The notes beneath the pieces are model-generated. The model saw only the letters and a program-made list of their open reading frames with translations. It was not told the DNA's origin and made no database searches. The translations under genes and the position numbers were made by a program. From a bacterium (GTDB taxonomy: Bacteria > UBA8248), in assembly GCA_965219955.1 (NCBI GenBank), contig OZ244799.1, positions 3,424,001-3,488,000 on the forward strand: a DNA stretch of 64,000 bases, in the 5' to 3' direction. Numbering within the stretch: the stretch's first letter is position 1; the number at the start of each line of letters is the position of its first letter. This document shows positions 1 through 64,000 of the stretch, in pieces.

Positions 1-132
1 AAAATCAGGGTCGCATATATGCGACCCCTACACACAAACAAATTTTCCTCTCGGGGTTTATCAACAAGCCCCTCAAGGGAGGAGTGATTTATTTCCTTTC
101 GGACTTTTTCAACAACCCCTTGTCAGGGGGGC
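1..132. mobile_element. Right ends of two nested MITE-like elements plus a GTAG-type REP palindrome (partial, window edge)
   Basis: gggtcgcatatatgcgacccctac (8-31); terminal motifs tttatcaacaagcccc and tttttcaacaacccc, the latter followed by ttgtcagggggg; start matches 51361-51426. Confidence 0.65.
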
Positions 133-153
133 TTTTCTTCTACCCCCTCGTCG

Positions 154-560
154 GAGGGCTGTTGAAAAGTCCTCATTACTCGAAAATAACCTCTGCCGTC
201 ATTCCGGCGAAAGCCGGAATCCATTCTAAAGCAGAATTACTATGTTCCGGCTTTTCATCTCCTCGTCATTGGCGGGAACCAAATAGAAAATAAAAAAAGC
301 AAAAATGGCTTCCGGCTTTCGCCGGAATGACGAACAAACCCGCCCCGACTCTCATATGGCTACACTATCAACCTCATCCTGAGTAGGCGCGCAAGCGCCG
401 TATCGAAGGATGCCCTCTCGTCCCGGCGCGAGCCCCTCGCCCTTCGATATGCCGCCTTCGGCGGCTACTCAGGGTGAGGGGTGGTGATGCCTCTATGGGC
501 GAGGAGAATGTTGCGCCGGTCAGTGTGAAAGTGAGATGCGCGGCCTACTCAGGGTGAGAG
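154..560. repeat. Cluster of REP-like palindromes behind a MITE-type left end
   Basis: gggctgttgaaaag end; inverted pair gtcattccggcgaaagccggaatcc (198-222) / ggcttccggctttcgccggaatgac (307-331); inverted pair ctcatcctgagtag..tatcgaagg / ccttcgata..ctactcagggtgag (373-478). Confidence 0.8.
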
Positions 561-614
561 AGAGTGGTGTCGTCGATGAGGGTGGGGATGAAACCCGCGC
601 CGCTCGGCGCAGGT

Positions 615-1703
615 TCAGATAGCCAGTTGGGTATCGGCGTCGAAGAAGAAGAGGTTGTCCTCGCGCATGCCCACCCGGGCTTCATCGCCCATGTCGACCC
701 GAAGAGTGGACGGCGTGCGCGCCATGATGGAGAGGTCCTCGAAGGCGAGTTCGAGCACCTGATCCGCCCCGTAGGGCTCCAGTAGCAGCACCTTGCTCAG
801 GTGGCCGTCGCCATCGCTGCCGGCGGTCTCGACGACGACGTCCTCGGGGCGAATCCCCAGGATCACCTTATCCCTCTCCTTTTCCTCCAGACGCTTGCGC
901 TGCTCGGGAGACGGCTCCACGGCGAAGTTGCCGTAACGGAAGCAAAGCCTTCCGTTTTCCTGCTCCAGGGCGCCGGGGATGAGGTTCATCGGCGGCGTGC
1001 CCACGAACTGCGCCACGAAGGTGTTCGCCGGTTCGTGGTAGACGGCGTAGGGGGAGGCGTACTGCTGGAGCACGCCGTCTTTCATAAGCGCTATCTCATC
1101 GGCCATGTTGAGCGCCTCCACCTGATCGTGGGTCACGTAGATCATGGTGGTTTCGAGGCGGCGGTGGAGCTTCTTGAGTTCGGCGCGCATCTCGACCCTG
1201 AGCGCGGCGTCCAGGTTCGAGAGCGGCTCGTCCATCAGGAACGCCCAGGGTTCGCGCACGATCGCCCGGCCCAGCGCCACGCGCTGGCGCTGACCGCCGG
1301 AGAGTTCGCGGGGCCTTCGGGCCAGAAGCTCCTCGATGTTCAGCGCCTCGGCCGCCCAGCGGACCTTCTCGTCGATTTCCGCCCTGGTCATCTTCATCAT
1401 CCGCAAGGGGAAGGCCAGGTTGTCCCGCACCCGGAGGTGGGGATAGAGGGCGTAGCTCTGGAACACCATGGCCATGTTGCGCTTGTGAGCCGGTATGTGG
1501 CGCACGTCCACCCCGTCGATGAGTATCGCGCCCTCGGTGGGTTCGAGCAGGCCCGCGACCACGTTCAGGATGGTGGTCTTCCCGCACCCGGACGGGCCCA
1601 GGAGGACGACGAATCTGCCGTCGGCGATCTCCAGGTCCACGTTGTCGACCGCGACCACCTCGCCGTAATTCTTGGTCAAGTTCTCCAAAACGACCTTCGC
1701 CAT
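615..1703 (-). CDS. Carbohydrate ABC transporter ATP-binding protein (MalK/UgpC family)
   Basis: Walker A GPSGCGKTT, LSGGQRQR signature, DEPLSNLD, YVTHDQ, C-terminal TOBE-like region (GIRPED). Confidence 0.95.
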   Translation of the reverse strand: MAKVVLENLTKNYGEVVAVDNVDLEIADGRFVVLLGPSGCGKTTILNVVAGLLEPTEGAILIDGVDVRHIPAHKRNMAMVFQSYALYPHLRVRDNLAFPLRMMKMTRAEIDEKVRWAAEALNIEELLARRPRELSGGQRQRVALGRAIVREPWAFLMDEPLSNLDAALRVEMRAELKKLHRRLETTMIYVTHDQVEALNMADEIALMKDGVLQQYASPYAVYHEPANTFVAQFVGTPPMNLIPGALEQENGRLCFRYGNFAVEPSPEQRKRLEEKERDKVILGIRPEDVVVETAGSDGDGHLSKVLLLEPYGADQVLELAFEDLSIMARTPSTLRVDMGDEARVGMREDNLFFFDADTQLAI

Positions 1704-1729
1704 TCTCACTCGCTCCTATGGAAAACCGG

Positions 1730-2668
1730 CTAGCCCTTCACCGCGCCCGCCGTCAGCCCGCGCACGAAGTAGCGCTGGAACATGAGGGCCAGGGCGACGG
1801 GAATGATGACGCAGGCGACGCCCGCGGCGTTCATCCGCGCGTAGCTCACCGAAAACTCGGAGACGAAATCGAGCAGCGTCACCGTGATGGGCCGGGTGTT
1901 CATCGTCTGGGTCAGGACGAGCGGAAAGAGGAACTCGTTCCAGCTCGTAAGGAACACGAACACCGCCGCCGTGACGATCGCGGGCGCCGAGAGCGGCAGG
2001 ATCACCCGCCAGAGGGTCTGGAAGCGGTTGCAGCCGTCCACGCGGGCGGCGCTCTCGATCTCCTGCGGCACGGTCTCGAAATAGGCGACCAGCACGAATA
2101 TCGCCAGCGGCAGGGATATCGGAATGTAGGCCACGATGAGCCCCAGATAGGTATCCAGCAGCCCGAGCCCGCGGATCATCAGATAAAACGGGACGATCAG
2201 GGACACCTCGGGCACGATGCGCGACGCCAGCACGACGTAGAAAAGGGACTGCTTTCCCCTGAAGTAAAGACGCGCGAAACCATACGCCGCCAGGCATCCC
2301 AATATGACGTTGATGATGGTGACGCCAAACGCCACGACGAAGCTGTTCCACATCGAGGGCAGCACGTCCGCCGTGGGGAACGTGGAATACCCGGCCATGC
2401 TCTTGTCGAACGCCACGCTCGTGTCGGCCGGTTTCCTGAGGATGATCTCCTCGTAGTTGCCGATGTTGAGCGTGGGCGGAACCCAGTTGGGCGGCACCGA
2501 CACCACGTCCTTTTCGAGCTGGAGGCTCGAATTGAGCATCCAGTAGAAGGGCGATATCGCGTAGAAGAGCATGGCGGCGACGATCAGGTAGAGAACGACC
2601 CGCCCCAGGATGGCGGCCTGGCGGTATCTCTGAATCTCCTTGACGTCGGGAACGCTCGGGCCGGCCAT
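1730..2668 (-). CDS. Carbohydrate ABC transporter permease (MalG-like)
   Basis: EAA-type motif IESAARVDGC, TSWNEFL, multiple TM helices; start moved to MAGPSVP inside the 1730..3247 ORF. Confidence 0.92.
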   Translation of the reverse strand: MAGPSVPDVKEIQRYRQAAILGRVVLYLIVAAMLFYAISPFYWMLNSSLQLEKDVVSVPPNWVPPTLNIGNYEEIILRKPADTSVAFDKSMAGYSTFPTADVLPSMWNSFVVAFGVTIINVILGCLAAYGFARLYFRGKQSLFYVVLASRIVPEVSLIVPFYLMIRGLGLLDTYLGLIVAYIPISLPLAIFVLVAYFETVPQEIESAARVDGCNRFQTLWRVILPLSAPAIVTAAVFVFLTSWNEFLFPLVLTQTMNTRPITVTLLDFVSEFSVSYARMNAAGVACVIIPVALALMFQRYFVRGLTAGAVKG

Positions 2669-2670
2669 GA

Positions 2671-3624
2671 TCAACTCTCCTGCGGTCTGTAGAGGATCTT
2701 GATGTAGCCGATCGCCAGGATGAAGGTGGCGATGGCGATCACGTAGGAAATCGACGCGCCGGAACCGAACTGCAGGTTGCGGAACGTCTCGACGTAGGTG
2801 TACCAGGAGACGAGCGCCGTCGCGTCGCCCGGGCCTCCCTCGGTCAGGATGTAGACCAGGTCGAATGTCTTGATGGAGATGATCGAGGTGTAGACCAGCA
2901 CCAGGAGGAAGGCCAGCTTGAGCGCCGGCAGCGTGATGTGCCAAAAGCGCCTCGGGGCGCCCGCCTGGTCGATCTTGGCCGCGCTGTAGAGGTCCTCGGG
3001 GATGGCTTGCAGCGCCGTCAGGAACAGGACGGTGGCGAGGGGCACCTCCTTCCAGACGAAGGCGTTCACGAGGGTGTAGAGCGCGCGATCGGGGTTGCTG
3101 AGCCACGTCTGGTACTTGTCGATGACGCCAAGCGCGACCAGGAGGCCGTTCAGCACCCCGTAGTCGGAATGGTAAATCCATTCCCAGATGAGTCCGTTCG
3201 CCACGTAGGGCACCGCCCAGGGCACGAGGATGAGCGGCACCGCCCACTTGCGCACGCCGGAGCCCAGTTCGTTGAGCGCCAGGGAGAAGATGAGGCCGAT
3301 CAGGGCCACCGCGATCACCGACACCACGACGAAGATGACCGTGTTGATGAGCGCGTTGTAGAAATCCTCGCTCTCCAGGAACATGACGTAGTTCTCGAAA
3401 CCCACGAAGGGGTTCCTGTGGGGCCGCTTCAGGTTATAGACGTGGACGCTGACGTAGAACGAATGCAGGATGGGATAGATGTTGAGCAGCACCATCAGGA
3501 GCAGCGCGGGCCCCACGAAGAACGCCGCGATGCCGCCTTCTGTCTGCATGCGCCGGGTGAACCAGCCCTTCAGGCCCGCCTGCGCGGCCGGTTCCGCCCC
3601 TTCGGCGGAGAGGATATTCGCCAA
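2671..3624 (-). CDS. Carbohydrate ABC transporter permease (MalF-like)
   Basis: FVGFENY, LYSAAKIDQAG, LTEGGPG motifs; TM helices. Confidence 0.93.
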   Translation of the reverse strand: MANILSAEGAEPAAQAGLKGWFTRRMQTEGGIAAFFVGPALLLMVLLNIYPILHSFYVSVHVYNLKRPHRNPFVGFENYVMFLESEDFYNALINTVIFVVVSVIAVALIGLIFSLALNELGSGVRKWAVPLILVPWAVPYVANGLIWEWIYHSDYGVLNGLLVALGVIDKYQTWLSNPDRALYTLVNAFVWKEVPLATVLFLTALQAIPEDLYSAAKIDQAGAPRRFWHITLPALKLAFLLVLVYTSIISIKTFDLVYILTEGGPGDATALVSWYTYVETFRNLQFGSGASISYVIAIATFILAIGYIKILYRPQES

Positions 3625-3684
3625 GGAGAACCTCCATCGCGCCTCCCCCGGCCGTTTATTGCCGGGGGAGGCAACCGCTAACGT

Positions 3685-5022
3685 CTAGCCGTAACGCCTC
3701 TTCAGCCTGTTCCACTGCTTGGTCAGGGTCTTGAGCGTACCCACGATGTCGGCCTGACCCAGGATCGCCTTGTGCACGCGCGGACGCATGTACTGATCCC
3801 ACTCGGCGTACCAGACGGCCTTCTGCCCGTCCTTGGGCTTGCTGAGCGCCATCTGGCTCTCGAAGAGCTTCGCCTCGCCCCAGTTGTTCGCCGCCTTGAT
3901 GATATCGGGGTCCTTGAACAGCGGCGCGTGGCCGAAGCCCAGACCGAACTCGGTGAACCACTTCTTCGCCGTGCGGTAGGTGCCCGACTTGTCCTTGCCG
4001 CCCAAGAAGTCCACCATCTTCCAGGACATCGCCTTGCGCGCGGGGTCCTTCGCGGCCGAGGCGGTCATGCTGTAGGCCCGTGTCCAGCCGCACACGTGCG
4101 GCTTGGCGTTGTTGGCGGTCGGGATGAGCGCCATCTTGATCTTGCCGGCCACCTTGGAGGATTTGGGCTCGTTCGCGGCCCGCAGCCGGTAGTTCGGCAG
4201 GATGGCGAAGCTGCCCGTGCCGCTGCTGAAGGCCTTGAGGGCTGCGACCTCGTTCAGCTCCATGAAGCCGGGCTGCGTGATCTTGTGCTTCTTGGCCGCG
4301 TCGATGATCCACTGGATCGATTGCGCCACCGCGGAATCCGGTTTGTCGTAGCCCATGACGTTGTATTTCTCGTCGACGAACCTTCCGCCCCGGCTGTACA
4401 TCATGGTGAAGAGCATCTCGCCCATCCAGAAGTCGGCTTTCAGGAACTGCAGGAAGGGATACTCCTGAATCCCCTTGCTCTTGATCTGGAGGCTCTGCTG
4501 GACCACCTCGTCCCAGGTCTTGGGCGGAGCGCCGATGCCCGCCTTCTCCAGGTGCTCCTCGTTGTAGAGGAACGCCATGTGGCCCACGTAGTAGGGCAGG
4601 CCGTAGAGCTTGCCGTTGTAGGTGAGCGCGTCGGCGGTCGGGCCGATGAACTCTTTTCTGTACTCATCCACGCGCGGGAACTCGTCGATGGGGTACAGCC
4701 AGCCCGCCTCGACGAACTCGGCGAGGTGGCCGTCGATCATGTAGATGACGTCCAGGGGCGTTTTCCCCGTGAACTTGACGACCAGCGTGTCGTGGTACTT
4801 GCTGCCCGGCGTATTGCCGTAGTTGATCTTGATTTTGGCGAGCTTCTCGAATTCGGCGATGCGCTGCTTCACGAAGCTGATGCCGTAGGTCCAGCTGTAG
4901 AAGTTGAGCGATTTCACCATCGCCGCCGAGGGCGTCGCCCGTGATACAGGCAAGGCCAGGGCGGCCGTTCCAAGTGCGGCATTGCGAAGGAGTTTCCGAC
5001 GACTCAATCCGAGTTCTTTCAT
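3685..5022 (-). CDS. Carbohydrate ABC transporter substrate-binding protein with Tat signal
   Basis: SRRKLL twin-arginine leader; YNGKLYGLP, PKTWDE family-1 SBP motifs; first gene of the permease/ATPase operon. Confidence 0.92.
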   Translation of the reverse strand: MKELGLSRRKLLRNAALGTAALALPVSRATPSAAMVKSLNFYSWTYGISFVKQRIAEFEKLAKIKINYGNTPGSKYHDTLVVKFTGKTPLDVIYMIDGHLAEFVEAGWLYPIDEFPRVDEYRKEFIGPTADALTYNGKLYGLPYYVGHMAFLYNEEHLEKAGIGAPPKTWDEVVQQSLQIKSKGIQEYPFLQFLKADFWMGEMLFTMMYSRGGRFVDEKYNVMGYDKPDSAVAQSIQWIIDAAKKHKITQPGFMELNEVAALKAFSSGTGSFAILPNYRLRAANEPKSSKVAGKIKMALIPTANNAKPHVCGWTRAYSMTASAAKDPARKAMSWKMVDFLGGKDKSGTYRTAKKWFTEFGLGFGHAPLFKDPDIIKAANNWGEAKLFESQMALSKPKDGQKAVWYAEWDQYMRPRVHKAILGQADIVGTLKTLTKQWNRLKRRYG

Positions 5023-5303
5023 GGTCAACCCTCCATCGTCGCCCAGGAGAACTGTGCTCCCCTATGGCAGGGCGACCGCCATCGGGGGCAGATCCAAGCC
5101 TCAATCTCAATCAAGAAACCAGACAGCGGGCCTCTCGATTCTCTCGCATTTTCAGATGAAGAGACGGGAATGCGTTTTCACGGCAGGAGGCGAAACGGGG
5201 CACGGAGGCCCTGGAGGCGACGACACCACCGGTTCGCGATTCCCACTCTCCGGCGTTCGATGAATCCTCAATCTACTTCGACCAACCTTACAAGTATGCT
5301 GAA

Positions 5304-5332
5304 ATGCTAGCAGGGTTCCCAAATAGTGTCAA
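5304..5332 (-). promoter_or_regulatory. Sigma70-type promoter for the sugar ABC operon
   Basis: Minus strand TTGACA-17 nt-TAGCAT, about 280 nt upstream of the SBP start. Confidence 0.65.
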
Positions 5333-5415
5333 TTTTGCCCTTTTCGGGCAAGTTCTAGGAATATTCGCTCGCGCCGTCTCGCCGCTTCAGGCAACCCCCC
5401 CTACCCCCCCTTGTC

Positions 5416-5685
5416 GGGGCCGTTGAAAAACCCCGTTTTAGTGCGGGCGGTATTGGGGGTTATCCGTCGGTCATCCTTCCTGCCGCGCAAGCGGCCACAA
5501 AACCTCATCCTGAGTAGGCGCGTAAGCGCCGTATCGAAGGTTTGGCCCGACCGAAGAGGGAGGGTCAAAAGGCCTCTCCCGGCGTGCGAGAGCAATCGCT
5601 TCCGCATTGGGCGCGATTGACCTTCGATACGCCGCCTTCGGCGGCTACTCAGGATGAGGCGGAGAGAGACTTTTTCAACAAGCCC
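5416..5685. mobile_element. MITE-like element carrying a REP-like inverted pair
   Basis: Ends ggggccgttgaaaaa / tttttcaacaagccc, flanked by direct repeat TTGTC (5411-5415, 5686-5690); inserted within a cccccccttgtcaaggggg palindrome. Confidence 0.8.
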
Positions 5686-5725
5686 TTGTCAAGGGGGCAG
5701 AGGGTTGGTTTTCCAGCCGATGACA

Positions 5726-5796
5726 AGGGCGGCCACGGAGGGCCGCCCCTACGGCCTCCATTCAAGGGGGCGCGCAGGGACTGTTTCAACAGCCCC
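5726..5796. repeat. GTAG-type REP palindrome plus MITE-type end abutting the VOC gene stop codon
   Basis: gggcggccacggagggccgcccctac; tttcaacagcccc immediately before the stop at 5797. Confidence 0.6.
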
Positions 5797-6189
5797 CTAG
5801 CCGCGCGAGACGAGCTCGATGCTGATGTCGTCCGGCCCTCTGATGAAGGCGATCTTGGTCCCCGGGCCGATCTCCCACGGGTCGCAGATGAAGTCGGCTC
5901 CCTTCGCGCGCAGGTCGCTCTCGGCCCGGTCCATGTCGTCGACGACGAGGCCGAAATGATCGAGGCCGTAGCGCGGGTCGCTCGTCGTGCGCACGGGGTT
6001 CTCGCCCTCCGCACGGCCCGACACCAGAAAGCTCATGCCGTTCAGATCGAAGCTGAAGATCGGCGAGCCGCCCAGGTCGCCCTCGTCCACCACCTTCGCG
6101 CCGAACATCTCCTCCCAGAATTTTCTGGCCGCGTGAGGGTCCTCGCTTCGGAAGTGCAGGTGATCGTAACCGTAGGTGGGCATGGACAT
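5797..6189 (-). CDS. VOC/glyoxalase family protein
   Basis: YDHLH...LDHFG...AFIRGPDDISIEL pattern; GGAG RBS before MSMPTY. Confidence 0.9.
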   Translation of the reverse strand: MSMPTYGYDHLHFRSEDPHAARKFWEEMFGAKVVDEGDLGGSPIFSFDLNGMSFLVSGRAEGENPVRTTSDPRYGLDHFGLVVDDMDRAESDLRAKGADFICDPWEIGPGTKIAFIRGPDDISIELVSRG

Positions 6190-6274
6190 CGTTTCCCCTC
6201 CAGAAAAAGTGAGCCGAGAAAGAAGACGTCTCCGTCCTCCCGGCAACTCAGGTCGAATCTGTGTATGTGTGGAA

Positions 6275-6305
6275 ATTATAGAAGCGTATGCGGTTTGGTT
6301 GTCAA
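6275..6305 (-). promoter_or_regulatory. Possible sigma70 promoter of the VOC gene (19-nt spacer)
   Basis: Minus strand TTGACA-19 nt-TATAAT, both boxes perfect consensus. Confidence 0.45.
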
Positions 6306-6317
6306 GAAGGGGGATTT

Positions 6318-6695
6318 GGGGGCTGTTGAAAAACCCCCTTAAAGACACCCCCTACCCCCCTTGTCGGGGCTGTTGAAAAAGTCAGGAGCTCTGGATTTGT
6401 CGTATGTAACCGACCGACGAGAGAGAAAAATCACTCCCCCCTTGAGGGGGAGTCGGTGAGGTAAGGGCGTAAGCCCGAAAGCGAACCGGTGGGGGGGGAT
6501 AATTCGGATGGCGATGAACACATTTCACCCCCCACCGAATCGGCCTTCGCAAAAAACGCTCGGCCTCTTCGACTCCCCCTCAAGGGGGGAGTTGATTCCG
6601 TTCCTGCTTCTTTGCCAACAACCCTCAAGGACTTGTTGAAAAAGCTGCCCCGCTCCTCCACCCCTGAAATGTGGCCTTTTTTAACAAGCCCCCCC
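6318..6695. mobile_element. Nested MITE-like ends with a long palindromic cassette
   Basis: Three tgttgaaaaa left ends (about 6319, 6366 after ttgtc, and 6629); cassette tcactccccccttgaggggg...ccccctcaaggggggag; homologous to 46431-46680. Confidence 0.7.
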
Positions 6696-6739
6696 AAGGA
6701 AGAAGTGAAGCCTCCCCCCTCCCAGGTCAGTTCTGACCC

Positions 6740-7117
6740 TCACCCCCCCGGCAGGATGACGTAGAGGTCCTCCCCGTCGACTTCCACGGGAAAGCGCTGC
6801 ACTTTTCTCCTCCTGTTGGCGAGGCATTCCCCCGTCCTGACCTCGAACTCCCAGCCGTGCATGGGGCATGCGAGAACGTCCGCCTCATCGCGCGCGTAGC
6901 GCTCGCGCACCCTGCCGTCCTCTCCGACGGAAGCCGTGATCTCGCGGAAGAGGTTCCCCGAGCAGACGGGGCCCTGCTGGTGCGGGCATTTATCCTCCAG
7001 CGCGAAAAAGCCGTCGCTCAGCCTAAAGATGCCAAGATTGAGGCCGCCGAGTTCGAGGCGGATCCGCTCGCCGGGGCCTATCTCGGAGGCGCGCGCCGCC
7101 CAGAGCCGCCTCGCCAT
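6740..7117 (-). CDS. Rieske [2Fe-2S] ferredoxin
   Basis: CPH...CPMHGWEF Rieske ligands; abuts the amidohydrolase stop. Confidence 0.92.
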   Translation of the reverse strand: MARRLWAARASEIGPGERIRLELGGLNLGIFRLSDGFFALEDKCPHQQGPVCSGNLFREITASVGEDGRVRERYARDEADVLACPMHGWEFEVRTGECLANRRRKVQRFPVEVDGEDLYVILPGG

Positions 7118-8230
7118 CTATGCGCTCACTTTCAGATTGACCGTCTTTTCCGTGAAGCGGAAGACGCCGAGCGCGTTCTCGCCCATGATCTTGCGGCGGC
7201 CCGCGTCGCTTAAGAACGGGAGGTCGGCGACCGCCGAGGGTTCGTCGTAATCGAAATGGGGCCAGTCGCTCGCGTAGATGAAGGTGTTCTCCGCGTCGAG
7301 CATCTCGAAGAACATCTTCAAGTGCTTTCTCGGCATCTCCTCCATCGGCTGGGTGCCGAAATAGAAATCCCTGATGTATTCGCTCGGCAGCTTCCGGAGC
7401 AGGGGCGCCTCCACGCGGCGGCGCATGTATTCGGTGTCCAGGCGGTACATGAGGCCCGCCACCCAGGTGATGCCGCTTTCCTGGAATACGATCTTGAGGT
7501 CCGGGAACCGCTCGGGCACCCCCTCCATCACCATGCTCACGAGCTGCACCTGGTTGCACCAGGTCATGTCCAGCGCGTGGCTCTCGACGAAGGAGGGAAA
7601 CTTGGCGAAGCTCGAAAGGTCCGGCCCCAGGAAGTTCGCGTGCAGGACGACCGGGAGGCCGTGGTGCTGGGCCGCCTCGTAGATAGGGTTGTACGCCTCG
7701 GCCCCCAGGGGAAGCTCGACGCTCCCGAGCATCTCCACCCCGCAAACGGCGGGGTCGCCCGCCACGCGGTCTATCATCTTCGCCGCGCGCACCGGATCGC
7801 GGCCTGCCGCCACCACCAGCGTGTAGATTCCCTCCTCGGGCGCGCACACGCCGCCCAGCATGTAATCGATGTAGCCGTTGCAGATGTCCATGGCGTGGTT
7901 CGCGTTTCGCACGAACTCGACCATGAGCATGTAGGTGGGGATCATGACGATGGTGTCGATCCCGAAGCGCTCCATCACGACGGGGATGTCTGCGGGACTC
8001 GACATGCCGAGCATCTCGTCCTGATCGCCCTTGCCGCCTGCGGCGCCCCGCACGGTGCGGCCGTGGAGCATGACGTCGTACTGATCCCCCACCAGGGCGG
8101 GCATGTGGTACTGCCCGCTCCAGTCGGCGAAACGCTCGACGGAGGGGCCTTTGAGATACTTGGCGAAATCGCGGATTTCCTCGAGATAGTGCGCGTCGGC
8201 GTCCACGACGTGCATGCCCCGGTAGCCCAT
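7118..8230 (-). CDS. Amidohydrolase_2 (TIM-barrel) family protein, possibly a dinuclear-metal oxygenase
   Basis: VDADAHxxE, PVVLH, RFPDLKIVFQESG, ASDWPHFD, KIMGENA. Confidence 0.88.
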   Translation of the reverse strand: MGYRGMHVVDADAHYLEEIRDFAKYLKGPSVERFADWSGQYHMPALVGDQYDVMLHGRTVRGAAGGKGDQDEMLGMSSPADIPVVMERFGIDTIVMIPTYMLMVEFVRNANHAMDICNGYIDYMLGGVCAPEEGIYTLVVAAGRDPVRAAKMIDRVAGDPAVCGVEMLGSVELPLGAEAYNPIYEAAQHHGLPVVLHANFLGPDLSSFAKFPSFVESHALDMTWCNQVQLVSMVMEGVPERFPDLKIVFQESGITWVAGLMYRLDTEYMRRRVEAPLLRKLPSEYIRDFYFGTQPMEEMPRKHLKMFFEMLDAENTFIYASDWPHFDYDEPSAVADLPFLSDAGRRKIMGENALGVFRFTEKTVNLKVSA

Positions 8231-8339
8231 GGCTTTCTCCCCGTAAAATCTTCGGTTGATTCCAAAAGGATTCGCCGGATGATAGCATTCTCCCCGTTTC
8301 CTGAACACGCAGACGAAGGCTTTCTCGTGAGGACAACCC

Positions 8340-9551
8340 ATGAACGATGAACAAACCGCGCGCATGCCTCTCGCGGGCGTGCGGGTCGTGGACATGTCGA
8401 ACTATCTGGCGGGGCCGCTCTGCACCATGTATCTCGCGGACTACGGCGCGGATGTCGTCAAGATCGAAAATCCCCGGGGCGGCGACCCCATGCGCCTCTG
8501 GGGCCACAACAAAAACGGCGTGGGCCTCTACTACAAGATGATCAACCGCAACAAGAAGAGCGTGACGCTGGATTTGAGAACCCCCTTCGGCGTCGAGGCG
8601 GTGAAGAAACTCGTGGCCGGGGCCGACGTGGTCGTGGAGAACTACCGCACCGGCGTGCTCGAAAAATGGGGGCTGGATTATGAGAACTTAAAAGCGGTGA
8701 ACCCCGCCGTCATCATGCTCTCCATCACGGGGTTCGGCAGGACGGGCCCCTACAGGAATCGCCCCGGTTTCGGCTCGCTGGCCGAGGCCTTTGCGGGCTT
8801 CAGCCACATCAACGGCTATCCCGACGGCCCGCCCCTGAGTCCCTCCTGGGGGCTGGGGGATTGCTCGACGGGCATCGGCGCGGCATTCCTTGTGATGACC
8901 GCCCTGTTCGAGCGCGACCGAAGGGGCGGCGCGGGCCAGCAGATCGATCTCGCCATCTACGAACAGTTGCTCACCATGCTGGGCCCCCAGGTGATCTATT
9001 ACGACCAGCTCGGCTTCATCCAGGGCCGGAGCGGCTCGCGCCTCGAGTTCGCGGTGCCCCGGAACAACTTCGAGACCAAAGACGGCCAGTGGGTGCTCAT
9101 CGCCGGCTCGAACCAGTCCATCTTCGAGAACATCTGCAAGGGCCTGGGGCGCGAGGATTTGATCGCGGATCCGAGGTTCGCCGACAACCGCGAGCGCATG
9201 AAGAACGCGGACGCCATCGAGGACGAACTCCAGAAGACCTTAAGGACACTGACGCTCGATGAGGTGATGGAGCGCTTGACCGCGTTCGAGGGCGCGGCCA
9301 CCCCCATCAACAGCGTGAAGATGGTAGTGGAGAACGAACAGGTCGTCGCGCGCGGAAACATCACCGAGGTGCAAGACGCGGAACTCGGCGGCCCGGTGCG
9401 GATGCAGGAGGCCTTCGGCAAGCTGTCGCGCACGCCCGGCAAGGTGCGCCACGCGGGTGAGCCTCTGGGAAACAGTAACCGCGAAGTCCTGATGGAGCGC
9501 CTCGGCTACACGGAAGAAAAACTTGAGCAAGAGGGAATCGATTTGGGGTGA
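8340..9551 (+). CDS. Family III CoA-transferase (CaiB/BaiF)
   Basis: PLAGVRVVD, GADVVKIE, NRNKKSVTLDL, ENYRTG, catalytic Asp region LGDCSTG. Confidence 0.95.
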   Translation: MNDEQTARMPLAGVRVVDMSNYLAGPLCTMYLADYGADVVKIENPRGGDPMRLWGHNKNGVGLYYKMINRNKKSVTLDLRTPFGVEAVKKLVAGADVVVENYRTGVLEKWGLDYENLKAVNPAVIMLSITGFGRTGPYRNRPGFGSLAEAFAGFSHINGYPDGPPLSPSWGLGDCSTGIGAAFLVMTALFERDRRGGAGQQIDLAIYEQLLTMLGPQVIYYDQLGFIQGRSGSRLEFAVPRNNFETKDGQWVLIAGSNQSIFENICKGLGREDLIADPRFADNRERMKNADAIEDELQKTLRTLTLDEVMERLTAFEGAATPINSVKMVVENEQVVARGNITEVQDAELGGPVRMQEAFGKLSRTPGKVRHAGEPLGNSNREVLMERLGYTEEKLEQEGIDLG

Positions 9552-9584
9552 TGGGAGGGCATGCGTGCAGTTTTTATCGACTCT

Positions 9585-9612
9585 GTAGGGACAGGTCGCG
9601 ACCTGTCCCTAC
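9585..9612. repeat. Perfect GTAG-type REP palindrome between convergent genes
   Basis: gtagggacaggtcgcgacctgtccctac; similar copies at 36397 and 41046. Confidence 0.75.
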
Positions 9613-9663
9613 TTTTTCGCTCGCAAATAACGCCTCGGGGTGACGGGAGGGGATACCGCCCGC

Positions 9664-10656
9664 CTAGAACCGCACGGCCAGCTCATCCACCGCCTGGGTG
9701 GTGCGGGCGTCTTCATCCACCAGAAGCCACTCGGGCGTGGGCGTCTTCTTGAAGCTCTTCCCCGCCCTTAACACCGTGCCGTGCAACGGCGCTTCCATGG
9801 CGTCGGCCAGTTTTTCCGCGAGCCGGATGAGAGCATCCACGTCCACACCCGTCTCCACCTCCATCAGCCAGAGCATGTGGGCGAGATCTTCAGTGGAAAT
9901 GTTGCCCGAAGCGTTCGGCGCGAAGGGGCAACCCCCGATGCCGCCCAGAGAACCGTCCAAGACGTCCGCTCCCGCCTGCATCGAGGCCAGGGCGTTGGCG
10001 AGGCCCATGCCGCGCGTGTTGTGGAGGTGGACGACCAGGCCCTTCTCCGGCCAGCGCTTCTTGAGTTCGCTCACCATGCGGCTCATCCGCGCGGGGTCGC
10101 CCATGCCCATCGAATCGCACAGGAAAAACTCGTCCACGCCCAGCGCGTCGTATTTTTCGGCGATATCGTAGACCACCTCTTCGGCCACGCGTCCGGTGTA
10201 GGGACACCCCGTCGAAAGGCTGATCGCCCCGCTGAAGGGGATGCCCGCGCCCTTCACGATCTTGGAGATTTTGGCCATCTCCTCCAGGCTCTGCTTGACG
10301 GATCGGTTCACGTTCGCGCGGTTGTGCACGTCCGTGATGGAGATGACCTGCTGCACGCCGTCGCTCCCTGCGTCCACCGCCCGGCGCGCGCCGCGCTCAT
10401 TCGCGACGAGGCACTCATACAGCACGCCCGGCTTTCTCTCAATGCGGCGCATCACCTCGTCCGCGTCCGCCGTGGCGGGAACCGCCTTGGGGTTCATGAA
10501 GCTCGTGGCCTCGATGCGGCGGATGCCTGCGTCCGCCAGGCCCTCGATGATCTCGATCTTTAATTCGGTGGGCAGCACCTGCTTCAGGTTCTGGATGCCG
10601 TCGCGCATGACGACGTCGCGCACGAGAACGCTCGAAGGAAGCTGGGGGTTCGACAT
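9664..10656 (-). CDS. Hydroxymethylglutaryl-CoA lyase family protein
   Basis: RDGIQN, HLHNTRG, GGIGGCPFAPNASGN, STEDL motifs. Confidence 0.93.
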   Translation of the reverse strand: MSNPQLPSSVLVRDVVMRDGIQNLKQVLPTELKIEIIEGLADAGIRRIEATSFMNPKAVPATADADEVMRRIERKPGVLYECLVANERGARRAVDAGSDGVQQVISITDVHNRANVNRSVKQSLEEMAKISKIVKGAGIPFSGAISLSTGCPYTGRVAEEVVYDIAEKYDALGVDEFFLCDSMGMGDPARMSRMVSELKKRWPEKGLVVHLHNTRGMGLANALASMQAGADVLDGSLGGIGGCPFAPNASGNISTEDLAHMLWLMEVETGVDVDALIRLAEKLADAMEAPLHGTVLRAGKSFKKTPTPEWLLVDEDARTTQAVDELAVRF

Positions 10657-10681
10657 GGAAGGTATCCTCCCGCCGGGGGCG

Positions 10682-11611
10682 CTACTCGGCCAGACGCTTC
10701 ATTCTCGGGTCGAGCACGTCGCGCAGCCAGTCGCCCAGAAGGTTCACGCTCAACACCGTGAGCATGAGGATGAGGCCCGGGAAGAGCGCTATCCACCAGG
10801 CCGTGTCGAGGAAACTCCTGCCGTCGGCGAGCATTCCGCCCCACGTCGGCGTGGGAGGCGGCACGCCCAGCCCGAGGAAGGAGAGCGCCGATTCGATGAT
10901 GATCATCCGGCCCAGGTACAGGGTGGCGATGACGATGGTCGTGGAAGCCACGTTCGGGAAGAGATAGATGAACAGAATCCGTATCGTGCCGCAGCCGGTC
11001 GCCTTCGCTCCGGTGACGAACTCGTTCTCCTTGATGGAGAGGACCTCCGCGCGCACCACCCGCGCGTAGACGAGCCAGGTCCTGAGCGCGATGACCAGGA
11101 CGATGTTCTGGAGGCTAGGCCCCAGTATCGCCACCAGGCTGATGGCCAGCAGGATGAACGGGACGGCAAGGGCCGTATCGATGATGCGGCTGATGATGGT
11201 GTCGATCCAGCCCCCGAAATACCCCGCGACGATGCCGACCGTGATGCCGATGAGTCCGCTCACGATGACGGCGGCGATGCCGACGATGAGCGAGATGCGC
11301 GAGCCCCAGACGATGCGGCTCAGGATATCGCGGCCCTGCTGGTCGGTGCCGAGCCAGTAGGTATCTCCCGCCTTGTCCACGTAGCCGGGCGCCTTGAGGT
11401 AGCGCCCCAGGTCCTGGGAGAGCGGGTCCAGCGGGGAGAACAACTCGGGCACGAGGGCGAAGATGATGACGAGCGCGACGAAGAACGCGCCGAATATCGC
11501 CGGCGGCCTGCGTCTGAGTTCCTGCATGGCGAGTTGAAAATCGCTCGGCCCGCGTTCCATGTCCTCATCGATTTCGATGTTGAGCGTCGCCGCCCTGTCG
11601 TCGACAACCAT
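10682..11611 (-). CDS. Peptide/nickel ABC permease (DppC-like)
   Basis: LGTDQQGRD, ESALSFLGLG, GDWLRDVLDP. Confidence 0.93.
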   Translation of the reverse strand: MVVDDRAATLNIEIDEDMERGPSDFQLAMQELRRRPPAIFGAFFVALVIIFALVPELFSPLDPLSQDLGRYLKAPGYVDKAGDTYWLGTDQQGRDILSRIVWGSRISLIVGIAAVIVSGLIGITVGIVAGYFGGWIDTIISRIIDTALAVPFILLAISLVAILGPSLQNIVLVIALRTWLVYARVVRAEVLSIKENEFVTGAKATGCGTIRILFIYLFPNVASTTIVIATLYLGRMIIIESALSFLGLGVPPPTPTWGGMLADGRSFLDTAWWIALFPGLILMLTVLSVNLLGDWLRDVLDPRMKRLAE

Positions 11612-11627
11612 CGTGCGCCCTTGCCCC

Positions 11628-12647
11628 TTAGCTATAGGAAATTCTCGGGTCGAGCCATGCGTACAGGATGTCGACCACGAGATTCACGAAAACGAAAACG
11701 AACGCCAGAAGCGCCACCGCCGCCTGGACGATAGGGTAGTCCTGGTTGTTGATGGCGTCCACCACCAGAAAGCCCACGCCCGGCCACGCGAAGACGGCTT
11801 CGGTCACCACCGTGCCGCCGAGCAGAATGCCGAGTTCGAAACCCACCAGGGTGACGACGGGGATGGATGCGTTCTTGAGCGCGTGGCGCACCACCACGAG
11901 CCACTCCACGATCCCCTTCGAGCGCGCCGTGCGCACGTAGTCCATCCCCAGCACGTCGAGCATCTGGGAGCGCACGAGGCGCGTGATGCGCGCGGTGGCG
12001 TACAGCCCCGCCGTGATCGACGGCAGGATGATGTAATACCAGGCGTCGTAACCCGACGTGGGCAGCCAGCCCAGGTACACGGCGAAGAATATGATGAGCA
12101 GAAGCCCGAGCCAGAAGTTCGGCATCGACTGGCCGAACATCGCCCCGACCGAACTGGTGTAGTCGATCCACGTGTTGCGGAAAGTCGCCGACAGGACCCC
12201 GGCGGGTATGGAGATCACCACGGCGATCAGGACCGCCACCAGGGCGAGGAGAACGGTGTTGGGAAAATGCTCGAGCACGAGGCCCATCGCCGGGATTTCA
12301 TGGCGGTAGGAAAAGCCGAAATCCCCTCGAATCACGCCCTTGGTCCTCACGATCTTGGGCGCGTCGGGGTCGCGTTCGAGTTCATCGACTTTCTCTTTCT
12401 CTCGTTCGGCGCCGAGCAAGTCGTCCACCAGGTCCGAGCCCAGTATGAACTTGGCGAACTGGATCGGTATGGGCTGGTCGAAGCCCATCTCCTTGCTGAA
12501 GGCCTGGATGTCCTCTTCGGTGGAATCGAGCGGCATGAGGACCGCCGCGGGGTTTCCCGTGATCTGGAGCATCGAGAACACGAGGATCAGTATCGCCCCG
12601 AATACGATGAAGCTTTGCAGGCAGCGCCTGATGATATAAGTGCGCAT
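11628..12647 (-). CDS. Peptide/nickel ABC permease (DppB-like)
   Basis: GDFGFS, DYVRTARSKG, HALKN, VFAWPGVG, LDPRI. Confidence 0.93.
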   Translation of the reverse strand: MRTYIIRRCLQSFIVFGAILILVFSMLQITGNPAAVLMPLDSTEEDIQAFSKEMGFDQPIPIQFAKFILGSDLVDDLLGAEREKEKVDELERDPDAPKIVRTKGVIRGDFGFSYRHEIPAMGLVLEHFPNTVLLALVAVLIAVVISIPAGVLSATFRNTWIDYTSSVGAMFGQSMPNFWLGLLLIIFFAVYLGWLPTSGYDAWYYIILPSITAGLYATARITRLVRSQMLDVLGMDYVRTARSKGIVEWLVVVRHALKNASIPVVTLVGFELGILLGGTVVTEAVFAWPGVGFLVVDAINNQDYPIVQAAVALLAFVFVFVNLVVDILYAWLDPRISYS

Positions 12648-12805
12648 GGTGAAACCCTTGACGAAAAACAATTGAAAACAAAAACGCAATGTGTGCTTGA
12701 AAGATCATTTATCCCCTTCTTTCGGCGGCTCGTCAAGAGCCGTGGCGCATGCGCGCAACCTGAAACCTCTCAAATCTCCATGCGCCGGGCGGCTCCCCGC
12801 TTCAT

Positions 12806-13186
12806 GGGGTTGTTGAAAAAGTCCGAGGAGAGAGGAATCACTCCCCCTGAGAGGGGTTGTTGAAAAACCTTCTCGGTTGGAATTGACGAGGCATTTCGTT
12901 CGCGCCTGGATTCGGGCGTCGTTACGGAGACGGCTGATGCGGTTCACCACGAAGCCGTCATTCCGGCGAAAGCCGGAATCCATTTTGACTTTTCACCGGG
13001 CCGGGCGGCGGCGAGCTTGTTGTTGCGCGGCGTTGGGATGCGGAATCCAGAGGATTTGCCTTTTGTTTTTGTGCCCGATTCTGATCCTGCCCAAAAGGAG
13101 GCGAAAAGGCAAAGGCGAAAATGGATTCCGGCTTTCGCCGGAATGACGGTGGTTTTCCCACATCGAGGGACTTTTTCAACAGCCCC
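12806..13186. mobile_element. Nested MITE-like element carrying a gtcattccggc inverted pair
   Basis: Two ggggttgttgaaaaa left ends (12806, 12853), right end tttttcaacagcccc; inner pair at 12957-12981 and 13123-13147; reverse homolog at 36501-36808. Confidence 0.75.
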
Positions 13187-13306
13187 CTGCGGCGGCGTCC
13201 CCTTCATGGACAGACCGCGCTTTCGTTCTGTAGGATGCGGAGATTGCGATGCGCTTCCCCTGATACATGCGCGATTCTTTGCTTTCATCACCGAAAGGAG
13301 ACGTCC

Positions 13307-14290
13307 ATGAAACTCGCCACCTACAGAAACCTCTCGCCGGGCGCCACCGGAGACCGCTTGGGCGCCGTCCTGAAAGACGGGAGAATGCTCGACCTGCGCC
13401 TCGCCTACGCGAGCCATCTCGCGGAAACAGAGGGCGAAGGACGTCCCTACGCCATGGCGAACGCGCGGATTCCCCGGGACATGCGCGAATTTCTCTGCGG
13501 GGGCGAACCGGCGATGGCGGCGGCGGGCGCGGCGTTTGGACATGCGGAGGCCATTATCGCCTCCGGCGGAGAGCCCGCGGGGCCGGATGGCGAACTCGCC
13601 GTCCTGAAAGACCGGCACGTGCGCCTGAGGGCGCCGATCCCCCGTCCCGGCAAGTTCTTCCACACAGGCCTCAACTCGAACAAGCACGTCGCGAACACGG
13701 GCCATGCGGTTCCCGAGAACGTGCCGGGCGCGCCGCGCTTCGACTCCTCGCTCGTCGGCCACGAGGAACCCGTGCTCTATCCCAGGCAGACCAGGATGCT
13801 GGATTACGAGGTGGAGGTCGGCTTCATCATCGGCAAATACTGCAAGGACGTGAAGCCCGAGAACGCCTTCGACGCCATCATGGGCTATACGGTCTACAAC
13901 GACCTCACGGCGCGCGAGGTACAGCGCTCCGCCGCTTTGGGCGGCGTGTTCCTGGGCAAGAACTTCGACACCACCAACCCCATCGGCCCCTACATCGTCA
14001 CGGCGGACGAGGTGCCGAACCCCGAATCGCTTCGCGTGCAATGCCGGGTGAACGGCGTGACGCGCCAGGACGAACTGCTGACCGACATGATCTTCAAGAT
14101 ACCCGAGCTCATCGCCTTCTACAGCCAGATGTCTCTGGCGCCGGGCGACATCATCTCATCGGGCACGTTCTGCGGCGTGGCCCTGGAGCAGGCAGATCCG
14201 GAACCCTTCCTCCTGAAGCCGGGAGACGTGGTGGAATGCGAGGTCGAGCACGTGGGGGTATTGAGAAACCCCATCGTCGCCCAGGACTAG
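13307..14290 (+). CDS. Fumarylacetoacetate hydrolase family protein
   Basis: LDYEVEVG, YNDLTAR, GKNFDT, SSGT; AGGAG RBS. Confidence 0.92.
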   Translation: MKLATYRNLSPGATGDRLGAVLKDGRMLDLRLAYASHLAETEGEGRPYAMANARIPRDMREFLCGGEPAMAAAGAAFGHAEAIIASGGEPAGPDGELAVLKDRHVRLRAPIPRPGKFFHTGLNSNKHVANTGHAVPENVPGAPRFDSSLVGHEEPVLYPRQTRMLDYEVEVGFIIGKYCKDVKPENAFDAIMGYTVYNDLTAREVQRSAALGGVFLGKNFDTTNPIGPYIVTADEVPNPESLRVQCRVNGVTRQDELLTDMIFKIPELIAFYSQMSLAPGDIISSGTFCGVALEQADPEPFLLKPGDVVECEVEHVGVLRNPIVAQD

Positions 14291-14292
14291 AT

Positions 14293-14487
14293 GGGGTTGT
14301 TGAAAAAGTCCTGCTTGCGATCCCCGTAAACCGCCAACGCCTCTTTCCTCACCCTGAGTAGCCGCCGAAGGCGGCGTATCGAAGGGCGCGGGGAGTCGAA
14401 CGCCTCGCTCCGGGCGAGAGGGCATCCTTCGATACGCGGCTTCGCCGCTACTCAGGATGAGGCGGAGAGGAGTTTTTCAACAGCCCC
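14293..14487. mobile_element. Intact 195-bp MITE-like element with REP-like cargo
   Basis: ggggttgttgaaaaa...tttttcaacagcccc flanked by exact TAGAT repeats (14288-14292, 14488-14492); reverse copy at 58293-58478. Confidence 0.85.
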
Positions 14488-14491
14488 TAGA

Positions 14492-15475
14492 TCAGGCGGC
14501 GACGCCTAAAGTTTTTCGGACCGCCGCGATGACTTTCTCCGTGCTGGGGAGCACGAATTTCTCGAGTTTCGTCTGAACGGGAATCGGCGCCATGAGCGCG
14601 GCCACGCGGCCGATGGGCGCGTCGAGGTATTCGAACACCGCCTCCTGAATGGCGGCGGAAATCTCGGCCCCCACGCCGCTCCTCAGGTGGCCCTCTTCCA
14701 CGATGACGCAGCGGCTCGTCTTGCGAACGGAGGCCGTGATGGTCTCCACGTCCAGGGGCGAGAGCGAACGCGGGTCGATGACCTCGCACTCGATTCCCTC
14801 TTCCGCCAGCGCCTCCGCCGCTTCGAGGCAATGGCCCATCTGATAGCCGATTCCCACGATGGTGGCGTCCGCACCCGCCCGCTTCACGTCGGCCACCCCG
14901 ATGGGCGTGGTGTAATCGCCCTCGGGAACGTTTTGCTTCGTCTTCTGCGCGTAGAGCAGCCTGTGCTCGATGAACATGACCGGGTTGTCGTCGCGAACGG
15001 CGGCCTTGAGCAGCCCCTTGGCGTCGGGCGCGCAACTCGGGTAGAGGACTTTCAGGCCCGGCACCTGCATGAACCACGCTTCGAGCGACTGGCCATGCGT
15101 CGCGCCGTACTGAAGGCCCGCGCCGCTGGGTATCCGCGCCACCATGGGAACCGAAAGCTGCCCACCCAGCATGTAGCGCAGCTTCGCCGCCTGGTTCACG
15201 ATGGGGTCGAGCGCGTAGGTGGTGAAATCCATGAAGCGCAAGTCCACGATGGGCCGATAACCCGCCATCGCCGCGCCTACGCCCGCGCCCGTGAAGCCGA
15301 GTTCGCAGATGGGCGTGTCGCGCACCCGGTCGCGGCCGAAGCGATCGGCCAGCCCCGAGCACACGCCGAAATAATCGAACGCCACGTCCTCGCCCATGAG
15401 GAACACCTTCTCATCGCGCTCCATCTCCTCATGGAGCGCCTGGTTCAGGGCTTCGACATAGGTGAGTTCTGGCAT
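14492..15475 (-). CDS. TPP-dependent 2-oxoacid/acetoin dehydrogenase E1 beta subunit (copy 2)
   Basis: MGEDV, DTPICELGF, NQAAKLRYM, EVIDPRSL. Confidence 0.93.
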   Translation of the reverse strand: MPELTYVEALNQALHEEMERDEKVFLMGEDVAFDYFGVCSGLADRFGRDRVRDTPICELGFTGAGVGAAMAGYRPIVDLRFMDFTTYALDPIVNQAAKLRYMLGGQLSVPMVARIPSGAGLQYGATHGQSLEAWFMQVPGLKVLYPSCAPDAKGLLKAAVRDDNPVMFIEHRLLYAQKTKQNVPEGDYTTPIGVADVKRAGADATIVGIGYQMGHCLEAAEALAEEGIECEVIDPRSLSPLDVETITASVRKTSRCVIVEEGHLRSGVGAEISAAIQEAVFEYLDAPIGRVAALMAPIPVQTKLEKFVLPSTEKVIAAVRKTLGVAA

Positions 15476-15486
15476 CCCGGATTCCC

Positions 15487-16455
15487 TTAAGCGAAGATGT
15501 CCTCGAGCGCCACGCTCTCTTCCGGCTCGGGACTGCTCTCCGCAAAATCGATAGCTTCTCGTATCTCCGCCTCCACCGCGTCGGCATGCGCCTTCTTTTG
15601 CTTCGCCGTCATCTTGAGCATCTTCTCGCACACGATGAGGGGGTCTCTCCCTTTCCAGCCCTCCCATTCCTCTTTCGTGCGGTACATGCCGTAGTGCGGG
15701 TCGCCGCGGGAGTGGCCGAAGAACCGGTACGTCTTCGCCTCGACGAGGCTCGGCCCCAAGCCGCGCCGCGCGTGGGCCACGGCCTCGCGGCTCGCCTCAT
15801 ACACCGCCGCCACGTCCATGCCGTCCACCGTCAGGCCGGGGGCGTCGTAGCCCTTCGAGCGCACGCTGATGTCGTCCACCGAGGTGGAATACTCCGCCGG
15901 CACGCTGACGGCGTACTGGTTGTTCTCGCAGAAAAACACCACCGGCAGCTTCCAGATGGCGCACAGGTTCATCGCCTCGTGAAACGCGCCGTTGTTCGAG
16001 GCCCCGTCGCCGAAGAAGACCACCGCCACCCGGTCTTTCCCCTCGAGCTGATACGCGAGGCCGATGCCCGCCGCCATCGGCATGTTCGCGCCCACGATGG
16101 AATGAGCACCATAGTGGCCCTTCGAGACGTCGGCGATGTGCATCGAGCCGCCCTTGGAGCGGCACAGGCCGGTCACCTTCCCCATCAGTTCGGCCAGCAT
16201 CTCGGGCAGGCGCGTTCCCTTGGCGATGGAGTGGCCGTGGCCCCGGTGGGTGGTGAGCACGGCGTCGTCTTCCCGCAAGGCCGCGCACACGCCGGCGGAA
16301 CACGCCTCCTGGCCGATGCTCACGTGCACGCCGCCCACCACCTTGCCCGCCATGTAGAGATCGTCCGCCGTCTCCTCGAAGCGGCGGATCCGGAGCATGG
16401 TGCGATACATCTCGTTCATACGTTTTCGGGACAACCCGGAATTCGATTTCGCCAA
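15487..16455 (-). CDS. TPP-dependent 2-oxoacid/acetoin dehydrogenase E1 alpha subunit (copy 2)
   Basis: HVSIGQEA, THRGHGH, KGGSMH, GDGA...ENNQY, YRFFGHS; TTG start inferred. Confidence 0.93.
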   Translation of the reverse strand: MAKSNSGLSRKRMNEMYRTMLRIRRFEETADDLYMAGKVVGGVHVSIGQEACSAGVCAALREDDAVLTTHRGHGHSIAKGTRLPEMLAELMGKVTGLCRSKGGSMHIADVSKGHYGAHSIVGANMPMAAGIGLAYQLEGKDRVAVVFFGDGASNNGAFHEAMNLCAIWKLPVVFFCENNQYAVSVPAEYSTSVDDISVRSKGYDAPGLTVDGMDVAAVYEASREAVAHARRGLGPSLVEAKTYRFFGHSRGDPHYGMYRTKEEWEGWKGRDPLIVCEKMLKMTAKQKKAHADAVEAEIREAIDFAESSPEPEESVALEDIFA

Positions 16456-16465
16456 GACAGGGCCT

Positions 16466-17437
16466 CTATGAAAGCAGCTTCTTCGCCGCCGCCACGATCT
16501 TCTCCGTGCTGGGCAGGACGATGGCTTCGAGTTTCGTGTGAACGGGCACGGGCACGTCGAGGGCCGCCACGCGGGCGATGGGCGCCTTGAGCGCGCCGAA
16601 GGCCGCCTCCTGAACCGATGCGGCAATCTCGGCGCCCACGCCGCCGCTTTTATGCCCCTCCTCCGCGACGACGCAGCGGCCCGTTTTCCGCACAGACCCT
16701 GCAAGCCCCTCCACGTCCAGGGGATTGATGGTCCTGGGGTCCACCACCTCGGCGTCGACCCCCTCCCCGGCGAGCAACTCCGCGGCTTCCAGGCAACTAA
16801 GCGCCTGGCTTCCGATTCCGATGAGGGTGATGTCGCTGCCCTCTCGTTTCACCGCCGCCTTCCCGATGGGCTCGGTATGATCGCCCTCCGGCACGGGACC
16901 TTCCAGGGAGTAGAGCGCGCGGTACTCCACGAACAGGACGGGGTTGTCCTCCCTGATGGCGGACTTCAGGAGTCCCTTCACATCCGCCGGGTCGCTCGGC
17001 ACGATGACGCGCAGGCCCGGCACCTGGATGAACCAGGCTTCCAGGCACTGGCTGTGCGTGGGGCCGTTCTGGGAGTAGCCGCCCTCGGGCGCACGGATGA
17101 CCAGCGGCACGCTCACCTGCCCGCCGAGCATGTAGCGCAGCTTGGCCGCCTGGTTCGCGATGGGGTCGATGGCCAGCATCATGAAGTCGATGCGCCGCAT
17201 GTCGAGCACGGGCCGGTAGCCCGCCATCGCGGCGCCTACGGCCGCGCCGGTGAAGCCGAGTTCGCTGATGGGCGTGTTGCGCACCCGCTCGTGGCCGAAC
17301 CTGTCGCCCAGGCCCGCCGTGGCGGGCGAGATGGCGGAGAGCGCGACATCCTCACCCATCAGGAACACTTTTTCATCGCGCGCCATTTCCTCATGGAGCG
17401 CCTCGTTGATCGCCGTCGAATATGAAATAGTCCGCAT
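16466..17437 (-). CDS. TPP-dependent dehydrogenase E1 beta subunit (copy 1)
   Basis: MGEDV, NTPISELGF, NQAAKLRYM, THSQ. Confidence 0.93.
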   Translation of the reverse strand: MRTISYSTAINEALHEEMARDEKVFLMGEDVALSAISPATAGLGDRFGHERVRNTPISELGFTGAAVGAAMAGYRPVLDMRRIDFMMLAIDPIANQAAKLRYMLGGQVSVPLVIRAPEGGYSQNGPTHSQCLEAWFIQVPGLRVIVPSDPADVKGLLKSAIREDNPVLFVEYRALYSLEGPVPEGDHTEPIGKAAVKREGSDITLIGIGSQALSCLEAAELLAGEGVDAEVVDPRTINPLDVEGLAGSVRKTGRCVVAEEGHKSGGVGAEIAASVQEAAFGALKAPIARVAALDVPVPVHTKLEAIVLPSTEKIVAAAKKLLS

Positions 17438-17444
17438 CTTCCCC

Positions 17445-18413
17445 TCAGGCATATAAATCCTCATACACGTCGTCCGGTTCGGGTTCGGGGCTTTGCCGCG
17501 CGAAGGCGAGCGCATCCCGCAATTCGTTTTCCACCGCTTCCCCGTGCGCTTTTTTCTGGGCCTCGCTCACGCCGAGAATTTCCTCCGCCACGAGCAGGGG
17601 GTCTTTCGCCTTCCACTCGTTCCACTCATCTTCCGTCCGGTACGGCCCGAACTGCGGGTCTTTTCTCGAGTGGCCGAAATACCGGTAGGTTTTCGCCTCG
17701 ATCAGGCTGGGGCCCAGGCCCCGCCTTGCGCGGTCCACGGCCTCGACCATCACCTCATGGACCGCCAGCACGTCCATGCCGTCCACCGTCACGCCGGGGA
17801 TGTCGTATCCTCCTGCCCGCGCGCTGATGTCCGCCACCGAGGTGGCGTAGCCCACCCGCGTGCTCGAGGCGAAATGGTTGTTCTCGCAAAAGAAGATGAC
17901 GGGAAGCTTCCAGATCGACGCCAGATTCACCGACTCGTGGAAGCTGCCCTCGTTCGCGGCGCCGTCGCCGAAGAAGACGACCGCCACCTGGCCTTTTCCC
18001 TCGAAATGAAAGGCGAGGCCGATGCCCACCGCCATGGGCATGTTCGAGCCCACGATGGAATGCGCCCCGTAGTGGCCCTTCGACACGTCGGCGATGTGCA
18101 TGGAGCCGCCCTTGGCGTGGCAAAGCCCCGTGGCCTTGCCCAGGAGTTCCGCCATCATCTCGGGCAGGCGCGTCCCCTTGGCGATGGAGTGGCCGTGGCC
18201 CCGGTGGGTGGTGAGAATCGCATCGTCTTCCCGGAGCGTGCTGCACGCGCCGACCGAGCAGCCCTCCTGGCCGATGCTCACGTGGATGCCGCCCACGACC
18301 TCGCCTTGTTCGAACAACTCGAACGCCGTCTCCTCGAACCTTCGTATGCGCAGCATGTCGCGGTACATCACCTGCATGCGCTCATCGCCCAAGGGCGCTT
18401 TTTCTTCAGCCAA
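17445..18413 (-). CDS. TPP-dependent dehydrogenase E1 alpha subunit (copy 1)
   Basis: HVSIGQEG, THRGHGH, KGGSMH, GDGA...ENNHF, YRYFGHS. Confidence 0.93.
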   Translation of the reverse strand: MAEEKAPLGDERMQVMYRDMLRIRRFEETAFELFEQGEVVGGIHVSIGQEGCSVGACSTLREDDAILTTHRGHGHSIAKGTRLPEMMAELLGKATGLCHAKGGSMHIADVSKGHYGAHSIVGSNMPMAVGIGLAFHFEGKGQVAVVFFGDGAANEGSFHESVNLASIWKLPVIFFCENNHFASSTRVGYATSVADISARAGGYDIPGVTVDGMDVLAVHEVMVEAVDRARRGLGPSLIEAKTYRYFGHSRKDPQFGPYRTEDEWNEWKAKDPLLVAEEILGVSEAQKKAHGEAVENELRDALAFARQSPEPEPDDVYEDLYA

Positions 18414-18497
18414 AAGGTGTTCTCCTTCACGCGGGAGGATGGGTTTTCTCGTTTGGAGATGTCAAGATTCTCACAAATCACCCTATCGGGCCAGCCC

Positions 18498-18905
18498 TCA
18501 GCCGGATTTCGCCTTTTCCTCTTCGGCCTGCTCGTCGGCGATGCGCTTGAGCGCGTAGAGACCCTCCATCAGCACGGGGGCGCCGCCGCCGATGCTCGCC
18601 ACCTCGAACGCCTCGAGCGCCTCTTCCATCGTCGCGCCCAGGCGCAGGGCCTTTTTCGTGTGGGTGTAGACCTCGTGCTTCATGCCCTTGAAGGCGAGCA
18701 GGCCGATTTCGATGAGTTCGCGCGTCTTGGGGTCCAGATGGCGCGGCTTTTCTTTGAAGAACCCCCAGTGCATCTGCGAGTAGATCTCGAAATAATCCGG
18801 GTCCAGTTGCGCGCCGAAGCCGAGCACGTCGTACACGAACCCCCTGTCTCCATGAATCTTCTCCGTGATGCGCTTTACCTTTTCTTCTCTCGTTTCTTCC
18901 GCCAT
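18498..18905 (-). CDS. Carboxymuconolactone decarboxylase/AhpD-like protein
   Basis: LDPKTRELI...HTKKALRLGATMEE. Confidence 0.85.
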   Translation of the reverse strand: MAEETREEKVKRITEKIHGDRGFVYDVLGFGAQLDPDYFEIYSQMHWGFFKEKPRHLDPKTRELIEIGLLAFKGMKHEVYTHTKKALRLGATMEEALEAFEVASIGGGAPVLMEGLYALKRIADEQAEEEKAKSG

Positions 18906-18978
18906 GTTCTTCTCCTTATGCGAACAAGATAAAGGCGGAGGTCTCCGAGTCAGGAAACCCCCGCCTGAAAAAGCGGTC

Positions 18979-20151
18979 CTACGCCGTACCGAACCTGTCC
19001 ATCCACCAGTCCGCTATCCAGTCCCCGCACATCGGCAGGTTGTCGAACACGCAGTGCTGGCTGCCGCCGTCCTCGACGGTGAAGATTTTCAGTTCCTTCT
19101 CCCCGGAGCCGCACGCCTCATAGAGCCTGTGGGCCATATCGACCGGCACGATGTTGTCGTCCTGCCCGTGGGTGATGCAGATGGGCATGCGTATCTTCTC
19201 GGCGACGCCCGCCAGGGTGTAGGCCCTGCATTTTTCCATCGCGGAATCCATGTCCGGCGTCCCGAGCACCCAGGGCAGCTGCCACATGGCCGAGGAGGAG
19301 ATGGTGCCGCCGCTTTCGAGCACCTTTCTCCTGTGCACCCAGACCTCGTGGTAGTCGAAATGCGCCCCCCAGGTGAGGCACGCCGCATAGCGGTGCTCGA
19401 AGGCGGCGATGCGCGGCGCGTAATATCCGCCCATGCTCATGGCCATCAGGCCGATGCGCGCGGAATCCACCTCGGGTCGCGCGTCCAGAAAATCGAACGC
19501 GGCTGTTCCCGCCACCTCGTAATCCGGGCGGCTCGGTATCTTCCCGAGCCTGAGCGTCTCGCCCTGGCCGGGGCCGTCCACGCAGAGCACCCCGACGCCG
19601 CGCTCTATGAGAGCCAGCGCGCCCCACAAGACGGTGATCTCCTTGGAGCCGTCCAGCCCGTCGAAAAATGCGACGTACGGATCATTGCCCGTCGGGTTCT
19701 TGGGCGGAAGGAGGTACGCCGCCAGCGGGCCTTCCTCGTAGGGAACGTCGGCGCGCTCGAATCCGGGCACGCGGTATTTCATCCCCTTCTCGTAGTGGGG
19801 CAGGAGCTTTCTGTAGGATTCGGACTTTCTCGGGTCGTCGGGGTGGACGAAGCGCTCGCTCGCGTAGCGGTAAATCGCGCTCCGCACGTAGGCCGCCATG
19901 GCGGTGCGCTCGTGGCCCTTTCGCTCCTCGTTCTCCGCGCGGGCGAGCGTCTTGTCCGACATCCAGGACCAGGCGTCGTGCCAGGCTTCGGCGTCGCCCG
20001 CCCGTCCGCTCAGGCGTTTTCCGATCTGATCAATTTCGTGGAAGTTCGAGCCCCCCACCGCGGCGATGTTGATTTGGCCGCTCATCAACTGCGACCAGAG
20101 ATAGTGCTCCGGGAAATAACGAAACCACGAGCCGATAATGTTCTCCGACAT
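18979..20151 (-). CDS. Alpha/beta hydrolase (FrsA / 2,6-dihydroxypseudooxynicotine hydrolase-like)
   Basis: DGLDGSKE, DGPGQGE, nucleophile elbow MSMGGYYAPR, HGQDD, C-terminal His. Confidence 0.85.
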   Translation of the reverse strand: MSENIIGSWFRYFPEHYLWSQLMSGQINIAAVGGSNFHEIDQIGKRLSGRAGDAEAWHDAWSWMSDKTLARAENEERKGHERTAMAAYVRSAIYRYASERFVHPDDPRKSESYRKLLPHYEKGMKYRVPGFERADVPYEEGPLAAYLLPPKNPTGNDPYVAFFDGLDGSKEITVLWGALALIERGVGVLCVDGPGQGETLRLGKIPSRPDYEVAGTAAFDFLDARPEVDSARIGLMAMSMGGYYAPRIAAFEHRYAACLTWGAHFDYHEVWVHRRKVLESGGTISSSAMWQLPWVLGTPDMDSAMEKCRAYTLAGVAEKIRMPICITHGQDDNIVPVDMAHRLYEACGSGEKELKIFTVEDGGSQHCVFDNLPMCGDWIADWWMDRFGTA

Positions 20152-20272
20152 GAAAAGCCTCCTTCCAGGTTGAATCCATTCACATAGCAAGCCGTTTCGC
20201 GATGCGGAGAACATACACGCAACGCCTGCGCGTTCACAAGGAAACTTTGTGGCGAATCACCCGTCCCGAGCT

Positions 20273-20300
20273 TTGACGCTTGATTCGCATCCGTGATAAT
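20273..20300 (+). promoter_or_regulatory. Candidate sigma70 promoter of the SBP gene
   Basis: TTGACG-16 nt-GATAAT; homologous ttgacg...gtgata conserved upstream of the second copy (about 22265). Confidence 0.45.
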
Positions 20301-20416
20301 TTTCCTGAATACAAGGACAGGCAAACTACTCGACACTCTCAGAATTTCAAAAGATGTTTTCATCTTCACCGGAGCAGGTTTTGCAAGCTGTTCTATTCCT
20401 TAAAGGAGGAAAACCC

Positions 20417-21946
20417 ATGCGGAAGTTTCTCGTAATCCTGGCCGTCTTCGCCATACTGGCGATGGGCGCGCCCGTGACGGCTGACGCGAAGAGCACCGTC
20501 ACCATCGCCCTCTCGGGCGAACCACCGACGATGGACCCGCACCGCGTCTCGAACTTCGTCGGCGCGATGGTCTGGCGTTGGAGCTACGACACCCTTCTTC
20601 ACGCCGAGACCGGAACCGGCGAGAAAAAGCCCTGGCTCGCCACGAAGTGGACCCAACTCGGTCCCCTGAAGTGGAAGTTCCAGCTGAGAAAGGGCGTCAA
20701 GTTCTCGGACGGCTCGCCCTTCACGGCGGAGAGCTTCAAGTACACCATCAGCCGCATCATGAAGTCCGCGCGGCAGAGGCAGTACTTCAAGAACATCGAA
20801 AAGATCGAAGTCATCGACGACCACACCTTCATCTATCATAATAGAGAACCCGACGGCGGCATGTGGAACCGCCTGACCCGCTGGGCCGGCCCCATCAGCC
20901 TGAAAACCAAGGGCATGGAACTCGCCCACATCTCGCGCAACACCTACGGTACGGGCCCCTACGTCCTGAAATCCTGGACCAAGGGCCAGAAGATGGTGTT
21001 CGACGCGAACCCGAACTGGTGGAACAACAAGAACTTCCCGAAGCGGCCGCAGCGTGTCGTCCTCCGCCGCATCCGCGAGAGCGCCACGCGCGCCAAGGCG
21101 CTGCAGGCGGGCGAGATCGACGTGGCCTGGGGCATCATGCCGCAGTTCATCCCCCAGCTCGAGAAAAACCCGAAGACGAAAGTCGCCGTCGTCCCCGCCG
21201 TGCGCATCATGCACATGGGCTTCTTCACCAGACACGGCGGCCCGATGGCCAACGTGAAGGTGCGCCAGGCGATCAACTACGCCATCGACGCGGAAGCCAT
21301 CCGCACCACCATCCTGGGCGGACGCGCGGACCTGTTCGGCCAGATGCTCCACCCCTGGAACTACTCGGGCTACAACCCCAAGAAAAAATGGTACGGCTAC
21401 GACCCGGCCAAGGCGAAGGCCCTCCTCAAGGAAGCCGGCCACGAAAAGGGCTTCAAGATGGAAGTCATCGCCACGAACGGCCGCTACCCTGGCGACAAGG
21501 CCACGTGTGAGGCCATCGCCGGCATGGTCAAGAAAATCGGCGTGGACGCCACGTGCAACTCCCAGCGCTTCCCGCTCTTCAAGAAGCTGCACCGCGCCTA
21601 CAAGGCCGGCAAGAAAAAAGGCGCCGCCGCCTACTACATGGGCTTCGGCAACGGCCAGGGCGACTCCACCTCCGTGCTTCGCGGAACGTCGAGCTGCAAA
21701 GGCCCCTGGAGCGGCATGTGCTACCCGGAACTGGATAAGGCGATCGACGCGGCCACGGCTACCGTCGACCCGAAGAAACAGCAGATGGCGTTCGAAGGCG
21801 TAACCGACTTAATGAAAAAACTGGTCACGCACAAGATCGTCGTGAAGATCCACGACGTGCTCGGCCATGGTTCGAACCTGAAATGGACCCCGCGCCACGA
21901 CGAGACGCTTCTCCCCTGGGAGATCGGAGTGCTCGGCATGAACTAG
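20417..21946 (+). CDS. Family-5 ABC substrate-binding protein (copy 1)
   Basis: Signal peptide, LRKGVKFSDG, GTGPY, VRQAINYAID; AAGGAGG RBS. Confidence 0.93.
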   Translation: MRKFLVILAVFAILAMGAPVTADAKSTVTIALSGEPPTMDPHRVSNFVGAMVWRWSYDTLLHAETGTGEKKPWLATKWTQLGPLKWKFQLRKGVKFSDGSPFTAESFKYTISRIMKSARQRQYFKNIEKIEVIDDHTFIYHNREPDGGMWNRLTRWAGPISLKTKGMELAHISRNTYGTGPYVLKSWTKGQKMVFDANPNWWNNKNFPKRPQRVVLRRIRESATRAKALQAGEIDVAWGIMPQFIPQLEKNPKTKVAVVPAVRIMHMGFFTRHGGPMANVKVRQAINYAIDAEAIRTTILGGRADLFGQMLHPWNYSGYNPKKKWYGYDPAKAKALLKEAGHEKGFKMEVIATNGRYPGDKATCEAIAGMVKKIGVDATCNSQRFPLFKKLHRAYKAGKKKGAAAYYMGFGNGQGDSTSVLRGTSSCKGPWSGMCYPELDKAIDAATATVDPKKQQMAFEGVTDLMKKLVTHKIVVKIHDVLGHGSNLKWTPRHDETLLPWEIGVLGMN

Positions 21947-21969
21947 GCGGGTATTTTTGCCGCATCACG

Positions 21970-22006
21970 CCGCGGGGGGTGGATAGGCACCCCCCGCGGT
22001 TTTTTT
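21970..22006 (+). terminator. Rho-independent terminator
   Basis: ccgcggggggtg-loop-caccccccgcgg followed by a T-run. Confidence 0.8.
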
Positions 22007-22044
22007 ACCTTCACGAATCAACCGCTCATCTGCGAAGTTCAACT

Positions 22045-22150
22045 ATGAGACTCGGCATCTTTCTGTCCGCTCAGCAACTGCGGCCAAAGATAGCGCTCCC
22101 CGAAATTCAGAAACCACGAGCCGATTACGTTCTCCACCGTTAAGCCTCCT
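22045..22150. pseudogene. Duplication-junction relics: 5' fragment of the LLM gene (+) fused to the 5' fragment of the alpha/beta hydrolase gene (-)
   Basis: atgagactcggcatctttctgtccgc matches the 24037 start; gaaaccacgagccga matches 20121-20135. Confidence 0.75.
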
Positions 22151-22408
22151 CCTCCTGGAAACGTCGGACGCATTCATATATTACACTTCGCGGTACGGGG
22201 AACATGCACGCGATGTCCCCGCGTTCACCAGGAATCCAGGCGGCGACAAGTCGTTTCCCTGCTTTGACGCTTTGTTCTCATCCGTGATAGATTTTTCGCA
22301 TACAACAAAAAAGAGAAAGCGACGTAACTCTCTCGAGGAACCAAAGAGGTGTATTTGTTCTTCACCGGGGCAGGTATTGCAACCTGTCCCTCCAAAGGAG
22401 GAAAACCC

Positions 22409-23938
22409 ATGCGGAAATTTCTCGTAATCCTGGCGGTCTTCGCGGTTCTGGCGATGGGCGCGCCCGTGACGGCTGACGCGAAAAGCACCGTCACCATCGC
22501 CCTGACGGGCGAACCACCGACGATGGACCCGCACCGCGTCTCGAACTTCATCGGCGCGATGGTCTGGCGTTGGAGTTATGACACCCTTATTCACGCCGAG
22601 ACCGGAACGGGCGCGAAAAAGCCCTGGCTCGCCACGAAGTGGGTGAAAGTAACCCCCAAGAGCGCGAAGTTCCATCTGAGAAAGGGCGTCAAGTTCTCGG
22701 ACGGCACGCGCCTGACGGCGGAAAACTTCAAGTACACGATGACCCGTGTCTTGAAATCCGCGCGCCAGAGAACATACTTCAAGAACTTCGACAAAATCGA
22801 AATTCTCGACGACAACACTTTCATCTACCACAACAAACAGCCCGACAGCGGTATGTGGAACCGCCTGACCCGCTGGGCCGGCTCCATCAGCCTGAAGACC
22901 AAGGGCATGGAACTCGCCCACATCTCGCGCAACACCTACGGCACGGGCCCCTACGTCCTGAAATCCTGGACCAAGGGCCAGAAGATGGTGTTCGACGCGA
23001 ACCCGAACTGGTGGAACAACAAGAACTTCCCGAAGCGGCCGCAGCGCATCGTCCTCCGCCGCATCCGCGAGAGCGCCACGCGCGCCAAGGCGTTACAAGC
23101 GGGCGAGATCGACGTGGCCTGGGGCATCATGCCGCAGTTCATCCCCCAGCTCGAGAAAAACCCGAAGACGGCAGTCGCCGTCGTCCCCGCCGTGCGCATC
23201 ATGCACATGGGCTTCTTCACGAGACACGGCGGCCCGATGGCCAACGTGAAGGTGCGCCAGGCGATCAACTACGCCATCGACGCGGAAGCCATCCGCACGA
23301 CCATCCTGGGCGGACGCGCCGACCTGTTCGGCCAGATGCTCCACCCCTGGAACTACTCGGGCTACAACCCCAAGAAAAAATGGTACGGCTACGACCCGGC
23401 CAAGGCGAAGGCCCTCCTGAAAGAAACCGGCCACGAAAAGGGCTTCAAGATGGAAATCGTCGCCACGAACGGCCGCTACCCGGGCGACAAGGCCACGTGT
23501 GAGGCCATCGCCGGCATGGTCAAGAAAGTCGGCGTGGACGCCACGTGCAACTCCCAGCGCTTCCCGCTCTTCAAGAAGCTACACCGCGCCTACAAGGCCG
23601 GCAAGAAAAAAGGCGCTGCGGCCTACTACATGGGCTTCGGCAACGGCGGGGGTGATTCCTCCGGCGTGCTTCGCGGAACCTCAGGCTGCAAAGGCGCCTG
23701 GAGCGGCATGTGCTTCAAGGAGTTGGACGCCCTGATCGACAAGGCCAACGCCACCGTCGACGAGAAAGAGCAGCAGATGGCGTTCGAGGCCGTGACCGAC
23801 AAGATGAAAGCATTGGCCACGCACAAGATCGTCGTGAAGATCCACGACGTGCTCGGCCACCGGGCGAACCTCAAGTGGACCCCGCGCCACGACGAGACGC
23901 TTCTCCCCTGGGAGATCGAAGTGCTCGGCATGAACTAA
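22409..23938 (+). CDS. Family-5 ABC substrate-binding protein (copy 2, tandem paralog)
   Basis: Same length (509 aa) and long identical stretches with copy 1; offset 1992 bp. Confidence 0.93.
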   Translation: MRKFLVILAVFAVLAMGAPVTADAKSTVTIALTGEPPTMDPHRVSNFIGAMVWRWSYDTLIHAETGTGAKKPWLATKWVKVTPKSAKFHLRKGVKFSDGTRLTAENFKYTMTRVLKSARQRTYFKNFDKIEILDDNTFIYHNKQPDSGMWNRLTRWAGSISLKTKGMELAHISRNTYGTGPYVLKSWTKGQKMVFDANPNWWNNKNFPKRPQRIVLRRIRESATRAKALQAGEIDVAWGIMPQFIPQLEKNPKTAVAVVPAVRIMHMGFFTRHGGPMANVKVRQAINYAIDAEAIRTTILGGRADLFGQMLHPWNYSGYNPKKKWYGYDPAKAKALLKETGHEKGFKMEIVATNGRYPGDKATCEAIAGMVKKVGVDATCNSQRFPLFKKLHRAYKAGKKKGAAAYYMGFGNGGGDSSGVLRGTSGCKGAWSGMCFKELDALIDKANATVDEKEQQMAFEAVTDKMKALATHKIVVKIHDVLGHRANLKWTPRHDETLLPWEIEVLGMN

Positions 23939-23961
23939 GCGGGTGTTTTCGCTGCATCACG

Positions 23962-23997
23962 CCGCGGGGGGTGCTCGACGCCCCCCGCGGTTTTTTT
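23962..23997 (+). terminator. Rho-independent terminator
   Basis: ccgcgggggg-loop-ccccccgcgg followed by T7. Confidence 0.8.
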
Positions 23998-24036
23998 ACA
24001 CCTTCAAGGACAAACCGCTTTTTTTGAGGTTCAGAT

Positions 24037-25044
24037 ATGAAATTCGGCATCTTTCTGTCCGCACAGCAAACCCTGGACGCCAATCTGGTAGAAGCCTTTC
24101 ATTCTCAAATAGACCTTGTTCGCCTTACGCGTGACAAGGGTTGGGATTCTTTTTTCACCGGACAGCACTACCTGAGCGAAGGCAACGTGCAGCACCTGCA
24201 GAACCTGCCCTTTCTCGCGCGGCTCAAGGCCGAGGCGGGCGACATGATGCTCGGCATCGGTGTGTTGCTCATCAACCTGCACAACCCGGTCTACGTGGCG
24301 GAGACCGTCGCCACCATGGACGTCATCGCCGAGGGCAACATGGCGTTCGGCGTCGGCCTCGGCTACCGCGACGTGGAGTTCGACGCCTTCGGCGTCCGGC
24401 GGGGCGAGCGGTTGAAGCGCTTCGTGGACTGCCTCGAACTGGTGAAGCGCCTGTGGACGGAAGAATCCGTGTCGTTCGAGAGCGAATACTGCACGCTCGA
24501 AGACGTGCGCATGAACATGCGTCCCGTGCAAAAACCGCATCCGCCCATCTGGTTCGCGGCGAACAACGACCCGGCCGTGAAGCGCGCGGCGCACATGGGC
24601 GACACGCTGTTCATCAACCCCCACGCCACCACGCAGACCATCGCGCGCCAGATGGACGTCTACCGCGAAGGCCTGGCGGAGGCGGGAAAACCCTTCCCGG
24701 AAGAGCTTCCCTGCATGAAGGAGGTCTTCTGCGCCAGGGACAGGAAAACGGCGCTCGAACTCGCAGGCCCCTATCTCGGCCAGAAATACAGGGACTACGC
24801 ACGATGGGGGCAGGACAAGGCACTGCCCGGAGATGAAACCTTCGAACAGCCCTTCGAGGACCTGCTCAAGGATCGCTTCGTCATCGGCTCGCCGGAGGAT
24901 TGCTACGATCAGCTAAAACCCTACAAGGATATGGGCGTGAACCATCTCATCATCCGCACGCACTGGATCGGCATGCCCGCGTCCTCGGCGCTCGAAAGCG
25001 CGCGGCTCATCTCCGACGAACTCATGCCCGCGCTGAAAGCGTAG
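24037..25044 (+). CDS. LLM-class flavin-dependent oxidoreductase
   Basis: MKFGIF, GQHY, HNPVYVAE, GVGLGYR, PVQKPHPPIW, IGSPE. Confidence 0.92.
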   Translation: MKFGIFLSAQQTLDANLVEAFHSQIDLVRLTRDKGWDSFFTGQHYLSEGNVQHLQNLPFLARLKAEAGDMMLGIGVLLINLHNPVYVAETVATMDVIAEGNMAFGVGLGYRDVEFDAFGVRRGERLKRFVDCLELVKRLWTEESVSFESEYCTLEDVRMNMRPVQKPHPPIWFAANNDPAVKRAAHMGDTLFINPHATTQTIARQMDVYREGLAEAGKPFPEELPCMKEVFCARDRKTALELAGPYLGQKYRDYARWGQDKALPGDETFEQPFEDLLKDRFVIGSPEDCYDQLKPYKDMGVNHLIIRTHWIGMPASSALESARLISDELMPALKA

Positions 25045-25075
25045 AACGCTCCCGAGCCCGGAAGGAGACACCATC

Positions 25076-26266
25076 ATGGCCTCTGCAAAAGACTTCCCCC
25101 GCTACCCGAAAACCGAATACGCCCGCCGCTACCGCGAGATCAGAAAAAGAATGCGCGCGCGGGGAATCGACGTCCTCATCTTCTACGGGGATTCGGGAAT
25201 GCAGGGCGGCAACCAGGCCAACCTCAAATACGTCACGAACTACAAGGACCCGGTGAGCAGTTTCTTCGTCTTTCCGCTCAGGGGCGCGCCCGCCCTTTTC
25301 ATATCGAACAGGCTCTACCTCCCCTACGCCAAAAAGATGAGCATCATCGCGAAGACGGAAGCCGTGGACTACGAGCCGGGCGCGAAGGTCGAAGGACGCA
25401 TCCGCGAACTGGGACTCGAGAAAGGGACCATCGGCCTGGTCGGCTTTCGCGGCATTCTGCCTGTCTCCATGCCGTTCAGCGTGGTGGACCACTGGCGAAA
25501 GGCCCTCAAAGGCGCAGAATTCACCGACGCTTCGGACATCCTCGCCGAGGTGCGGCTCATCAAGAGTCGTGAGGAACTCAAGTGGTTCCGGCGCGGCGCG
25601 GCGCTCACCGACATGGCCTTCGAAGCCCTGGATAAAAAAGCGAAGATCGGCATGAACGAGTTCGAACTCGCCGCCACCATCTCCGGCGCATACGTGCCAA
25701 AAGGCGGGAGCCCGCAGCTCATCTTCGTGGGTTCGACCTCCATGGCGAGGCCGCAGCTCATCTTCCCGAACCAGTTCCCTTCGCACCGCAAGATCAGAAA
25801 AGGCGACATCGTGCTGACGGAGTTATCCGCAGATTACGAGATGCACCCCGGCCAGGCGCACCGGCCCATCTCCGTCGGAGTGGCGCCGACCCCCATCTAC
25901 CGGAAACTCTACGAAGTGGGCGTGGAAGCCTACGAGCGCATCCTCAAGGCGTTGAAGCCGGGCAATACGCACGAGGACATCAAGCGCGCGGGCTCCATCA
26001 TCGAGGAGGAGGGCTTCACGACCTTCGACACCACCTTCCACGGCTGGGGGCTGCTGATCGAAAACCCCCGCGTCGACGTGGCCGCCACCATCCTCAAGCG
26101 CCCCCAGAACGAGATCACCTTCACCGAAGGCATGCTCATGGTGATTCAGCCCAACGTCTGCACGGCGGACGGCAAGCGCGGCCTCCAGGTGGGAAACCTC
26201 GTGGAAGTCACCAAAACAGGCGCGCGCGCCCTCCAGAAGTTCCCCATGAAGTTCATGCGCATATAA
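25076..26266 (+). CDS. M24 (Xaa-Pro peptidase/creatinase) family protein with non-canonical metal ligands
   Basis: Creatinase-like N-domain, RLIKSREE, HGWGL, GMLMVIQPN. Confidence 0.82.
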   Translation: MASAKDFPRYPKTEYARRYREIRKRMRARGIDVLIFYGDSGMQGGNQANLKYVTNYKDPVSSFFVFPLRGAPALFISNRLYLPYAKKMSIIAKTEAVDYEPGAKVEGRIRELGLEKGTIGLVGFRGILPVSMPFSVVDHWRKALKGAEFTDASDILAEVRLIKSREELKWFRRGAALTDMAFEALDKKAKIGMNEFELAATISGAYVPKGGSPQLIFVGSTSMARPQLIFPNQFPSHRKIRKGDIVLTELSADYEMHPGQAHRPISVGVAPTPIYRKLYEVGVEAYERILKALKPGNTHEDIKRAGSIIEEEGFTTFDTTFHGWGLLIENPRVDVAATILKRPQNEITFTEGMLMVIQPNVCTADGKRGLQVGNLVEVTKTGARALQKFPMKFMRI

Positions 26267-26303
26267 AAAGCCGCCCCGCAGGTTCTCTGCGGGGCGGCTT
26301 TTT
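26266..26303. terminator. Bidirectional rho-independent terminator
   Basis: aaaagccgccccgcag-ttct-ctgcggggcggcttttt-type hairpin between convergent genes. Confidence 0.8.
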
Positions 26304-26315
26304 GTTCTGGAAAAA

Positions 26316-26759
26316 TCAGTTGGCCGGCATGGCCGCGATCTTCTCTCCCAAATCCTCGGCGAGAGGGGAGCCCAGGCTTTTGAGCTTTTCCAAATCCGCC
26401 AGGGCGGCCGCTTTGTTGCCGGCCATGACGTGGGCGACGCCCCTGTATTCGAGAGCGGGCGCGTAGTCGGGCTTGATGGAGAGCGCCCTGTTGTAGGCGG
26501 CGATGCCCTCTTTCGCCTTGCCCATCTTCCTCAGGGAATAGCCCAGCATGTTGAAGGCCTTGTAATGCTGATCGTCTTCTTCGATCACCTTCAGGAACAG
26601 GGCCGCCGCCTCCGCCCATTTTCCCTGCCGAGCCTTTTCCTCTCCTTGCGCATAATTCTGTCCAGCCATCTCGGGCTTGGGATCCCCCGCCGGATGGGAG
26701 GGCGCCGCCAGGGCGAGCGACATCACGAACGCGAAAACAACGAGGGACACGATTTTCAT
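26316..26759 (-). CDS. Secreted TPR-repeat protein
   Basis: Signal peptide; AFNMLGYSLRKMG, YNRALSIKPDY, ALEYRG TPR motifs. Confidence 0.85.
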   Translation of the reverse strand: MKIVSLVVFAFVMSLALAAPSHPAGDPKPEMAGQNYAQGEEKARQGKWAEAAALFLKVIEEDDQHYKAFNMLGYSLRKMGKAKEGIAAYNRALSIKPDYAPALEYRGVAHVMAGNKAAALADLEKLKSLGSPLAEDLGEKIAAMPAN

Positions 26760-26868
26760 GGCATCATCTCCTGGAAACGAAACTTTCATCATTAGACGGC
26801 AAATTTTCGATTGGGCGCGTCCGTCGTTACACTTGAGCAAGACGCAGTTTCGGATTCAGGTATACGGC

Positions 26869-26915
26869 AAAAAAAGAGGGCCGTCATTCACCCCCTCGGG
26901 TAAGCGACGGCCCTC
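26869..26915 (-). terminator. Rho-independent terminator of the atp cluster
   Basis: gagggccgtc...gacggccctc stem followed by T7 on the minus strand, downstream of atpC. Confidence 0.75.
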
Positions 26916-26929
26916 ATGCGAAATATCCG

Positions 26930-27355
26930 CTAGTTGTTGAGACCGCTTTGGTTCGCCACGGAAATGCGCGCGATGGCGCGCTTGAGGGCCATCTCGGCCC
27001 GATCGAAATCGAGTTCTTCCTCGGCCTTCTGACCCGACATGCGCTCCTGCGCGCGCTGCCGCGACGCCTGCGCGCGCCCGGCGTCGATGTCCTCGGCCCG
27101 CTCGGCGCTCTCCGCCAGGATGGTAATCTTCTCCGGGCCTACCTCGGCGTATCCCTCGATGATGGATACGAAATACCGCGCGCTGCCCGTGCGGTAGCTG
27201 AGCACCCCGACGCCGAGTTGGCACAGGTAGGGCGTGTGCTGGGGCAGCACGCCGAACTCGCCGTAAAACCCCGGAGCCGTCACCTCGTCCACCTCGGCGG
27301 AGACGAGCTTGCGCTCGGGCGTTACGATGTCGAGCATCATCTTGCCTTCAACCAT
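26930..27355 (-). CDS. atpC: F1 ATP synthase epsilon subunit
   Basis: LDIVTPER, GEFGVLPQH, LAESAE; last gene of atp cluster. Confidence 0.95.
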   Translation of the reverse strand: MVEGKMMLDIVTPERKLVSAEVDEVTAPGFYGEFGVLPQHTPYLCQLGVGVLSYRTGSARYFVSIIEGYAEVGPEKITILAESAERAEDIDAGRAQASRQRAQERMSGQKAEEELDFDRAEMALKRAIARISVANQSGLNN

Positions 27356-27359
27356 CCCG

Positions 27360-28820
<1,461 letters not shown>

Positions 28821-28866
28821 TCATCGAGCGGCTCTTTTCGGGGTTGTTTTCTCGTTTCAGAATCCT

Positions 28867-29748
28867 CTACGCCAGCGCATCCGCCCCGGCCACCACCTCG
28901 AGCAACTCCGTGGTGATCGAAGCCTGGCGCACACGGTTCATCTGCAACGTCAGCGCCCCGATCATTTCCTCGGCGTTTCTGGACGCGTTGTCCATCGCCG
29001 TCATGCGGGCGCCGAACTCGCTCGCCTCCGCGTCGAGAAGCGACCTGTAGATCTGCACCCGCACGTGCCTGGGCAGGATGCTGTCCAGCACGCCCTCCAT
29101 CGAGGGCTCGTAAATGTATTCCGCCGCTACGGGCTCGCCTTGCTCGTCGATTGACTCGGGCACCGGAGGCGCCAGGGGCAAAAGCCGCGAGAGCCTCGGG
29201 CTCTGGCTCAGAATCGTGCGAAACTCCGTGGTGATGATGTGGACCTCATCGAAGCCCTCTTCGAGATACGCCCTGGTCATAATATCGGCCAGTTGGGTGG
29301 CGAGGGCGAAGTCGATCTTCCCGTAGACGTCCGTGAATTGCTCCTTGAACGCGAACTCCCGTCGCGCCAGGAAATCACGTCCCTTGCGGCCCACGACGAT
29401 GATCTCGGTCTCCTTGCCCTCTTCCTCGCGCTTCCTCAGGAACTGAAACGCCTGGCGAAGCAGGTTGGTGTTGTAGCCCCCGCAAAGACCCTTGTCCGAG
29501 GTGATGACGAGCAGAAGCACGCGATCATCCTTCATGTCGTCCCGGAGAAGGGGGTGGGTGTCCGCCGAGACTTTCGCGGCCAGCGAATTCACCAGTTCTT
29601 CTATCTTCTCGCTGTAGGGCCGGGCGCTCTCGATGCGCTCCTGTGCTCTCCGCACCTTCGAGGCCGCCACGAGCTTCATCGCCCGCGTGATCTGCTGGGT
29701 GTTTTTTACGCTGCGAATGCGGCGCTTGTAATCTCTGGTAGAAGCCAT
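28867..29748 (-). CDS. atpG: F1 ATP synthase gamma subunit
   Basis: QITRAMKLVA, SDKGLCG, ARMTAM, RQASITTE. Confidence 0.98.
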   Translation of the reverse strand: MASTRDYKRRIRSVKNTQQITRAMKLVAASKVRRAQERIESARPYSEKIEELVNSLAAKVSADTHPLLRDDMKDDRVLLLVITSDKGLCGGYNTNLLRQAFQFLRKREEEGKETEIIVVGRKGRDFLARREFAFKEQFTDVYGKIDFALATQLADIMTRAYLEEGFDEVHIITTEFRTILSQSPRLSRLLPLAPPVPESIDEQGEPVAAEYIYEPSMEGVLDSILPRHVRVQIYRSLLDAEASEFGARMTAMDNASRNAEEMIGALTLQMNRVRQASITTELLEVVAGADALA

Positions 29749-29754
29749 TTTCCA

Positions 29755-31296
<1,542 letters not shown>

Positions 31297-31334
31297 GGAT
31301 TGCCCCCTCGATGCTTCAACTGGTTCAGAGAGTA

Positions 31335-31877
31335 TCAACTCGTAATCAACGTATTCCTTAAATTGCGTAGCTGGTTCTTGATGCTGCCGTCCATGACGAC
31401 GCCGCCCACGCGGCAGACCAGCCCGCCAATCAGTGTCTCGTCCGTCTCGACTTCCATGTGCACCTCGCTGCCCGTAATCTCGGAGAGTTTTTTACGGAGT
31501 TCCTCGATGGCGTTTGCATCCAGGTCGTAGGCAGCCTTCACCTGGGCGCGTACCCGGCCGCGCTTCTCATCCGCAAGCTGCTGGTAGCTGTGCGCCATGT
31601 CGGAGAGTTCGCCGATGCGGTCTTTCTCGGCCACCACGCGCACGAAATTGCGCAACAACTCACCCGCGCCCGAAGCGGCCATGATCTCATCGATGATTTT
31701 CACCCGTTCTGCGCGCGCGAAACGCGGGTTGAGCAAAACGCGCCGCAACTCCTGGTTTCCCTGAAACTCGCCCGCTATCTCCGACAGCGCCTCTCCGGTC
31801 TCATCCAGAACGCCGCGGCTCTCGGCGATGTCCACCAATGCCCGCGCATAACGGCGCGCCGCCTCACCACCAATCAC
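31335..31877 (-). CDS. atpH: F1 ATP synthase delta subunit
   Basis: [12 protein letters not shown]...DGSIK. Confidence 0.95.
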
Positions 31878-32488
31878 AGCGATCCTCCGTTTCTATCGTC
31901 GAGCCTGGCGAGATAGTTCTCTACGAATCTTTCCTGATCCGCCTCACCCAAATCTTTTTTGAGCATCTCCTCGGCCAGGTTCAACGCCAGGCTCGCCGCC
32001 TGGTTCTGAAGCTCCGCTCGCGCCTTGGATGCTTCAAGCTCTATGGTCGTCCTGGTCTGTTCGAGCAGGCGCCTTGCCTGATTCTCCTGTTCTTCTTCGA
32101 GTCTTTCCCGCATCGCGACGCGTTCTTTCTCGCCCTGCTCGCGAACGCGCACGAGTTCGGCTTCCAGATCAGCTACCTTGGAGCGTTGCTCTGCAAGCTG
32201 TTTTTCCGCCTCTTCCCGGGCCGCCCGGGATTCCTCGAGCGCCTTGCGAACCCCCTCCCTCCTGTCTTTGAGGAAGTTCTTGATGGGGTTAAACGCGACC
32301 TTGTAGAGAATCGCCACGACGATAAGCGTATTGACGATCTTGAAGAGTTCCTCGGTAAAGCTGAACGCCTTGACGTGCGCTCCGGCATCCGCGGCGAGAA
32401 CCCATTCCGCGGAAAACAGAGCCGCCGCCAGAATCAGAAAGCTCGAAATGCTGCTGGATTTTTTCACTGAAAACACGGCTCTTCGCAT
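31874..32488 (-). CDS. atpF: F0 ATP synthase subunit b
   Basis: TM helix then coiled coil; position directly upstream of atpH. Confidence 0.88.
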   Translation of the reverse strand: MRRAVFSVKKSSSISSFLILAAALFSAEWVLAADAGAHVKAFSFTEELFKIVNTLIVVAILYKVAFNPIKNFLKDRREGVRKALEESRAAREEAEKQLAEQRSKVADLEAELVRVREQGEKERVAMRERLEEEQENQARRLLEQTRTTIELEASKARAELQNQAASLALNLAEEMLKKDLGEADQERFVENYLARLDDRNGGSL

Positions 32489-32491
32489 CCT

Positions 32492-33070
32492 CTATGCGAC
32501 ACTGCGGCCTGCAAGCCTCGTGGCGATTTCACCCGCCAGGCGGCTGGCCCCGCTCTCGAGTTCTGAAGCCGCCTGCTTCGCCTGCGCCGATATGGACTGG
32601 CGCGTCTCCTCGATCTCGCGGTTTGTTCTCTCGCGAACCTCATCGAGGCGCTTGCGGGTCGCTTCGGTCATCTCCTGCTGGAGCGCGATGAGGGCTTCGG
32701 TGTTCTCGCGCTGAATTTCCGCCAGCGCATCCTCGTACTGACTGATGTAACCGGCCGCCTCGCCCCTGTCGCGTTCGGCGGCCTCGAAGTCGCCGGAAAT
32801 CTGCGCGTCGCGAGATTCCATGTGGCTCATCAGGGGTTTAATCAGAATTTTGTTGAGGACAACCAGCAGGATCAGAAAGTTGGCCCACTGGATCAGGATG
32901 ACGATCGGGTTGATGATGAGGGCGCCGCTTCCCACGTTGAAGCCCGCAAGCCAGGCGCCGAACCCGCTTTGGGGGGCGCTCGCCGCCCAGGAGACGGAGG
33001 GCGCGACCAACAGCATGAGAACCAGCGTTAAACAGAACGCGAATCGTTTCAAACGAAATAGGCGGATCAT
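32492..33070 (-). CDS. atpF: F0 ATP synthase subunit b'
   Basis: IQWANFLILLVVLNKILIKP followed by coiled coil; start uncertain (33070 or 33088). Confidence 0.85.
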   Translation of the reverse strand: MIRLFRLKRFAFCLTLVLMLLVAPSVSWAASAPQSGFGAWLAGFNVGSGALIINPIVILIQWANFLILLVVLNKILIKPLMSHMESRDAQISGDFEAAERDRGEAAGYISQYEDALAEIQRENTEALIALQQEMTEATRKRLDEVRERTNREIEETRQSISAQAKQAASELESGASRLAGEIATRLAGRSVA

Positions 33071-33215
33071 CGCTTCCTCTGCCATCATGCCCCCTAACGG
33101 GCGCAAGCCCACCCCCATGAGGTCAGGCGCTTCCACGAAAACCATCGGGGAATGGCGTGTGAATTCGTATGGTTTTCAGGGGCATGGCTTGATTTCCGGC
33201 CCCGAAAAACGCTTA

Positions 33216-33244
33216 AAACTACCCACAGGCCTACCCGAAGTCAA
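33216..33244 (-). promoter_or_regulatory. Candidate sigma70 promoter of the atp cluster
   Basis: Minus strand TTGACT-17 nt-TAGTTT. Confidence 0.5.
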
Positions 33245-33393
33245 GCCCCCCAGGGATTTTTTCCAACTTCTTGGATTCGAGTCGCCCGGCCCTGGATTTC
33301 GGGCGCACTTCGCTCCCCGCTCGAGGTGATTTGTGCTATTTTCCAGACAATCCCGAAACTCTCGCTTCACCGGCTTCATTCATGGAGAAAGCA

Positions 33394-34386
33394 ATGAAAT
33401 TCACGACGTTTGAAATCGCCACACCCCTCGGAAACATCTCGCGCATCGGCGCTCTGGCGGAAGGCGGGGGCGGCCAAATCGCGCTCGACCTCGCCGGCGG
33501 CTACGCCGCGCTTCTTCAGGAAGAAGGCAAGGAGCCGCGCTTTCGTGAATATGCCGATTTCAGGCTTCCGCAGGATATGTGCGAACTCATGGCGGGCGGG
33601 GAGCCATCCCTCCTGGCCGCCCGGGCGGCGCAGGAATTCATCCTCGAGAACCCGGACAGGCATGGCCCGGACGGGGAGCAACTCGCCTTCTCTCTGCATG
33701 AGATACGCTTGCGCGCCCCGGTGCCCCGGCCCGTCACGTTTCGTGATTTTCTGATCCACGAGGGCCACAAGGCCGCTGGCGCGCGGCGGCGCAACACCAC
33801 CATCGACCCCATCTGGTACGAGCTCCCCTCCTGCTACAAGGGAAACCGCCTGACCATCATCGGTCCTGAGGATGAACTCAAATGGCCGCACTACACCGAA
33901 AAACTCGACTATGAACTCGAACTCGCCATGTTCATCGGAAAGCGCGGCAAGGACATCTCGCAGGAAAACGCCATGGATCACGTTTTCGGCTTCAGCGTGC
34001 TGAATGACTTCAGCGCGCGCGACATCCAGATCGATGAGATGAAGAACTGGCTGGGGCCTCACAAGGGCAAGGATTTCGGTACGGCGATCGGCCCGTGCGT
34101 CGTCACGGCGGATGAGTTCGACCCCACCGACGCGGTGATGATCGCCCGCGTCAACGGCGAGGAGTGGAGCCGGGGCAATGCGGGAGACGCCTACCATTCC
34201 TGGCCCAGGATGATCGAGTACGCCTCGATGGAGGAAGAACTCGTTCCGGGCGAGATGTTCGGCTCGGGCACCGTGGCCACCGGCTGCGGGGCGGACCTCG
34301 ACAGATGGATAAAACCCGGCGACGTCATCGAACTCGAAATCGAGGGAATCGGCGTCCTGAAAAACAAGATCGTGGGAGAGGCTTAA
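33394..34386 (+). CDS. Fumarylacetoacetate hydrolase family protein
   Basis: FRDF, YKGN, LDYELE, NDFSARD, KGKDF, GSGT. Confidence 0.92.
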   Translation: MKFTTFEIATPLGNISRIGALAEGGGGQIALDLAGGYAALLQEEGKEPRFREYADFRLPQDMCELMAGGEPSLLAARAAQEFILENPDRHGPDGEQLAFSLHEIRLRAPVPRPVTFRDFLIHEGHKAAGARRRNTTIDPIWYELPSCYKGNRLTIIGPEDELKWPHYTEKLDYELELAMFIGKRGKDISQENAMDHVFGFSVLNDFSARDIQIDEMKNWLGPHKGKDFGTAIGPCVVTADEFDPTDAVMIARVNGEEWSRGNAGDAYHSWPRMIEYASMEEELVPGEMFGSGTVATGCGADLDRWIKPGDVIELEIEGIGVLKNKIVGEA

Positions 34387-34910
34387 AGATCGGGCGGCCA
34401 TTCGCCCAATTCAAGCTCCCCGTTCCACATGAGGCCGTGCCGGGGGTGGCCGAGCCTGGTCGGAGGCCCCAGGGCGTGTACGCGGACGCCTTCGAGCAGG
34501 AGCGAGACCCCGGCGATTCTCCTCTCGTATTTCTTGGGGTCGACGCCGTTGGGGTTCCCCCAGGCGGCCAATACAAGCTCCGCGCCATTGAGACTCTCCT
34601 TGATCCACGCATCGTTTCCCCTGCCCACCATCACCCGGTACGGGTGGGCGTTCAGCTCTTCGGGATAAGGAGAACGAAGCGCGAAGAGGTTCACGTACCG
34701 GATGCGGCCATATTCGTTCCTGCGCGCCCAGGCCTCGACTTTCCCCACGGTGGGGTCGCTCCTCTCGGCGGAAGCCGTGGAGGGATTCTTGAGGATAACG
34801 GTGAGCGTCCGCGCACGCTCCTCCGCAATCCGCACCTCCAGAAAATAGCGGTACCGCCCGTATTTCCGGGGAACGCACCCTGTCACTTCCCTCACCTTTT
34901 TCGGCGCCAT
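34383..34910 (-). CDS. DUF1643 family protein
   Basis: YRY.L, NPSTA...DPT, VNLFA, AAWG, GHPRH motifs. Confidence 0.8.
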   Translation of the reverse strand: MAPKKVREVTGCVPRKYGRYRYFLEVRIAEERARTLTVILKNPSTASAERSDPTVGKVEAWARRNEYGRIRYVNLFALRSPYPEELNAHPYRVMVGRGNDAWIKESLNGAELVLAAWGNPNGVDPKKYERRIAGVSLLLEGVRVHALGPPTRLGHPRHGLMWNGELELGEWPPDL

Positions 34911-34974
34911 GCTTTTCCTTCCCGCTAAAAGAGCCATACAATGCCCGTCCAGTCACCCAGGAGAAAGGACGGCC

Positions 34975-35751
34975 ATGCCATACGACAATCTATTATATGA
35001 AATCGAGGGGCCCCTCGCCCTGATCACCATCAACCGCCCTGATCGACATAATGCCATATCCCTGGCCACGCTGGACGATCTCCACGCCGCCATCGCCGAG
35101 GCGGCCGATGATGAAGCCGTCCGCGTCATCGCCATCACCGGGGCGGGCGAGAAGGCGTTCGCCTCGGGCTCCGATCTCAAGGAAGTCGAGCACAGAAACC
35201 TCGCTATCGCGCTCACCCCCCTGGTGCAGGGCGTGGCGGAGCGCCTGGAGAGGACGCCCAAGGCGACGATTGCGGCGATCAACGGCTATTGCATGGGCGG
35301 GGGCCTGGAGGTCGCGCTCGGCTGCGATTTGCGGGTCGCGACGCCCCAGTCGAAATTCGCCACGCCGGAGGGGAGGATCGGCATCATCCCGGGCGGCGGC
35401 GCCACGCAGCGCCTGCCCCGCCTCATCGGGCGCGCCTGGGCGATGGAGATGCTCCTGATGGGGGAGACCATCGATGCGAAACGCGCGCTCGAGATAGGCC
35501 TCATCACCCGGCTCGTAGAGGCGGAAGAACTCATGCCCACCGTCAGGAAGATGGCCGAAAAACTCGCCGCCTACGCGCCTTTCGTGCCCCAGTTCATGAA
35601 GGCCATGGTGCACTACGGCATGGAGGGCAGCATGACGGCGGGCCTGGCGCTCGAGAAATTCGCCCAGGGCGCGCTCTGCGAAACCGAGGACAAGGCGGAG
35701 GGCCTGCGCGCCTTCCTCGAGAAGAGAAAACCCGAATGGAAGGGCAGATGA
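34975..35751 (+). CDS. Enoyl-CoA hydratase/isomerase family protein
   Basis: INRPDRHNA, AFASGSDL, GGGLE, PEGRIGIIPGGGATQRL, AFLEKRKP. Confidence 0.94.
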   Translation: MPYDNLLYEIEGPLALITINRPDRHNAISLATLDDLHAAIAEAADDEAVRVIAITGAGEKAFASGSDLKEVEHRNLAIALTPLVQGVAERLERTPKATIAAINGYCMGGGLEVALGCDLRVATPQSKFATPEGRIGIIPGGGATQRLPRLIGRAWAMEMLLMGETIDAKRALEIGLITRLVEAEELMPTVRKMAEKLAAYAPFVPQFMKAMVHYGMEGSMTAGLALEKFAQGALCETEDKAEGLRAFLEKRKPEWKGR

Positions 35752-35752
35752 G

Positions 35753-36175
35753 TTGAGCCTCGAAGTCGCCGGCGTCCTGGAAACGTGCATCTATGCCGAA
35801 GATCTGGATGCGGCGGAGGCGTTCTACCGCTCCGTGCTGGGGCTGGAGGCGTTTCAAAGAGCGCCCGGCCGCCACGTTTTCTTTCGCTGCGGGCCGCATG
35901 CCGTTTTCCTCGTCTTCAACCCCGAAGCGACCTCCCGGCCCGACATGAAGCTCGGCGTGCCGACGCATGGCGCGGCGGGGCCGGGGCACGTGACGTTCTC
36001 CATACGCGAGGCCGATATGGCCTCCTGGCGAAAGCGGCTGGCGGAACAGGGGGTGGACATCGAGCAGGAGGTCGACTGGCCCGGCGGCGGACACTCCCTC
36101 TATTTCAGGGACCCGGCGGGGAACAGCGTGGAGCTCGCTTCGCCTCGCATCTGGCGGCTGCCCGAGCCCTCCTGA
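35753..36175 (+). CDS. VOC/glyoxalase family protein
   Basis: LETCIY, FYRSVLG, GHVTF, SLYFRDPAGNSVEL. Confidence 0.92.
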   Translation: MSLEVAGVLETCIYAEDLDAAEAFYRSVLGLEAFQRAPGRHVFFRCGPHAVFLVFNPEATSRPDMKLGVPTHGAAGPGHVTFSIREADMASWRKRLAEQGVDIEQEVDWPGGGHSLYFRDPAGNSVELASPRIWRLPEPS

Positions 36176-36396
36176 ATTTCAAGTGGTTGTAAATACTCGC
36201 GTTCTGCGGTCGATCTCCCGATGTTATTTTCGTTTATTTATCGGAAAACCCCGTGAATTTATCTGATTTTAGCGAATTTTCCGGAAATTCCCCAAGGCCT
36301 CGAAGAGGACGAGCCCGACCGAGGCGAGGCGGTTGAAAAAGCCATCCACACTCAGAATTCACCGCCGCCGGAATGACCAACAAAGCCGCAAGGGCT

Positions 36397-36470
36397 GTAG
36401 GGACAGGCCCCCGTGCCTGTCCGATGCCCTGTACTACAAGGGACAACCACAGGGGGCAGGACAACCCTTT
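36397..36470. repeat. GTAG-type REP palindrome(s)
   Basis: gtagggacaggcccccgtgcctgtcc and a degenerate partner. Confidence 0.55.
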
Positions 36471-36500
36471 TAGGTTGTCCTGCTGCAAAACCCCCTCCCC

Positions 36501-36808
36501 GGGGTTGTTGAAAAGTCCCTCGATGCGGGAACACCACCGTCATTCCGGCCTTGAGCCGGAATCCATTTTTATGATTTTTGCTTTCGTTTTCGCATTTGAT
36601 TCCGATTCGCGGGAGAGAGCGTTGCGCCCGAATGCGGAACGGACGAGGCGGACATATACGGCGGCGTCCGTATTTTCCCCGGCCGGAAGTGAGGATGTCC
36701 GGGGGAAAGGCCAAAGACAAAGGCGAAAATGGATTCCGGCTCAAGGCCGGAATGACGAGCAAAGGCGAAGGTCAATCCCGAGCGAAGCAAGGCTTTTTCA
36801 ACAGCCCC
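36501..36808. mobile_element. MITE-like element carrying a gtcattccggc inverted pair
   Basis: ggggttgttgaaaag...tttttcaacagcccc ends; inner gtcattccggccttgagccggaatcc / ggattccggctcaaggccggaatgac; reverse homolog of 12853-13186. Confidence 0.75.
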
Positions 36809-37110
36809 GATGAAGGAGCGAACGCGTTTCCCCGGGGAAGGGGAAAAACGCGCCTCCTGAAGCCGAATCGCCCGAATCGCTTCTCTCCTCCTCGCGTCCA
36901 CAAGCGCGGCAATCCCCCGATCGGGATTGATTTTCCGCGCGGGATTCTCCCCCGCCCCGCGAAAAACCCGGTAACCCCAAATGCGGGAAAATGCGCGGCC
37001 CGTTCCTGCCGGGCAAGAGGGCCGGACAATCCCACCGAACACCCGGCGCCCATGCGCGCCCGCGCATCCCCCATGACCCGATATTCGCCATCCCCCCCTC
37101 TAAAAAAACC

Positions 37111-37294
37111 TTGCGTCCCGCGCGCTGCGTATCGTAATCTGAACGCATATTCATTTTTGTTGCGACAGATCTACGCGGGTATTGCCATATCGGTAACGAA
37201 GCAGAAAGTCTCGTCCACGCCTCGATGAGGCCGGGTGTCGGCGCGAACGAACGCCCCGTCGCGCTTCCCGCCGCGGACGGCCCGGGGCACGAGG
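37111..37294 (+). promoter_or_regulatory. Promoter-like boxes plus conserved structured 5' leader (copy 1)
   Basis: TTGCGT-18 nt-TAATCT; 37209-37294 is highly similar to 41593-41678 and can form nested stems. Confidence 0.55.
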
Positions 37295-37354
37295 TCAATC
37301 CCGACCGGAGAGGGAGGGATTGCGCGATTGAATAGCCAACACACCAGGAGGATC

Positions 37355-40300
37355 ATGATGACATTTCCAAAGCGAATACTTCTGGCAACGCTTATCTCGG
37401 CGCTGTTCAGCGCATTGGCCGCCGCGCCCGCCGCCTTCGCGCAGGAGTGCCCACGCGGACCCGGCGTTCCGGAGCTCCCGCCTCCCGCCGTGACGGCAGC
37501 CGAAGCGGATGCGGACCCCACCAAACTGGGGGAATTCGCCCTGGCGGCGTTAAGCGCCACGATAGCTCCCACAAGGAGCATCGATGAGGCATATTACATC
37601 GCATGCCTGTTCAGGCAGAGAGGGGGGCCCTTCTTTTCCGGCTCCACCTATACCATCTCCCTGACTCTCGACGGCAGGGTGTGGATCAACGCGAACGACA
37701 TGTCGACGGGAGGCGAACCGCTCAACCCCCGGATTTATGGAGCGATCCTCCATGCGCTGGGAATCGACGTCACCAGCCCGGCCGCCATACAGGCCGGTCT
37801 GGGGAGCGTGGCCGCAACGGGAACCTTCCCGAAGCCGGAGGGCGGCGCATTCAACGCAGGTCCACTCGGCGTACCGGGCGCTTCGGGCTACGCAGTCGGA
37901 TACATCGCCCCCCGTACCCGAACTCCATTCATCCTGCTGGCCGGTTTCGATCTTCAGGCATCCCATCTGGCGCCGGATGACGTCGACCCCGGCATGCCCG
38001 CGATAACGGCCGCCCAGGTCACCGACCGCGCGACGCTCAAGCAATTCGTCGATGAAGCGGTGGATTTCGCGAAGACCCTCTTCGAAAGCGGGGATCCCGC
38101 CGCCTTCTCGAAAATAAGGATCGCCTTTCGGGATCCGAACGGCCCCTGGAGGCACGGCCCCACCTATCTCTTCGTCATGCAGCGCACCGGCTACACGATC
38201 TTTCACGGTGCGTTCCCGGACAGGTTCGAGTTCCAGACTCCGACAAATAACCTGAGGGAGCAGTTGCCGTCGGGTGAACAGGGCGACCTTATTCTGCCGA
38301 AGATCATCCGGACCGCGAGAAACAACCCCGCCGGCGACTTCGTGGAGTATTATTTCGACAACCCGGACGATCCCGCCGACGACTTCAACACCCTCAAGGT
38401 GAGCTACGTGCGCGAGTACGAAGTGGAAGTCCCGTTGCCGGGTGGAGGGGTTTACCGGGATGCGATCATCGTAGGCGCGGGGATCTACGGAGAAGGCGGG
38501 GGCATCGTGGCGCAAGGCTGCCCGCTCCCGGCGGGCGTGGCCGAGAATACTCTCGCCACCCCGAGCGTCACGGCCGCTGATGTGGAGGCGGATCCCAGCC
38601 GACTGATGGACTTCGCCCTCGCGGCGAAGCGATATATGGAGAGCGTCGAGAGAGGGCCGGAACTGGCGCACAACGCCTGCGTCGTCAGGCAGGATGGGCC
38701 CTGGAAGTCCGGCGACACCTATATCGTCACGATAAATACAGAGGGGAGGGTGTTCTTCCACTCGAAAAGCGCAGCGTTGGGCGGCAGGCCGCTCAAGCGT
38801 CCCGTTTGGGCGGCGATCGCCGCCGCGACGGGTGCTGCCGCATTGCGCACGACGCGCGCCTTCGGGAACCCGAACGGCGGCGCCTTGCCGGCGCAAATCG
38901 GCGGCGGCTACGCAGTCGGCTTCACGCGGGCAGGAGGCAATCCGCTCATCCTCGTCGCGGGCCTCGACATCGGGGAAGCGCACCTCGACAGGGAGACCAT
39001 CGACCCGGGCGACCCGACAGTACGGGCCGACCAGGTGGTGGACCGCGCAACACTCAAGACCTTCGTGGAAGAGGCGAGGGATTACGTCCTGAGCGCTTTC
39101 CGCTCAGAAGGCCGCGCAGCGTTCAACCAGGTAAAGAGCGTCTTGCGGGATCCGAATGGACCCTGGAGGCACGGCCCCGTCTATCTCTTCATCATGGAAC
39201 CCACCGGCTACACGATCTTTCACGGGGCTTTCCCCGATAAATTCGAATTCCGGAGGCCCACGGACACACTGAGAGACGAAGTCACCGGAGAACTCATTCT
39301 GCCGCAGATCATCCGGGTCGCGACAACCAGCAAAGACGGCGGCTTCGTGCGGTACTTCTTCGACAACCCCGATGATGATTCCGACAGCGCCGACGTACCC
39401 AAGGTGACCTATGCGCTCCAGCACCCTTTCGAGACGACGCTGGCGGACGGGAGCACGTTCGAATACCCGCTCATCTTCGGCGCGGGCATCTACGGGGATG
39501 AGGGTGCAGTGTCCGAGAAGAGCGTGGCGGCGGCGAGGGGCTGGCTGGCGCGCTTCGGCCGCGCGGTGGGAAGCCAGGCGGTGGACATGATCTCGAACCG
39601 CCTGAACGCGCCCGCGCAGGGCGGGGCGAAGATGACGCTCGGCGGCCGGACGGTGAAGCTGGATGCGGATCCGGACAGCTACCTGGCGAAAGAAGACGTG
39701 GGCCTCACCGCCTCCCTCGCGCATGACGGAATCGATTCCCGCGGCCTCTCGCGCCCGATACTCACGAACCGGTTGACCAATGGGGAGGAGGATTCCCCGG
39801 GGGCCTACCGCGAAATGACGATGAGCCAGCTGCTCTCGGGCGCTTCGTTCCACCTGGCTTCGACCAAGGAAGCCGCGGAGGCGGCGGGCAGCAGATGGTC
39901 GATCTGGGGCCGCGGCGCGCAGAGTTCGTTCGAGGGCGGCGGAGAGGCCGCGATCGAGGGCGACGTGACGACGGCCATGCTCGGCGTGGATTACGAGAAG
40001 GGCAGGCTCCTCGCGGGCGTGGCGCTCTCACGAGCCAGCGGCGACGGGGGTTTCCAGAACGGGGAGCTCGAGGCGACCCTCACGAGCGTGCATCCCTACC
40101 TCCGCTACGAGGCGAGCGAGCGGCTCTCGTTGTGGGGGGTCCTGGGCATGGGCCAGGGCGAGATGACGCTCGAGGAGAGCGATCAGAAACACGAGACCGA
40201 CATCGATATGCGCATGGGCGCGTTCGGGCTTCGCGGCGAGATAGCGAAGATGGGCGGGTTCGACCTGGCGCTCAAATCAGACGTCCTCCTCACGCAGATG

Positions 40301-40960
40301 GACTCGGACGCGAAGGACGGGCTCGAGGCCATCTCGGCGGAGTCGAGCCGCCTGCGGGTGATGCTCGAAGCCTCGCGCAAGGTCGCCATGGAGGGCGGCG
40401 GGACAATCAGGCCTTCGGTGGAGGTGGGTCTCCGCAACGACGGCGGCGACGTGGACGAGGGTATGGGCGTCGAAGTCGGCGGCAGCATTCGCTTCACGAG
40501 TCCCTCCATGGGCCTGACGCTCGAGGTGAATGCGCGGGGGCTCGTGACGCACGAGGAAAGCGACGTGAGCGACTGGGGCGTGGGCGGGATGATCCGCATC
40601 GCCCCGGGCAAGAAAGGCCGGGGACTCGCCCTCACCGTGCGGCCCGAAGTGGGAGAAACCGCGAGCGGCGCGGCGCGCCTGTGGGGTCTCAAGGACGCCT
40701 CGCGTCTCGCGAAAGAGGAAATCGAGGACCTCGACCCCCGCGTGCGCGCGGAGGTGGGCTACGGCCTGGACGCCTGGGGCGGCCTGCTCACACCCTACGC
40801 CGGCCTCTCGGTGTCGGATAGCGGAAACGGGACCTACCGCCTGGGAAGCCGCTTCAGGATGGGCGAGCGCCTGAGCATGAGCCTGGAGGGCGACGTGCGC
40901 GAGCGCGTGAACGCCGACCCGGTGCACGGCGTGGCGCTGCGAGGAACAATGCGCTGGTAG
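37355..40960 (+). CDS. Large secreted protein: 2 Cache-containing repeat modules plus autotransporter-like beta-barrel (1201 aa)
   Basis: AGGAGG RBS, signal peptide (..AFA/QEC), single-Cache-like motifs (FRDPNGPW, YLF.M...G...FHG, GFVRYFFDNP, KVTY, GAGIY), WLARFGR linker, WGRGA/LGVDY strands, terminal Trp. Confidence 0.8.
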   Translation: MMTFPKRILLATLISALFSALAAAPAAFAQECPRGPGVPELPPPAVTAAEADADPTKLGEFALAALSATIAPTRSIDEAYYIACLFRQRGGPFFSGSTYTISLTLDGRVWINANDMSTGGEPLNPRIYGAILHALGIDVTSPAAIQAGLGSVAATGTFPKPEGGAFNAGPLGVPGASGYAVGYIAPRTRTPFILLAGFDLQASHLAPDDVDPGMPAITAAQVTDRATLKQFVDEAVDFAKTLFESGDPAAFSKIRIAFRDPNGPWRHGPTYLFVMQRTGYTIFHGAFPDRFEFQTPTNNLREQLPSGEQGDLILPKIIRTARNNPAGDFVEYYFDNPDDPADDFNTLKVSYVREYEVEVPLPGGGVYRDAIIVGAGIYGEGGGIVAQGCPLPAGVAENTLATPSVTAADVEADPSRLMDFALAAKRYMESVERGPELAHNACVVRQDGPWKSGDTYIVTINTEGRVFFHSKSAALGGRPLKRPVWAAIAAATGAAALRTTRAFGNPNGGALPAQIGGGYAVGFTRAGGNPLILVAGLDIGEAHLDRETIDPGDPTVRADQVVDRATLKTFVEEARDYVLSAFRSEGRAAFNQVKSVLRDPNGPWRHGPVYLFIMEPTGYTIFHGAFPDKFEFRRPTDTLRDEVTGELILPQIIRVATTSKDGGFVRYFFDNPDDDSDSADVPKVTYALQHPFETTLADGSTFEYPLIFGAGIYGDEGAVSEKSVAAARGWLARFGRAVGSQAVDMISNRLNAPAQGGAKMTLGGRTVKLDADPDSYLAKEDVGLTASLAHDGIDSRGLSRPILTNRLTNGEEDSPGAYREMTMSQLLSGASFHLASTKEAAEAAGSRWSIWGRGAQSSFEGGGEAAIEGDVTTAMLGVDYEKGRLLAGVALSRASGDGGFQNGELEATLTSVHPYLRYEASERLSLWGVLGMGQGEMTLEESDQKHETDIDMRMGAFGLRGEIAKMGGFDLALKSDVLLTQMDSDAKDGLEAISAESSRLRVMLEASRKVAMEGGGTIRPSVEVGLRNDGGDVDEGMGVEVGGSIRFTSPSMGLTLEVNARGLVTHEESDVSDWGVGGMIRIAPGKKGRGLALTVRPEVGETASGAARLWGLKDASRLAKEEIEDLDPRVRAEVGYGLDAWGGLLTPYAGLSVSDSGNGTYRLGSRFRMGERLSMSLEGDVRERVNADPVHGVALRGTMRW

Positions 40961-40978
40961 TATAGAAGGGAAAACTCT

Positions 40979-41430
40979 GTAGGGGCCGTTCGCGAACGTG
41001 GGCCGTTCTTGTGAACGGCCCCTACGGGGAGGAAACACGTTTTCTGTAGGGACAGGTCGCGACCTGTCCTTGCGAGGCGGTTCGGTTTCGTTCGTCATTC
41101 CGGCAATCAATGCCGACCGACGAGGGAGGGATTGCCCGGAATCCATTTTCACGCCTTTTGCCTTTCTTCAGCCTTCCCGTGCATCGGCGGGGAAGGAAAC
41201 GCCGCCGTGTATTCACCCGCATCCGCAAATGGATTCCGGCTTTCGCCGGAATGACGATAATCTGCGGGTCGAGGTGGGATAGGGGCGGTTCGCGAACTCA
41301 TGAGCGCCCTTCGATACGCCGCCTTCGGCGGCTACTCAGGATGAAGAACGTGGGGAGCGGAGCTTGTCCCGAGCGAAGTCGAGGGGCCGCTACCCAGGGT
41401 GAGGCAGAGCGGTCGGCTACACAAGGTGAG
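40979..41430. repeat. Mixed REP-like cluster between the two paralogs
   Basis: GTAG palindromes 40979-41025 and 41046-41069; gtcattccggc pair to 41255; cttcgatacgccgccttcggcggctactcagg. Confidence 0.75.
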
Positions 41431-41496
41431 GAGGGGGGATTGCGTTGCTTTCGGGCGTCTCTCACACCGGACTTCCGCTATCCCCCCTGAAAAACC

Positions 41497-41678
41497 TTGC
41501 TTCTCGCGCGCTGCATATCGTAATCTAAACGCATAAACAGCATTCACGACATTTTCACGCCCGCTTCGCCGTACCGGAAACGAAACAGAGTATCTCGTCC
41601 ACGCCTTGATGAGGCGGGTTGCCGGCGCGACCGAACGCCCCGTCGCGCTTCCCGGCGCGGACGGCCCAAGACACGAGG
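41497..41678 (+). promoter_or_regulatory. Promoter-like boxes plus conserved structured 5' leader (copy 2)
   Basis: TTGCTT-18 nt-TAATCT; leader ends at the gaggag RBS. Confidence 0.55.
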
Positions 41679-41686
41679 AGAACACC

Positions 41687-44600
41687 ATGAGGACTCTAAA
41701 ACCGTTATTTTTCTTTTGCCTCGTTCTGACCCTGGCCGGCGTATTGGCCGGCGCGCCCCCCGTCTTCGCGCAGGATAGCTGCCCGCTTCCGGCGGGCGTC
41801 ACGGCGAATCCGCTCGCCACCCCGAGCATTACGGCGGCTGACGTGGAGGCGGATTCCAACCGATTGACGGACTTCGCCCTGGCGGCGAGAGACTATATGG
41901 AGAGCGTCCGGCCCCCGGGCGAATTGGCGCACAACGCTTGCATCATCCGCCAGGAGGGCCCCTGGAAGTCCGGCGGCACCTACCTCGTCACCATATCCCT
42001 TGATGGAAGGGTGTTCTTCCACTCGGCCAGGGCGGCGTTGGGCGGCAAGCCGCTCAGCAATGCGGTTCGTCTAGCCATTTATCGCGCGCTGGGCATCACC
42101 GCCACCGCGCCTGCCGACATCCGCGCCGCCCTGGTCAATGTGGCCGAAACAGGGAGCTTTCCGAACGCGGATGGGGGCGTCTTGCCGGCGGGAATCGGCG
42201 GCGGCTACGCTGTCGGGTTCAGGCGCACCGGGGGGAATCCGCTCATATTGGTCGCCGGACTCGATATCGGGGAAGCTCACTTCGGCACGGAAACCGTCGA
42301 CCCCGGCGACCCCGACGTGCGGGCCGACGAGGTGGTGGACCGCGCTACGCTCAAGGCCTTCGTGGAGGAAGCGACGCAGTACGTCATCGACCGCTACCGG
42401 GCGGAAGGCCGCACCGCTTTTACGCAAATAAAGAGCGTCTTGAGGGATCCGGCCGGACCCTGGAGGCACGGCCCGACCTATCTCTTCATCATGGAGCCCA
42501 CCGGCTACACGATCTTTCACGGCGCGTTCCCCGACAGGTTCGAGTTCCAGACGCCGACAGATACCCTGAGGGAGCAGTTGCCGTCGGGTGGACAGGGCGA
42601 CCTCATTCTGCCGAAGATCATCCGGACCGCGAGAAGCAACCCCGCCGGCGACTTCGTCGAGTATTATTTCGACAACCCCGACGACCCGAACGACGACTTC
42701 AACACCCTCAAGGTGAGCTACGTGCGCCAGCACGTCTTCCAGGCCACGAGGGCGGACGGGACCACGTTCGAATACCCGCTCATCTTCGGCGCGGGCATCT
42801 ACGGGGAAGGCGGGGGCATCGTGGCGCAAGGCTGCCCGCTCCCGGCGGGCGTCACGGCGAATCCCCTCGCCAGCCCGAGCGTAACGGCCGAGCAGGTGGA
42901 AGCGGGCTCCGCCGGTTTGAGCGATTTCGCCCTGGCCGCGAAGCGATACATGGAGAGCGTCGAGAGAGGGCCGGAACTGGCGCACAACGCCTGCGTCGTC
43001 AGGCAGGATGGTCCCTGGAAGTCCGGCGACACCTATCTCGTCACGATAAATACCGAGGGGAGGGTGTTCTTCCACTCGAAAAGCGCAGCGTTGGGCGGCA
43101 GGCCGCTCAAGCGTCCCGTCTGGGCGGCGATCGCCGCCGCGACGGGCGCTGCCGCGTTGCGCACGACAGGCGCCTTCGGGAACCCGAACGGCGGCGCATT
43201 ACCGGCGCAGATCGGCGGCGGCTACGCCGTCGGCTTCACGCGGGCAGGAGGCAATCCGCTCATCCTCGTCGCGGGCCTCGACATCGGGGAAGCACACCTC
43301 GACAGGGAGACCATCGACCCCGGCGACCCGACAGTGCGGGCCGACCAGGTGGTGGACCGCGCAACGCTCAGGACTTTCGTGAACGAAGCTACGGATTACG
43401 TCCTGAGCACTTTCCGCTCGGAAGGCCGCGCCGCGTTCAACAAGGTAAAGAGCGTCTTGCGGGATCCGAACGGACCCTGGAGGCACGGCCCCGTCTATCT
43501 CTTCATCATGGAACCCACCGGCTACACGATCTTTCACGGGGCGTTCCCCGACAGATTCGAATTCCGGAGGCCCACGGAAACCCTGAGAGACGAAGTCACC
43601 GGACGGCTCATTCTGCCGCAGATCATCCGGACAGCGACAAGCAGCGAGGACGGCGGTTTTGTCCAGTATTACTTCGACAACCCGGATGACCCGAACGACG
43701 ATTTCAACACATTCAAGGTGACCTACGCGCGCCAGCACGTCTTCAGCAGCACGCTGGCGGACGGGACCCCGTTCGAATACCCGCTCATCTTCGGCGCGGG
43801 CATCTACGGCGACCCGAGCGCGGTGGCGGAGGACGTCTGCCCGCGCCCACCGGGTCTTGCAGACAACCCCCTCGCCACCCCGGGCGTAACGGCGGCTCAG
43901 GCGACGGGCGGCGACAATCTTCGCGCCTTCGCGCTGGCGGGGAGAGACTATTTCAACTCCATTACGACGCCGCAGGGGTTGGCCTACGCCGGATGCCTCG
44001 TCAGGAACGAGGGCCCCTGGAAGTCAGGCGACACCTACATCTCCGCCCTGACGCTCGACGGCAGGGTGCTCCTGAACGGGAAAGACATGTCGACGGGAGG
44101 CAGGCCGCTCCAGGACGCGGTTTATGCGGGCATCCTCGGCGCGCTGGGAATCGATCTCGCCGATCCGAGGACCATACCTGCCCAACTGCAGCAGGTATTC
44201 GCAAATCGCGCTTTCCCGAACGCGGACGGCGGCGCATTGCCGGGCGGCGGCTACGCCGTGGGGTACTTTGGCAGCAATATCCCGTACATCCTGCTCGCAG
44301 GCGTAGACCTCCAGGAAGCGCACTTCAAGGAGGATACCGCCGACCCCGGCGACCCGGACGTTAGCGCCGATGAAGTGGTGGACCGCGCAACGCTCAAAGC
44401 CTTCGTGAACGGGGCGGTAGACTACCTGCTCGAACTCTACCGGACAAACCCCGCCGGAGCCATCGGAATCGCGAGAAGCATACTGAGAAGACCACCCTGG
44501 AAGCACGGCCCCGTCTATCTCTTCATCATGGAAGACAGCGGCTACACGCTCCTTCACGGGGGGTTCCCGGACAGGTTCGAATTCCAGACGCCGACGCAAA

Positions 44601-46294
44601 CCTTGCGGGACGAGGTGACCGGAAATCTCATCTTGCCGCAGATCATCAACGTGGCGAAACAAAGCGGGGAGGAGGGCGGCTTCGTGCGCTACTTCTTCGA
44701 CAACCCGGCCGACGACACCGACAGCGCAGACGTGCCGAAGGTGACCTACGCGCGCCTGTTGACATTCCCCATACCGGGAGGCCAGCCGGTTTCCTACATC
44801 GTCGGCGCGGGGATCTACGGGGATGAGGGCGCCGTGTCCGAGGAGAGCGTGGCGGCGGCGAGGGGCTGGCTGGCGCGCTTCGGCCGCGCGGTGGGAAGCC
44901 AGGCGGTGGAGATGATATCGAGCCGCCTGAACGCGCCCGCGCAGGGCGGGGCGAAGATGACCCTCGGCGGACGGACCGTGAACCTCGGTGCGGATATGGA
45001 ACGCTACCTGGCGAAAGAAGACGTGGGCCTCACCGCCTCCCTCTCGCATGATGGAATCGACGCCCGCGGCCTCTCGCGCCCGATACTCACGAACCGGCTG
45101 ACCAATGGGGAGGAGGATTCCCCGGGGGCCTACCGCGAGATGACGATGAGCCAGCTGCTCTCGGGCGCTTCGTTCCACCTGGCTTCGAACAAGGAAGCCG
45201 CGGAGGCGGCGGGCAGCAGGTGGTCCATCTGGGGCCGCGGCGCGCAGAGCTCCTTCGAGGGCGGCGGCGAGGCCGCGATCGAGGGCGACGTGACGACGGC
45301 CATGCTGGGCGTGGACTACGAGAAGGGCAAGCTCCTCGCGGGCGTGGCGCTCTCTCGCGCGAGCGGCGACGGGGGCTTCAGGAACGGAGGCCGCAGCGAG
45401 CTCGAGGCGACCCTCACGAGCGTGCACCCCTACCTCCGCTACGAGGCGAGCGAGCGGCTCTCGCTGTGGGGGGTCCTGGGCATGGGCCAGGGCGAGATGA
45501 CGCTCGAGGAGAGTGATCAGAAGCACGAGACCGACATTGATATGCGCATGGGCGCGTTCGGGCTTCGCGGCGCGCTCGCGAAGGTGGGCGGGTTCGACCT
45601 GGCGCTCAAATCCGACGTTATGCTGACGCAGATGGACTCGGACGCGAAGGACGGGCTCGAGGCCATCTCGGCGGAGTCGAGCCGCCTGCGGGTGATGCTG
45701 GAAGCCTCGCGCAAGGTCGCCATGGAGGGCGGCGGGACGCTCCGGCCTTCGGTGGAGGTGGGTCTCCGCAACGACGGCGGCGACGTGGACGAGGGTATGG
45801 GCGTCGAAGTCGGTGGCAGCCTGCGCTTCACGAGTCCCTCCATGGGCCTGACGCTCGAGGTGAATGCGCGGGGGCTCGTGACGCACGAGGAAGAAGACGT
45901 GAGCGACTGGGGCGTGGGCGGGATGATCCGCATCGCCCCGGGCAAGAAAGGCCGGGGACTCGCCCTCACCGTGCGGCCCGAAGTGGGAGAAACCGCGAGC
46001 GGCGCGGCGCGCCTGTGGGGTCTCAAGGACGCCTCGCGTCTCGCGAAAGAGGAAATCGAGGATCTCGACCCCCGCGTGCGCGCGGAGGTGGGCTACGGGC
46101 TGGACGCCTGGGGCGGCCTGCTCACGCCCTACGCCGGCCTCTCGGTGTCGGATAGCGGAAACGGGACCTACCGCCTGGGAAGCCGCTTCAGGATGGGCGA
46201 GCGCCTGAGCATGAGCCTGGAGGGCGACGTGCGAGAGCGCGTGAACGCCGACCCCGTCCACGGCGTGGCGCTGCGCGGCTCCCTGCGCTGGTAA
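41687..46294 (+). CDS. Large secreted protein: 3 Cache-containing repeat modules plus autotransporter-like beta-barrel (1535 aa)
   Basis: Signal peptide (..VFA/QDSC); three ~330-aa modules each starting with CP and ending GAGIYG; C-terminal region nearly identical to the paralog, ending LRGSLRW. Confidence 0.8.
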   Translation: MRTLKPLFFFCLVLTLAGVLAGAPPVFAQDSCPLPAGVTANPLATPSITAADVEADSNRLTDFALAARDYMESVRPPGELAHNACIIRQEGPWKSGGTYLVTISLDGRVFFHSARAALGGKPLSNAVRLAIYRALGITATAPADIRAALVNVAETGSFPNADGGVLPAGIGGGYAVGFRRTGGNPLILVAGLDIGEAHFGTETVDPGDPDVRADEVVDRATLKAFVEEATQYVIDRYRAEGRTAFTQIKSVLRDPAGPWRHGPTYLFIMEPTGYTIFHGAFPDRFEFQTPTDTLREQLPSGGQGDLILPKIIRTARSNPAGDFVEYYFDNPDDPNDDFNTLKVSYVRQHVFQATRADGTTFEYPLIFGAGIYGEGGGIVAQGCPLPAGVTANPLASPSVTAEQVEAGSAGLSDFALAAKRYMESVERGPELAHNACVVRQDGPWKSGDTYLVTINTEGRVFFHSKSAALGGRPLKRPVWAAIAAATGAAALRTTGAFGNPNGGALPAQIGGGYAVGFTRAGGNPLILVAGLDIGEAHLDRETIDPGDPTVRADQVVDRATLRTFVNEATDYVLSTFRSEGRAAFNKVKSVLRDPNGPWRHGPVYLFIMEPTGYTIFHGAFPDRFEFRRPTETLRDEVTGRLILPQIIRTATSSEDGGFVQYYFDNPDDPNDDFNTFKVTYARQHVFSSTLADGTPFEYPLIFGAGIYGDPSAVAEDVCPRPPGLADNPLATPGVTAAQATGGDNLRAFALAGRDYFNSITTPQGLAYAGCLVRNEGPWKSGDTYISALTLDGRVLLNGKDMSTGGRPLQDAVYAGILGALGIDLADPRTIPAQLQQVFANRAFPNADGGALPGGGYAVGYFGSNIPYILLAGVDLQEAHFKEDTADPGDPDVSADEVVDRATLKAFVNGAVDYLLELYRTNPAGAIGIARSILRRPPWKHGPVYLFIMEDSGYTLLHGGFPDRFEFQTPTQTLRDEVTGNLILPQIINVAKQSGEEGGFVRYFFDNPADDTDSADVPKVTYARLLTFPIPGGQPVSYIVGAGIYGDEGAVSEESVAAARGWLARFGRAVGSQAVEMISSRLNAPAQGGAKMTLGGRTVNLGADMERYLAKEDVGLTASLSHDGIDARGLSRPILTNRLTNGEEDSPGAYREMTMSQLLSGASFHLASNKEAAEAAGSRWSIWGRGAQSSFEGGGEAAIEGDVTTAMLGVDYEKGKLLAGVALSRASGDGGFRNGGRSELEATLTSVHPYLRYEASERLSLWGVLGMGQGEMTLEESDQKHETDIDMRMGAFGLRGALAKVGGFDLALKSDVMLTQMDSDAKDGLEAISAESSRLRVMLEASRKVAMEGGGTLRPSVEVGLRNDGGDVDEGMGVEVGGSLRFTSPSMGLTLEVNARGLVTHEEEDVSDWGVGGMIRIAPGKKGRGLALTVRPEVGETASGAARLWGLKDASRLAKEEIEDLDPRVRAEVGYGLDAWGGLLTPYAGLSVSDSGNGTYRLGSRFRMGERLSMSLEGDVRERVNADPVHGVALRGSLRW

Positions 46295-46314
46295 TATAGA
46301 AGGAGAATCGCCAA

Positions 46315-46345
46315 GGGGCGGCCCTCCGGGGCCGCCCCCGTTTTT
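46315..46345 (+). terminator. Rho-independent terminator (REP-like stem)
   Basis: ggggcggccc-tcc-ggggccgcccc hairpin followed by ttttt. Confidence 0.65.
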
Positions 46346-46430
46346 CATTTGGCAAAAGGGCTTCGTAGGGGCGGACCTATCCCGACCGAAGAGGGGGAGG
46401 CAGGGATTGCAAGATGCGTAGTTTTAACAA

Positions 46431-46680
46431 TCACTCCCCCCTTTGAGGGGGAGTCGAAGAGCTGAGGGCGTAAGCCCGAAAGCGATTCGGTGGGGGGAGT
46501 AATTCGGATGGCGATAAAACGCATTTTACCCCCCACCGAGTCAGCCTTCGCACAAAACGCTCGGCTTCCTCGTCGGGCTTTCCCCTCGGGAAGCCCGACC
46601 CTCAAGGGGGGAGTGATTTTTCTCTCTCGTCGGTCGGTTACATACGACAAATCCAGAGTTCCAGGGTTTTTCAACAACCC
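46431..46680. mobile_element. Palindromic cassette plus MITE-type right end
   Basis: tcactcccccctttgaggggg...ccctcaaggggggagtga, then the reverse complement of the 6366-6430 flank ending tttttcaacaaccc. Confidence 0.7.
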
Positions 46681-46848
46681 TTTGAGGGTCAGGCGCATCC
46701 GGGGCGGGTCGTCCCTGAAAAACCCTTTTCCCGGCAGGGCGAACGCCACTTTCCTGTTGCAATTCCCCGCCTCGCCTTCTACGATATTTCCCGCTGGAGC
46801 GCATCCGCGCCATAGACTCGTCACCCTTCAAAATGCGAGGATAGAAGA

Positions 46849-48546
46849 GTGAAAACCGCACTGACTCTCATCGCCACCCTATGTGTTTTCCTCACCGCGC
46901 AGGCGGCCCACGCCGCGCGCGGGGCCGACGGGCACCTGCGCATCATCTACTGGCAGGCGCCCTCCACCATGAACCCCTACCTCTCGGGCGGCACCAAGGA
47001 GATAGAGGCCGCATCGCTGGTCCTGGAGCCCCTCGCGCGCTACGACCAGAACGGCGACATGAAGCCCTGGCTCGCCGAACGGGTCCCCACGCTGGAAAAC
47101 GGCGGCGTGTCGAAGGATTTGCGCACCATCACCTGGAAGCTAAAGGGCGGCCTCAAGTGGGCCGACGGAACGCCGGTGACGGCCAAAGACGTGGTCTTCA
47201 CCTGGAAATACTGCACGCATCCCCAGGGGGGGTGCTCCCAGAGCGAGAAATACAACGACGTGAAGAACGTGGAGGCCCTCGACGCGCGAACGGTGCGCGT
47301 GACCTTCGGCGCCTCGAAACCCTTTCCCTACGGGCCGTTCGTCGGCGCGCAGGCGCCCATCATCCAGGCGGCGCAGTTCGCCGACTGCCTGGGCGCCAGG
47401 GCGCCGCGCTGCACCGACGCCAACTTCAAGCCCGTGGGCACGGGGCCGTTTACAGTCGCCGAGTTCCGCCCGAACGACGTCATCTCCTTCGTCGCCAACA
47501 ACAACTACCGCGACCCGGCCAGGCCCGCCTTCGCGCGGGTCACCTTCAAGGGGGGGGGCGACGCGGCGGCGGCGGCCCGCTCGGTGCTGGAGACCGGCGA
47601 GTTCGACTACGCCTGGAACCTGCAACTCGCCCCCGACGTGCTGGCGAACATGAAAAAGGCGGGCAAGGGGGTGGTCATCTCCTCGTTCGGTACGCTCGTC
47701 GAGCGCATCGTCGTGAACCTCACGAATCCGGCCCCAGGGCTCGGCAAGGAGCGCTCCACCGCCAGGCACCCGCATCCTTTTCTCTCGGACCCGAGCGTCC
47801 GCAAGGCGCTCTCGATGGCGATCGACCGGAAGCTGCTCGTCGAGATCGGCTACGGCCCCGCCGGCAGGCCAACGTGCAACATCCTCCCCGCGCCCGCCAT
47901 CTACAAGTCCACGGCCAACGATGCGTGCCTCAAGCAGGATATCCCCGGCGCGAACAGGCTGCTCGATGCGGCGGGCTGGAAACGCGGGCCGGGCGGCGTG
48001 CGCGCCAAGAACGGCGTGAAACTCTCGATTCTCTACCAGACCTCCACCAACGCCGTGCGCCAGGATTTCCAGGCGCTGATAAAACAGTGGTGGTCCAAGA
48101 TCGGCGTCGAGACCGAGCTTCGCAACATCAGCGCCTCGGTGTTCTTCGGCGGCGACCCGGCGAGCGGCGACACCTTCCAGAAGTTCCAGGCCGACGTGCA
48201 GATGTACGCCAACAATTTCGACGGCACGGACCCCGAATCCTACATGGCGAACTGGGCGTGCAAGGAAGCGCCGCGTCCCGAAACGCAGTGGCAGGGCAAC
48301 AACGTGCCGCGCTTCTGCGACCCCGCCTACGACGCGCTCATCGCCAAAATGGCGCGCGCCGGCGCGCTCAAGGAACGGGCGCGGCTCGCCAGGGCCATGA
48401 ACGACATGGTGGTGCAGGCCTACGCGATCATTCCGCTGGTCGACCGCGGGCGCGTATCGGCCCACGCCAAGACGCTGGGCGGCGTGGTCCTGAACACCTG
48501 GGATTCGGAGCTTTGGAACATCGCCGACTGGCGCCGCGTCAAATAG
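46849..48546 (+). CDS. Peptide ABC transporter substrate-binding protein (family 5)
   Basis: Signal peptide, WQAPSTMNPY, GTGPF, VRKALSMAIDR, WNIADW. Confidence 0.93.
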   Translation: MKTALTLIATLCVFLTAQAAHAARGADGHLRIIYWQAPSTMNPYLSGGTKEIEAASLVLEPLARYDQNGDMKPWLAERVPTLENGGVSKDLRTITWKLKGGLKWADGTPVTAKDVVFTWKYCTHPQGGCSQSEKYNDVKNVEALDARTVRVTFGASKPFPYGPFVGAQAPIIQAAQFADCLGARAPRCTDANFKPVGTGPFTVAEFRPNDVISFVANNNYRDPARPAFARVTFKGGGDAAAAARSVLETGEFDYAWNLQLAPDVLANMKKAGKGVVISSFGTLVERIVVNLTNPAPGLGKERSTARHPHPFLSDPSVRKALSMAIDRKLLVEIGYGPAGRPTCNILPAPAIYKSTANDACLKQDIPGANRLLDAAGWKRGPGGVRAKNGVKLSILYQTSTNAVRQDFQALIKQWWSKIGVETELRNISASVFFGGDPASGDTFQKFQADVQMYANNFDGTDPESYMANWACKEAPRPETQWQGNNVPRFCDPAYDALIAKMARAGALKERARLARAMNDMVVQAYAIIPLVDRGRVSAHAKTLGGVVLNTWDSELWNIADWRRVK

Positions 48547-48584
48547 GCCCGCGCGCCGCTTAAGGGCCACCGAGGCTTAAGGCG

Positions 48585-49592
48585 ATGGGAACCTACACGC
48601 TGAGGCGGCTGCTCTTCGCCGTACCCACGCTCCTCTTCATCAGCCTCGTCATATTCCTGCTGCTCGACCTCGCCCCCAGCGACCCCACGGCGAACCTCCC
48701 CCTCACGATTCCGCCCGAGGTGCGCCAGAAAATCCGCGAGTCCCTGGGGCTCGGCCAGCCCATCCACGTCCGCTACCTGCTGTGGTGCAAGCAGTTTTTC
48801 ATCAACGAGCCGCTGAACGTGCTCGACGCCCTGCTCGGCTACGCGGGCGACTCCGACAGGCTCCGCGTGCTGAGCTGGCAGACGCGCTCCCCGGTCGTGG
48901 ACTTGATCGTCGAGCGCCTGCCGCAGACCCTGTGGGTGGTGGGACTCTCCTACGTCATCGGCGTTTTGATCGCGATACCCATCGGGGTCGTCTCCGCCTA
49001 CAGGCAATACAGCTGGTTCGACCAGATCGGCACCTTCGTCTCCACCGTGGGCTTTTCGGTGCCGACGTTCTTCACCGGCGTGCTGCTGATCGTCGTCTTC
49101 TCCGTCGGCCTGGGGTGGTTCCCCTCCATCTACGACACCACGCACCGCGTGACGGACTGGAGCAGCTTCCTCGTCCAGGCGCGGCAGATGGCGATGCCCG
49201 TCTTCGTGCTCGCCCTCTACAACGCGGCCCAGATCGCCCGCTTCATGCGCGCCTCCATGCTCGAGAACCTGGGCCAGGACTACGTGCGCACCGCGCGGGG
49301 CAAGGGCTTTCACGAGCGGCGCATACTCTTCGTCCACGTCCTGCGCAACTCGATGATCCCCGTCGTCACCATCATCGCGCTCGGCGTGCCGCAGGTGTTC
49401 GGCGGCGCGATCATCACCGAGCAGATATTCAAGGTGAACGGGCTGGGGCAGCTGCTCATCGTCGCCATCCAGGGGGGAGACCTGCCGACCGTGCAGACGC
49501 TCACCTTCATCTTCGCGGGGCTGATCGTGGCGTTCAACCTCGTCGCCGACGTCCTCTACGGGGTACTGGACCCCACCATCCGCTATGACTAG
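48585..49592 (+). CDS. Peptide ABC permease (OppB-like)
   Basis: DYVRTARGKG, HVLRNS, TEQIF, LDPTIRY. Confidence 0.93.
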   Translation: MGTYTLRRLLFAVPTLLFISLVIFLLLDLAPSDPTANLPLTIPPEVRQKIRESLGLGQPIHVRYLLWCKQFFINEPLNVLDALLGYAGDSDRLRVLSWQTRSPVVDLIVERLPQTLWVVGLSYVIGVLIAIPIGVVSAYRQYSWFDQIGTFVSTVGFSVPTFFTGVLLIVVFSVGLGWFPSIYDTTHRVTDWSSFLVQARQMAMPVFVLALYNAAQIARFMRASMLENLGQDYVRTARGKGFHERRILFVHVLRNSMIPVVTIIALGVPQVFGGAIITEQIFKVNGLGQLLIVAIQGGDLPTVQTLTFIFAGLIVAFNLVADVLYGVLDPTIRYD

Positions 49593-50457
49593 CGCCAGGC
49601 GCGGGGCATGGGCGCAGTTCCGCACCCACCGGGGGGCGGTGATAGGTGCGGGTATTCTCATCATCGCGGCCCTCGCCGTGGTGTTCGGCCCGCACCTGTG
49701 GAACGTCGACCCCCACCTCATCGACATCCGGGCGCGCAACCAGGGGGTCAGCCTCGCCCACCCGCTGGGCGCCGACCGCCTGGGCCGCGACACCCTGGCG
49801 CGCATGTTGGCGGGCGGGCGGGTCTCGCTCGCGGTGGCGGGCGCCGCGATGGGGCTAGCCCTCTCGCTGGGCGCGGTGGTCGGCGTGGCGTCGGGCTACT
49901 TCAGGCGGCTCGACGGCCCGCTCATGCGGCTGACCGATCTTTTTCTCGCGCTGCCGCTCCTGCCGCTCCTGCTGGTGATCATCGCGCTGTTCCGGGACGC
50001 GCTCAGGGCCGCCTTCGGCCCCGAGACCGGCATCTTCATCCTCATCGCCTCGGTCATCGGCGCGACCTCCTGGATGAAGACCGCCCGCATCGTGCGCGGC
50101 GAGGTGCTCGCTCTCAAGGAGCGCGAGTTCGTCCTCGCCTCGGGCGCGATGGGAGCGCCGGCGGGGCGCATCATCTTCCGCCACATCCTGCCGGGCGTCG
50201 TCTCGCCCATCATGATCTCCGCGGCGCTGGGCGTTGGCGACGCCATCATCACCGAATCGGCGCTCTCGTTCCTGGGGCTGGGCTTTCCGCCCGATTTCCC
50301 CACCTGGGGGAGGCTGCTCTACGACTCGACCGACTACCTCCAGCAATACCCCGGGCGCGTGCTGTGGCCCGGCCTCGCGATTTCGCTCACCGTGCTGAGC
50401 ATCAACTACGTGGGCGACGGGCTGCGCGACGCGCTCGACCCCCGGGCGCGGGGATGA
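49585..50457 (+). CDS. Peptide ABC permease (OppC-like)
   Basis: HPLGADRLGRD, ESALSFLGLG, GDGLRDALDP. Confidence 0.93.
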   Translation: MTSARRGAWAQFRTHRGAVIGAGILIIAALAVVFGPHLWNVDPHLIDIRARNQGVSLAHPLGADRLGRDTLARMLAGGRVSLAVAGAAMGLALSLGAVVGVASGYFRRLDGPLMRLTDLFLALPLLPLLLVIIALFRDALRAAFGPETGIFILIASVIGATSWMKTARIVRGEVLALKEREFVLASGAMGAPAGRIIFRHILPGVVSPIMISAALGVGDAIITESALSFLGLGFPPDFPTWGRLLYDSTDYLQQYPGRVLWPGLAISLTVLSINYVGDGLRDALDPRARG

Positions 50458-50615
50458 GCGCCATCGCGCCTCTCTCCAGCGGGCCGAAACCCGCTTTCAA
50501 CCTTGCGCGGGCGGGTGACCTCTGGCACGATTCGGTTTCGGCGGAACACTCTAAAACATGACACCGCGCCGGCCCGGAGTCTCTCTCCGGCGGCCCTCGG
50601 AACAGGAACACCGAT

Positions 50616-51068
50616 ATGGCTGAAAACGGAAACGTCACCTTCATCTGCCCCGCGTGCGGAAAAACCGAACTGCCGTTAGGCGACTCGGATGATCCGAACG
50701 ACATCCTCTACATCCAGCTCGCCGAGATGGACACCTGCGACGAGGCGCAGACGGCGCAGTTCATATACGGCGACTCGTTCACCAAGGGCTTCGGCGGCTT
50801 TGTGCGCGACGTGGACGCGGAAGGCGAGGAGCGCGTGCGGTGGGTCCCCCCGAGGGCGGTGGTGGCCTATCACTTCGCGAGAAACGAGGAGCGAATCGGC
50901 CATGCGGAGCCCATGGGCGACTTCTACCCCCAGCCGCTCTACCGCAACCTCTCGAAGGGCGACGGAATCGAGAACATCTACGTCGCCATGGCGTTCCTGC
51001 CCCACAACGAGTCCATGACGCCCGAGATGCGCGCGCGGGGAGAAGCCCTCGCCAAGTCTTTGGGGTAG
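50616..51068 (+). CDS. Hypothetical protein with N-terminal CxxC
   Basis: ATG with AGGA upstream, host-like codon bias, CPAC motif; no family recognised. Confidence 0.65.
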   Translation: MAENGNVTFICPACGKTELPLGDSDDPNDILYIQLAEMDTCDEAQTAQFIYGDSFTKGFGGFVRDVDAEGEERVRWVPPRAVVAYHFARNEERIGHAEPMGDFYPQPLYRNLSKGDGIENIYVAMAFLPHNESMTPEMRARGEALAKSLG

Positions 51069-51093
51069 GGGGTTTGGATAATCCGGTTTCCCA

Positions 51094-51426
51094 GGGGCGG
51101 CCACAGGGGGCCGCCCCTACTTCGTGAAGCGCCCGTTTCTTAGCGATGGGCCACTCACGAACGTGCGGATTTTATCGTCATTCCGGCGAATGCCGGAATC
51201 CAGAACCGGGCAGAAACGCGATGTTACGGCTTTTCATTCTCCTCTCATCTGCAGGAATCCAAAAGAAAATATAGACAAAGGCAAAACCCCTGGATTCCGC
51301 CTTGGCGAAGGGAATGTAGGGGCCGCATATATGCGGCCCGTCGTTGGGAGGCAAAAAGGCCGGGTCGCATATATGCGACCCCTACACACAAGAGCTCCGC
51401 CCGATGGAGGCTTTTGAAACAACCCC
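51094..51426. repeat. REP-like cluster ending in a MITE-type end
   Basis: ggggcggccacaggggccgcccctac-type palindrome, gtcattccggcgaatgccggaatcc, gtaggggccgcatatatgcggccc / gggtcgcatatatgcgacccctac, ttttgaaacaacccc. Confidence 0.75.
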
Positions 51427-51438
51427 TTCAAGGGGCGG

Positions 51439-51690
51439 CTACTCCCCGCCCAGCAGGCGGTTGTAGATCCACGCCAGGATGGTGAAGAAGAAAAGACCTA
51501 CCGCGAACCCCCAGGCCGCGCCGATGATCGCGCCCGGATAGGTGGGGGAAACGCCCGGATAGAAATCGCCTATCACCTTCAGCATACCCCCGCCCACGCC
51601 GAACAGCGCGCCCGCAAGGGCGTAGAGAAAAAACACGGCCCCGTAGACGATGCCGGCGGCCAGTCCGAATTTCACGGCGTCGAGTTTCAC
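51439..51690 (-). CDS. Small two-TM membrane protein (family often labelled holin-like)
   Basis: 83 aa, two hydrophobic helices, FYPG and AWIYN motifs. Confidence 0.7.
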   Translation of the reverse strand: MKLDAVKFGLAAGIVYGAVFFLYALAGALFGVGGGMLKVIGDFYPGVSPTYPGAIIGAAWGFAVGLFFFTILAWIYNRLLGGE

Positions 51691-51850
51691 GTCGAATCTC
51701 CCGGCGGCATGGAAATACGCTCCTACATACGCTATTCAATATAGGCTCCAGGAAACATTCCGGCAAAACCACCCGCGAGCCCCCGGAGGGGGCCGTTCGC
51801 AATCATCCAGGATGGGCGCATCGTCCGTCCCCAGACAGGAGGTCGGTTTG

Positions 51851-52228
51851 ATGAGTGAAGAAACACGCCTCGAGAGAGGACTCAAAACCCGCGCGAGAAT
51901 CTTCGGCGAAGAGGGAGAAGAGAGGCGGCAGGCGTTCGCGGAGGCGAGCCCCGCGTTCGCGCAGTTCGTCACCGAAACCGTGTACGGCGATCTCTACGCG
52001 CGCGACGGCATCGACGACAAGACCCGCGAGACCGTCATCCTCTCCGTCCTGTGCGCCCTGGGCCGGGACAGGGAGTTCGGCTACCACGCCAAGGCGGCGC
52101 TTCGCATCGGCATGACGAAAGAGGAGATCCAGGAGATCATCATGGTGTGCGCGATCTACGCGGGCGCGCCCAACGCCGTGGGCGCGACGGATGTATCGCT
52201 GCAGGTGTTCAAGGAGTTCGGCGTCTAG
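51851..52228 (+). CDS. Carboxymuconolactone decarboxylase family protein
   Basis: RG...R, YGDLYARDGIDDKTRE, HAKAALRIG, AIYAGAP; AGGAGG RBS. Confidence 0.9.
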   Translation: MSEETRLERGLKTRARIFGEEGEERRQAFAEASPAFAQFVTETVYGDLYARDGIDDKTRETVILSVLCALGRDREFGYHAKAALRIGMTKEEIQEIIMVCAIYAGAPNAVGATDVSLQVFKEFGV

Positions 52229-52231
52229 GCG

Positions 52232-53386
52232 CTAGCCTTTCTTGAACTCGTTGAAGATATCGATCCAGGCCTTCTCCTCCTGCCGAACGGGGAGGTCGCG
52301 GGCGGTGCTGCGCTCGATCAGCGTCTCCACCCGCATCCGGCTGCTGTCGTCGGGGTCGGGGTAGTAGCCCATGAGCCGGTTCTGCGCCTCGCTCCAGTGC
52401 CCGGCGACCTTCAGGTTCGGGCCGCGGGACTTGAACGCCCTGGCGAAACCGATCCTGGCCTGGACGCGGGCCTGACTCGTATACCTGATCCACTCGAGCG
52501 CGAGTTCCTTGTTCCTGCTTTGCCTGCACACGGTGGCGACTTCCTGCCAGCGAATGCCGCCCTGCTTCGGAATCGTCGCCTCGAAGTTCGTGTGGCCGGC
52601 GATCTTCAGATCGATATCGAGATCGCCAATCATGGCGGCGGAGACGCCGCCGTCGATCATCGCCCGCACGACGGGCCGGGAAGAGGCGCCCAACATGCCG
52701 AGGTGAGGCCTGAGCCTGAGCAGCCACGCCCTGACCGCGCCCAATTGCCCGTCGCTCAGGTCGTAGGGGTTTTCCTTGTTGGGATGAACCGCGAGGCTCG
52801 CATTGCCCATGTTCGGCAGGTACCAGTCCAGAACGCCGATCCTGCCGGCGAACTTCGGCAGAAACAGTGAATTCCAGTCTTCGCTCTCCTCCCGGCTCAT
52901 ATGATCCGAGTTGTAGGAGATGGCGTAGAAACCGAAGCGCGTGGGCGTGCCCCAGACTTTTCCGCCGCCCGCCCGGAGTTGGCGCATGTCCGTGAACTCG
53001 GGATGGTAGTTGGCGAGCTCGGGCACGTCTGCGGGACTATAGGGCTCAAGCGCGTCGACGGCGGTGAGCTTGCGCACGTATTCGGCGTCGAGAAGCACGC
53101 TGTCGTAGGTTCCGCGCGGCGCGCGTTGGAAGAGTTGGAGCATCTGCTCGCCGCCGATGTAGGTTTTGAAATCGACCCTGACGCCGTGCGTCTCCTCGAA
53201 CTCCTGCGCGACGCCCTTTTCCTCGTAGCCCGGCCACGCCAGCACCCGCAGCCGGTCTGCGGCGCGCGCGCTGCGCGAAAAGACGGTGAGCGCACCCGCC
53301 GCCGCAGCGCCTGCCTTCAGAAAGGTCCGCCGACTCAATCCGTGGCCGGGACGATCTTTCTTTTTCCGCCGGTTGGCGTCTCCCAT
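52232..53386 (-). CDS. PotD/PotF-like substrate-binding protein with Tat signal
   Basis: SRRTFLK leader, LAWPGY, ISYN, IPKQGG. Confidence 0.85.
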   Translation of the reverse strand: MGDANRRKKKDRPGHGLSRRTFLKAGAAAAGALTVFSRSARAADRLRVLAWPGYEEKGVAQEFEETHGVRVDFKTYIGGEQMLQLFQRAPRGTYDSVLLDAEYVRKLTAVDALEPYSPADVPELANYHPEFTDMRQLRAGGGKVWGTPTRFGFYAISYNSDHMSREESEDWNSLFLPKFAGRIGVLDWYLPNMGNASLAVHPNKENPYDLSDGQLGAVRAWLLRLRPHLGMLGASSRPVVRAMIDGGVSAAMIGDLDIDLKIAGHTNFEATIPKQGGIRWQEVATVCRQSRNKELALEWIRYTSQARVQARIGFARAFKSRGPNLKVAGHWSEAQNRLMGYYPDPDDSSRMRVETLIERSTARDLPVRQEEKAWIDIFNEFKKG

Positions 53387-53434
53387 CGAAACCTCCTTCT
53401 TATCGTCGATGCGCCATCATGGCGCTGCCGGTCC

Positions 53435-54466
53435 CTAGTCGGGGCCGAGGACGTCCCGGATCTTCCCGGCGAGCGCGGCCGTGATGAGCCTCGCCGCCTC
53501 CTCTAAAGGGGGCCGCATGCGCGCGCCCGCCGCGAAGGCGTGGCCGCCGCCGCCGAAGGTGCGCGCGACGTCATGTATCTCCACCCGGCCCTTCGAGCGC
53601 AGGCTCACGCGGATGCGCCCGTTCTCGAGTTCGGACAAAAAGGCGATGACCTCAACGGACTCTATCGAGCGGGGAACCGAAATGTATTCCTCCGTCTCGG
53701 AGCGCGAGACGCCGAAGCGGTCGAGTTCCTGCGCGCTCAGGGTGAACCAGGCGAGGCGTCCCCCGCAGTCGAGCGCCATGCGGCTCATCAGCGTGCCCAG
53801 CAGCTTCACCGAGCCCGCGCCGTTCGATTCCCAGAAGATCGAGTAAGCCTCCCCGGGGCTGGCTCCGAGCTCCACCAGGCGCGCCGCCCAGTTCAGCGTG
53901 CGCTTCGACGTGTTCGTGAAGCGGAACTGGCCCGTGTCGTAGACGAGGGCCGCCATGAGCGCGCGGGTGACGAGCAGGTCGTCGAACGAATAGCCCTCCT
54001 CGTCCAGATAATCCGCGATCATCTCGCCCACCGCGGCGGCTTGCGCGTCGATGACGGAGGGGCAGTCGATGTTGTCTTCTTCCCTGATATGGTGATCCAC
54101 GACGGCCAAGGGAAGGCCGCTGGCCATGAGCGGCTCCTCGAGCCTGCCCAGGCGGCTCGCCTTGCCCGTGTCGAGGATGAGGCAGGCATCGAAGCGCCCC
54201 GCCCAGTCTTCCTGCGCGAGAAGATCCTTCCGCGAGCGCACGAGGCCCTCCGGGTCGAAGGGCGCGGCGAAGACGGGAACCTTGTCCTCGGTGACGACGG
54301 TGGCGTGTTTGCCGACCGCCTTCAGGTAGCGGCTGAGGGCGACGCAGGCCAGGAGGCCGTCGCCGTCCGGCCCGACGTGGGTGATGAGCAAAAAGCGCTC
54401 GTGCTGTTCGAGGAAATCTCTCAGGGGCTGAAACCGGCTCGGGCTTTCACTTGTTTCCGTGCTCAT
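53435..54466 (-). CDS. nrnA: DHH family phosphoesterase (oligoribonuclease/PAP phosphatase NrnA-like)
   Basis: THVGPDGD, VDHH, DTGQF, SLRS, GGGGHAFAAG. Confidence 0.9.
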   Translation of the reverse strand: MSTETSESPSRFQPLRDFLEQHERFLLITHVGPDGDGLLACVALSRYLKAVGKHATVVTEDKVPVFAAPFDPEGLVRSRKDLLAQEDWAGRFDACLILDTGKASRLGRLEEPLMASGLPLAVVDHHIREEDNIDCPSVIDAQAAAVGEMIADYLDEEGYSFDDLLVTRALMAALVYDTGQFRFTNTSKRTLNWAARLVELGASPGEAYSIFWESNGAGSVKLLGTLMSRMALDCGGRLAWFTLSAQELDRFGVSRSETEEYISVPRSIESVEVIAFLSELENGRIRVSLRSKGRVEIHDVARTFGGGGHAFAAGARMRPPLEEAARLITAALAGKIRDVLGPD

Positions 54467-55635
54467 CAGGAAGTATCGAGGCTCACGCGGTGGATCTGGC
54501 GCAGAACGTAGCTTCTGATCTCTTTAGCGGTTGGGCTCGGGGCGGTGCGCACGCCGCCGGTAATCACGCCTGCGAGCAGTTGCTCCACCACCCCGCCGCA
54601 CGACGCGCAATCGCCGTAGGGCTTGTCGATGGGGATGACGCGCTCCGCCCCGCAGTCGCGGCAGCGCAGCAGGTGCTTGGCGCCCGGTCGCTTGCCGCGC
54701 TTGGCGATAGCCTCGCCGTCCACCTCGACGATGTCCATCGAAAAATCGATCGTGGCCGCGGCGCTGACGGACGTGCCCACGCCGTAGCCGCCGTCCACCA
54801 CGGGGTTGAGCTCCAGAATCTTCTCCTCGCTCAATCCCCCGCTCACGAAGAGCTTCACGTGCGGGAAGCCCGCCCGGTCGAGCTCCCAGCGGATTTCCTC
54901 CAGAATCTCGTAGAGGTTTCCCCGCCTGGAAGCCGGCGTATCCACCCGCACGGCCGAGAGGCGATCCGTCAGCGCGCGCGCCGCCTCCAGGGTTTCGAAC
55001 CGCTCATCGGCGAAGGTGTCCACCAACGCGACGCGGCCCACCTCCGGCTCGATAACTTCGTCGAACGCCTTCGCCGCGGGGACGAGGCCGCCCATGAGGA
55101 TCACCAGCGCGTGGGGCATCGTGCCCGCCGCCGGTATCTCCAGAAGCTCGGCGCCCTTGACGAGGGCGACGCCGTCGCAGCCGCCGACGTAGGCCGCGCG
55201 CTCGACCATCGGCGCGATGGCGGGGTGCATCCTCCGCGCGCCGAAACTCACGAGCTGCCTGCCCTCCGCCGCGATGCGGCAACGCGCCGCCTTGGTGGCG
55301 ACCCCGCTCGCCTGGCACATCAGCCCCAGGATGGGGGTCTCCAGCCTGCAGAAATCGTTGTAGGTCCCCGTAATTTCCAGAACGGGCTGGGAGGGCCTGA
55401 AAACCGTTCCCTCGGGCACCGCGCGAACGTCCACCGGGAATCCTTCGAGCAATCGCAGGATTTCCTCCAGGCCCGTGAACACGCCCCAGCCCGAGGGGAG
55501 GGACTTGGCCGCGAATTCCGCGCGCACGTTCTTCCTGATGCCTTTTGCTTCGAGAATCTTGAGGGTGCGCTCGAAATAGACGTCCGTCACCTTGCCGGAG
55601 CGGATGTCGTCGAAATCGGCGGTGAAAAGACGCAA
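54466..55635 (-). CDS. pncB: Nicotinate phosphoribosyltransferase (short type, C-terminal Cys ribbon)
   Basis: TDVYF, SFGARR, GTMPHA, VRVDT, SGGL, YGVGT; CRDC..CASC. Confidence 0.9.
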   Translation of the reverse strand: MRLFTADFDDIRSGKVTDVYFERTLKILEAKGIRKNVRAEFAAKSLPSGWGVFTGLEEILRLLEGFPVDVRAVPEGTVFRPSQPVLEITGTYNDFCRLETPILGLMCQASGVATKAARCRIAAEGRQLVSFGARRMHPAIAPMVERAAYVGGCDGVALVKGAELLEIPAAGTMPHALVILMGGLVPAAKAFDEVIEPEVGRVALVDTFADERFETLEAARALTDRLSAVRVDTPASRRGNLYEILEEIRWELDRAGFPHVKLFVSGGLSEEKILELNPVVDGGYGVGTSVSAAATIDFSMDIVEVDGEAIAKRGKRPGAKHLLRCRDCGAERVIPIDKPYGDCASCGGVVEQLLAGVITGGVRTAPSPTAKEIRSYVLRQIHRVSLDTS

Positions 55636-55660
55636 AAGAAGATTCCGCCAGGGAGACCCG

Positions 55661-56215
55661 CTATTCGGCGGGCGCCGTCTCGGCGGGAGTCTCGGGCTCG
55701 GGCCGCATGTCCGCTTCCTCGTTCCTCAAGCCGAACAGCTTGCCCCAGGGCCTGGGGCCGGTGTAGTTCACCTCTTTCTCCCAGACGTCGTAGAGGCGCT
55801 CTTTCTCGTAGACGAGATCGTCGCGGAAATAGCCGGTCGTCTCGTACTGGTGGGTGTGGACGATGGATTTGGGCGTCGTGGGGCACGCCTCCGTGCAGAG
55901 CCCGCAGTACATGCACCGCATGTAGTCGATGTAGAACTCCTTGGCGTACATCTCGCGGCCCTTGCCCGCCGTGACGATGGTGATGCAGTCGACCGGACAG
56001 GCCTTCTCGCAGTTCAGGCAGCCGATGCAGAGCTCCTCGCCCGTCTTGAAGTCGCGCGTGAGTCCCAGAAACCCGCGAAAACGCTCGGGCGGCTCCCAGC
56101 GCTCCGTCGGGTATTGAAGCGTGACGGGCTTTTTGAACATATGCCGCAGCGTGGCGGACATGCCCTTCACGATGTCCCAGAGAAAGAACTTCTGTATACC
56201 CCTGGTGAACTCCAT
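55661..56215 (-). CDS. nuoI: NADH-quinone oxidoreductase subunit I (stand-alone)
   Basis: TLQYP, RFRG, CIGCLNCEKACP and CMYCGLCTEACP. Confidence 0.88.
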   Translation of the reverse strand: MEFTRGIQKFFLWDIVKGMSATLRHMFKKPVTLQYPTERWEPPERFRGFLGLTRDFKTGEELCIGCLNCEKACPVDCITIVTAGKGREMYAKEFYIDYMRCMYCGLCTEACPTTPKSIVHTHQYETTGYFRDDLVYEKERLYDVWEKEVNYTGPRPWGKLFGLRNEEADMRPEPETPAETAPAE

Positions 56216-56237
56216 TCCCCTCTCCTCGCCTTGTGCT

Positions 56238-57194
56238 CTAGGAAGCCGCCGCCGCGGCCTTCTTGGCCTCTTCCTGGGCTTCGAGATATTTCTCCGCCGC
56301 CACCGCCGCCGTCGTCGCGTCGCCCGACGCGTTGGTGATCTGGCGGATCAACTGGCTTCTGCAGTCACCGGCCACGAACAGGCCCGGAACGTTCGTCTCC
56401 ATGTTCTGGTCCGTGAGGATGAAGCCTACGTCGTCTTTTTCCACGTGATCTTTTATCAAATCCGTGTTCGGAATAAAACCGATGAAGACGAACAGGCCCG
56501 TGGCGTCGAGCTCTTTCGTATCGCCGGTCTTCACGTTCTTGATGCGCAGCTTCTTCATCTCCCGGTCGTCGCCCACGACTTCTTCGGCCACGTAGTCGGT
56601 GATGATCTCGACTTTCGGGTTCTCGCGAATCTTGTCCACCAGGACCGCATGTGCGCGGAACTGGTCGCGGCGGTGGATGATGTAGACCTTCGTGCCGAAC
56701 TTCGTGAGGAACTGGCCCTCTTCCACGGCGCTGTTCCCGCCGCCCACGACGGTGATGACCTCATCCTGAAAGAACGCGCCGTCGCAGAGCGCGCAGTAGC
56801 TCACGCCCTTGCCGGCGTATTTCTCCTCGCCCGGAATGCCCAGTTTTCTCGGATAGCCGCCGGGGGTGTAGATCACCGCCCCGCAGCGGCGCTCGCCCAT
56901 GTCGGTGACGACGAGGAAGTCATCCCCGTCCTTCCTCACTTCCGAGACTTCTTCCATCTCGATCTTGAGGCCGAACTTCATGGCGTGATCGGTGAACTTG
57001 GCCGCCAGCTCCTGGCCGCCGACCAGTTCGAAGCCCGGGTAGTCCTCTACGTGCTCTGTGTTGAGAATCTCGCCGCCGGGCGCGAGCTTTTCATAGCAGA
57101 CCACGTTCAGTTTCGAACGCGCCGTATAAAGCCCCGCCGTCAGCCCGGCCGGCCCCGCCCCGATGATGATGATGTCGAAATCACGCTCAGCCAC
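56238..57194 (-). CDS. trxB: Thioredoxin-disulfide reductase
   Basis: GAGPAGL, GVSYCALCDG, GGGNSA, HRRD, AGD. Confidence 0.96.
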   Translation of the reverse strand: MAERDFDIIIIGAGPAGLTAGLYTARSKLNVVCYEKLAPGGEILNTEHVEDYPGFELVGGQELAAKFTDHAMKFGLKIEMEEVSEVRKDGDDFLVVTDMGERRCGAVIYTPGGYPRKLGIPGEEKYAGKGVSYCALCDGAFFQDEVITVVGGGNSAVEEGQFLTKFGTKVYIIHRRDQFRAHAVLVDKIRENPKVEIITDYVAEEVVGDDREMKKLRIKNVKTGDTKELDATGLFVFIGFIPNTDLIKDHVEKDDVGFILTDQNMETNVPGLFVAGDCRSQLIRQITNASGDATTAAVAAEKYLEAQEEAKKAAAAAS

Positions 57195-57248
57195 TATGAA
57201 TCTCCAGAATTAAGGAAATGGGATTATATACAATGTTGTTCCGAATGA

Positions 57249-57752
57249 CTAACCGGTCACGCCCGCATATGCCTCATCTATAGTCATTCTGTTTTGAAGG
57301 AGCGGCAGAAGGAAACCACGCGCCTCCCGCACATGCGCCTTGCCTTTTTGAGGCGTGGCGAAATAGATGCTCGCATGTCCGGGATTGTCTTCCGTGGCCG
57401 TATCAACGACGACAAACGCCCTTTCGTCGTCTAGAAAAATCTGGCGAACCGCCAGAGTCTTTAATCTGGACACGCCTTCACTCGTCCAGGGTTCTTTCCT
57501 CTTTCTCGACAATCTCGTCTGTATGGATTTTTCCACGAATTCCTTTGAAACATGCTCTATTCTATGAACGGAAAAGCCGTCTGCAACCAGTTCATTCACC
57601 GAAATTGCTCTTTCGATAACTTTCCCTTCTTCGTTGATATGTTGCGGATTGAACATTTCCCGAATCAGGTGTTCCTCGTCTTCAACGATTCCGGGAGAAA
57701 TCCCGGGCGCGGCGCTTTTCGACTCATCGAGGTGCAATGTCGGGGGCGGCAA
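57249..57752 (-). CDS. Hypothetical protein, lower GC, R..S..H pattern (possible ART-like fold)
   Basis: LIR, FSVHR, DNPGHASI; AT-richer codons than flanking genes; TTG start uncertain. Confidence 0.65.
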   Translation of the reverse strand: MPPPTLHLDESKSAAPGISPGIVEDEEHLIREMFNPQHINEEGKVIERAISVNELVADGFSVHRIEHVSKEFVEKSIQTRLSRKRKEPWTSEGVSRLKTLAVRQIFLDDERAFVVVDTATEDNPGHASIYFATPQKGKAHVREARGFLLPLLQNRMTIDEAYAGVTG

Positions 57753-57759
57753 CGTCTTG

Positions 57760-58152
57760 TCAGTTCTTGAACAATGCTAGAATTTCACCGGGAAAATCAT
57801 CCGATACGAGAGCATCCTCTTCATAAATTTTATTCCCAGATTTTCCGCGCGCAAAATAAGAGTAGGCGCCCGTCCCGTAAAATCCCAGATCGACGTGAAC
57901 ACCATTTTCTTTCCATAGAAAATTCACTTCCCCGTCGTCCGCCAGCCCCATGTTTGGCATGGGAATCGAATCCAGCGGCAGTTTGTGGATGAAAATCTCC
58001 GCATCCCGAAATGCTTGTGGTTTCGGCCACGTTGCGCCAGGCCAGCGCTCCTCCTCGGGAGTTTTCTCAAACTCCTTCAACTGCGCGAGCAAATCCCGAT
58101 TCAACGTATCGTCGCGTTTCGGATGGACGGCGGTTTGGGGTTGAGAAGCCAT
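57760..58152 (-). CDS. Hypothetical protein, lower GC, partner of 57249-57752
   Basis: AAGGAG RBS; WPGA..P, DDGEVNFLW, LGFYG; ends 7 bp before the downstream gene. Confidence 0.7.
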   Translation of the reverse strand: MASQPQTAVHPKRDDTLNRDLLAQLKEFEKTPEEERWPGATWPKPQAFRDAEIFIHKLPLDSIPMPNMGLADDGEVNFLWKENGVHVDLGFYGTGAYSYFARGKSGNKIYEEDALVSDDFPGEILALFKN

Positions 58153-58292
58153 CAGGTACTCCTTTGCGCTTCATCTACCTGGATGCGCTCTCCATGAGCG
58201 CAATAACACTCTATCAAACAATCCATTGCGAAGAAAACAGGCCCCCATTGCTTGTCCTCCGCTCATTTTTCCGCGCCCCATCCGCCCTTTAC

Positions 58293-58478
58293 GGGGCTGT
58301 TGAAAAAGCTCTCTCCGCCTCATCCTGAGTAGCGGCGAAGCCGCGTATCGAAGGATGCTCTCTCGCCACGGCGCGAGCCCCTCGCCCTTCGATACGCCGC
58401 CTTCGGCGGCTACTCAGGGTGAGGAAAGAGGCGTCGGCAGTTTCCAGGGGTCGCAGACGGGGCTTTTTCAACAACCCC
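58293..58478. mobile_element. MITE-like element with REP-like cargo (reverse copy of 14293-14487)
   Basis: ggggctgttgaaaaa...tttttcaacaacccc; flanks TTTAC/TTTAT. Confidence 0.82.
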
Positions 58479-58581
58479 TTTATAACTGTGATCGAGGGAA
58501 CGAACGCGCTGCATTCCTTTTCAAGGCGGCGTCTTCAGAATTGCCCGCAACCGGGGCAGGAGAGCGCCTTTCGCCTCTCGC

Positions 58582-58827
58582 TCACGCGGCGAGCCCCAAA
58601 AGTTCCTGGAGCTTCGCCCTGTCGAAGCCGACCACCTTCTCCTCGCCGATGAAAATCACGGGCGTCGCCCGCATGCTCGCCCGCTGGAAGAGTTCTTCGA
58701 GAGCCTCTTCGTCCTGGTCGACGAGTTTTTCCGTGTACGCCACGCCATGATGGGAAAGAAACTCTTTCACCGCCTTGCACGGCGCTCAGAACGTGGATGA
58801 ATAAACCGTCACTTCCAAATCGGACAT
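58582..58827 (-). CDS. Selenocysteine-containing glutaredoxin/NrdH-like protein (UxxC), 81 aa
   Basis: GGGAGG RBS, ATG at 58827, MSDLEVTVYSSTF-TGA-APCKAVKEFL; later ATPVIFIG and VVGFD; SECIS-like hairpin after the TGA. Confidence 0.85.
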
Positions 58828-58911
58828 CGGTGACCTCCCTGGAAACCTGTGGTATCTGCCCGGCGGCAAGTCGCGCTCCATAATCAATATCGCTTCAGGC
58901 GAAAATCTTCG

Positions 58912-60282
58912 CTACCTCGGCGTGTTCACCCGCTCTAGCAGGGCCGTCAGTTCCTTGAGCCGGATCGAGTCGAGCCTCGATACGGCGTCCACGATCTCCC
59001 CGCGCAGGGAGGCGTCCGCGTGCGCTTCGCTCAGGGCCTCGAACTTCTCGTTCACCGTCGCCCAGCTCATCGGCGTGGAGAAATGTCCCTCCCAGGTGGG
59101 CTTGTCCAGCTTGTGGACGCTCCCGTCTTTCAGCGTGATGGTGATGAGCACGGGCGACTGCGCGGGATATCTCGCCGTCATCTCGTCCGAATTGGTGGTG
59201 CGCACTTTCTTGAGCAGCGCCTGCACGTCGTCTGCGCGGATTCTCGCTTCCTCGTACTGGGCGGGCAGCACCTGCTCGTCGATGATGGCGGCGGAGAGCA
59301 CGTAGGGCAGGCTGTGGTCCGCCGTCTCCTTGTTCAAGACGTGCTCGCGCGCGCCCGCCTTGCCCTCGCCCATGATGAAGTAGGCGCGCTCATAAATCCC
59401 GATCTCGACCTCCTCGATGTCCTCCGGGCTGAAGCCGTGCTCGCGCTTCATGTCGATGACGCCCTCGATGGCCGTCTGGGAGTGCAGGCCCGCGTTGTAG
59501 CGCTTCACGCTGATCTCGAGCATCTTGCTCAAGGATGTATCCGACCAGTCGGCCTCGAACTCGCCCGTCACGGACTCGAACACGCCCAGGGGACCCTCGA
59601 TCAGCTGCAACTGCCCCGTCACCCCGCGCATGGCCAGAAACGTCGAGTGCACACCGGTGTGGCAGCCGGCCGCGTAGGCGAAGCCCTTCCAGTGGGAGAG
59701 TTCGCCCGTGCGCGTGATGAGCAGGGGGTTCTGGCGCACGCCGCTGATCGCGATGGCGTTGGCCGTCCTCTCCGCGTCCAGCCCCAGGGCGCGCGAGGCG
59801 CCCGCCGCCACGGCGTAGGCGCCCGCCATCGGCTGGTCGAAGCCCCTTTTCTCGTAGGGCGCGCTGTCGCAGAGGCGGCACTGCACTTCATACGCCAGGG
59901 CGAGGGCCGTCATGAAATCCGCGCCGCTCGCGTCCGCGTATTCGGCCGCCGCCATCACGGCGCCCGCGTTGTCGCTCGGGTGCGAGGTGGCGAGCTTGCC
60001 CATGAAGCCGTCGTTGAAATCGAGATAGCGGATGAGCGAGGTGTTGTAGAACGCAGCGGCGTCGGGCGCGCTCTTGCCGCCGCCGATGAGCGTGCAGTGC
60101 GGGGCGCCTCCGAAGTCATCCGCCTGCTCGCGCAGGTAGCGGACGGGGCCTTCGCCCAGCGAGCCGATGGCGCAGCCGATGGTGTCGACCATGAGGGTCT
60201 TGATCTGCGTGCGCATCTCGTCTGTGAGGTCATCGAAACCGGTGTTCGCGGCGAACGCCGCCATCTGTTCCACAATCGTCAT
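58912..60282 (-). CDS. MmgE/PrpD family protein
   Basis: DTIGCA, RYLDFND, SHPSDN, SHWKG, KETADHSLPY. Confidence 0.92.
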   Translation of the reverse strand: MTIVEQMAAFAANTGFDDLTDEMRTQIKTLMVDTIGCAIGSLGEGPVRYLREQADDFGGAPHCTLIGGGKSAPDAAAFYNTSLIRYLDFNDGFMGKLATSHPSDNAGAVMAAAEYADASGADFMTALALAYEVQCRLCDSAPYEKRGFDQPMAGAYAVAAGASRALGLDAERTANAIAISGVRQNPLLITRTGELSHWKGFAYAAGCHTGVHSTFLAMRGVTGQLQLIEGPLGVFESVTGEFEADWSDTSLSKMLEISVKRYNAGLHSQTAIEGVIDMKREHGFSPEDIEEVEIGIYERAYFIMGEGKAGAREHVLNKETADHSLPYVLSAAIIDEQVLPAQYEEARIRADDVQALLKKVRTTNSDEMTARYPAQSPVLITITLKDGSVHKLDKPTWEGHFSTPMSWATVNEKFEALSEAHADASLRGEIVDAVSRLDSIRLKELTALLERVNTPR

Positions 60283-60326
60283 GTCGTTTTTCCTTCCTCG
60301 ATCCGGTATTTGGGGGAATGCGCGGG

Positions 60327-61346
60327 CTAGCCGCCGTGCAGTTTTCTGTATGCTCGCTGCATGATGAGCGCGTCGTATTCGAGCGCCGGAGACTCGCACA
60401 CCACCCGGCCCTCGGCGCCGAAATCGATGAGCGCGCGGAAGAGATCCTTGTAGTTCATGTCCGACTCGTCGAGCTCCAGGTGATGCGCCTCGCCCTTGTC
60501 CGAATACGCGATGCCCGAGAGGTGGATGTGCAAGGTCTTGAGAACGTCGTCGCCCATCTTGTTCTTCAAAAGCTCCAGTTGCGCCCCGAACTCATCGTAA
60601 GTGTTGTGCGCCCCCGCCGAGCGCGCGTGAATGTGCGCGAAGTCTATCGTGAAGCCGACGTTCTTATCTTTCAGATCGCCGCCCATGTCGGCGATTTCCT
60701 CGAGCGAGCCGAACTGGGTGCCCTTGCCCGTCGTCTCGGGATCCAGGCGAACCGGACAGCCCTCTTCCTCCAGGATGTCGGCGAGCTCTCCTATCTGGTT
60801 GCAGATGAAGTCGTAGACCTCCTTCGGGTCTCGTTTCTGGTAGAAGCCGGGATGAAAGCACGCGCCGTCGCCCCCGCACTTCGCCAGGGCGCGCGCGGTG
60901 TCGAGCACGCGCTTGCGGCTCGCCGCCACCTTCTCCTCTTCGAGCGAATAGAGGTTCACGTAATAGGGACCGTGCGCGGTGACCTGAACGCCCGTCTCCG
61001 CCTGGGCGGCCCGCACCTCATCGCACGTCTCCTCGCGGATGCGGACGCCGTGGACGAACTCCATCTCGTAGACGCCGAGACCCAGCTCGTGAAGCCTGCG
61101 CACCGCGGCGGGGTGTGTCTGCGGCTTGGTGGAGTGCGGGACGCCGCCCGTGCCGAAGAAAATCCTGTCCGTCCGCCTGGGCTTCGCGTTCACGTTCAAG
61201 GGGCCGTCATAGGTTCTGCCCTTCGGTTTTTCCTTCGGAACCCCCGGCGCCCAGCCGCGCACGTCAGCTTTCGGCTTCGCCGCTTTTTTGGGGGCCGGTT
61301 TCTTTTTGGCCGCGGCTTTCGGGGCCGCTTTTTTCTTTTCCGGCAC
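60327..61346 (-). CDS. nfo: Endonuclease IV-like AP endonuclease with Lys/Ala/Pro-rich N-terminal tail
   Basis: FGTGGVP, HGPYYVNL, FHPG, PETTGKGTQFG, DFAH, HIHLSG. Confidence 0.82.
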   Translation of the reverse strand: MPEKKKAAPKAAAKKKPAPKKAAKPKADVRGWAPGVPKEKPKGRTYDGPLNVNAKPRRTDRIFFGTGGVPHSTKPQTHPAAVRRLHELGLGVYEMEFVHGVRIREETCDEVRAAQAETGVQVTAHGPYYVNLYSLEEEKVAASRKRVLDTARALAKCGGDGACFHPGFYQKRDPKEVYDFICNQIGELADILEEEGCPVRLDPETTGKGTQFGSLEEIADMGGDLKDKNVGFTIDFAHIHARSAGAHNTYDEFGAQLELLKNKMGDDVLKTLHIHLSGIAYSDKGEAHHLELDESDMNYKDLFRALIDFGAEGRVVCESPALEYDALIMQRAYRKLHGG

Positions 61347-61468
61347 GCTCGTCCTCAGAAGATTTGTTGCGCGAAGGCGCTGTTTTTTTGTCGGATCGCT
61401 CTTTCAGGCGGTCGATGGCCCACTCTAGCAGATATGCGCGCATGCTGCGAGAAACCTCCCCTTGGAAT

Positions 61469-62095
61469 TCAGGCGGCGGGCGCGTCGCGGGGCGGCTCGC
61501 TCAGCCACTCGGCCATCTGGGCGAGAATCTCCCGCTTGCCGAGCCCCGTGTTCGCGCTGCAGAGAATCGGGCCGGACCAGTGGCCGTACAGCCCGCCCCC
61601 GTCCACCATGGTCTTCACGAGCGCGTCCAGAACGCCTTTGCGCTCGTTTTGTTTCAGCTTGTCCGCCTTGGTGAGCACCAGGCACGCCGGCAGGTTCACC
61701 GCCGCGAGCCACTCTAAAAGATGCAGGTCCATCTCCCGCGCCCCCCGGCGCGAATCGATGAGCACCACCACCCCCTGGAGCGTCTCGCGGTGCTCGAGAT
61801 AGGTCTCGATCATGGGCCGCCAGCGGGCCCTCTCGGCAAGCGGCACCTTCGCGTATCCATAGCCCGGCAAGTCCACGAGGTTGAAGCGCCCGTCCACGCC
61901 GAAGAAATTGACGAGCTGCGTCTTGCCGGGGGTCGCGCTCGTCTTGGCGAGGCTCTTGCGGTTGGTCAGGAAGTTGATGAGCGAGGATTTGCCCACGTTG
62001 CTCCTGCCCGCAAAGGCGACCTCGGGCAGATCCGCCCTCGGCCAGCCCGCACGCCCGGCGGCGCTTTTGATGAATCGCGCGTTCTGGATTCTCAT
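61469..62095 (-). CDS. engB: Ribosome biogenesis GTP-binding protein YihA/YsxC
   Basis: GRSNVGKSS, TPGKT, DLPGYG, TKADK. Confidence 0.96.
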   Translation of the reverse strand: MRIQNARFIKSAAGRAGWPRADLPEVAFAGRSNVGKSSLINFLTNRKSLAKTSATPGKTQLVNFFGVDGRFNLVDLPGYGYAKVPLAERARWRPMIETYLEHRETLQGVVVLIDSRRGAREMDLHLLEWLAAVNLPACLVLTKADKLKQNERKGVLDALVKTMVDGGGLYGHWSGPILCSANTGLGKREILAQMAEWLSEPPRDAPAA

Positions 62096-62105
62096 GGCCG
62101 CGGCG

Positions 62106-63419
62106 TCAGGAGGAATCCCCCGCCGGGGGAGCGAATGCGTGAACGACGAGGCCGGTGCGTATCTTGGGATAGAAATAGGTGGACTTGTGCGGCATCTTGC
62201 CGCCCGCCTTGGCGATTTCGGATACCGATTCAAGGGGCGTGGGGTTCAGCAAAACGGCCGCCGCACACTCCCCGCTCCTGGCGCAGGAGAGCGCAAACTC
62301 CGGATCGGGCGTGAAGGCGATGTCCCCTTCCTCGTGAGAGGCTTTGAATGCGCCGTCCACGACCTCCGCATGGAGGCGGCTCACGTCGAGCGCCGCGACG
62401 GCCTCATCGACGGAGGAGGTATCTCCGTCATGCCTCCCGATGAGATAGCGGACGTTCGCGCCGCCGTCATAGAGGCAAAAAACGCTGGCGCCGCCGTTTT
62501 CTCCGGATAACGCCGCCAGGCGCTCGGCCACCCGGCCGCATTCTCCCGCCTCGGGCGCCGGCTCTTCCACTATCTCGTATTTCTCCGCGAGCGCGGCGAG
62601 GGCGTCTTCCGTCGTCGCGGAGACCTTCTTGAGCAACCGGTAGGTGGGCAGAATCACCATGCCCGGGTCCGCGATGTTGGCCAGGCACATGAGCGTGTAG
62701 TCCGCCTCGCTCCCCTCGGGAGCGCCATCCCCGCGGGCGGCGTCTCTCAAGTCCAGGGACGTCTCGTAGCGGTGGTGGCCGTCGGCGATGAACACCTCCC
62801 TGTCCCGTAGCGATTCCTGCGCGAGCGCGATAACTGCCGGGTCGTCGCACCGCCAGAGGGTATGGCGCACGCCGTCGTCTTCGAAATCGGCGACGGGCGC
62901 GCCCTTCTCCGCGCTCTTCAAGGCGCGGTTCGCCGTCTCCCGGGGCTCGTCGTAAAAGCCGAAAATCGGCCCCAGGTGCGCACCGCTCCTCCCCCACAGG
63001 TCGAACAGGTAGCCCTTGGGCTTGGGGAAGGTCTGTTCGTGGGGATAAATCCTGCCCGCGCCGTAGGGTTCGAGCTTCACGACCGCGAAAAACGCGTTCC
63101 GCTCCAGGCGCGTCCCGTCGGGAAGCGAGAAGCGCTGGCGGTAGGGATAGAGCGCGGGCGTGTCGTCCAGGGTCATCGCTCCGCTCGCGCGCCAGTTTTC
63201 GAGATATTCGACCGCGCGGCCCACGCGGCCCGCGTCCCCGTCCTCGCCCTCCAGTATCTCGCCCTGAATCAGCCGCACGATGTTCAGCGGGTGGCGCTCA
63301 TAGAACGAACGCCTGATCTCGGGCGTAAAGACATCATACGGCGGGGAGGAGACATCTCCCATCTCTTCGGGTGCGATATTCGAATACCTAAGCGCGCGGA
63401 ACGCCCGAACCTCAACCAC
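62106..63419 (-). CDS. DUF1015 family protein
   Basis: PPYDV, PHEQT, IADGHHRY, MPHKSTYFYPK. Confidence 0.92.
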   Translation of the reverse strand: MVEVRAFRALRYSNIAPEEMGDVSSPPYDVFTPEIRRSFYERHPLNIVRLIQGEILEGEDGDAGRVGRAVEYLENWRASGAMTLDDTPALYPYRQRFSLPDGTRLERNAFFAVVKLEPYGAGRIYPHEQTFPKPKGYLFDLWGRSGAHLGPIFGFYDEPRETANRALKSAEKGAPVADFEDDGVRHTLWRCDDPAVIALAQESLRDREVFIADGHHRYETSLDLRDAARGDGAPEGSEADYTLMCLANIADPGMVILPTYRLLKKVSATTEDALAALAEKYEIVEEPAPEAGECGRVAERLAALSGENGGASVFCLYDGGANVRYLIGRHDGDTSSVDEAVAALDVSRLHAEVVDGAFKASHEEGDIAFTPDPEFALSCARSGECAAAVLLNPTPLESVSEIAKAGGKMPHKSTYFYPKIRTGLVVHAFAPPAGDSS

Positions 63420-63660
63420 GAGAAACCCCTTTCAAGAATACGATACAAACCGATGAGAACAGCGGCGAGGGGATATTAAGGTCGCGCATCGAGGCTGTCA
63501 AAACATATCGGGAACATGTGATGACTTCTAAAGCCCCGCTCGCGTTCCGGCGTTTCAGACAAGCGAGTTGACCGGGACGGACGGGTGCTCTAGTTTCCTC
63601 ATCATTCTCCGCGGGGCCGGATGGGCTGCGCCTTGAAATGGCAAACGAAGGAATCCAGGG

Positions 63661-64000
63661 ATGAAAACGAAATTCGGCGTCAGCTTCACCATGCACCCCG
63701 AGCGCATCTTCACGCCCGGGGAAATGTATGCGTTCGCGGAATCCGCCGAAGCGCTCGGTTATGATTCCCTGTGGATAGGCGATCACATCTCTTTCCACGG
63801 CCACTACACCGAGAGCCTCACCACGCTGGCCGCCTTCGCGGCCCGCACCAGCCGCATCACGCTGGGGGTGGGCGTCTATCTCCTGCCGCTGAGACGTCCC
63901 GCCATCGCCGCCAAGACCGCCGCCACGGTGGACTACCTGACGGGCGGGGGGCGCTTCATCTTCGGCGTCGGCGTGGGCGGTGAAGGAAAAACCGAGTTCG
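63661..64000 (+). CDS. LLM-class flavin-dependent oxidoreductase (partial, runs off window)
   Basis: Not in ORF track; translates MKTKFGV...AEALGYDSLWIGDH...TSRITLG...GRFIFGVGVG. Confidence 0.9.
   Translation, partial: MKTKFGVSFTMHPERIFTPGEMYAFAESAEALGYDSLWIGDHISFHGHYTESLTTLAAFAARTSRITLGVGVYLLPLRRPAIAAKTAATVDYLTGGGRFIFGVGVGGEGKTEF

Follow-up and report, generated by a model that had tools for sequence, protein, structure and literature searches.

The closest described systems are classical (type Va) autotransporters such as NalP, Hbp, EspP, AIDA-I, BrkA and EstA, which have a signal peptide, a passenger, a pore helix and a 12-strand barrel in common, and the sCache_2 domains of chemoreceptors, among them Adeh_3718 (4K08), a V. 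parahaemolyticus MCP (4EXO/2QHK), PscD (5G4Y) and H. pylori TlpB (3UB6). In a gut-bacterial sensor-domain screen, every characterised sCache_2 chemoreceptor domain bound L-lactate or pyruvate, and the pockets are described as usually enclosing a free C2/C3 acid that is sandwiched by two aromatic residues (PMC11844446). We analyzed a bacterial window, a contiguous stretch of 64,000 nucleotides, carrying two genes, A and B, that with high confidence encode tandem paralogues of a type Va autotransporter with arrays of Cache modules as passengers, in place of a β-helix adhesin or an enzyme. The original prediction knew of no characterised example of this architecture and the literature that we searched yielded none, nor any description of Cache arrays on autotransporters, which constitute a rare accessory family of many phyla.

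Gene layout and Cache modules

Both open reading frames lie on the + strand of the window, and the ATG starts of the original prediction give proteins of 1201 and 1535 aa (Table 1). A and B have Sec-like N-termini that, judged by eye, end AFA↓Q and VFA↓Q. Kyte-Doolittle means of at least 1.6 over 19 aa are confined to the first ~30 residues, with maxima outside the N-terminus of 1.32 (A) and 1.16 (B), so that 19-aa windows reveal no hydrophobic segment beyond the signal peptide. Pfam detected no kinase, MCP or GGDEF domain in either protein, and no output domain was found in the 30 scanned of 150 listed relatives. Signal peptides, the lack of internal transmembrane helices and the lack of these output domains had all been anticipated. 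Because transmembrane and output domains are missing, binding could not be signalled and A and B would therefore act by binding alone.

Table 1 Features of the A/B locus, in window coordinates.
Feature	Position	Strand	Description and evidence
Gene A	37355..40960	+	1201 aa; signal peptide followed by 2 Cache modules and an autotransporter domain; ORF translation, Pfam dCache_2 + sCache_2
A signal peptide, aa 1-29	37355..37441	+	...AAFA↓QEC; hydropathy; cleavage site by eye
Module A-M1, aa 32-388	37448..38518	+	most divergent module; alignment
Module A-M2, aa 389-716	38519..39502	+	88% identical to B-M2; alignment
C-terminal autotransporter domain of A	39503..40960	+	485 aa; PF03797; 95% identical to B's
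Intergenic spacer A/B	40961..41686	.	palindromes and MITE-like repeat (about 41092-41257); separates duplicated genes
Gene B	41687..46294	+	1535 aa; signal peptide followed by 3 Cache modules and an autotransporter domain; ORF translation, Pfam
B signal peptide, aa 1-28	41687..41770	+	...PVFA↓QDSC; hydropathy; cleavage site by eye
Module B-M1, aa 32-382	41780..42832	+	alignment, purpose-built HMM
Module B-M2, aa 383-717	42833..43837	+	alignment, purpose-built HMM
B-M3 N-half, module residues 1-178	43838..44371	+	diverged, sCache_2-like; Cys1-Cys53 pair; Lys pocket position lost
B-M3 C-half, module residues 179-329	44372..44824	+	canonical sCache_2 fold; AF2, structural matches, pocket conservation
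B linker helix, ct residues 6-35	44840..44929	+	WLARFGR...; AF2; modelled inside barrel pore
B low-confidence insert, ct 40-126	44942..45202	+	between pore helix and strand 1
B 12-stranded autotransporter β-barrel, ct 131-372	45215..45940	+	12 DSSP strands, BrkA alignment, PF03797
B conserved C-terminal extension, ct 373-489	45941..46291	+	ends ...LRW; six predicted strands, past canonical barrel

A module of ~330 aa, opened by 'CP', occurs twice in A (mod-mod-ct by purpose-built HMM) and three times in B. All five copies have the Cys-Pro start and second Cys seen by the original prediction, and the motifs that it quoted (GPWKSG, GGYAVG, RDPNGPWRHG, YLF.M, FHG, FDNP, KV.Y, GAGIY, WLARFGR and the terminal W) are all present. 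The cysteines, at 32/84 and 389/442 in A and 32/85, 383/436 and 718/770 in B, form one invariant pair per module, 52 residues apart, kept in 265/266 and 266/266 distinct modules and presumably disulfide-bonded; one further Cys in B lies within the signal peptide. In their alignment the five modules have a mean column identity of 70% and the other four are 47-56% identical to A-M1; pairwise comparison gives 48-88% overall and 48-57% for A-M1. On the full-length proteins PF17200 and PF08269 were the only Pfam families above gathering scores (dCache_2 35.7 and sCache_2 26.2 bits in A; 63 and 38.3 bits in B). The likeness among the five repeats, in shared motifs and Pfam matches, is far beyond chance.

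The AF2 model of B-M3 (pLDDT 94.5, pTM 0.91) bears out the proposed Cache fold. Its C-half aligns with 4k08 over 133/144 residues (Z 15.0, rmsd 2.8), with 4exo (Z 14.5) and with TlpB (Z 13.2), and Foldseek matched it to sCache_2 sensors at 1e-5 to 3e-4 (best 1.1e-5). The N-half aligns with the C-half in hhalign (96%, E 3.3e-9) and has Cache/sCache_2 clusters as its nearest in the ESM Atlas (0.94-0.95). By sequence comparison it is evidently a diverged duplicate, making the module a tandem pair of sCache_2 domains in which the degenerate copy with the invariant Cys pair is probably a disulfide-stabilised spacer.

Between the genes, the spacer contains inverted repeats. Its repeat has 98 matches within the same genome, reaches a depth of 4800-7000 in metagenome contigs and matched no family in an Rfam scan.

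The C-terminal autotransporter domain

The C-terminal domains of 485 aa (A) and 489 aa (B) are 95% identical. Scanned in isolation they match PF03797 at 42.4 bits (E 9.2e-11) in A and 46.8 bits in B, with profile positions 1-209 covering ct 135-325. The AF2 barrel has 12 DSSP strands and superimposes on NalP with Z 29.6 and rmsd 2.0 Å over 258/279 residues, followed by Hbp (Z 28.9), AIDA-I (27.9), EspP (27.7), EstA (26.8) and BrkA (25.1; ct 131..372, 235/250 residues). The predicted β-barrel thus stands; the terminal Trp placed at its end lies instead on an extension of ~117 aa (ct 373-489). The predicted WLARFGR helix is modelled at ct 6-35, within alignments to NalP, Hbp, AIDA-I and EspP that begin at model residues 1-7, and can be refined to a putative pore-spanning linker helix.

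The extension, with six predicted strands, is conserved in 64 sequences; none of the solved autotransporters aligned past ct 372-380, and Pfam gave no match to the extension scanned alone. An origin as a barrel repeat was rejected (hhalign 6%). Between helix and strand 1, ~90 aa (ct 40-126) are modelled as disordered at pLDDT about 30, and the ct HMM picks up distant relatives only from its position ~107-110 onwards. This insert and the extension, the latter modelled at pLDDT 35-85, set the barrel domain apart from classical autotransporters, so that its topology is not settled.

By analogy with solved autotransporters, Sec would export A and B, the C-terminal 12-strand barrel would insert into the outer membrane, the WLARFGR helix would occupy the pore and the Cache array would reach the cell surface, where the same analogy leads us to expect its exposure. 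In Hbp, engineered disulfide-bonded elements stall secretion (PMC8419823), which makes the Cys pair with its 52-residue spacing awkward for a type Va route.

The putative ligand pocket

In 4EXO, pyruvate is contacted by Y96, F98, H109, F148, W150 and K161 (PMC11844446). Module residues Y227, F229, H240, Y285, F287 and K301 match these in order and with near-identical spacing, a pairing made from order and spacing rather than from a residue-level superposition. Among 266 distinct full modules, Y227, H240, Y285 and K301 are kept in all 266, the F229 position is aromatic in 255 and the F287 position in 266. The acidic loop residues D288/D292/D295 are invariant and family-specific, as are R217 and E248. 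Pocket integrity had been proposed as a check; the C-half keeps all six positions and looks to have an intact short-chain-carboxylate pocket of the sCache_2 type (Tyr, aromatic, His, Tyr, aromatic, Lys), while the Lys is missing at this position of the N-half. We consider it fairly probable that A and B bind a carboxylate-type ligand outside the cell.

Conserved residues could also be structural, with the Cache fold serving as a protein-protein or structural scaffold that holds no small ligand. Eukaryotic α2δ and Cachd1 have Cache domains in extracellular proteins that are not bacterial-type sensors. The structural matches include Cachd1 and Ca-channel α2δ chains (8s7c Z 9.3; 8x90 Z 8.5), and the missing Lys of the N-half points the same way. 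However, the six contact positions and eight further residues are kept in 255-266/266 modules at an overall identity of only ~45%, which fits a pocket better and makes a scaffold improbable. The 16 residues that vary little or not at all across phyla reach a level of conservation resembling active sites, so the His, Lys, Tyr, Arg, Glu and Asp might be catalytic on an extracellular substrate. Yet all structural neighbors with Z of at least 8 are sensors or ligand-binding domains and we know of no catalytic Cache domain; a surface enzyme is very improbable.

Relatives and their anchors

One to four modules precede a barrel in 111/120 homologs, and 14/77 loci have 2-4 tandem family genes. The original prediction of arrays on an autotransporter holds, but it describes one architecture of several. 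In other phyla the same module rides T9SS sorting domains (TIGR04183, 1.4e-8; PF18962), in MAGs of Latescibacterota, Gemmatimonadota and Rhodothermales that often have 3-4 tandem genes, or occurs in a lipoprotein (one relative, LAGC lipobox). A C-terminal LY[LIF][KR] is present in 27/101 family ORFs of the loci, and PKD, Big_2 or lamin-tail domains occur as additional spacers in further relatives.

These anchors bear on whether a cleaved, or T9SS-secreted, passenger is released and soaks up a community signal or an inhibitory acid. Many classical autotransporter passengers are cleaved, A and B have no output domain and the family is common to co-resident phyla. Against this, we identified neither a cleavage motif nor a protease domain in A/B, stoichiometric sequestration by protein would be costly and cargo with type A T9SS sorting domains usually ends up attached to the surface. 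We regard such a sink as about as improbable as the scaffold.

Distribution, neighbors and habitat

The proposed taxonomic survey showed a rare family that is patchy within the genus and spread over phyla. The module was found in 12/22 other genomes of the genus and in 0/18 outside it, and matches number only 372 among 1.84 billion cluster representatives. In one congeneric genome (G008), where the module query had no match, 4.4 kb of other genes take the place of the 10.5 kb holding A/B; in another (G002), this stretch has just one family gene, with 3 modules. The family is mixed across >10 phyla; on the module tree phylum labels need 24 changes and mixed-phylum clades are well supported, although paralogy and errors in MAG binning can make transfer between phyla look more frequent than it is.

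DNA near-identical to the locus was found in metagenome runs from three sponge studies, one coral study and one marine study, labels that describe the runs found with this single sequence and not a family-wide survey. Contigs from RNA libraries map to both A and B, which cannot prove transcription, as DNA carry-over is possible. For host-associated bacteria, we would view the family as an accessory trait that spreads by horizontal exchange.

No neighbor is conserved in >7/78 loci. A PLP-dependent decarboxylase, itself 73-88% identical, lies directly beside a family gene in 7/78 loci from several phyla, and two copies are encoded elsewhere in the genome studied here. This association, the invariant and complete small-acid pocket and the L-lactate or pyruvate bound by characterised sCache_2 chemoreceptor domains in the gut-bacterial screen (PMC11844446) would suit capture of a free small metabolite, a scarce or host-derived carboxylate held at the surface for uptake. 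The captured ligand may be an amino acid, an omega-amino acid or a metal-carboxylate complex; the invariant D288, D292, D295 and E248 might bind a metal or an ammonium group. A polymer-attached group, moreover, may not fit an sCache_2 pocket, which favors free-ligand capture over adhesion. On the other hand, neither transporters nor TonB-dependent receptors are conserved neighbors among the 78 loci, and small acids traverse porins, so the gain from tethering would be slight. The Opp operon downstream, beside gene B, is a conserved flank; since it is also present in G008, without module match, it is independent of A/B. Overall, capture seems unlikely, though clearly less so than release or a scaffold.

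The most likely function, as we infer, is that A and B bind a carboxylate-bearing ligand multivalently at the cell surface. Within it, our tentative suggestion is that A and B are lectin-like binders of a carboxylate-bearing group; that they serve as adhesins is likewise tentative. Such a ligand might, with similar reserve, sit on the matrix of an animal host (sponge or coral) or on neighboring cells.

Comparison with known systems

For capture, we take NEAT-domain haem receptors and surface B12-binding lipoproteins to be suitable comparisons. NEAT-domain proteins offer an analogy as surface arrays of small ligand-binding domains without a signalling part, like A/B, but have no relation to A/B in fold, envelope type or ligand, and NEAT genes adjoin transporters whereas A/B do not. 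T9SS cargo with type A sorting domains includes relatives with the same module, in place of which A/B use the autotransporter barrel. A and B share the overall plan of the type Va set (Z 25-30, rmsd 2.0-2.6 Å) and differ from it in the Cache-array passenger, the ~90 aa between helix and strand 1, the ~117 aa after strand 12 and the module cysteines 52 residues apart; EstA resembles them in its passenger, which we take to be globular and not a β-helix. With the sCache_2 chemoreceptor set, the C-half shares the fold (Z 13-15, rmsd 2.8-3.3 Å, 132-133 residues, 17-25% identity). Unlike those sensors, the modules have no flanking transmembrane helices or cytoplasmic output and are outer-membrane anchored, with N- and C-halves duplicated and repeated 2-3 times, an invariant Cys pair, a longer acidic β3-β4 loop, R217 and E248.

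Two tandem genes encode predicted exported arrays of Cache modules

Two long open reading frames on the forward strand, gene A and gene B, encode tandem paralogs. From the ATG starts put forward in the original prediction they yield proteins of 1201 aa (A) and 1535 aa (B), as claimed there, and all of the sequence motifs it quoted were found. Both proteins have predicted Sec signal peptides, whose AxA-type cleavage sites were read by eye as AFA↓Q (A) and VFA↓Q (B). In line with the claimed signal peptides and the claimed absence of internal transmembrane helices, Kyte-Doolittle means of at least 1.6 are confined to the first ~30 residues of A and B, and the maximum past the N-terminus is 1.32 in A and 1.16 in B. 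The Cys-Pro said to start the modules opens both mature proteins, 2-3 residues past the cleavage site. A contains two modules (A-M1 and A-M2) and B three (B-M1 to B-M3), each 327-357 aa long with exactly two Cys. The five share a mean column identity of 70% across their alignment and pairwise identities of 48-88%, A-M2/B-M2 being the top pair at 88%. C-terminal domains of 485 aa (A) and 489 aa (B) follow and are mutually 95% identical. The overall architecture, a signal peptide and a Cache array on a type Va barrel, is in its parts either directly evident or strongly predicted.

Features of the locus and of the C-terminal domain of gene B (positions in the window; ct, numbering in the 489-aa C-terminal domain)
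Feature	Position	Strand	ct	Remarks
Flank kept in G008	30665-36281			87-88% identity
ATP synthase operon	31874-33145	-		position of two tandem ATP-synt_B genes (b + b' pair)
ORFs	33376-36094	-		several without Pfam family
DUF1643 gene	34383-34937	-
Segment replaced in G008	36282-46756			10.5 kb
ORFs	36352-37228			several without Pfam family
Gene A	37355-40960	+
Perfect palindrome, GC-rich	40979-41025			13-nt arms, 21-nt loop
Perfect palindrome, GC-rich	41050-41069			10-nt arms, no loop
MITE-like element	41085-41260			intergenic A/B
Gene B	41687-46294	+
Example RNA-library contig	42361-42858			9 differences in 498 bases
WLARFGR helix (structure model)			6-35
Insert, low-confidence stretch	44942-45202		40-126	pLDDT about 30
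12 barrel strands			131-370	pLDDT 84-97
Extension	45941-46291		373-489	pLDDT 35-85
Six more strands			378-487	pLDDT 35-85
Flank kept in G008	46757-48767			87-88% identity

Each module is predicted to be a tandem pair of sCache_2-type domains

Pfam searches with whole A and B returned sCache_2 (PF17200; 26.2 bits for A and 38.3 for B, cut-off 25) and dCache_2 (35.7 and 63 bits, cut-off 26.5) and nothing else of note, and an NCBIfam scan of both gave no meaningful match. Against solved structures, phmmer with whole B found S-layer matches at E~0.9 and nothing better, a profile of alignment A2 had 0 matches at E≤1, and the sequence of the C-terminal module half alone gave chance legumin matches (E 0.65-1). 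A structure model of B-M3, built on an alignment of 64 rows (the module itself and 63 single-module relatives), reached a pLDDT of 94.5 and a pTM of 0.91. Its best solved Foldseek matches are the sCache_2 sensors 4K08 (1.1e-5) and 5G4Y (PscD, 3.2e-5), then 2QHK/4EXO and TlpB. When 48,161 chains were exhaustively compared by structure, with a background of Z 7-8 stated for the method, model residues 179-329 (the C-half) align with 4K08 (4k08_A) at Z 15.0 and an rmsd of 2.8 Å over 133/144 residues, with 4EXO (4exo_A) at Z 14.5 and with TlpB at Z 13.2, well over background. The canonical single-Cache-like half of the original prediction is thus recovered as a predicted sCache_2 fold, a type defined by N-terminal helices ahead of a PAS-like α/β domain with a five-stranded sheet.

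No match in the 48,161-chain scan covers residues 1-178, the N-half. Support for the degenerate Cache-like first half that had been proposed comes from two other comparisons. Profile-profile alignment with hhalign relates the N-half and C-half sub-alignments at 96% probability (E 3.3e-9, 118 columns), pairing GPWKSG..Y......GRV..H with PPWKHG.VYLF....G....HG, and in a protein-language-model atlas (ESM Atlas) the neighbors of the N-half are Cache/sCache_2 clusters (0.94-0.95). This homology and atlas placement indicate that each module is probably two sCache_2-type domains in tandem, of which the N-half is degenerate. A dCache domain is defined by a full-length profile match and by one long helix that runs along both a membrane-distal and a membrane-proximal module. 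The dCache_2 match spans just profile positions ~80-184 of 298, and dCache structures align to model residues 179-329 alone, not to the N-half; the two halves look like serial single Cache domains.

The C-half appears to retain a carboxylate-type pocket

In 4EXO, the pyruvate contacts named in PMC11844446 are Y96, F98, H109, F148, W150 and K161, and the same paper, on gut-bacterial chemoreceptors, describes lactate sensors as marked by a His-to-Leu change at the H109 position. The B-M3 C-half has as counterparts, in the same order, Y227, F229, H240, Y285, F287 and K301, spaced by +2, +11, +45, +2 and +14 compared with +2, +11, +39, +2 and +11 in 4EXO, a mapping by residue order and spacing and not by superposed coordinates. 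All six positions are present in 5/5 window modules. Conservation was assessed over 266 distinct full-length modules from 120 protein matches and 78 genomic loci: Y227, H240, Y285 and K301 are each kept in 266/266, an aromatic residue occupies position 287 in 266/266 and position 229 in 255/266. Further invariant residues are R217, E248, D288, P290, D292, D295, G325 and Y327, and the two Cys of the module are kept in 265/266 and 266/266. In the N-half the pocket Tyr is kept in 257/266 modules and the His in 220/266, with Asn instead in 44, and the pocket Lys is lost to a Gly run in the half-to-half alignment and the five window modules.

Judged from these residues, the C-half resembles a functional site for carboxylates, of the pyruvate/acetate/propionate (His) type, and the strong prediction is that the pocket is apparently intact. 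The family-specific acidic loop of the C-half might hold Ca2+ or a cationic group. Small free acids are the usual content of sCache_2 pockets; this favors arrays that capture a free metabolite, and is the main point against the adhesin role considered below.

The C-terminal domain is modeled as an autotransporter barrel with additional elements

The last 489 residues of B were folded using an alignment with the same relatives as for the module. The top Foldseek matches of this model are classical autotransporter barrels, namely BrkA, EstA, Hbp, NalP, EspP and AIDA-I. Realignment gave Z 29.6 for NalP (rmsd 2.0 Å, 258/279 residues, model 7..372), 28.9 for Hbp, 27.9 for AIDA-I, 27.7 for EspP, 26.8 for EstA and 25.1 for BrkA (235/250 residues, model 131..372). 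Those with NalP, Hbp, AIDA-I and EspP begin at model residues 1-7 and include the WLARFGR helix. From these realignments the helix is therefore modeled in the pore, and strands 1-12 as the canonical barrel. When the isolated domains are searched, PF03797 reaches 42.4 bits for A and 46.8 for B; its profile positions 1-209 fall on ct 135-325, and it maps alike in nine relatives. Whole-protein Pfam scans of A and B miss it, which we ascribe to a filter effect and not to absence, since the isolated domains score. Model and profile together support the predicted outer-membrane β-barrel.

In classical type Va autotransporters the barrel forms the extreme C-terminus, and its last strand holds the terminal aromatic residue. 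Here both the model and Pfam place the end of the barrel at ct ~372, with 117 residues beyond. This extension is strongly conserved in the family and bears a terminal ...LRW; among the 111 barrel-bearing homologs in the best 120 of 386 relatives, the terminal residue is W in 99 and F in 9. No solved autotransporter aligned past ct 372-380, and ct 373-489 had no Pfam match, alone or with the last barrel strands, and no clear neighbor in the ESM Atlas (scores ≤0.91, few shared features). A repeat of the barrel was ruled out by hhalign (6%). According to PMC8419823, secretion of Hbp is stalled by disulfide-bonded elements. Given this stalling, the Cys 52 residues apart in each module are a puzzle for type Va secretion, one that may have to do with the atypical build of the barrel domain.

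Relatives carry the module on different display systems

Gene A as the query of a word-indexed search yielded 386 relatives, the best 120 of which were analyzed. With our own HMMs, 111 of these 120 consist of modules followed by the barrel domain (one, two, three and four modules in 71, 22, 15 and 3 proteins), and their source names are just 'autotransporter domain-containing protein' or 'hypothetical protein'. A one-genome-per-species scan gave 351 encoding stretches, from which 78 loci were kept, all in MAGs. In 77 of the 78 we called 101 family ORFs, 46 with the barrel and 27 ending in LY[LIF][KR]. Representatives of the latter match the T9SS type A sorting domain (TIGR04183, 1.4e-8; PF18962), which Pfam and NCBIfam searches did not find in A and B. 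A Spirochaetia relative is a single-module lipoprotein with an LAGC lipobox, Acidobacteriota relatives combine the module with additional standard sCache_2 domains, and others have C-terminal domains of 150-230 aa with no family match. In Latescibacterota and Gemmatimonadota MAGs (L033, L044, L054, L065 and L079), T9SS-tailed single-module proteins are encoded by 3-4 tandem genes. A ~1575-aa WD40-repeat protein lies near family genes in four loci (L034, L035, L044 and L077).

Exhaustive HMMER searching of 1.84 billion cluster representatives gave 372 matches at E≤1e-3 and 76 at E≤1e-30. From 150 of the 372, 30 of varied length were scanned for domains. They bear Cache arrays (up to seven sCache_2 with PF03797), T9SS tails, and PKD, lamin-tail, DUF4397 or OMP barrel domains, whereas output domains (kinase, MCP, HAMP, GGDEF or other) are absent from all 30. 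The claimed absence of signaling output therefore holds for A and B in Pfam as well as for the 30 relatives; that A and B are devoid of any means of signaling is at the least strongly predicted. The varied tails and the lack of output domains suggest that the module is a portable extracytoplasmic unit, which phyla would mount on differing display systems. Three more distant proteins, P0126 (2142 aa), P0143 (1718 aa) and P0155 (1448 aa), have 4-7 consecutive canonical sCache_2 domains followed by a PF03797 barrel; surface Cache arrays therefore extend past the family with the tandem-half module.

The genes occupy a variable accessory slot

Gene A is preceded, on the reverse strand, by an F-type ATP synthase operon, a DUF1643 gene and ORFs with no family match, and gene B is followed by an Opp-type ABC transporter. 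Genes A and B account for all five modules of the genome (one contig, 4.28 Mb). The module occurs in 12/22 other same-genus genomes compared with 0/18 outside the genus. In the same-genus genome G008 both flanks are kept, and the segment between them is replaced by 4.4 kb (L087 5614-9986) encoding an FGE-sulfatase-like protein, an AAA_21 ATPase and a BRCT protein; G002, also of this genus, has one three-module gene at the equivalent site (L088). Conservation in same-genus genomes reaches 36281, and the ORFs past this position belong to the variable slot. Comparison with G002 and G008 identifies the stretch from the ATP synthase side to the Opp operon as a variable accessory slot, in which genes A and B arose by local duplication. 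The Opp transporter was rejected as a partner, as it belongs to the conserved flank and is also present in G008, where the module query had no match.

A conserved partner gene was sought in the 78 loci and none was common to more than seven, so an operon-based function was rejected. The best neighbor, a group II PLP-dependent decarboxylase (PF00282), is directly adjacent in 7/78 loci of several phyla (L012, L015, L017, L024, L025, L056 and L075) and 73-88% identical among them. In NCBIfam it comes closest to diaminobutyrate decarboxylase, with 220 bits where the cut-off is 900. Two copies in tandem (88% and 84% identical; G000:C1:3068867-3071909) lie about 390 kb away in the window's own genome. 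No uptake system is linked to the family genes in the 78 loci, which speaks against the capture of a free metabolite; despite the usual content of sCache_2 pockets, we consider this role rather unlikely.

The GC-rich palindromes just past the gene A stop may be REP-like elements or terminators. The MITE-like element has nested terminal inverted repeats, TCGTCATTCCGGC...GCCGGAATGACGA and CCGGAATCCATTT...AAATGGATTCCGG, and 98 matches in its own genome; some 30 of these are copies 120-165 bp long and 84-93% identical. In two metagenome runs its contigs reach a depth of 4800-7000, in two RNA-library runs one of 280-350. Rfam over 36000-47000 at E≤0.1 gave no meaningful match, and none for this element.

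The family is spread over many phyla and found in sponge and coral metagenomes

The record titles of the loci name Nitrospinota, Thermodesulfobacteriota, Alpha- and Gammaproteobacteria, Binatia, Latescibacterota, Gemmatimonadota, Acidobacteriota, Nitrospirales, Spirochaetia and Rhodothermales. A quick maximum-likelihood tree was computed from 71 modules, one for each locus with a full module (68) and, from the window, A-M1, B-M1 and B-M3 but not A-M2 or B-M2. Phylum labels change 24 times on this tree, where the minimum would be 9 and shuffled labels average 38.9, and there are well-supported mixed-phylum clades such as Latescibacterota with Gemmatimonadota and Spirochaetota with Binatota. The tree fits repeated transfer, though paralogy and errors in binning can produce a similar pattern.

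Near-identical DNA, sharing 23-56% of sampled words, was found in runs labeled as sponge metagenome (three studies), marine metagenome (one study) and coral metagenome (one study); a further study, possibly the source of the window itself, was kept out of this count. Contigs of two sponge metatranscriptome runs from one study map onto both genes, covering 18/30 bins (X19) and 17/30 bins (X20). They are consistent with transcription of A and B, short of proof.

Possible functions and comparison with known systems

Among the extracellular sensor modules of prokaryotic signaling proteins, Cache domains are considered the principal kind. Here, we infer that the arrays act through binding at the cell surface. 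Over the capture of a free metabolite we favor a lectin-like adhesin role, a preference held tentatively and at somewhat less than even confidence, because modules and genes have multiplied, relatives carry spacer domains typical of surface proteins, the carriers are display systems that adhesins use and there is no linked uptake system.

A more far-reaching proposal, which we judge quite improbable, is that the family is a horizontally shared 'symbiosis lectin', one module docking many phyla to host matrix. The invariant Asp-rich loop, possibly Ca2+-binding, would open and extend the carboxylate pocket of sCache_2 so that it binds acidic sugar decorations, candidate ligands being the pyruvate-ketal galactose or uronic acids of sponge aggregation-factor proteoglycans, which according to PMC7828597 occur about 100 times per glycan. 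More than 10 phyla would mount one exchanged module on their own display system (type Va barrel, T9SS tail or lipoprotein), and the module would dock the bacteria to the host matrix or mark them as residents. The six extra strands of the barrel domain and its periplasmic insert would adapt type V secretion to a globular, Cys-containing passenger.

The family is globally rare (372 of 1.84 billion cluster representatives), yet it is present in MAGs of many phyla, and DNA near-identical to the genes occurs in sponge and coral metagenomes; this makes it a concrete, testable candidate host-association factor. With an invariant pocket and small modules, ligand screening should be straightforward. 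The use of Cache domains without a signaling part, arrayed via at least three anchoring systems, would widen their role from sensing to binding, and the family would give type V secretion a new passenger class.

Consistent with the original statement that no characterized example was known, the openly accessible article texts that were searched do not describe Cache domains on either autotransporters or T9SS cargo. Unlike the Cache transmembrane sensors (MCPs, histidine kinases and cyclases), A and B have neither flanking transmembrane helices nor an output domain. The barrel domain in turn departs from the textbook form: in contrast to the solved autotransporters that it matches, a ~90-aa insert separates the pore helix from strand 1 and a ~117-aa extension follows strand 12, with equivalents of both in gene A. 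Cache domain and autotransporter are each well known as building blocks, and it is their combination that would be new.
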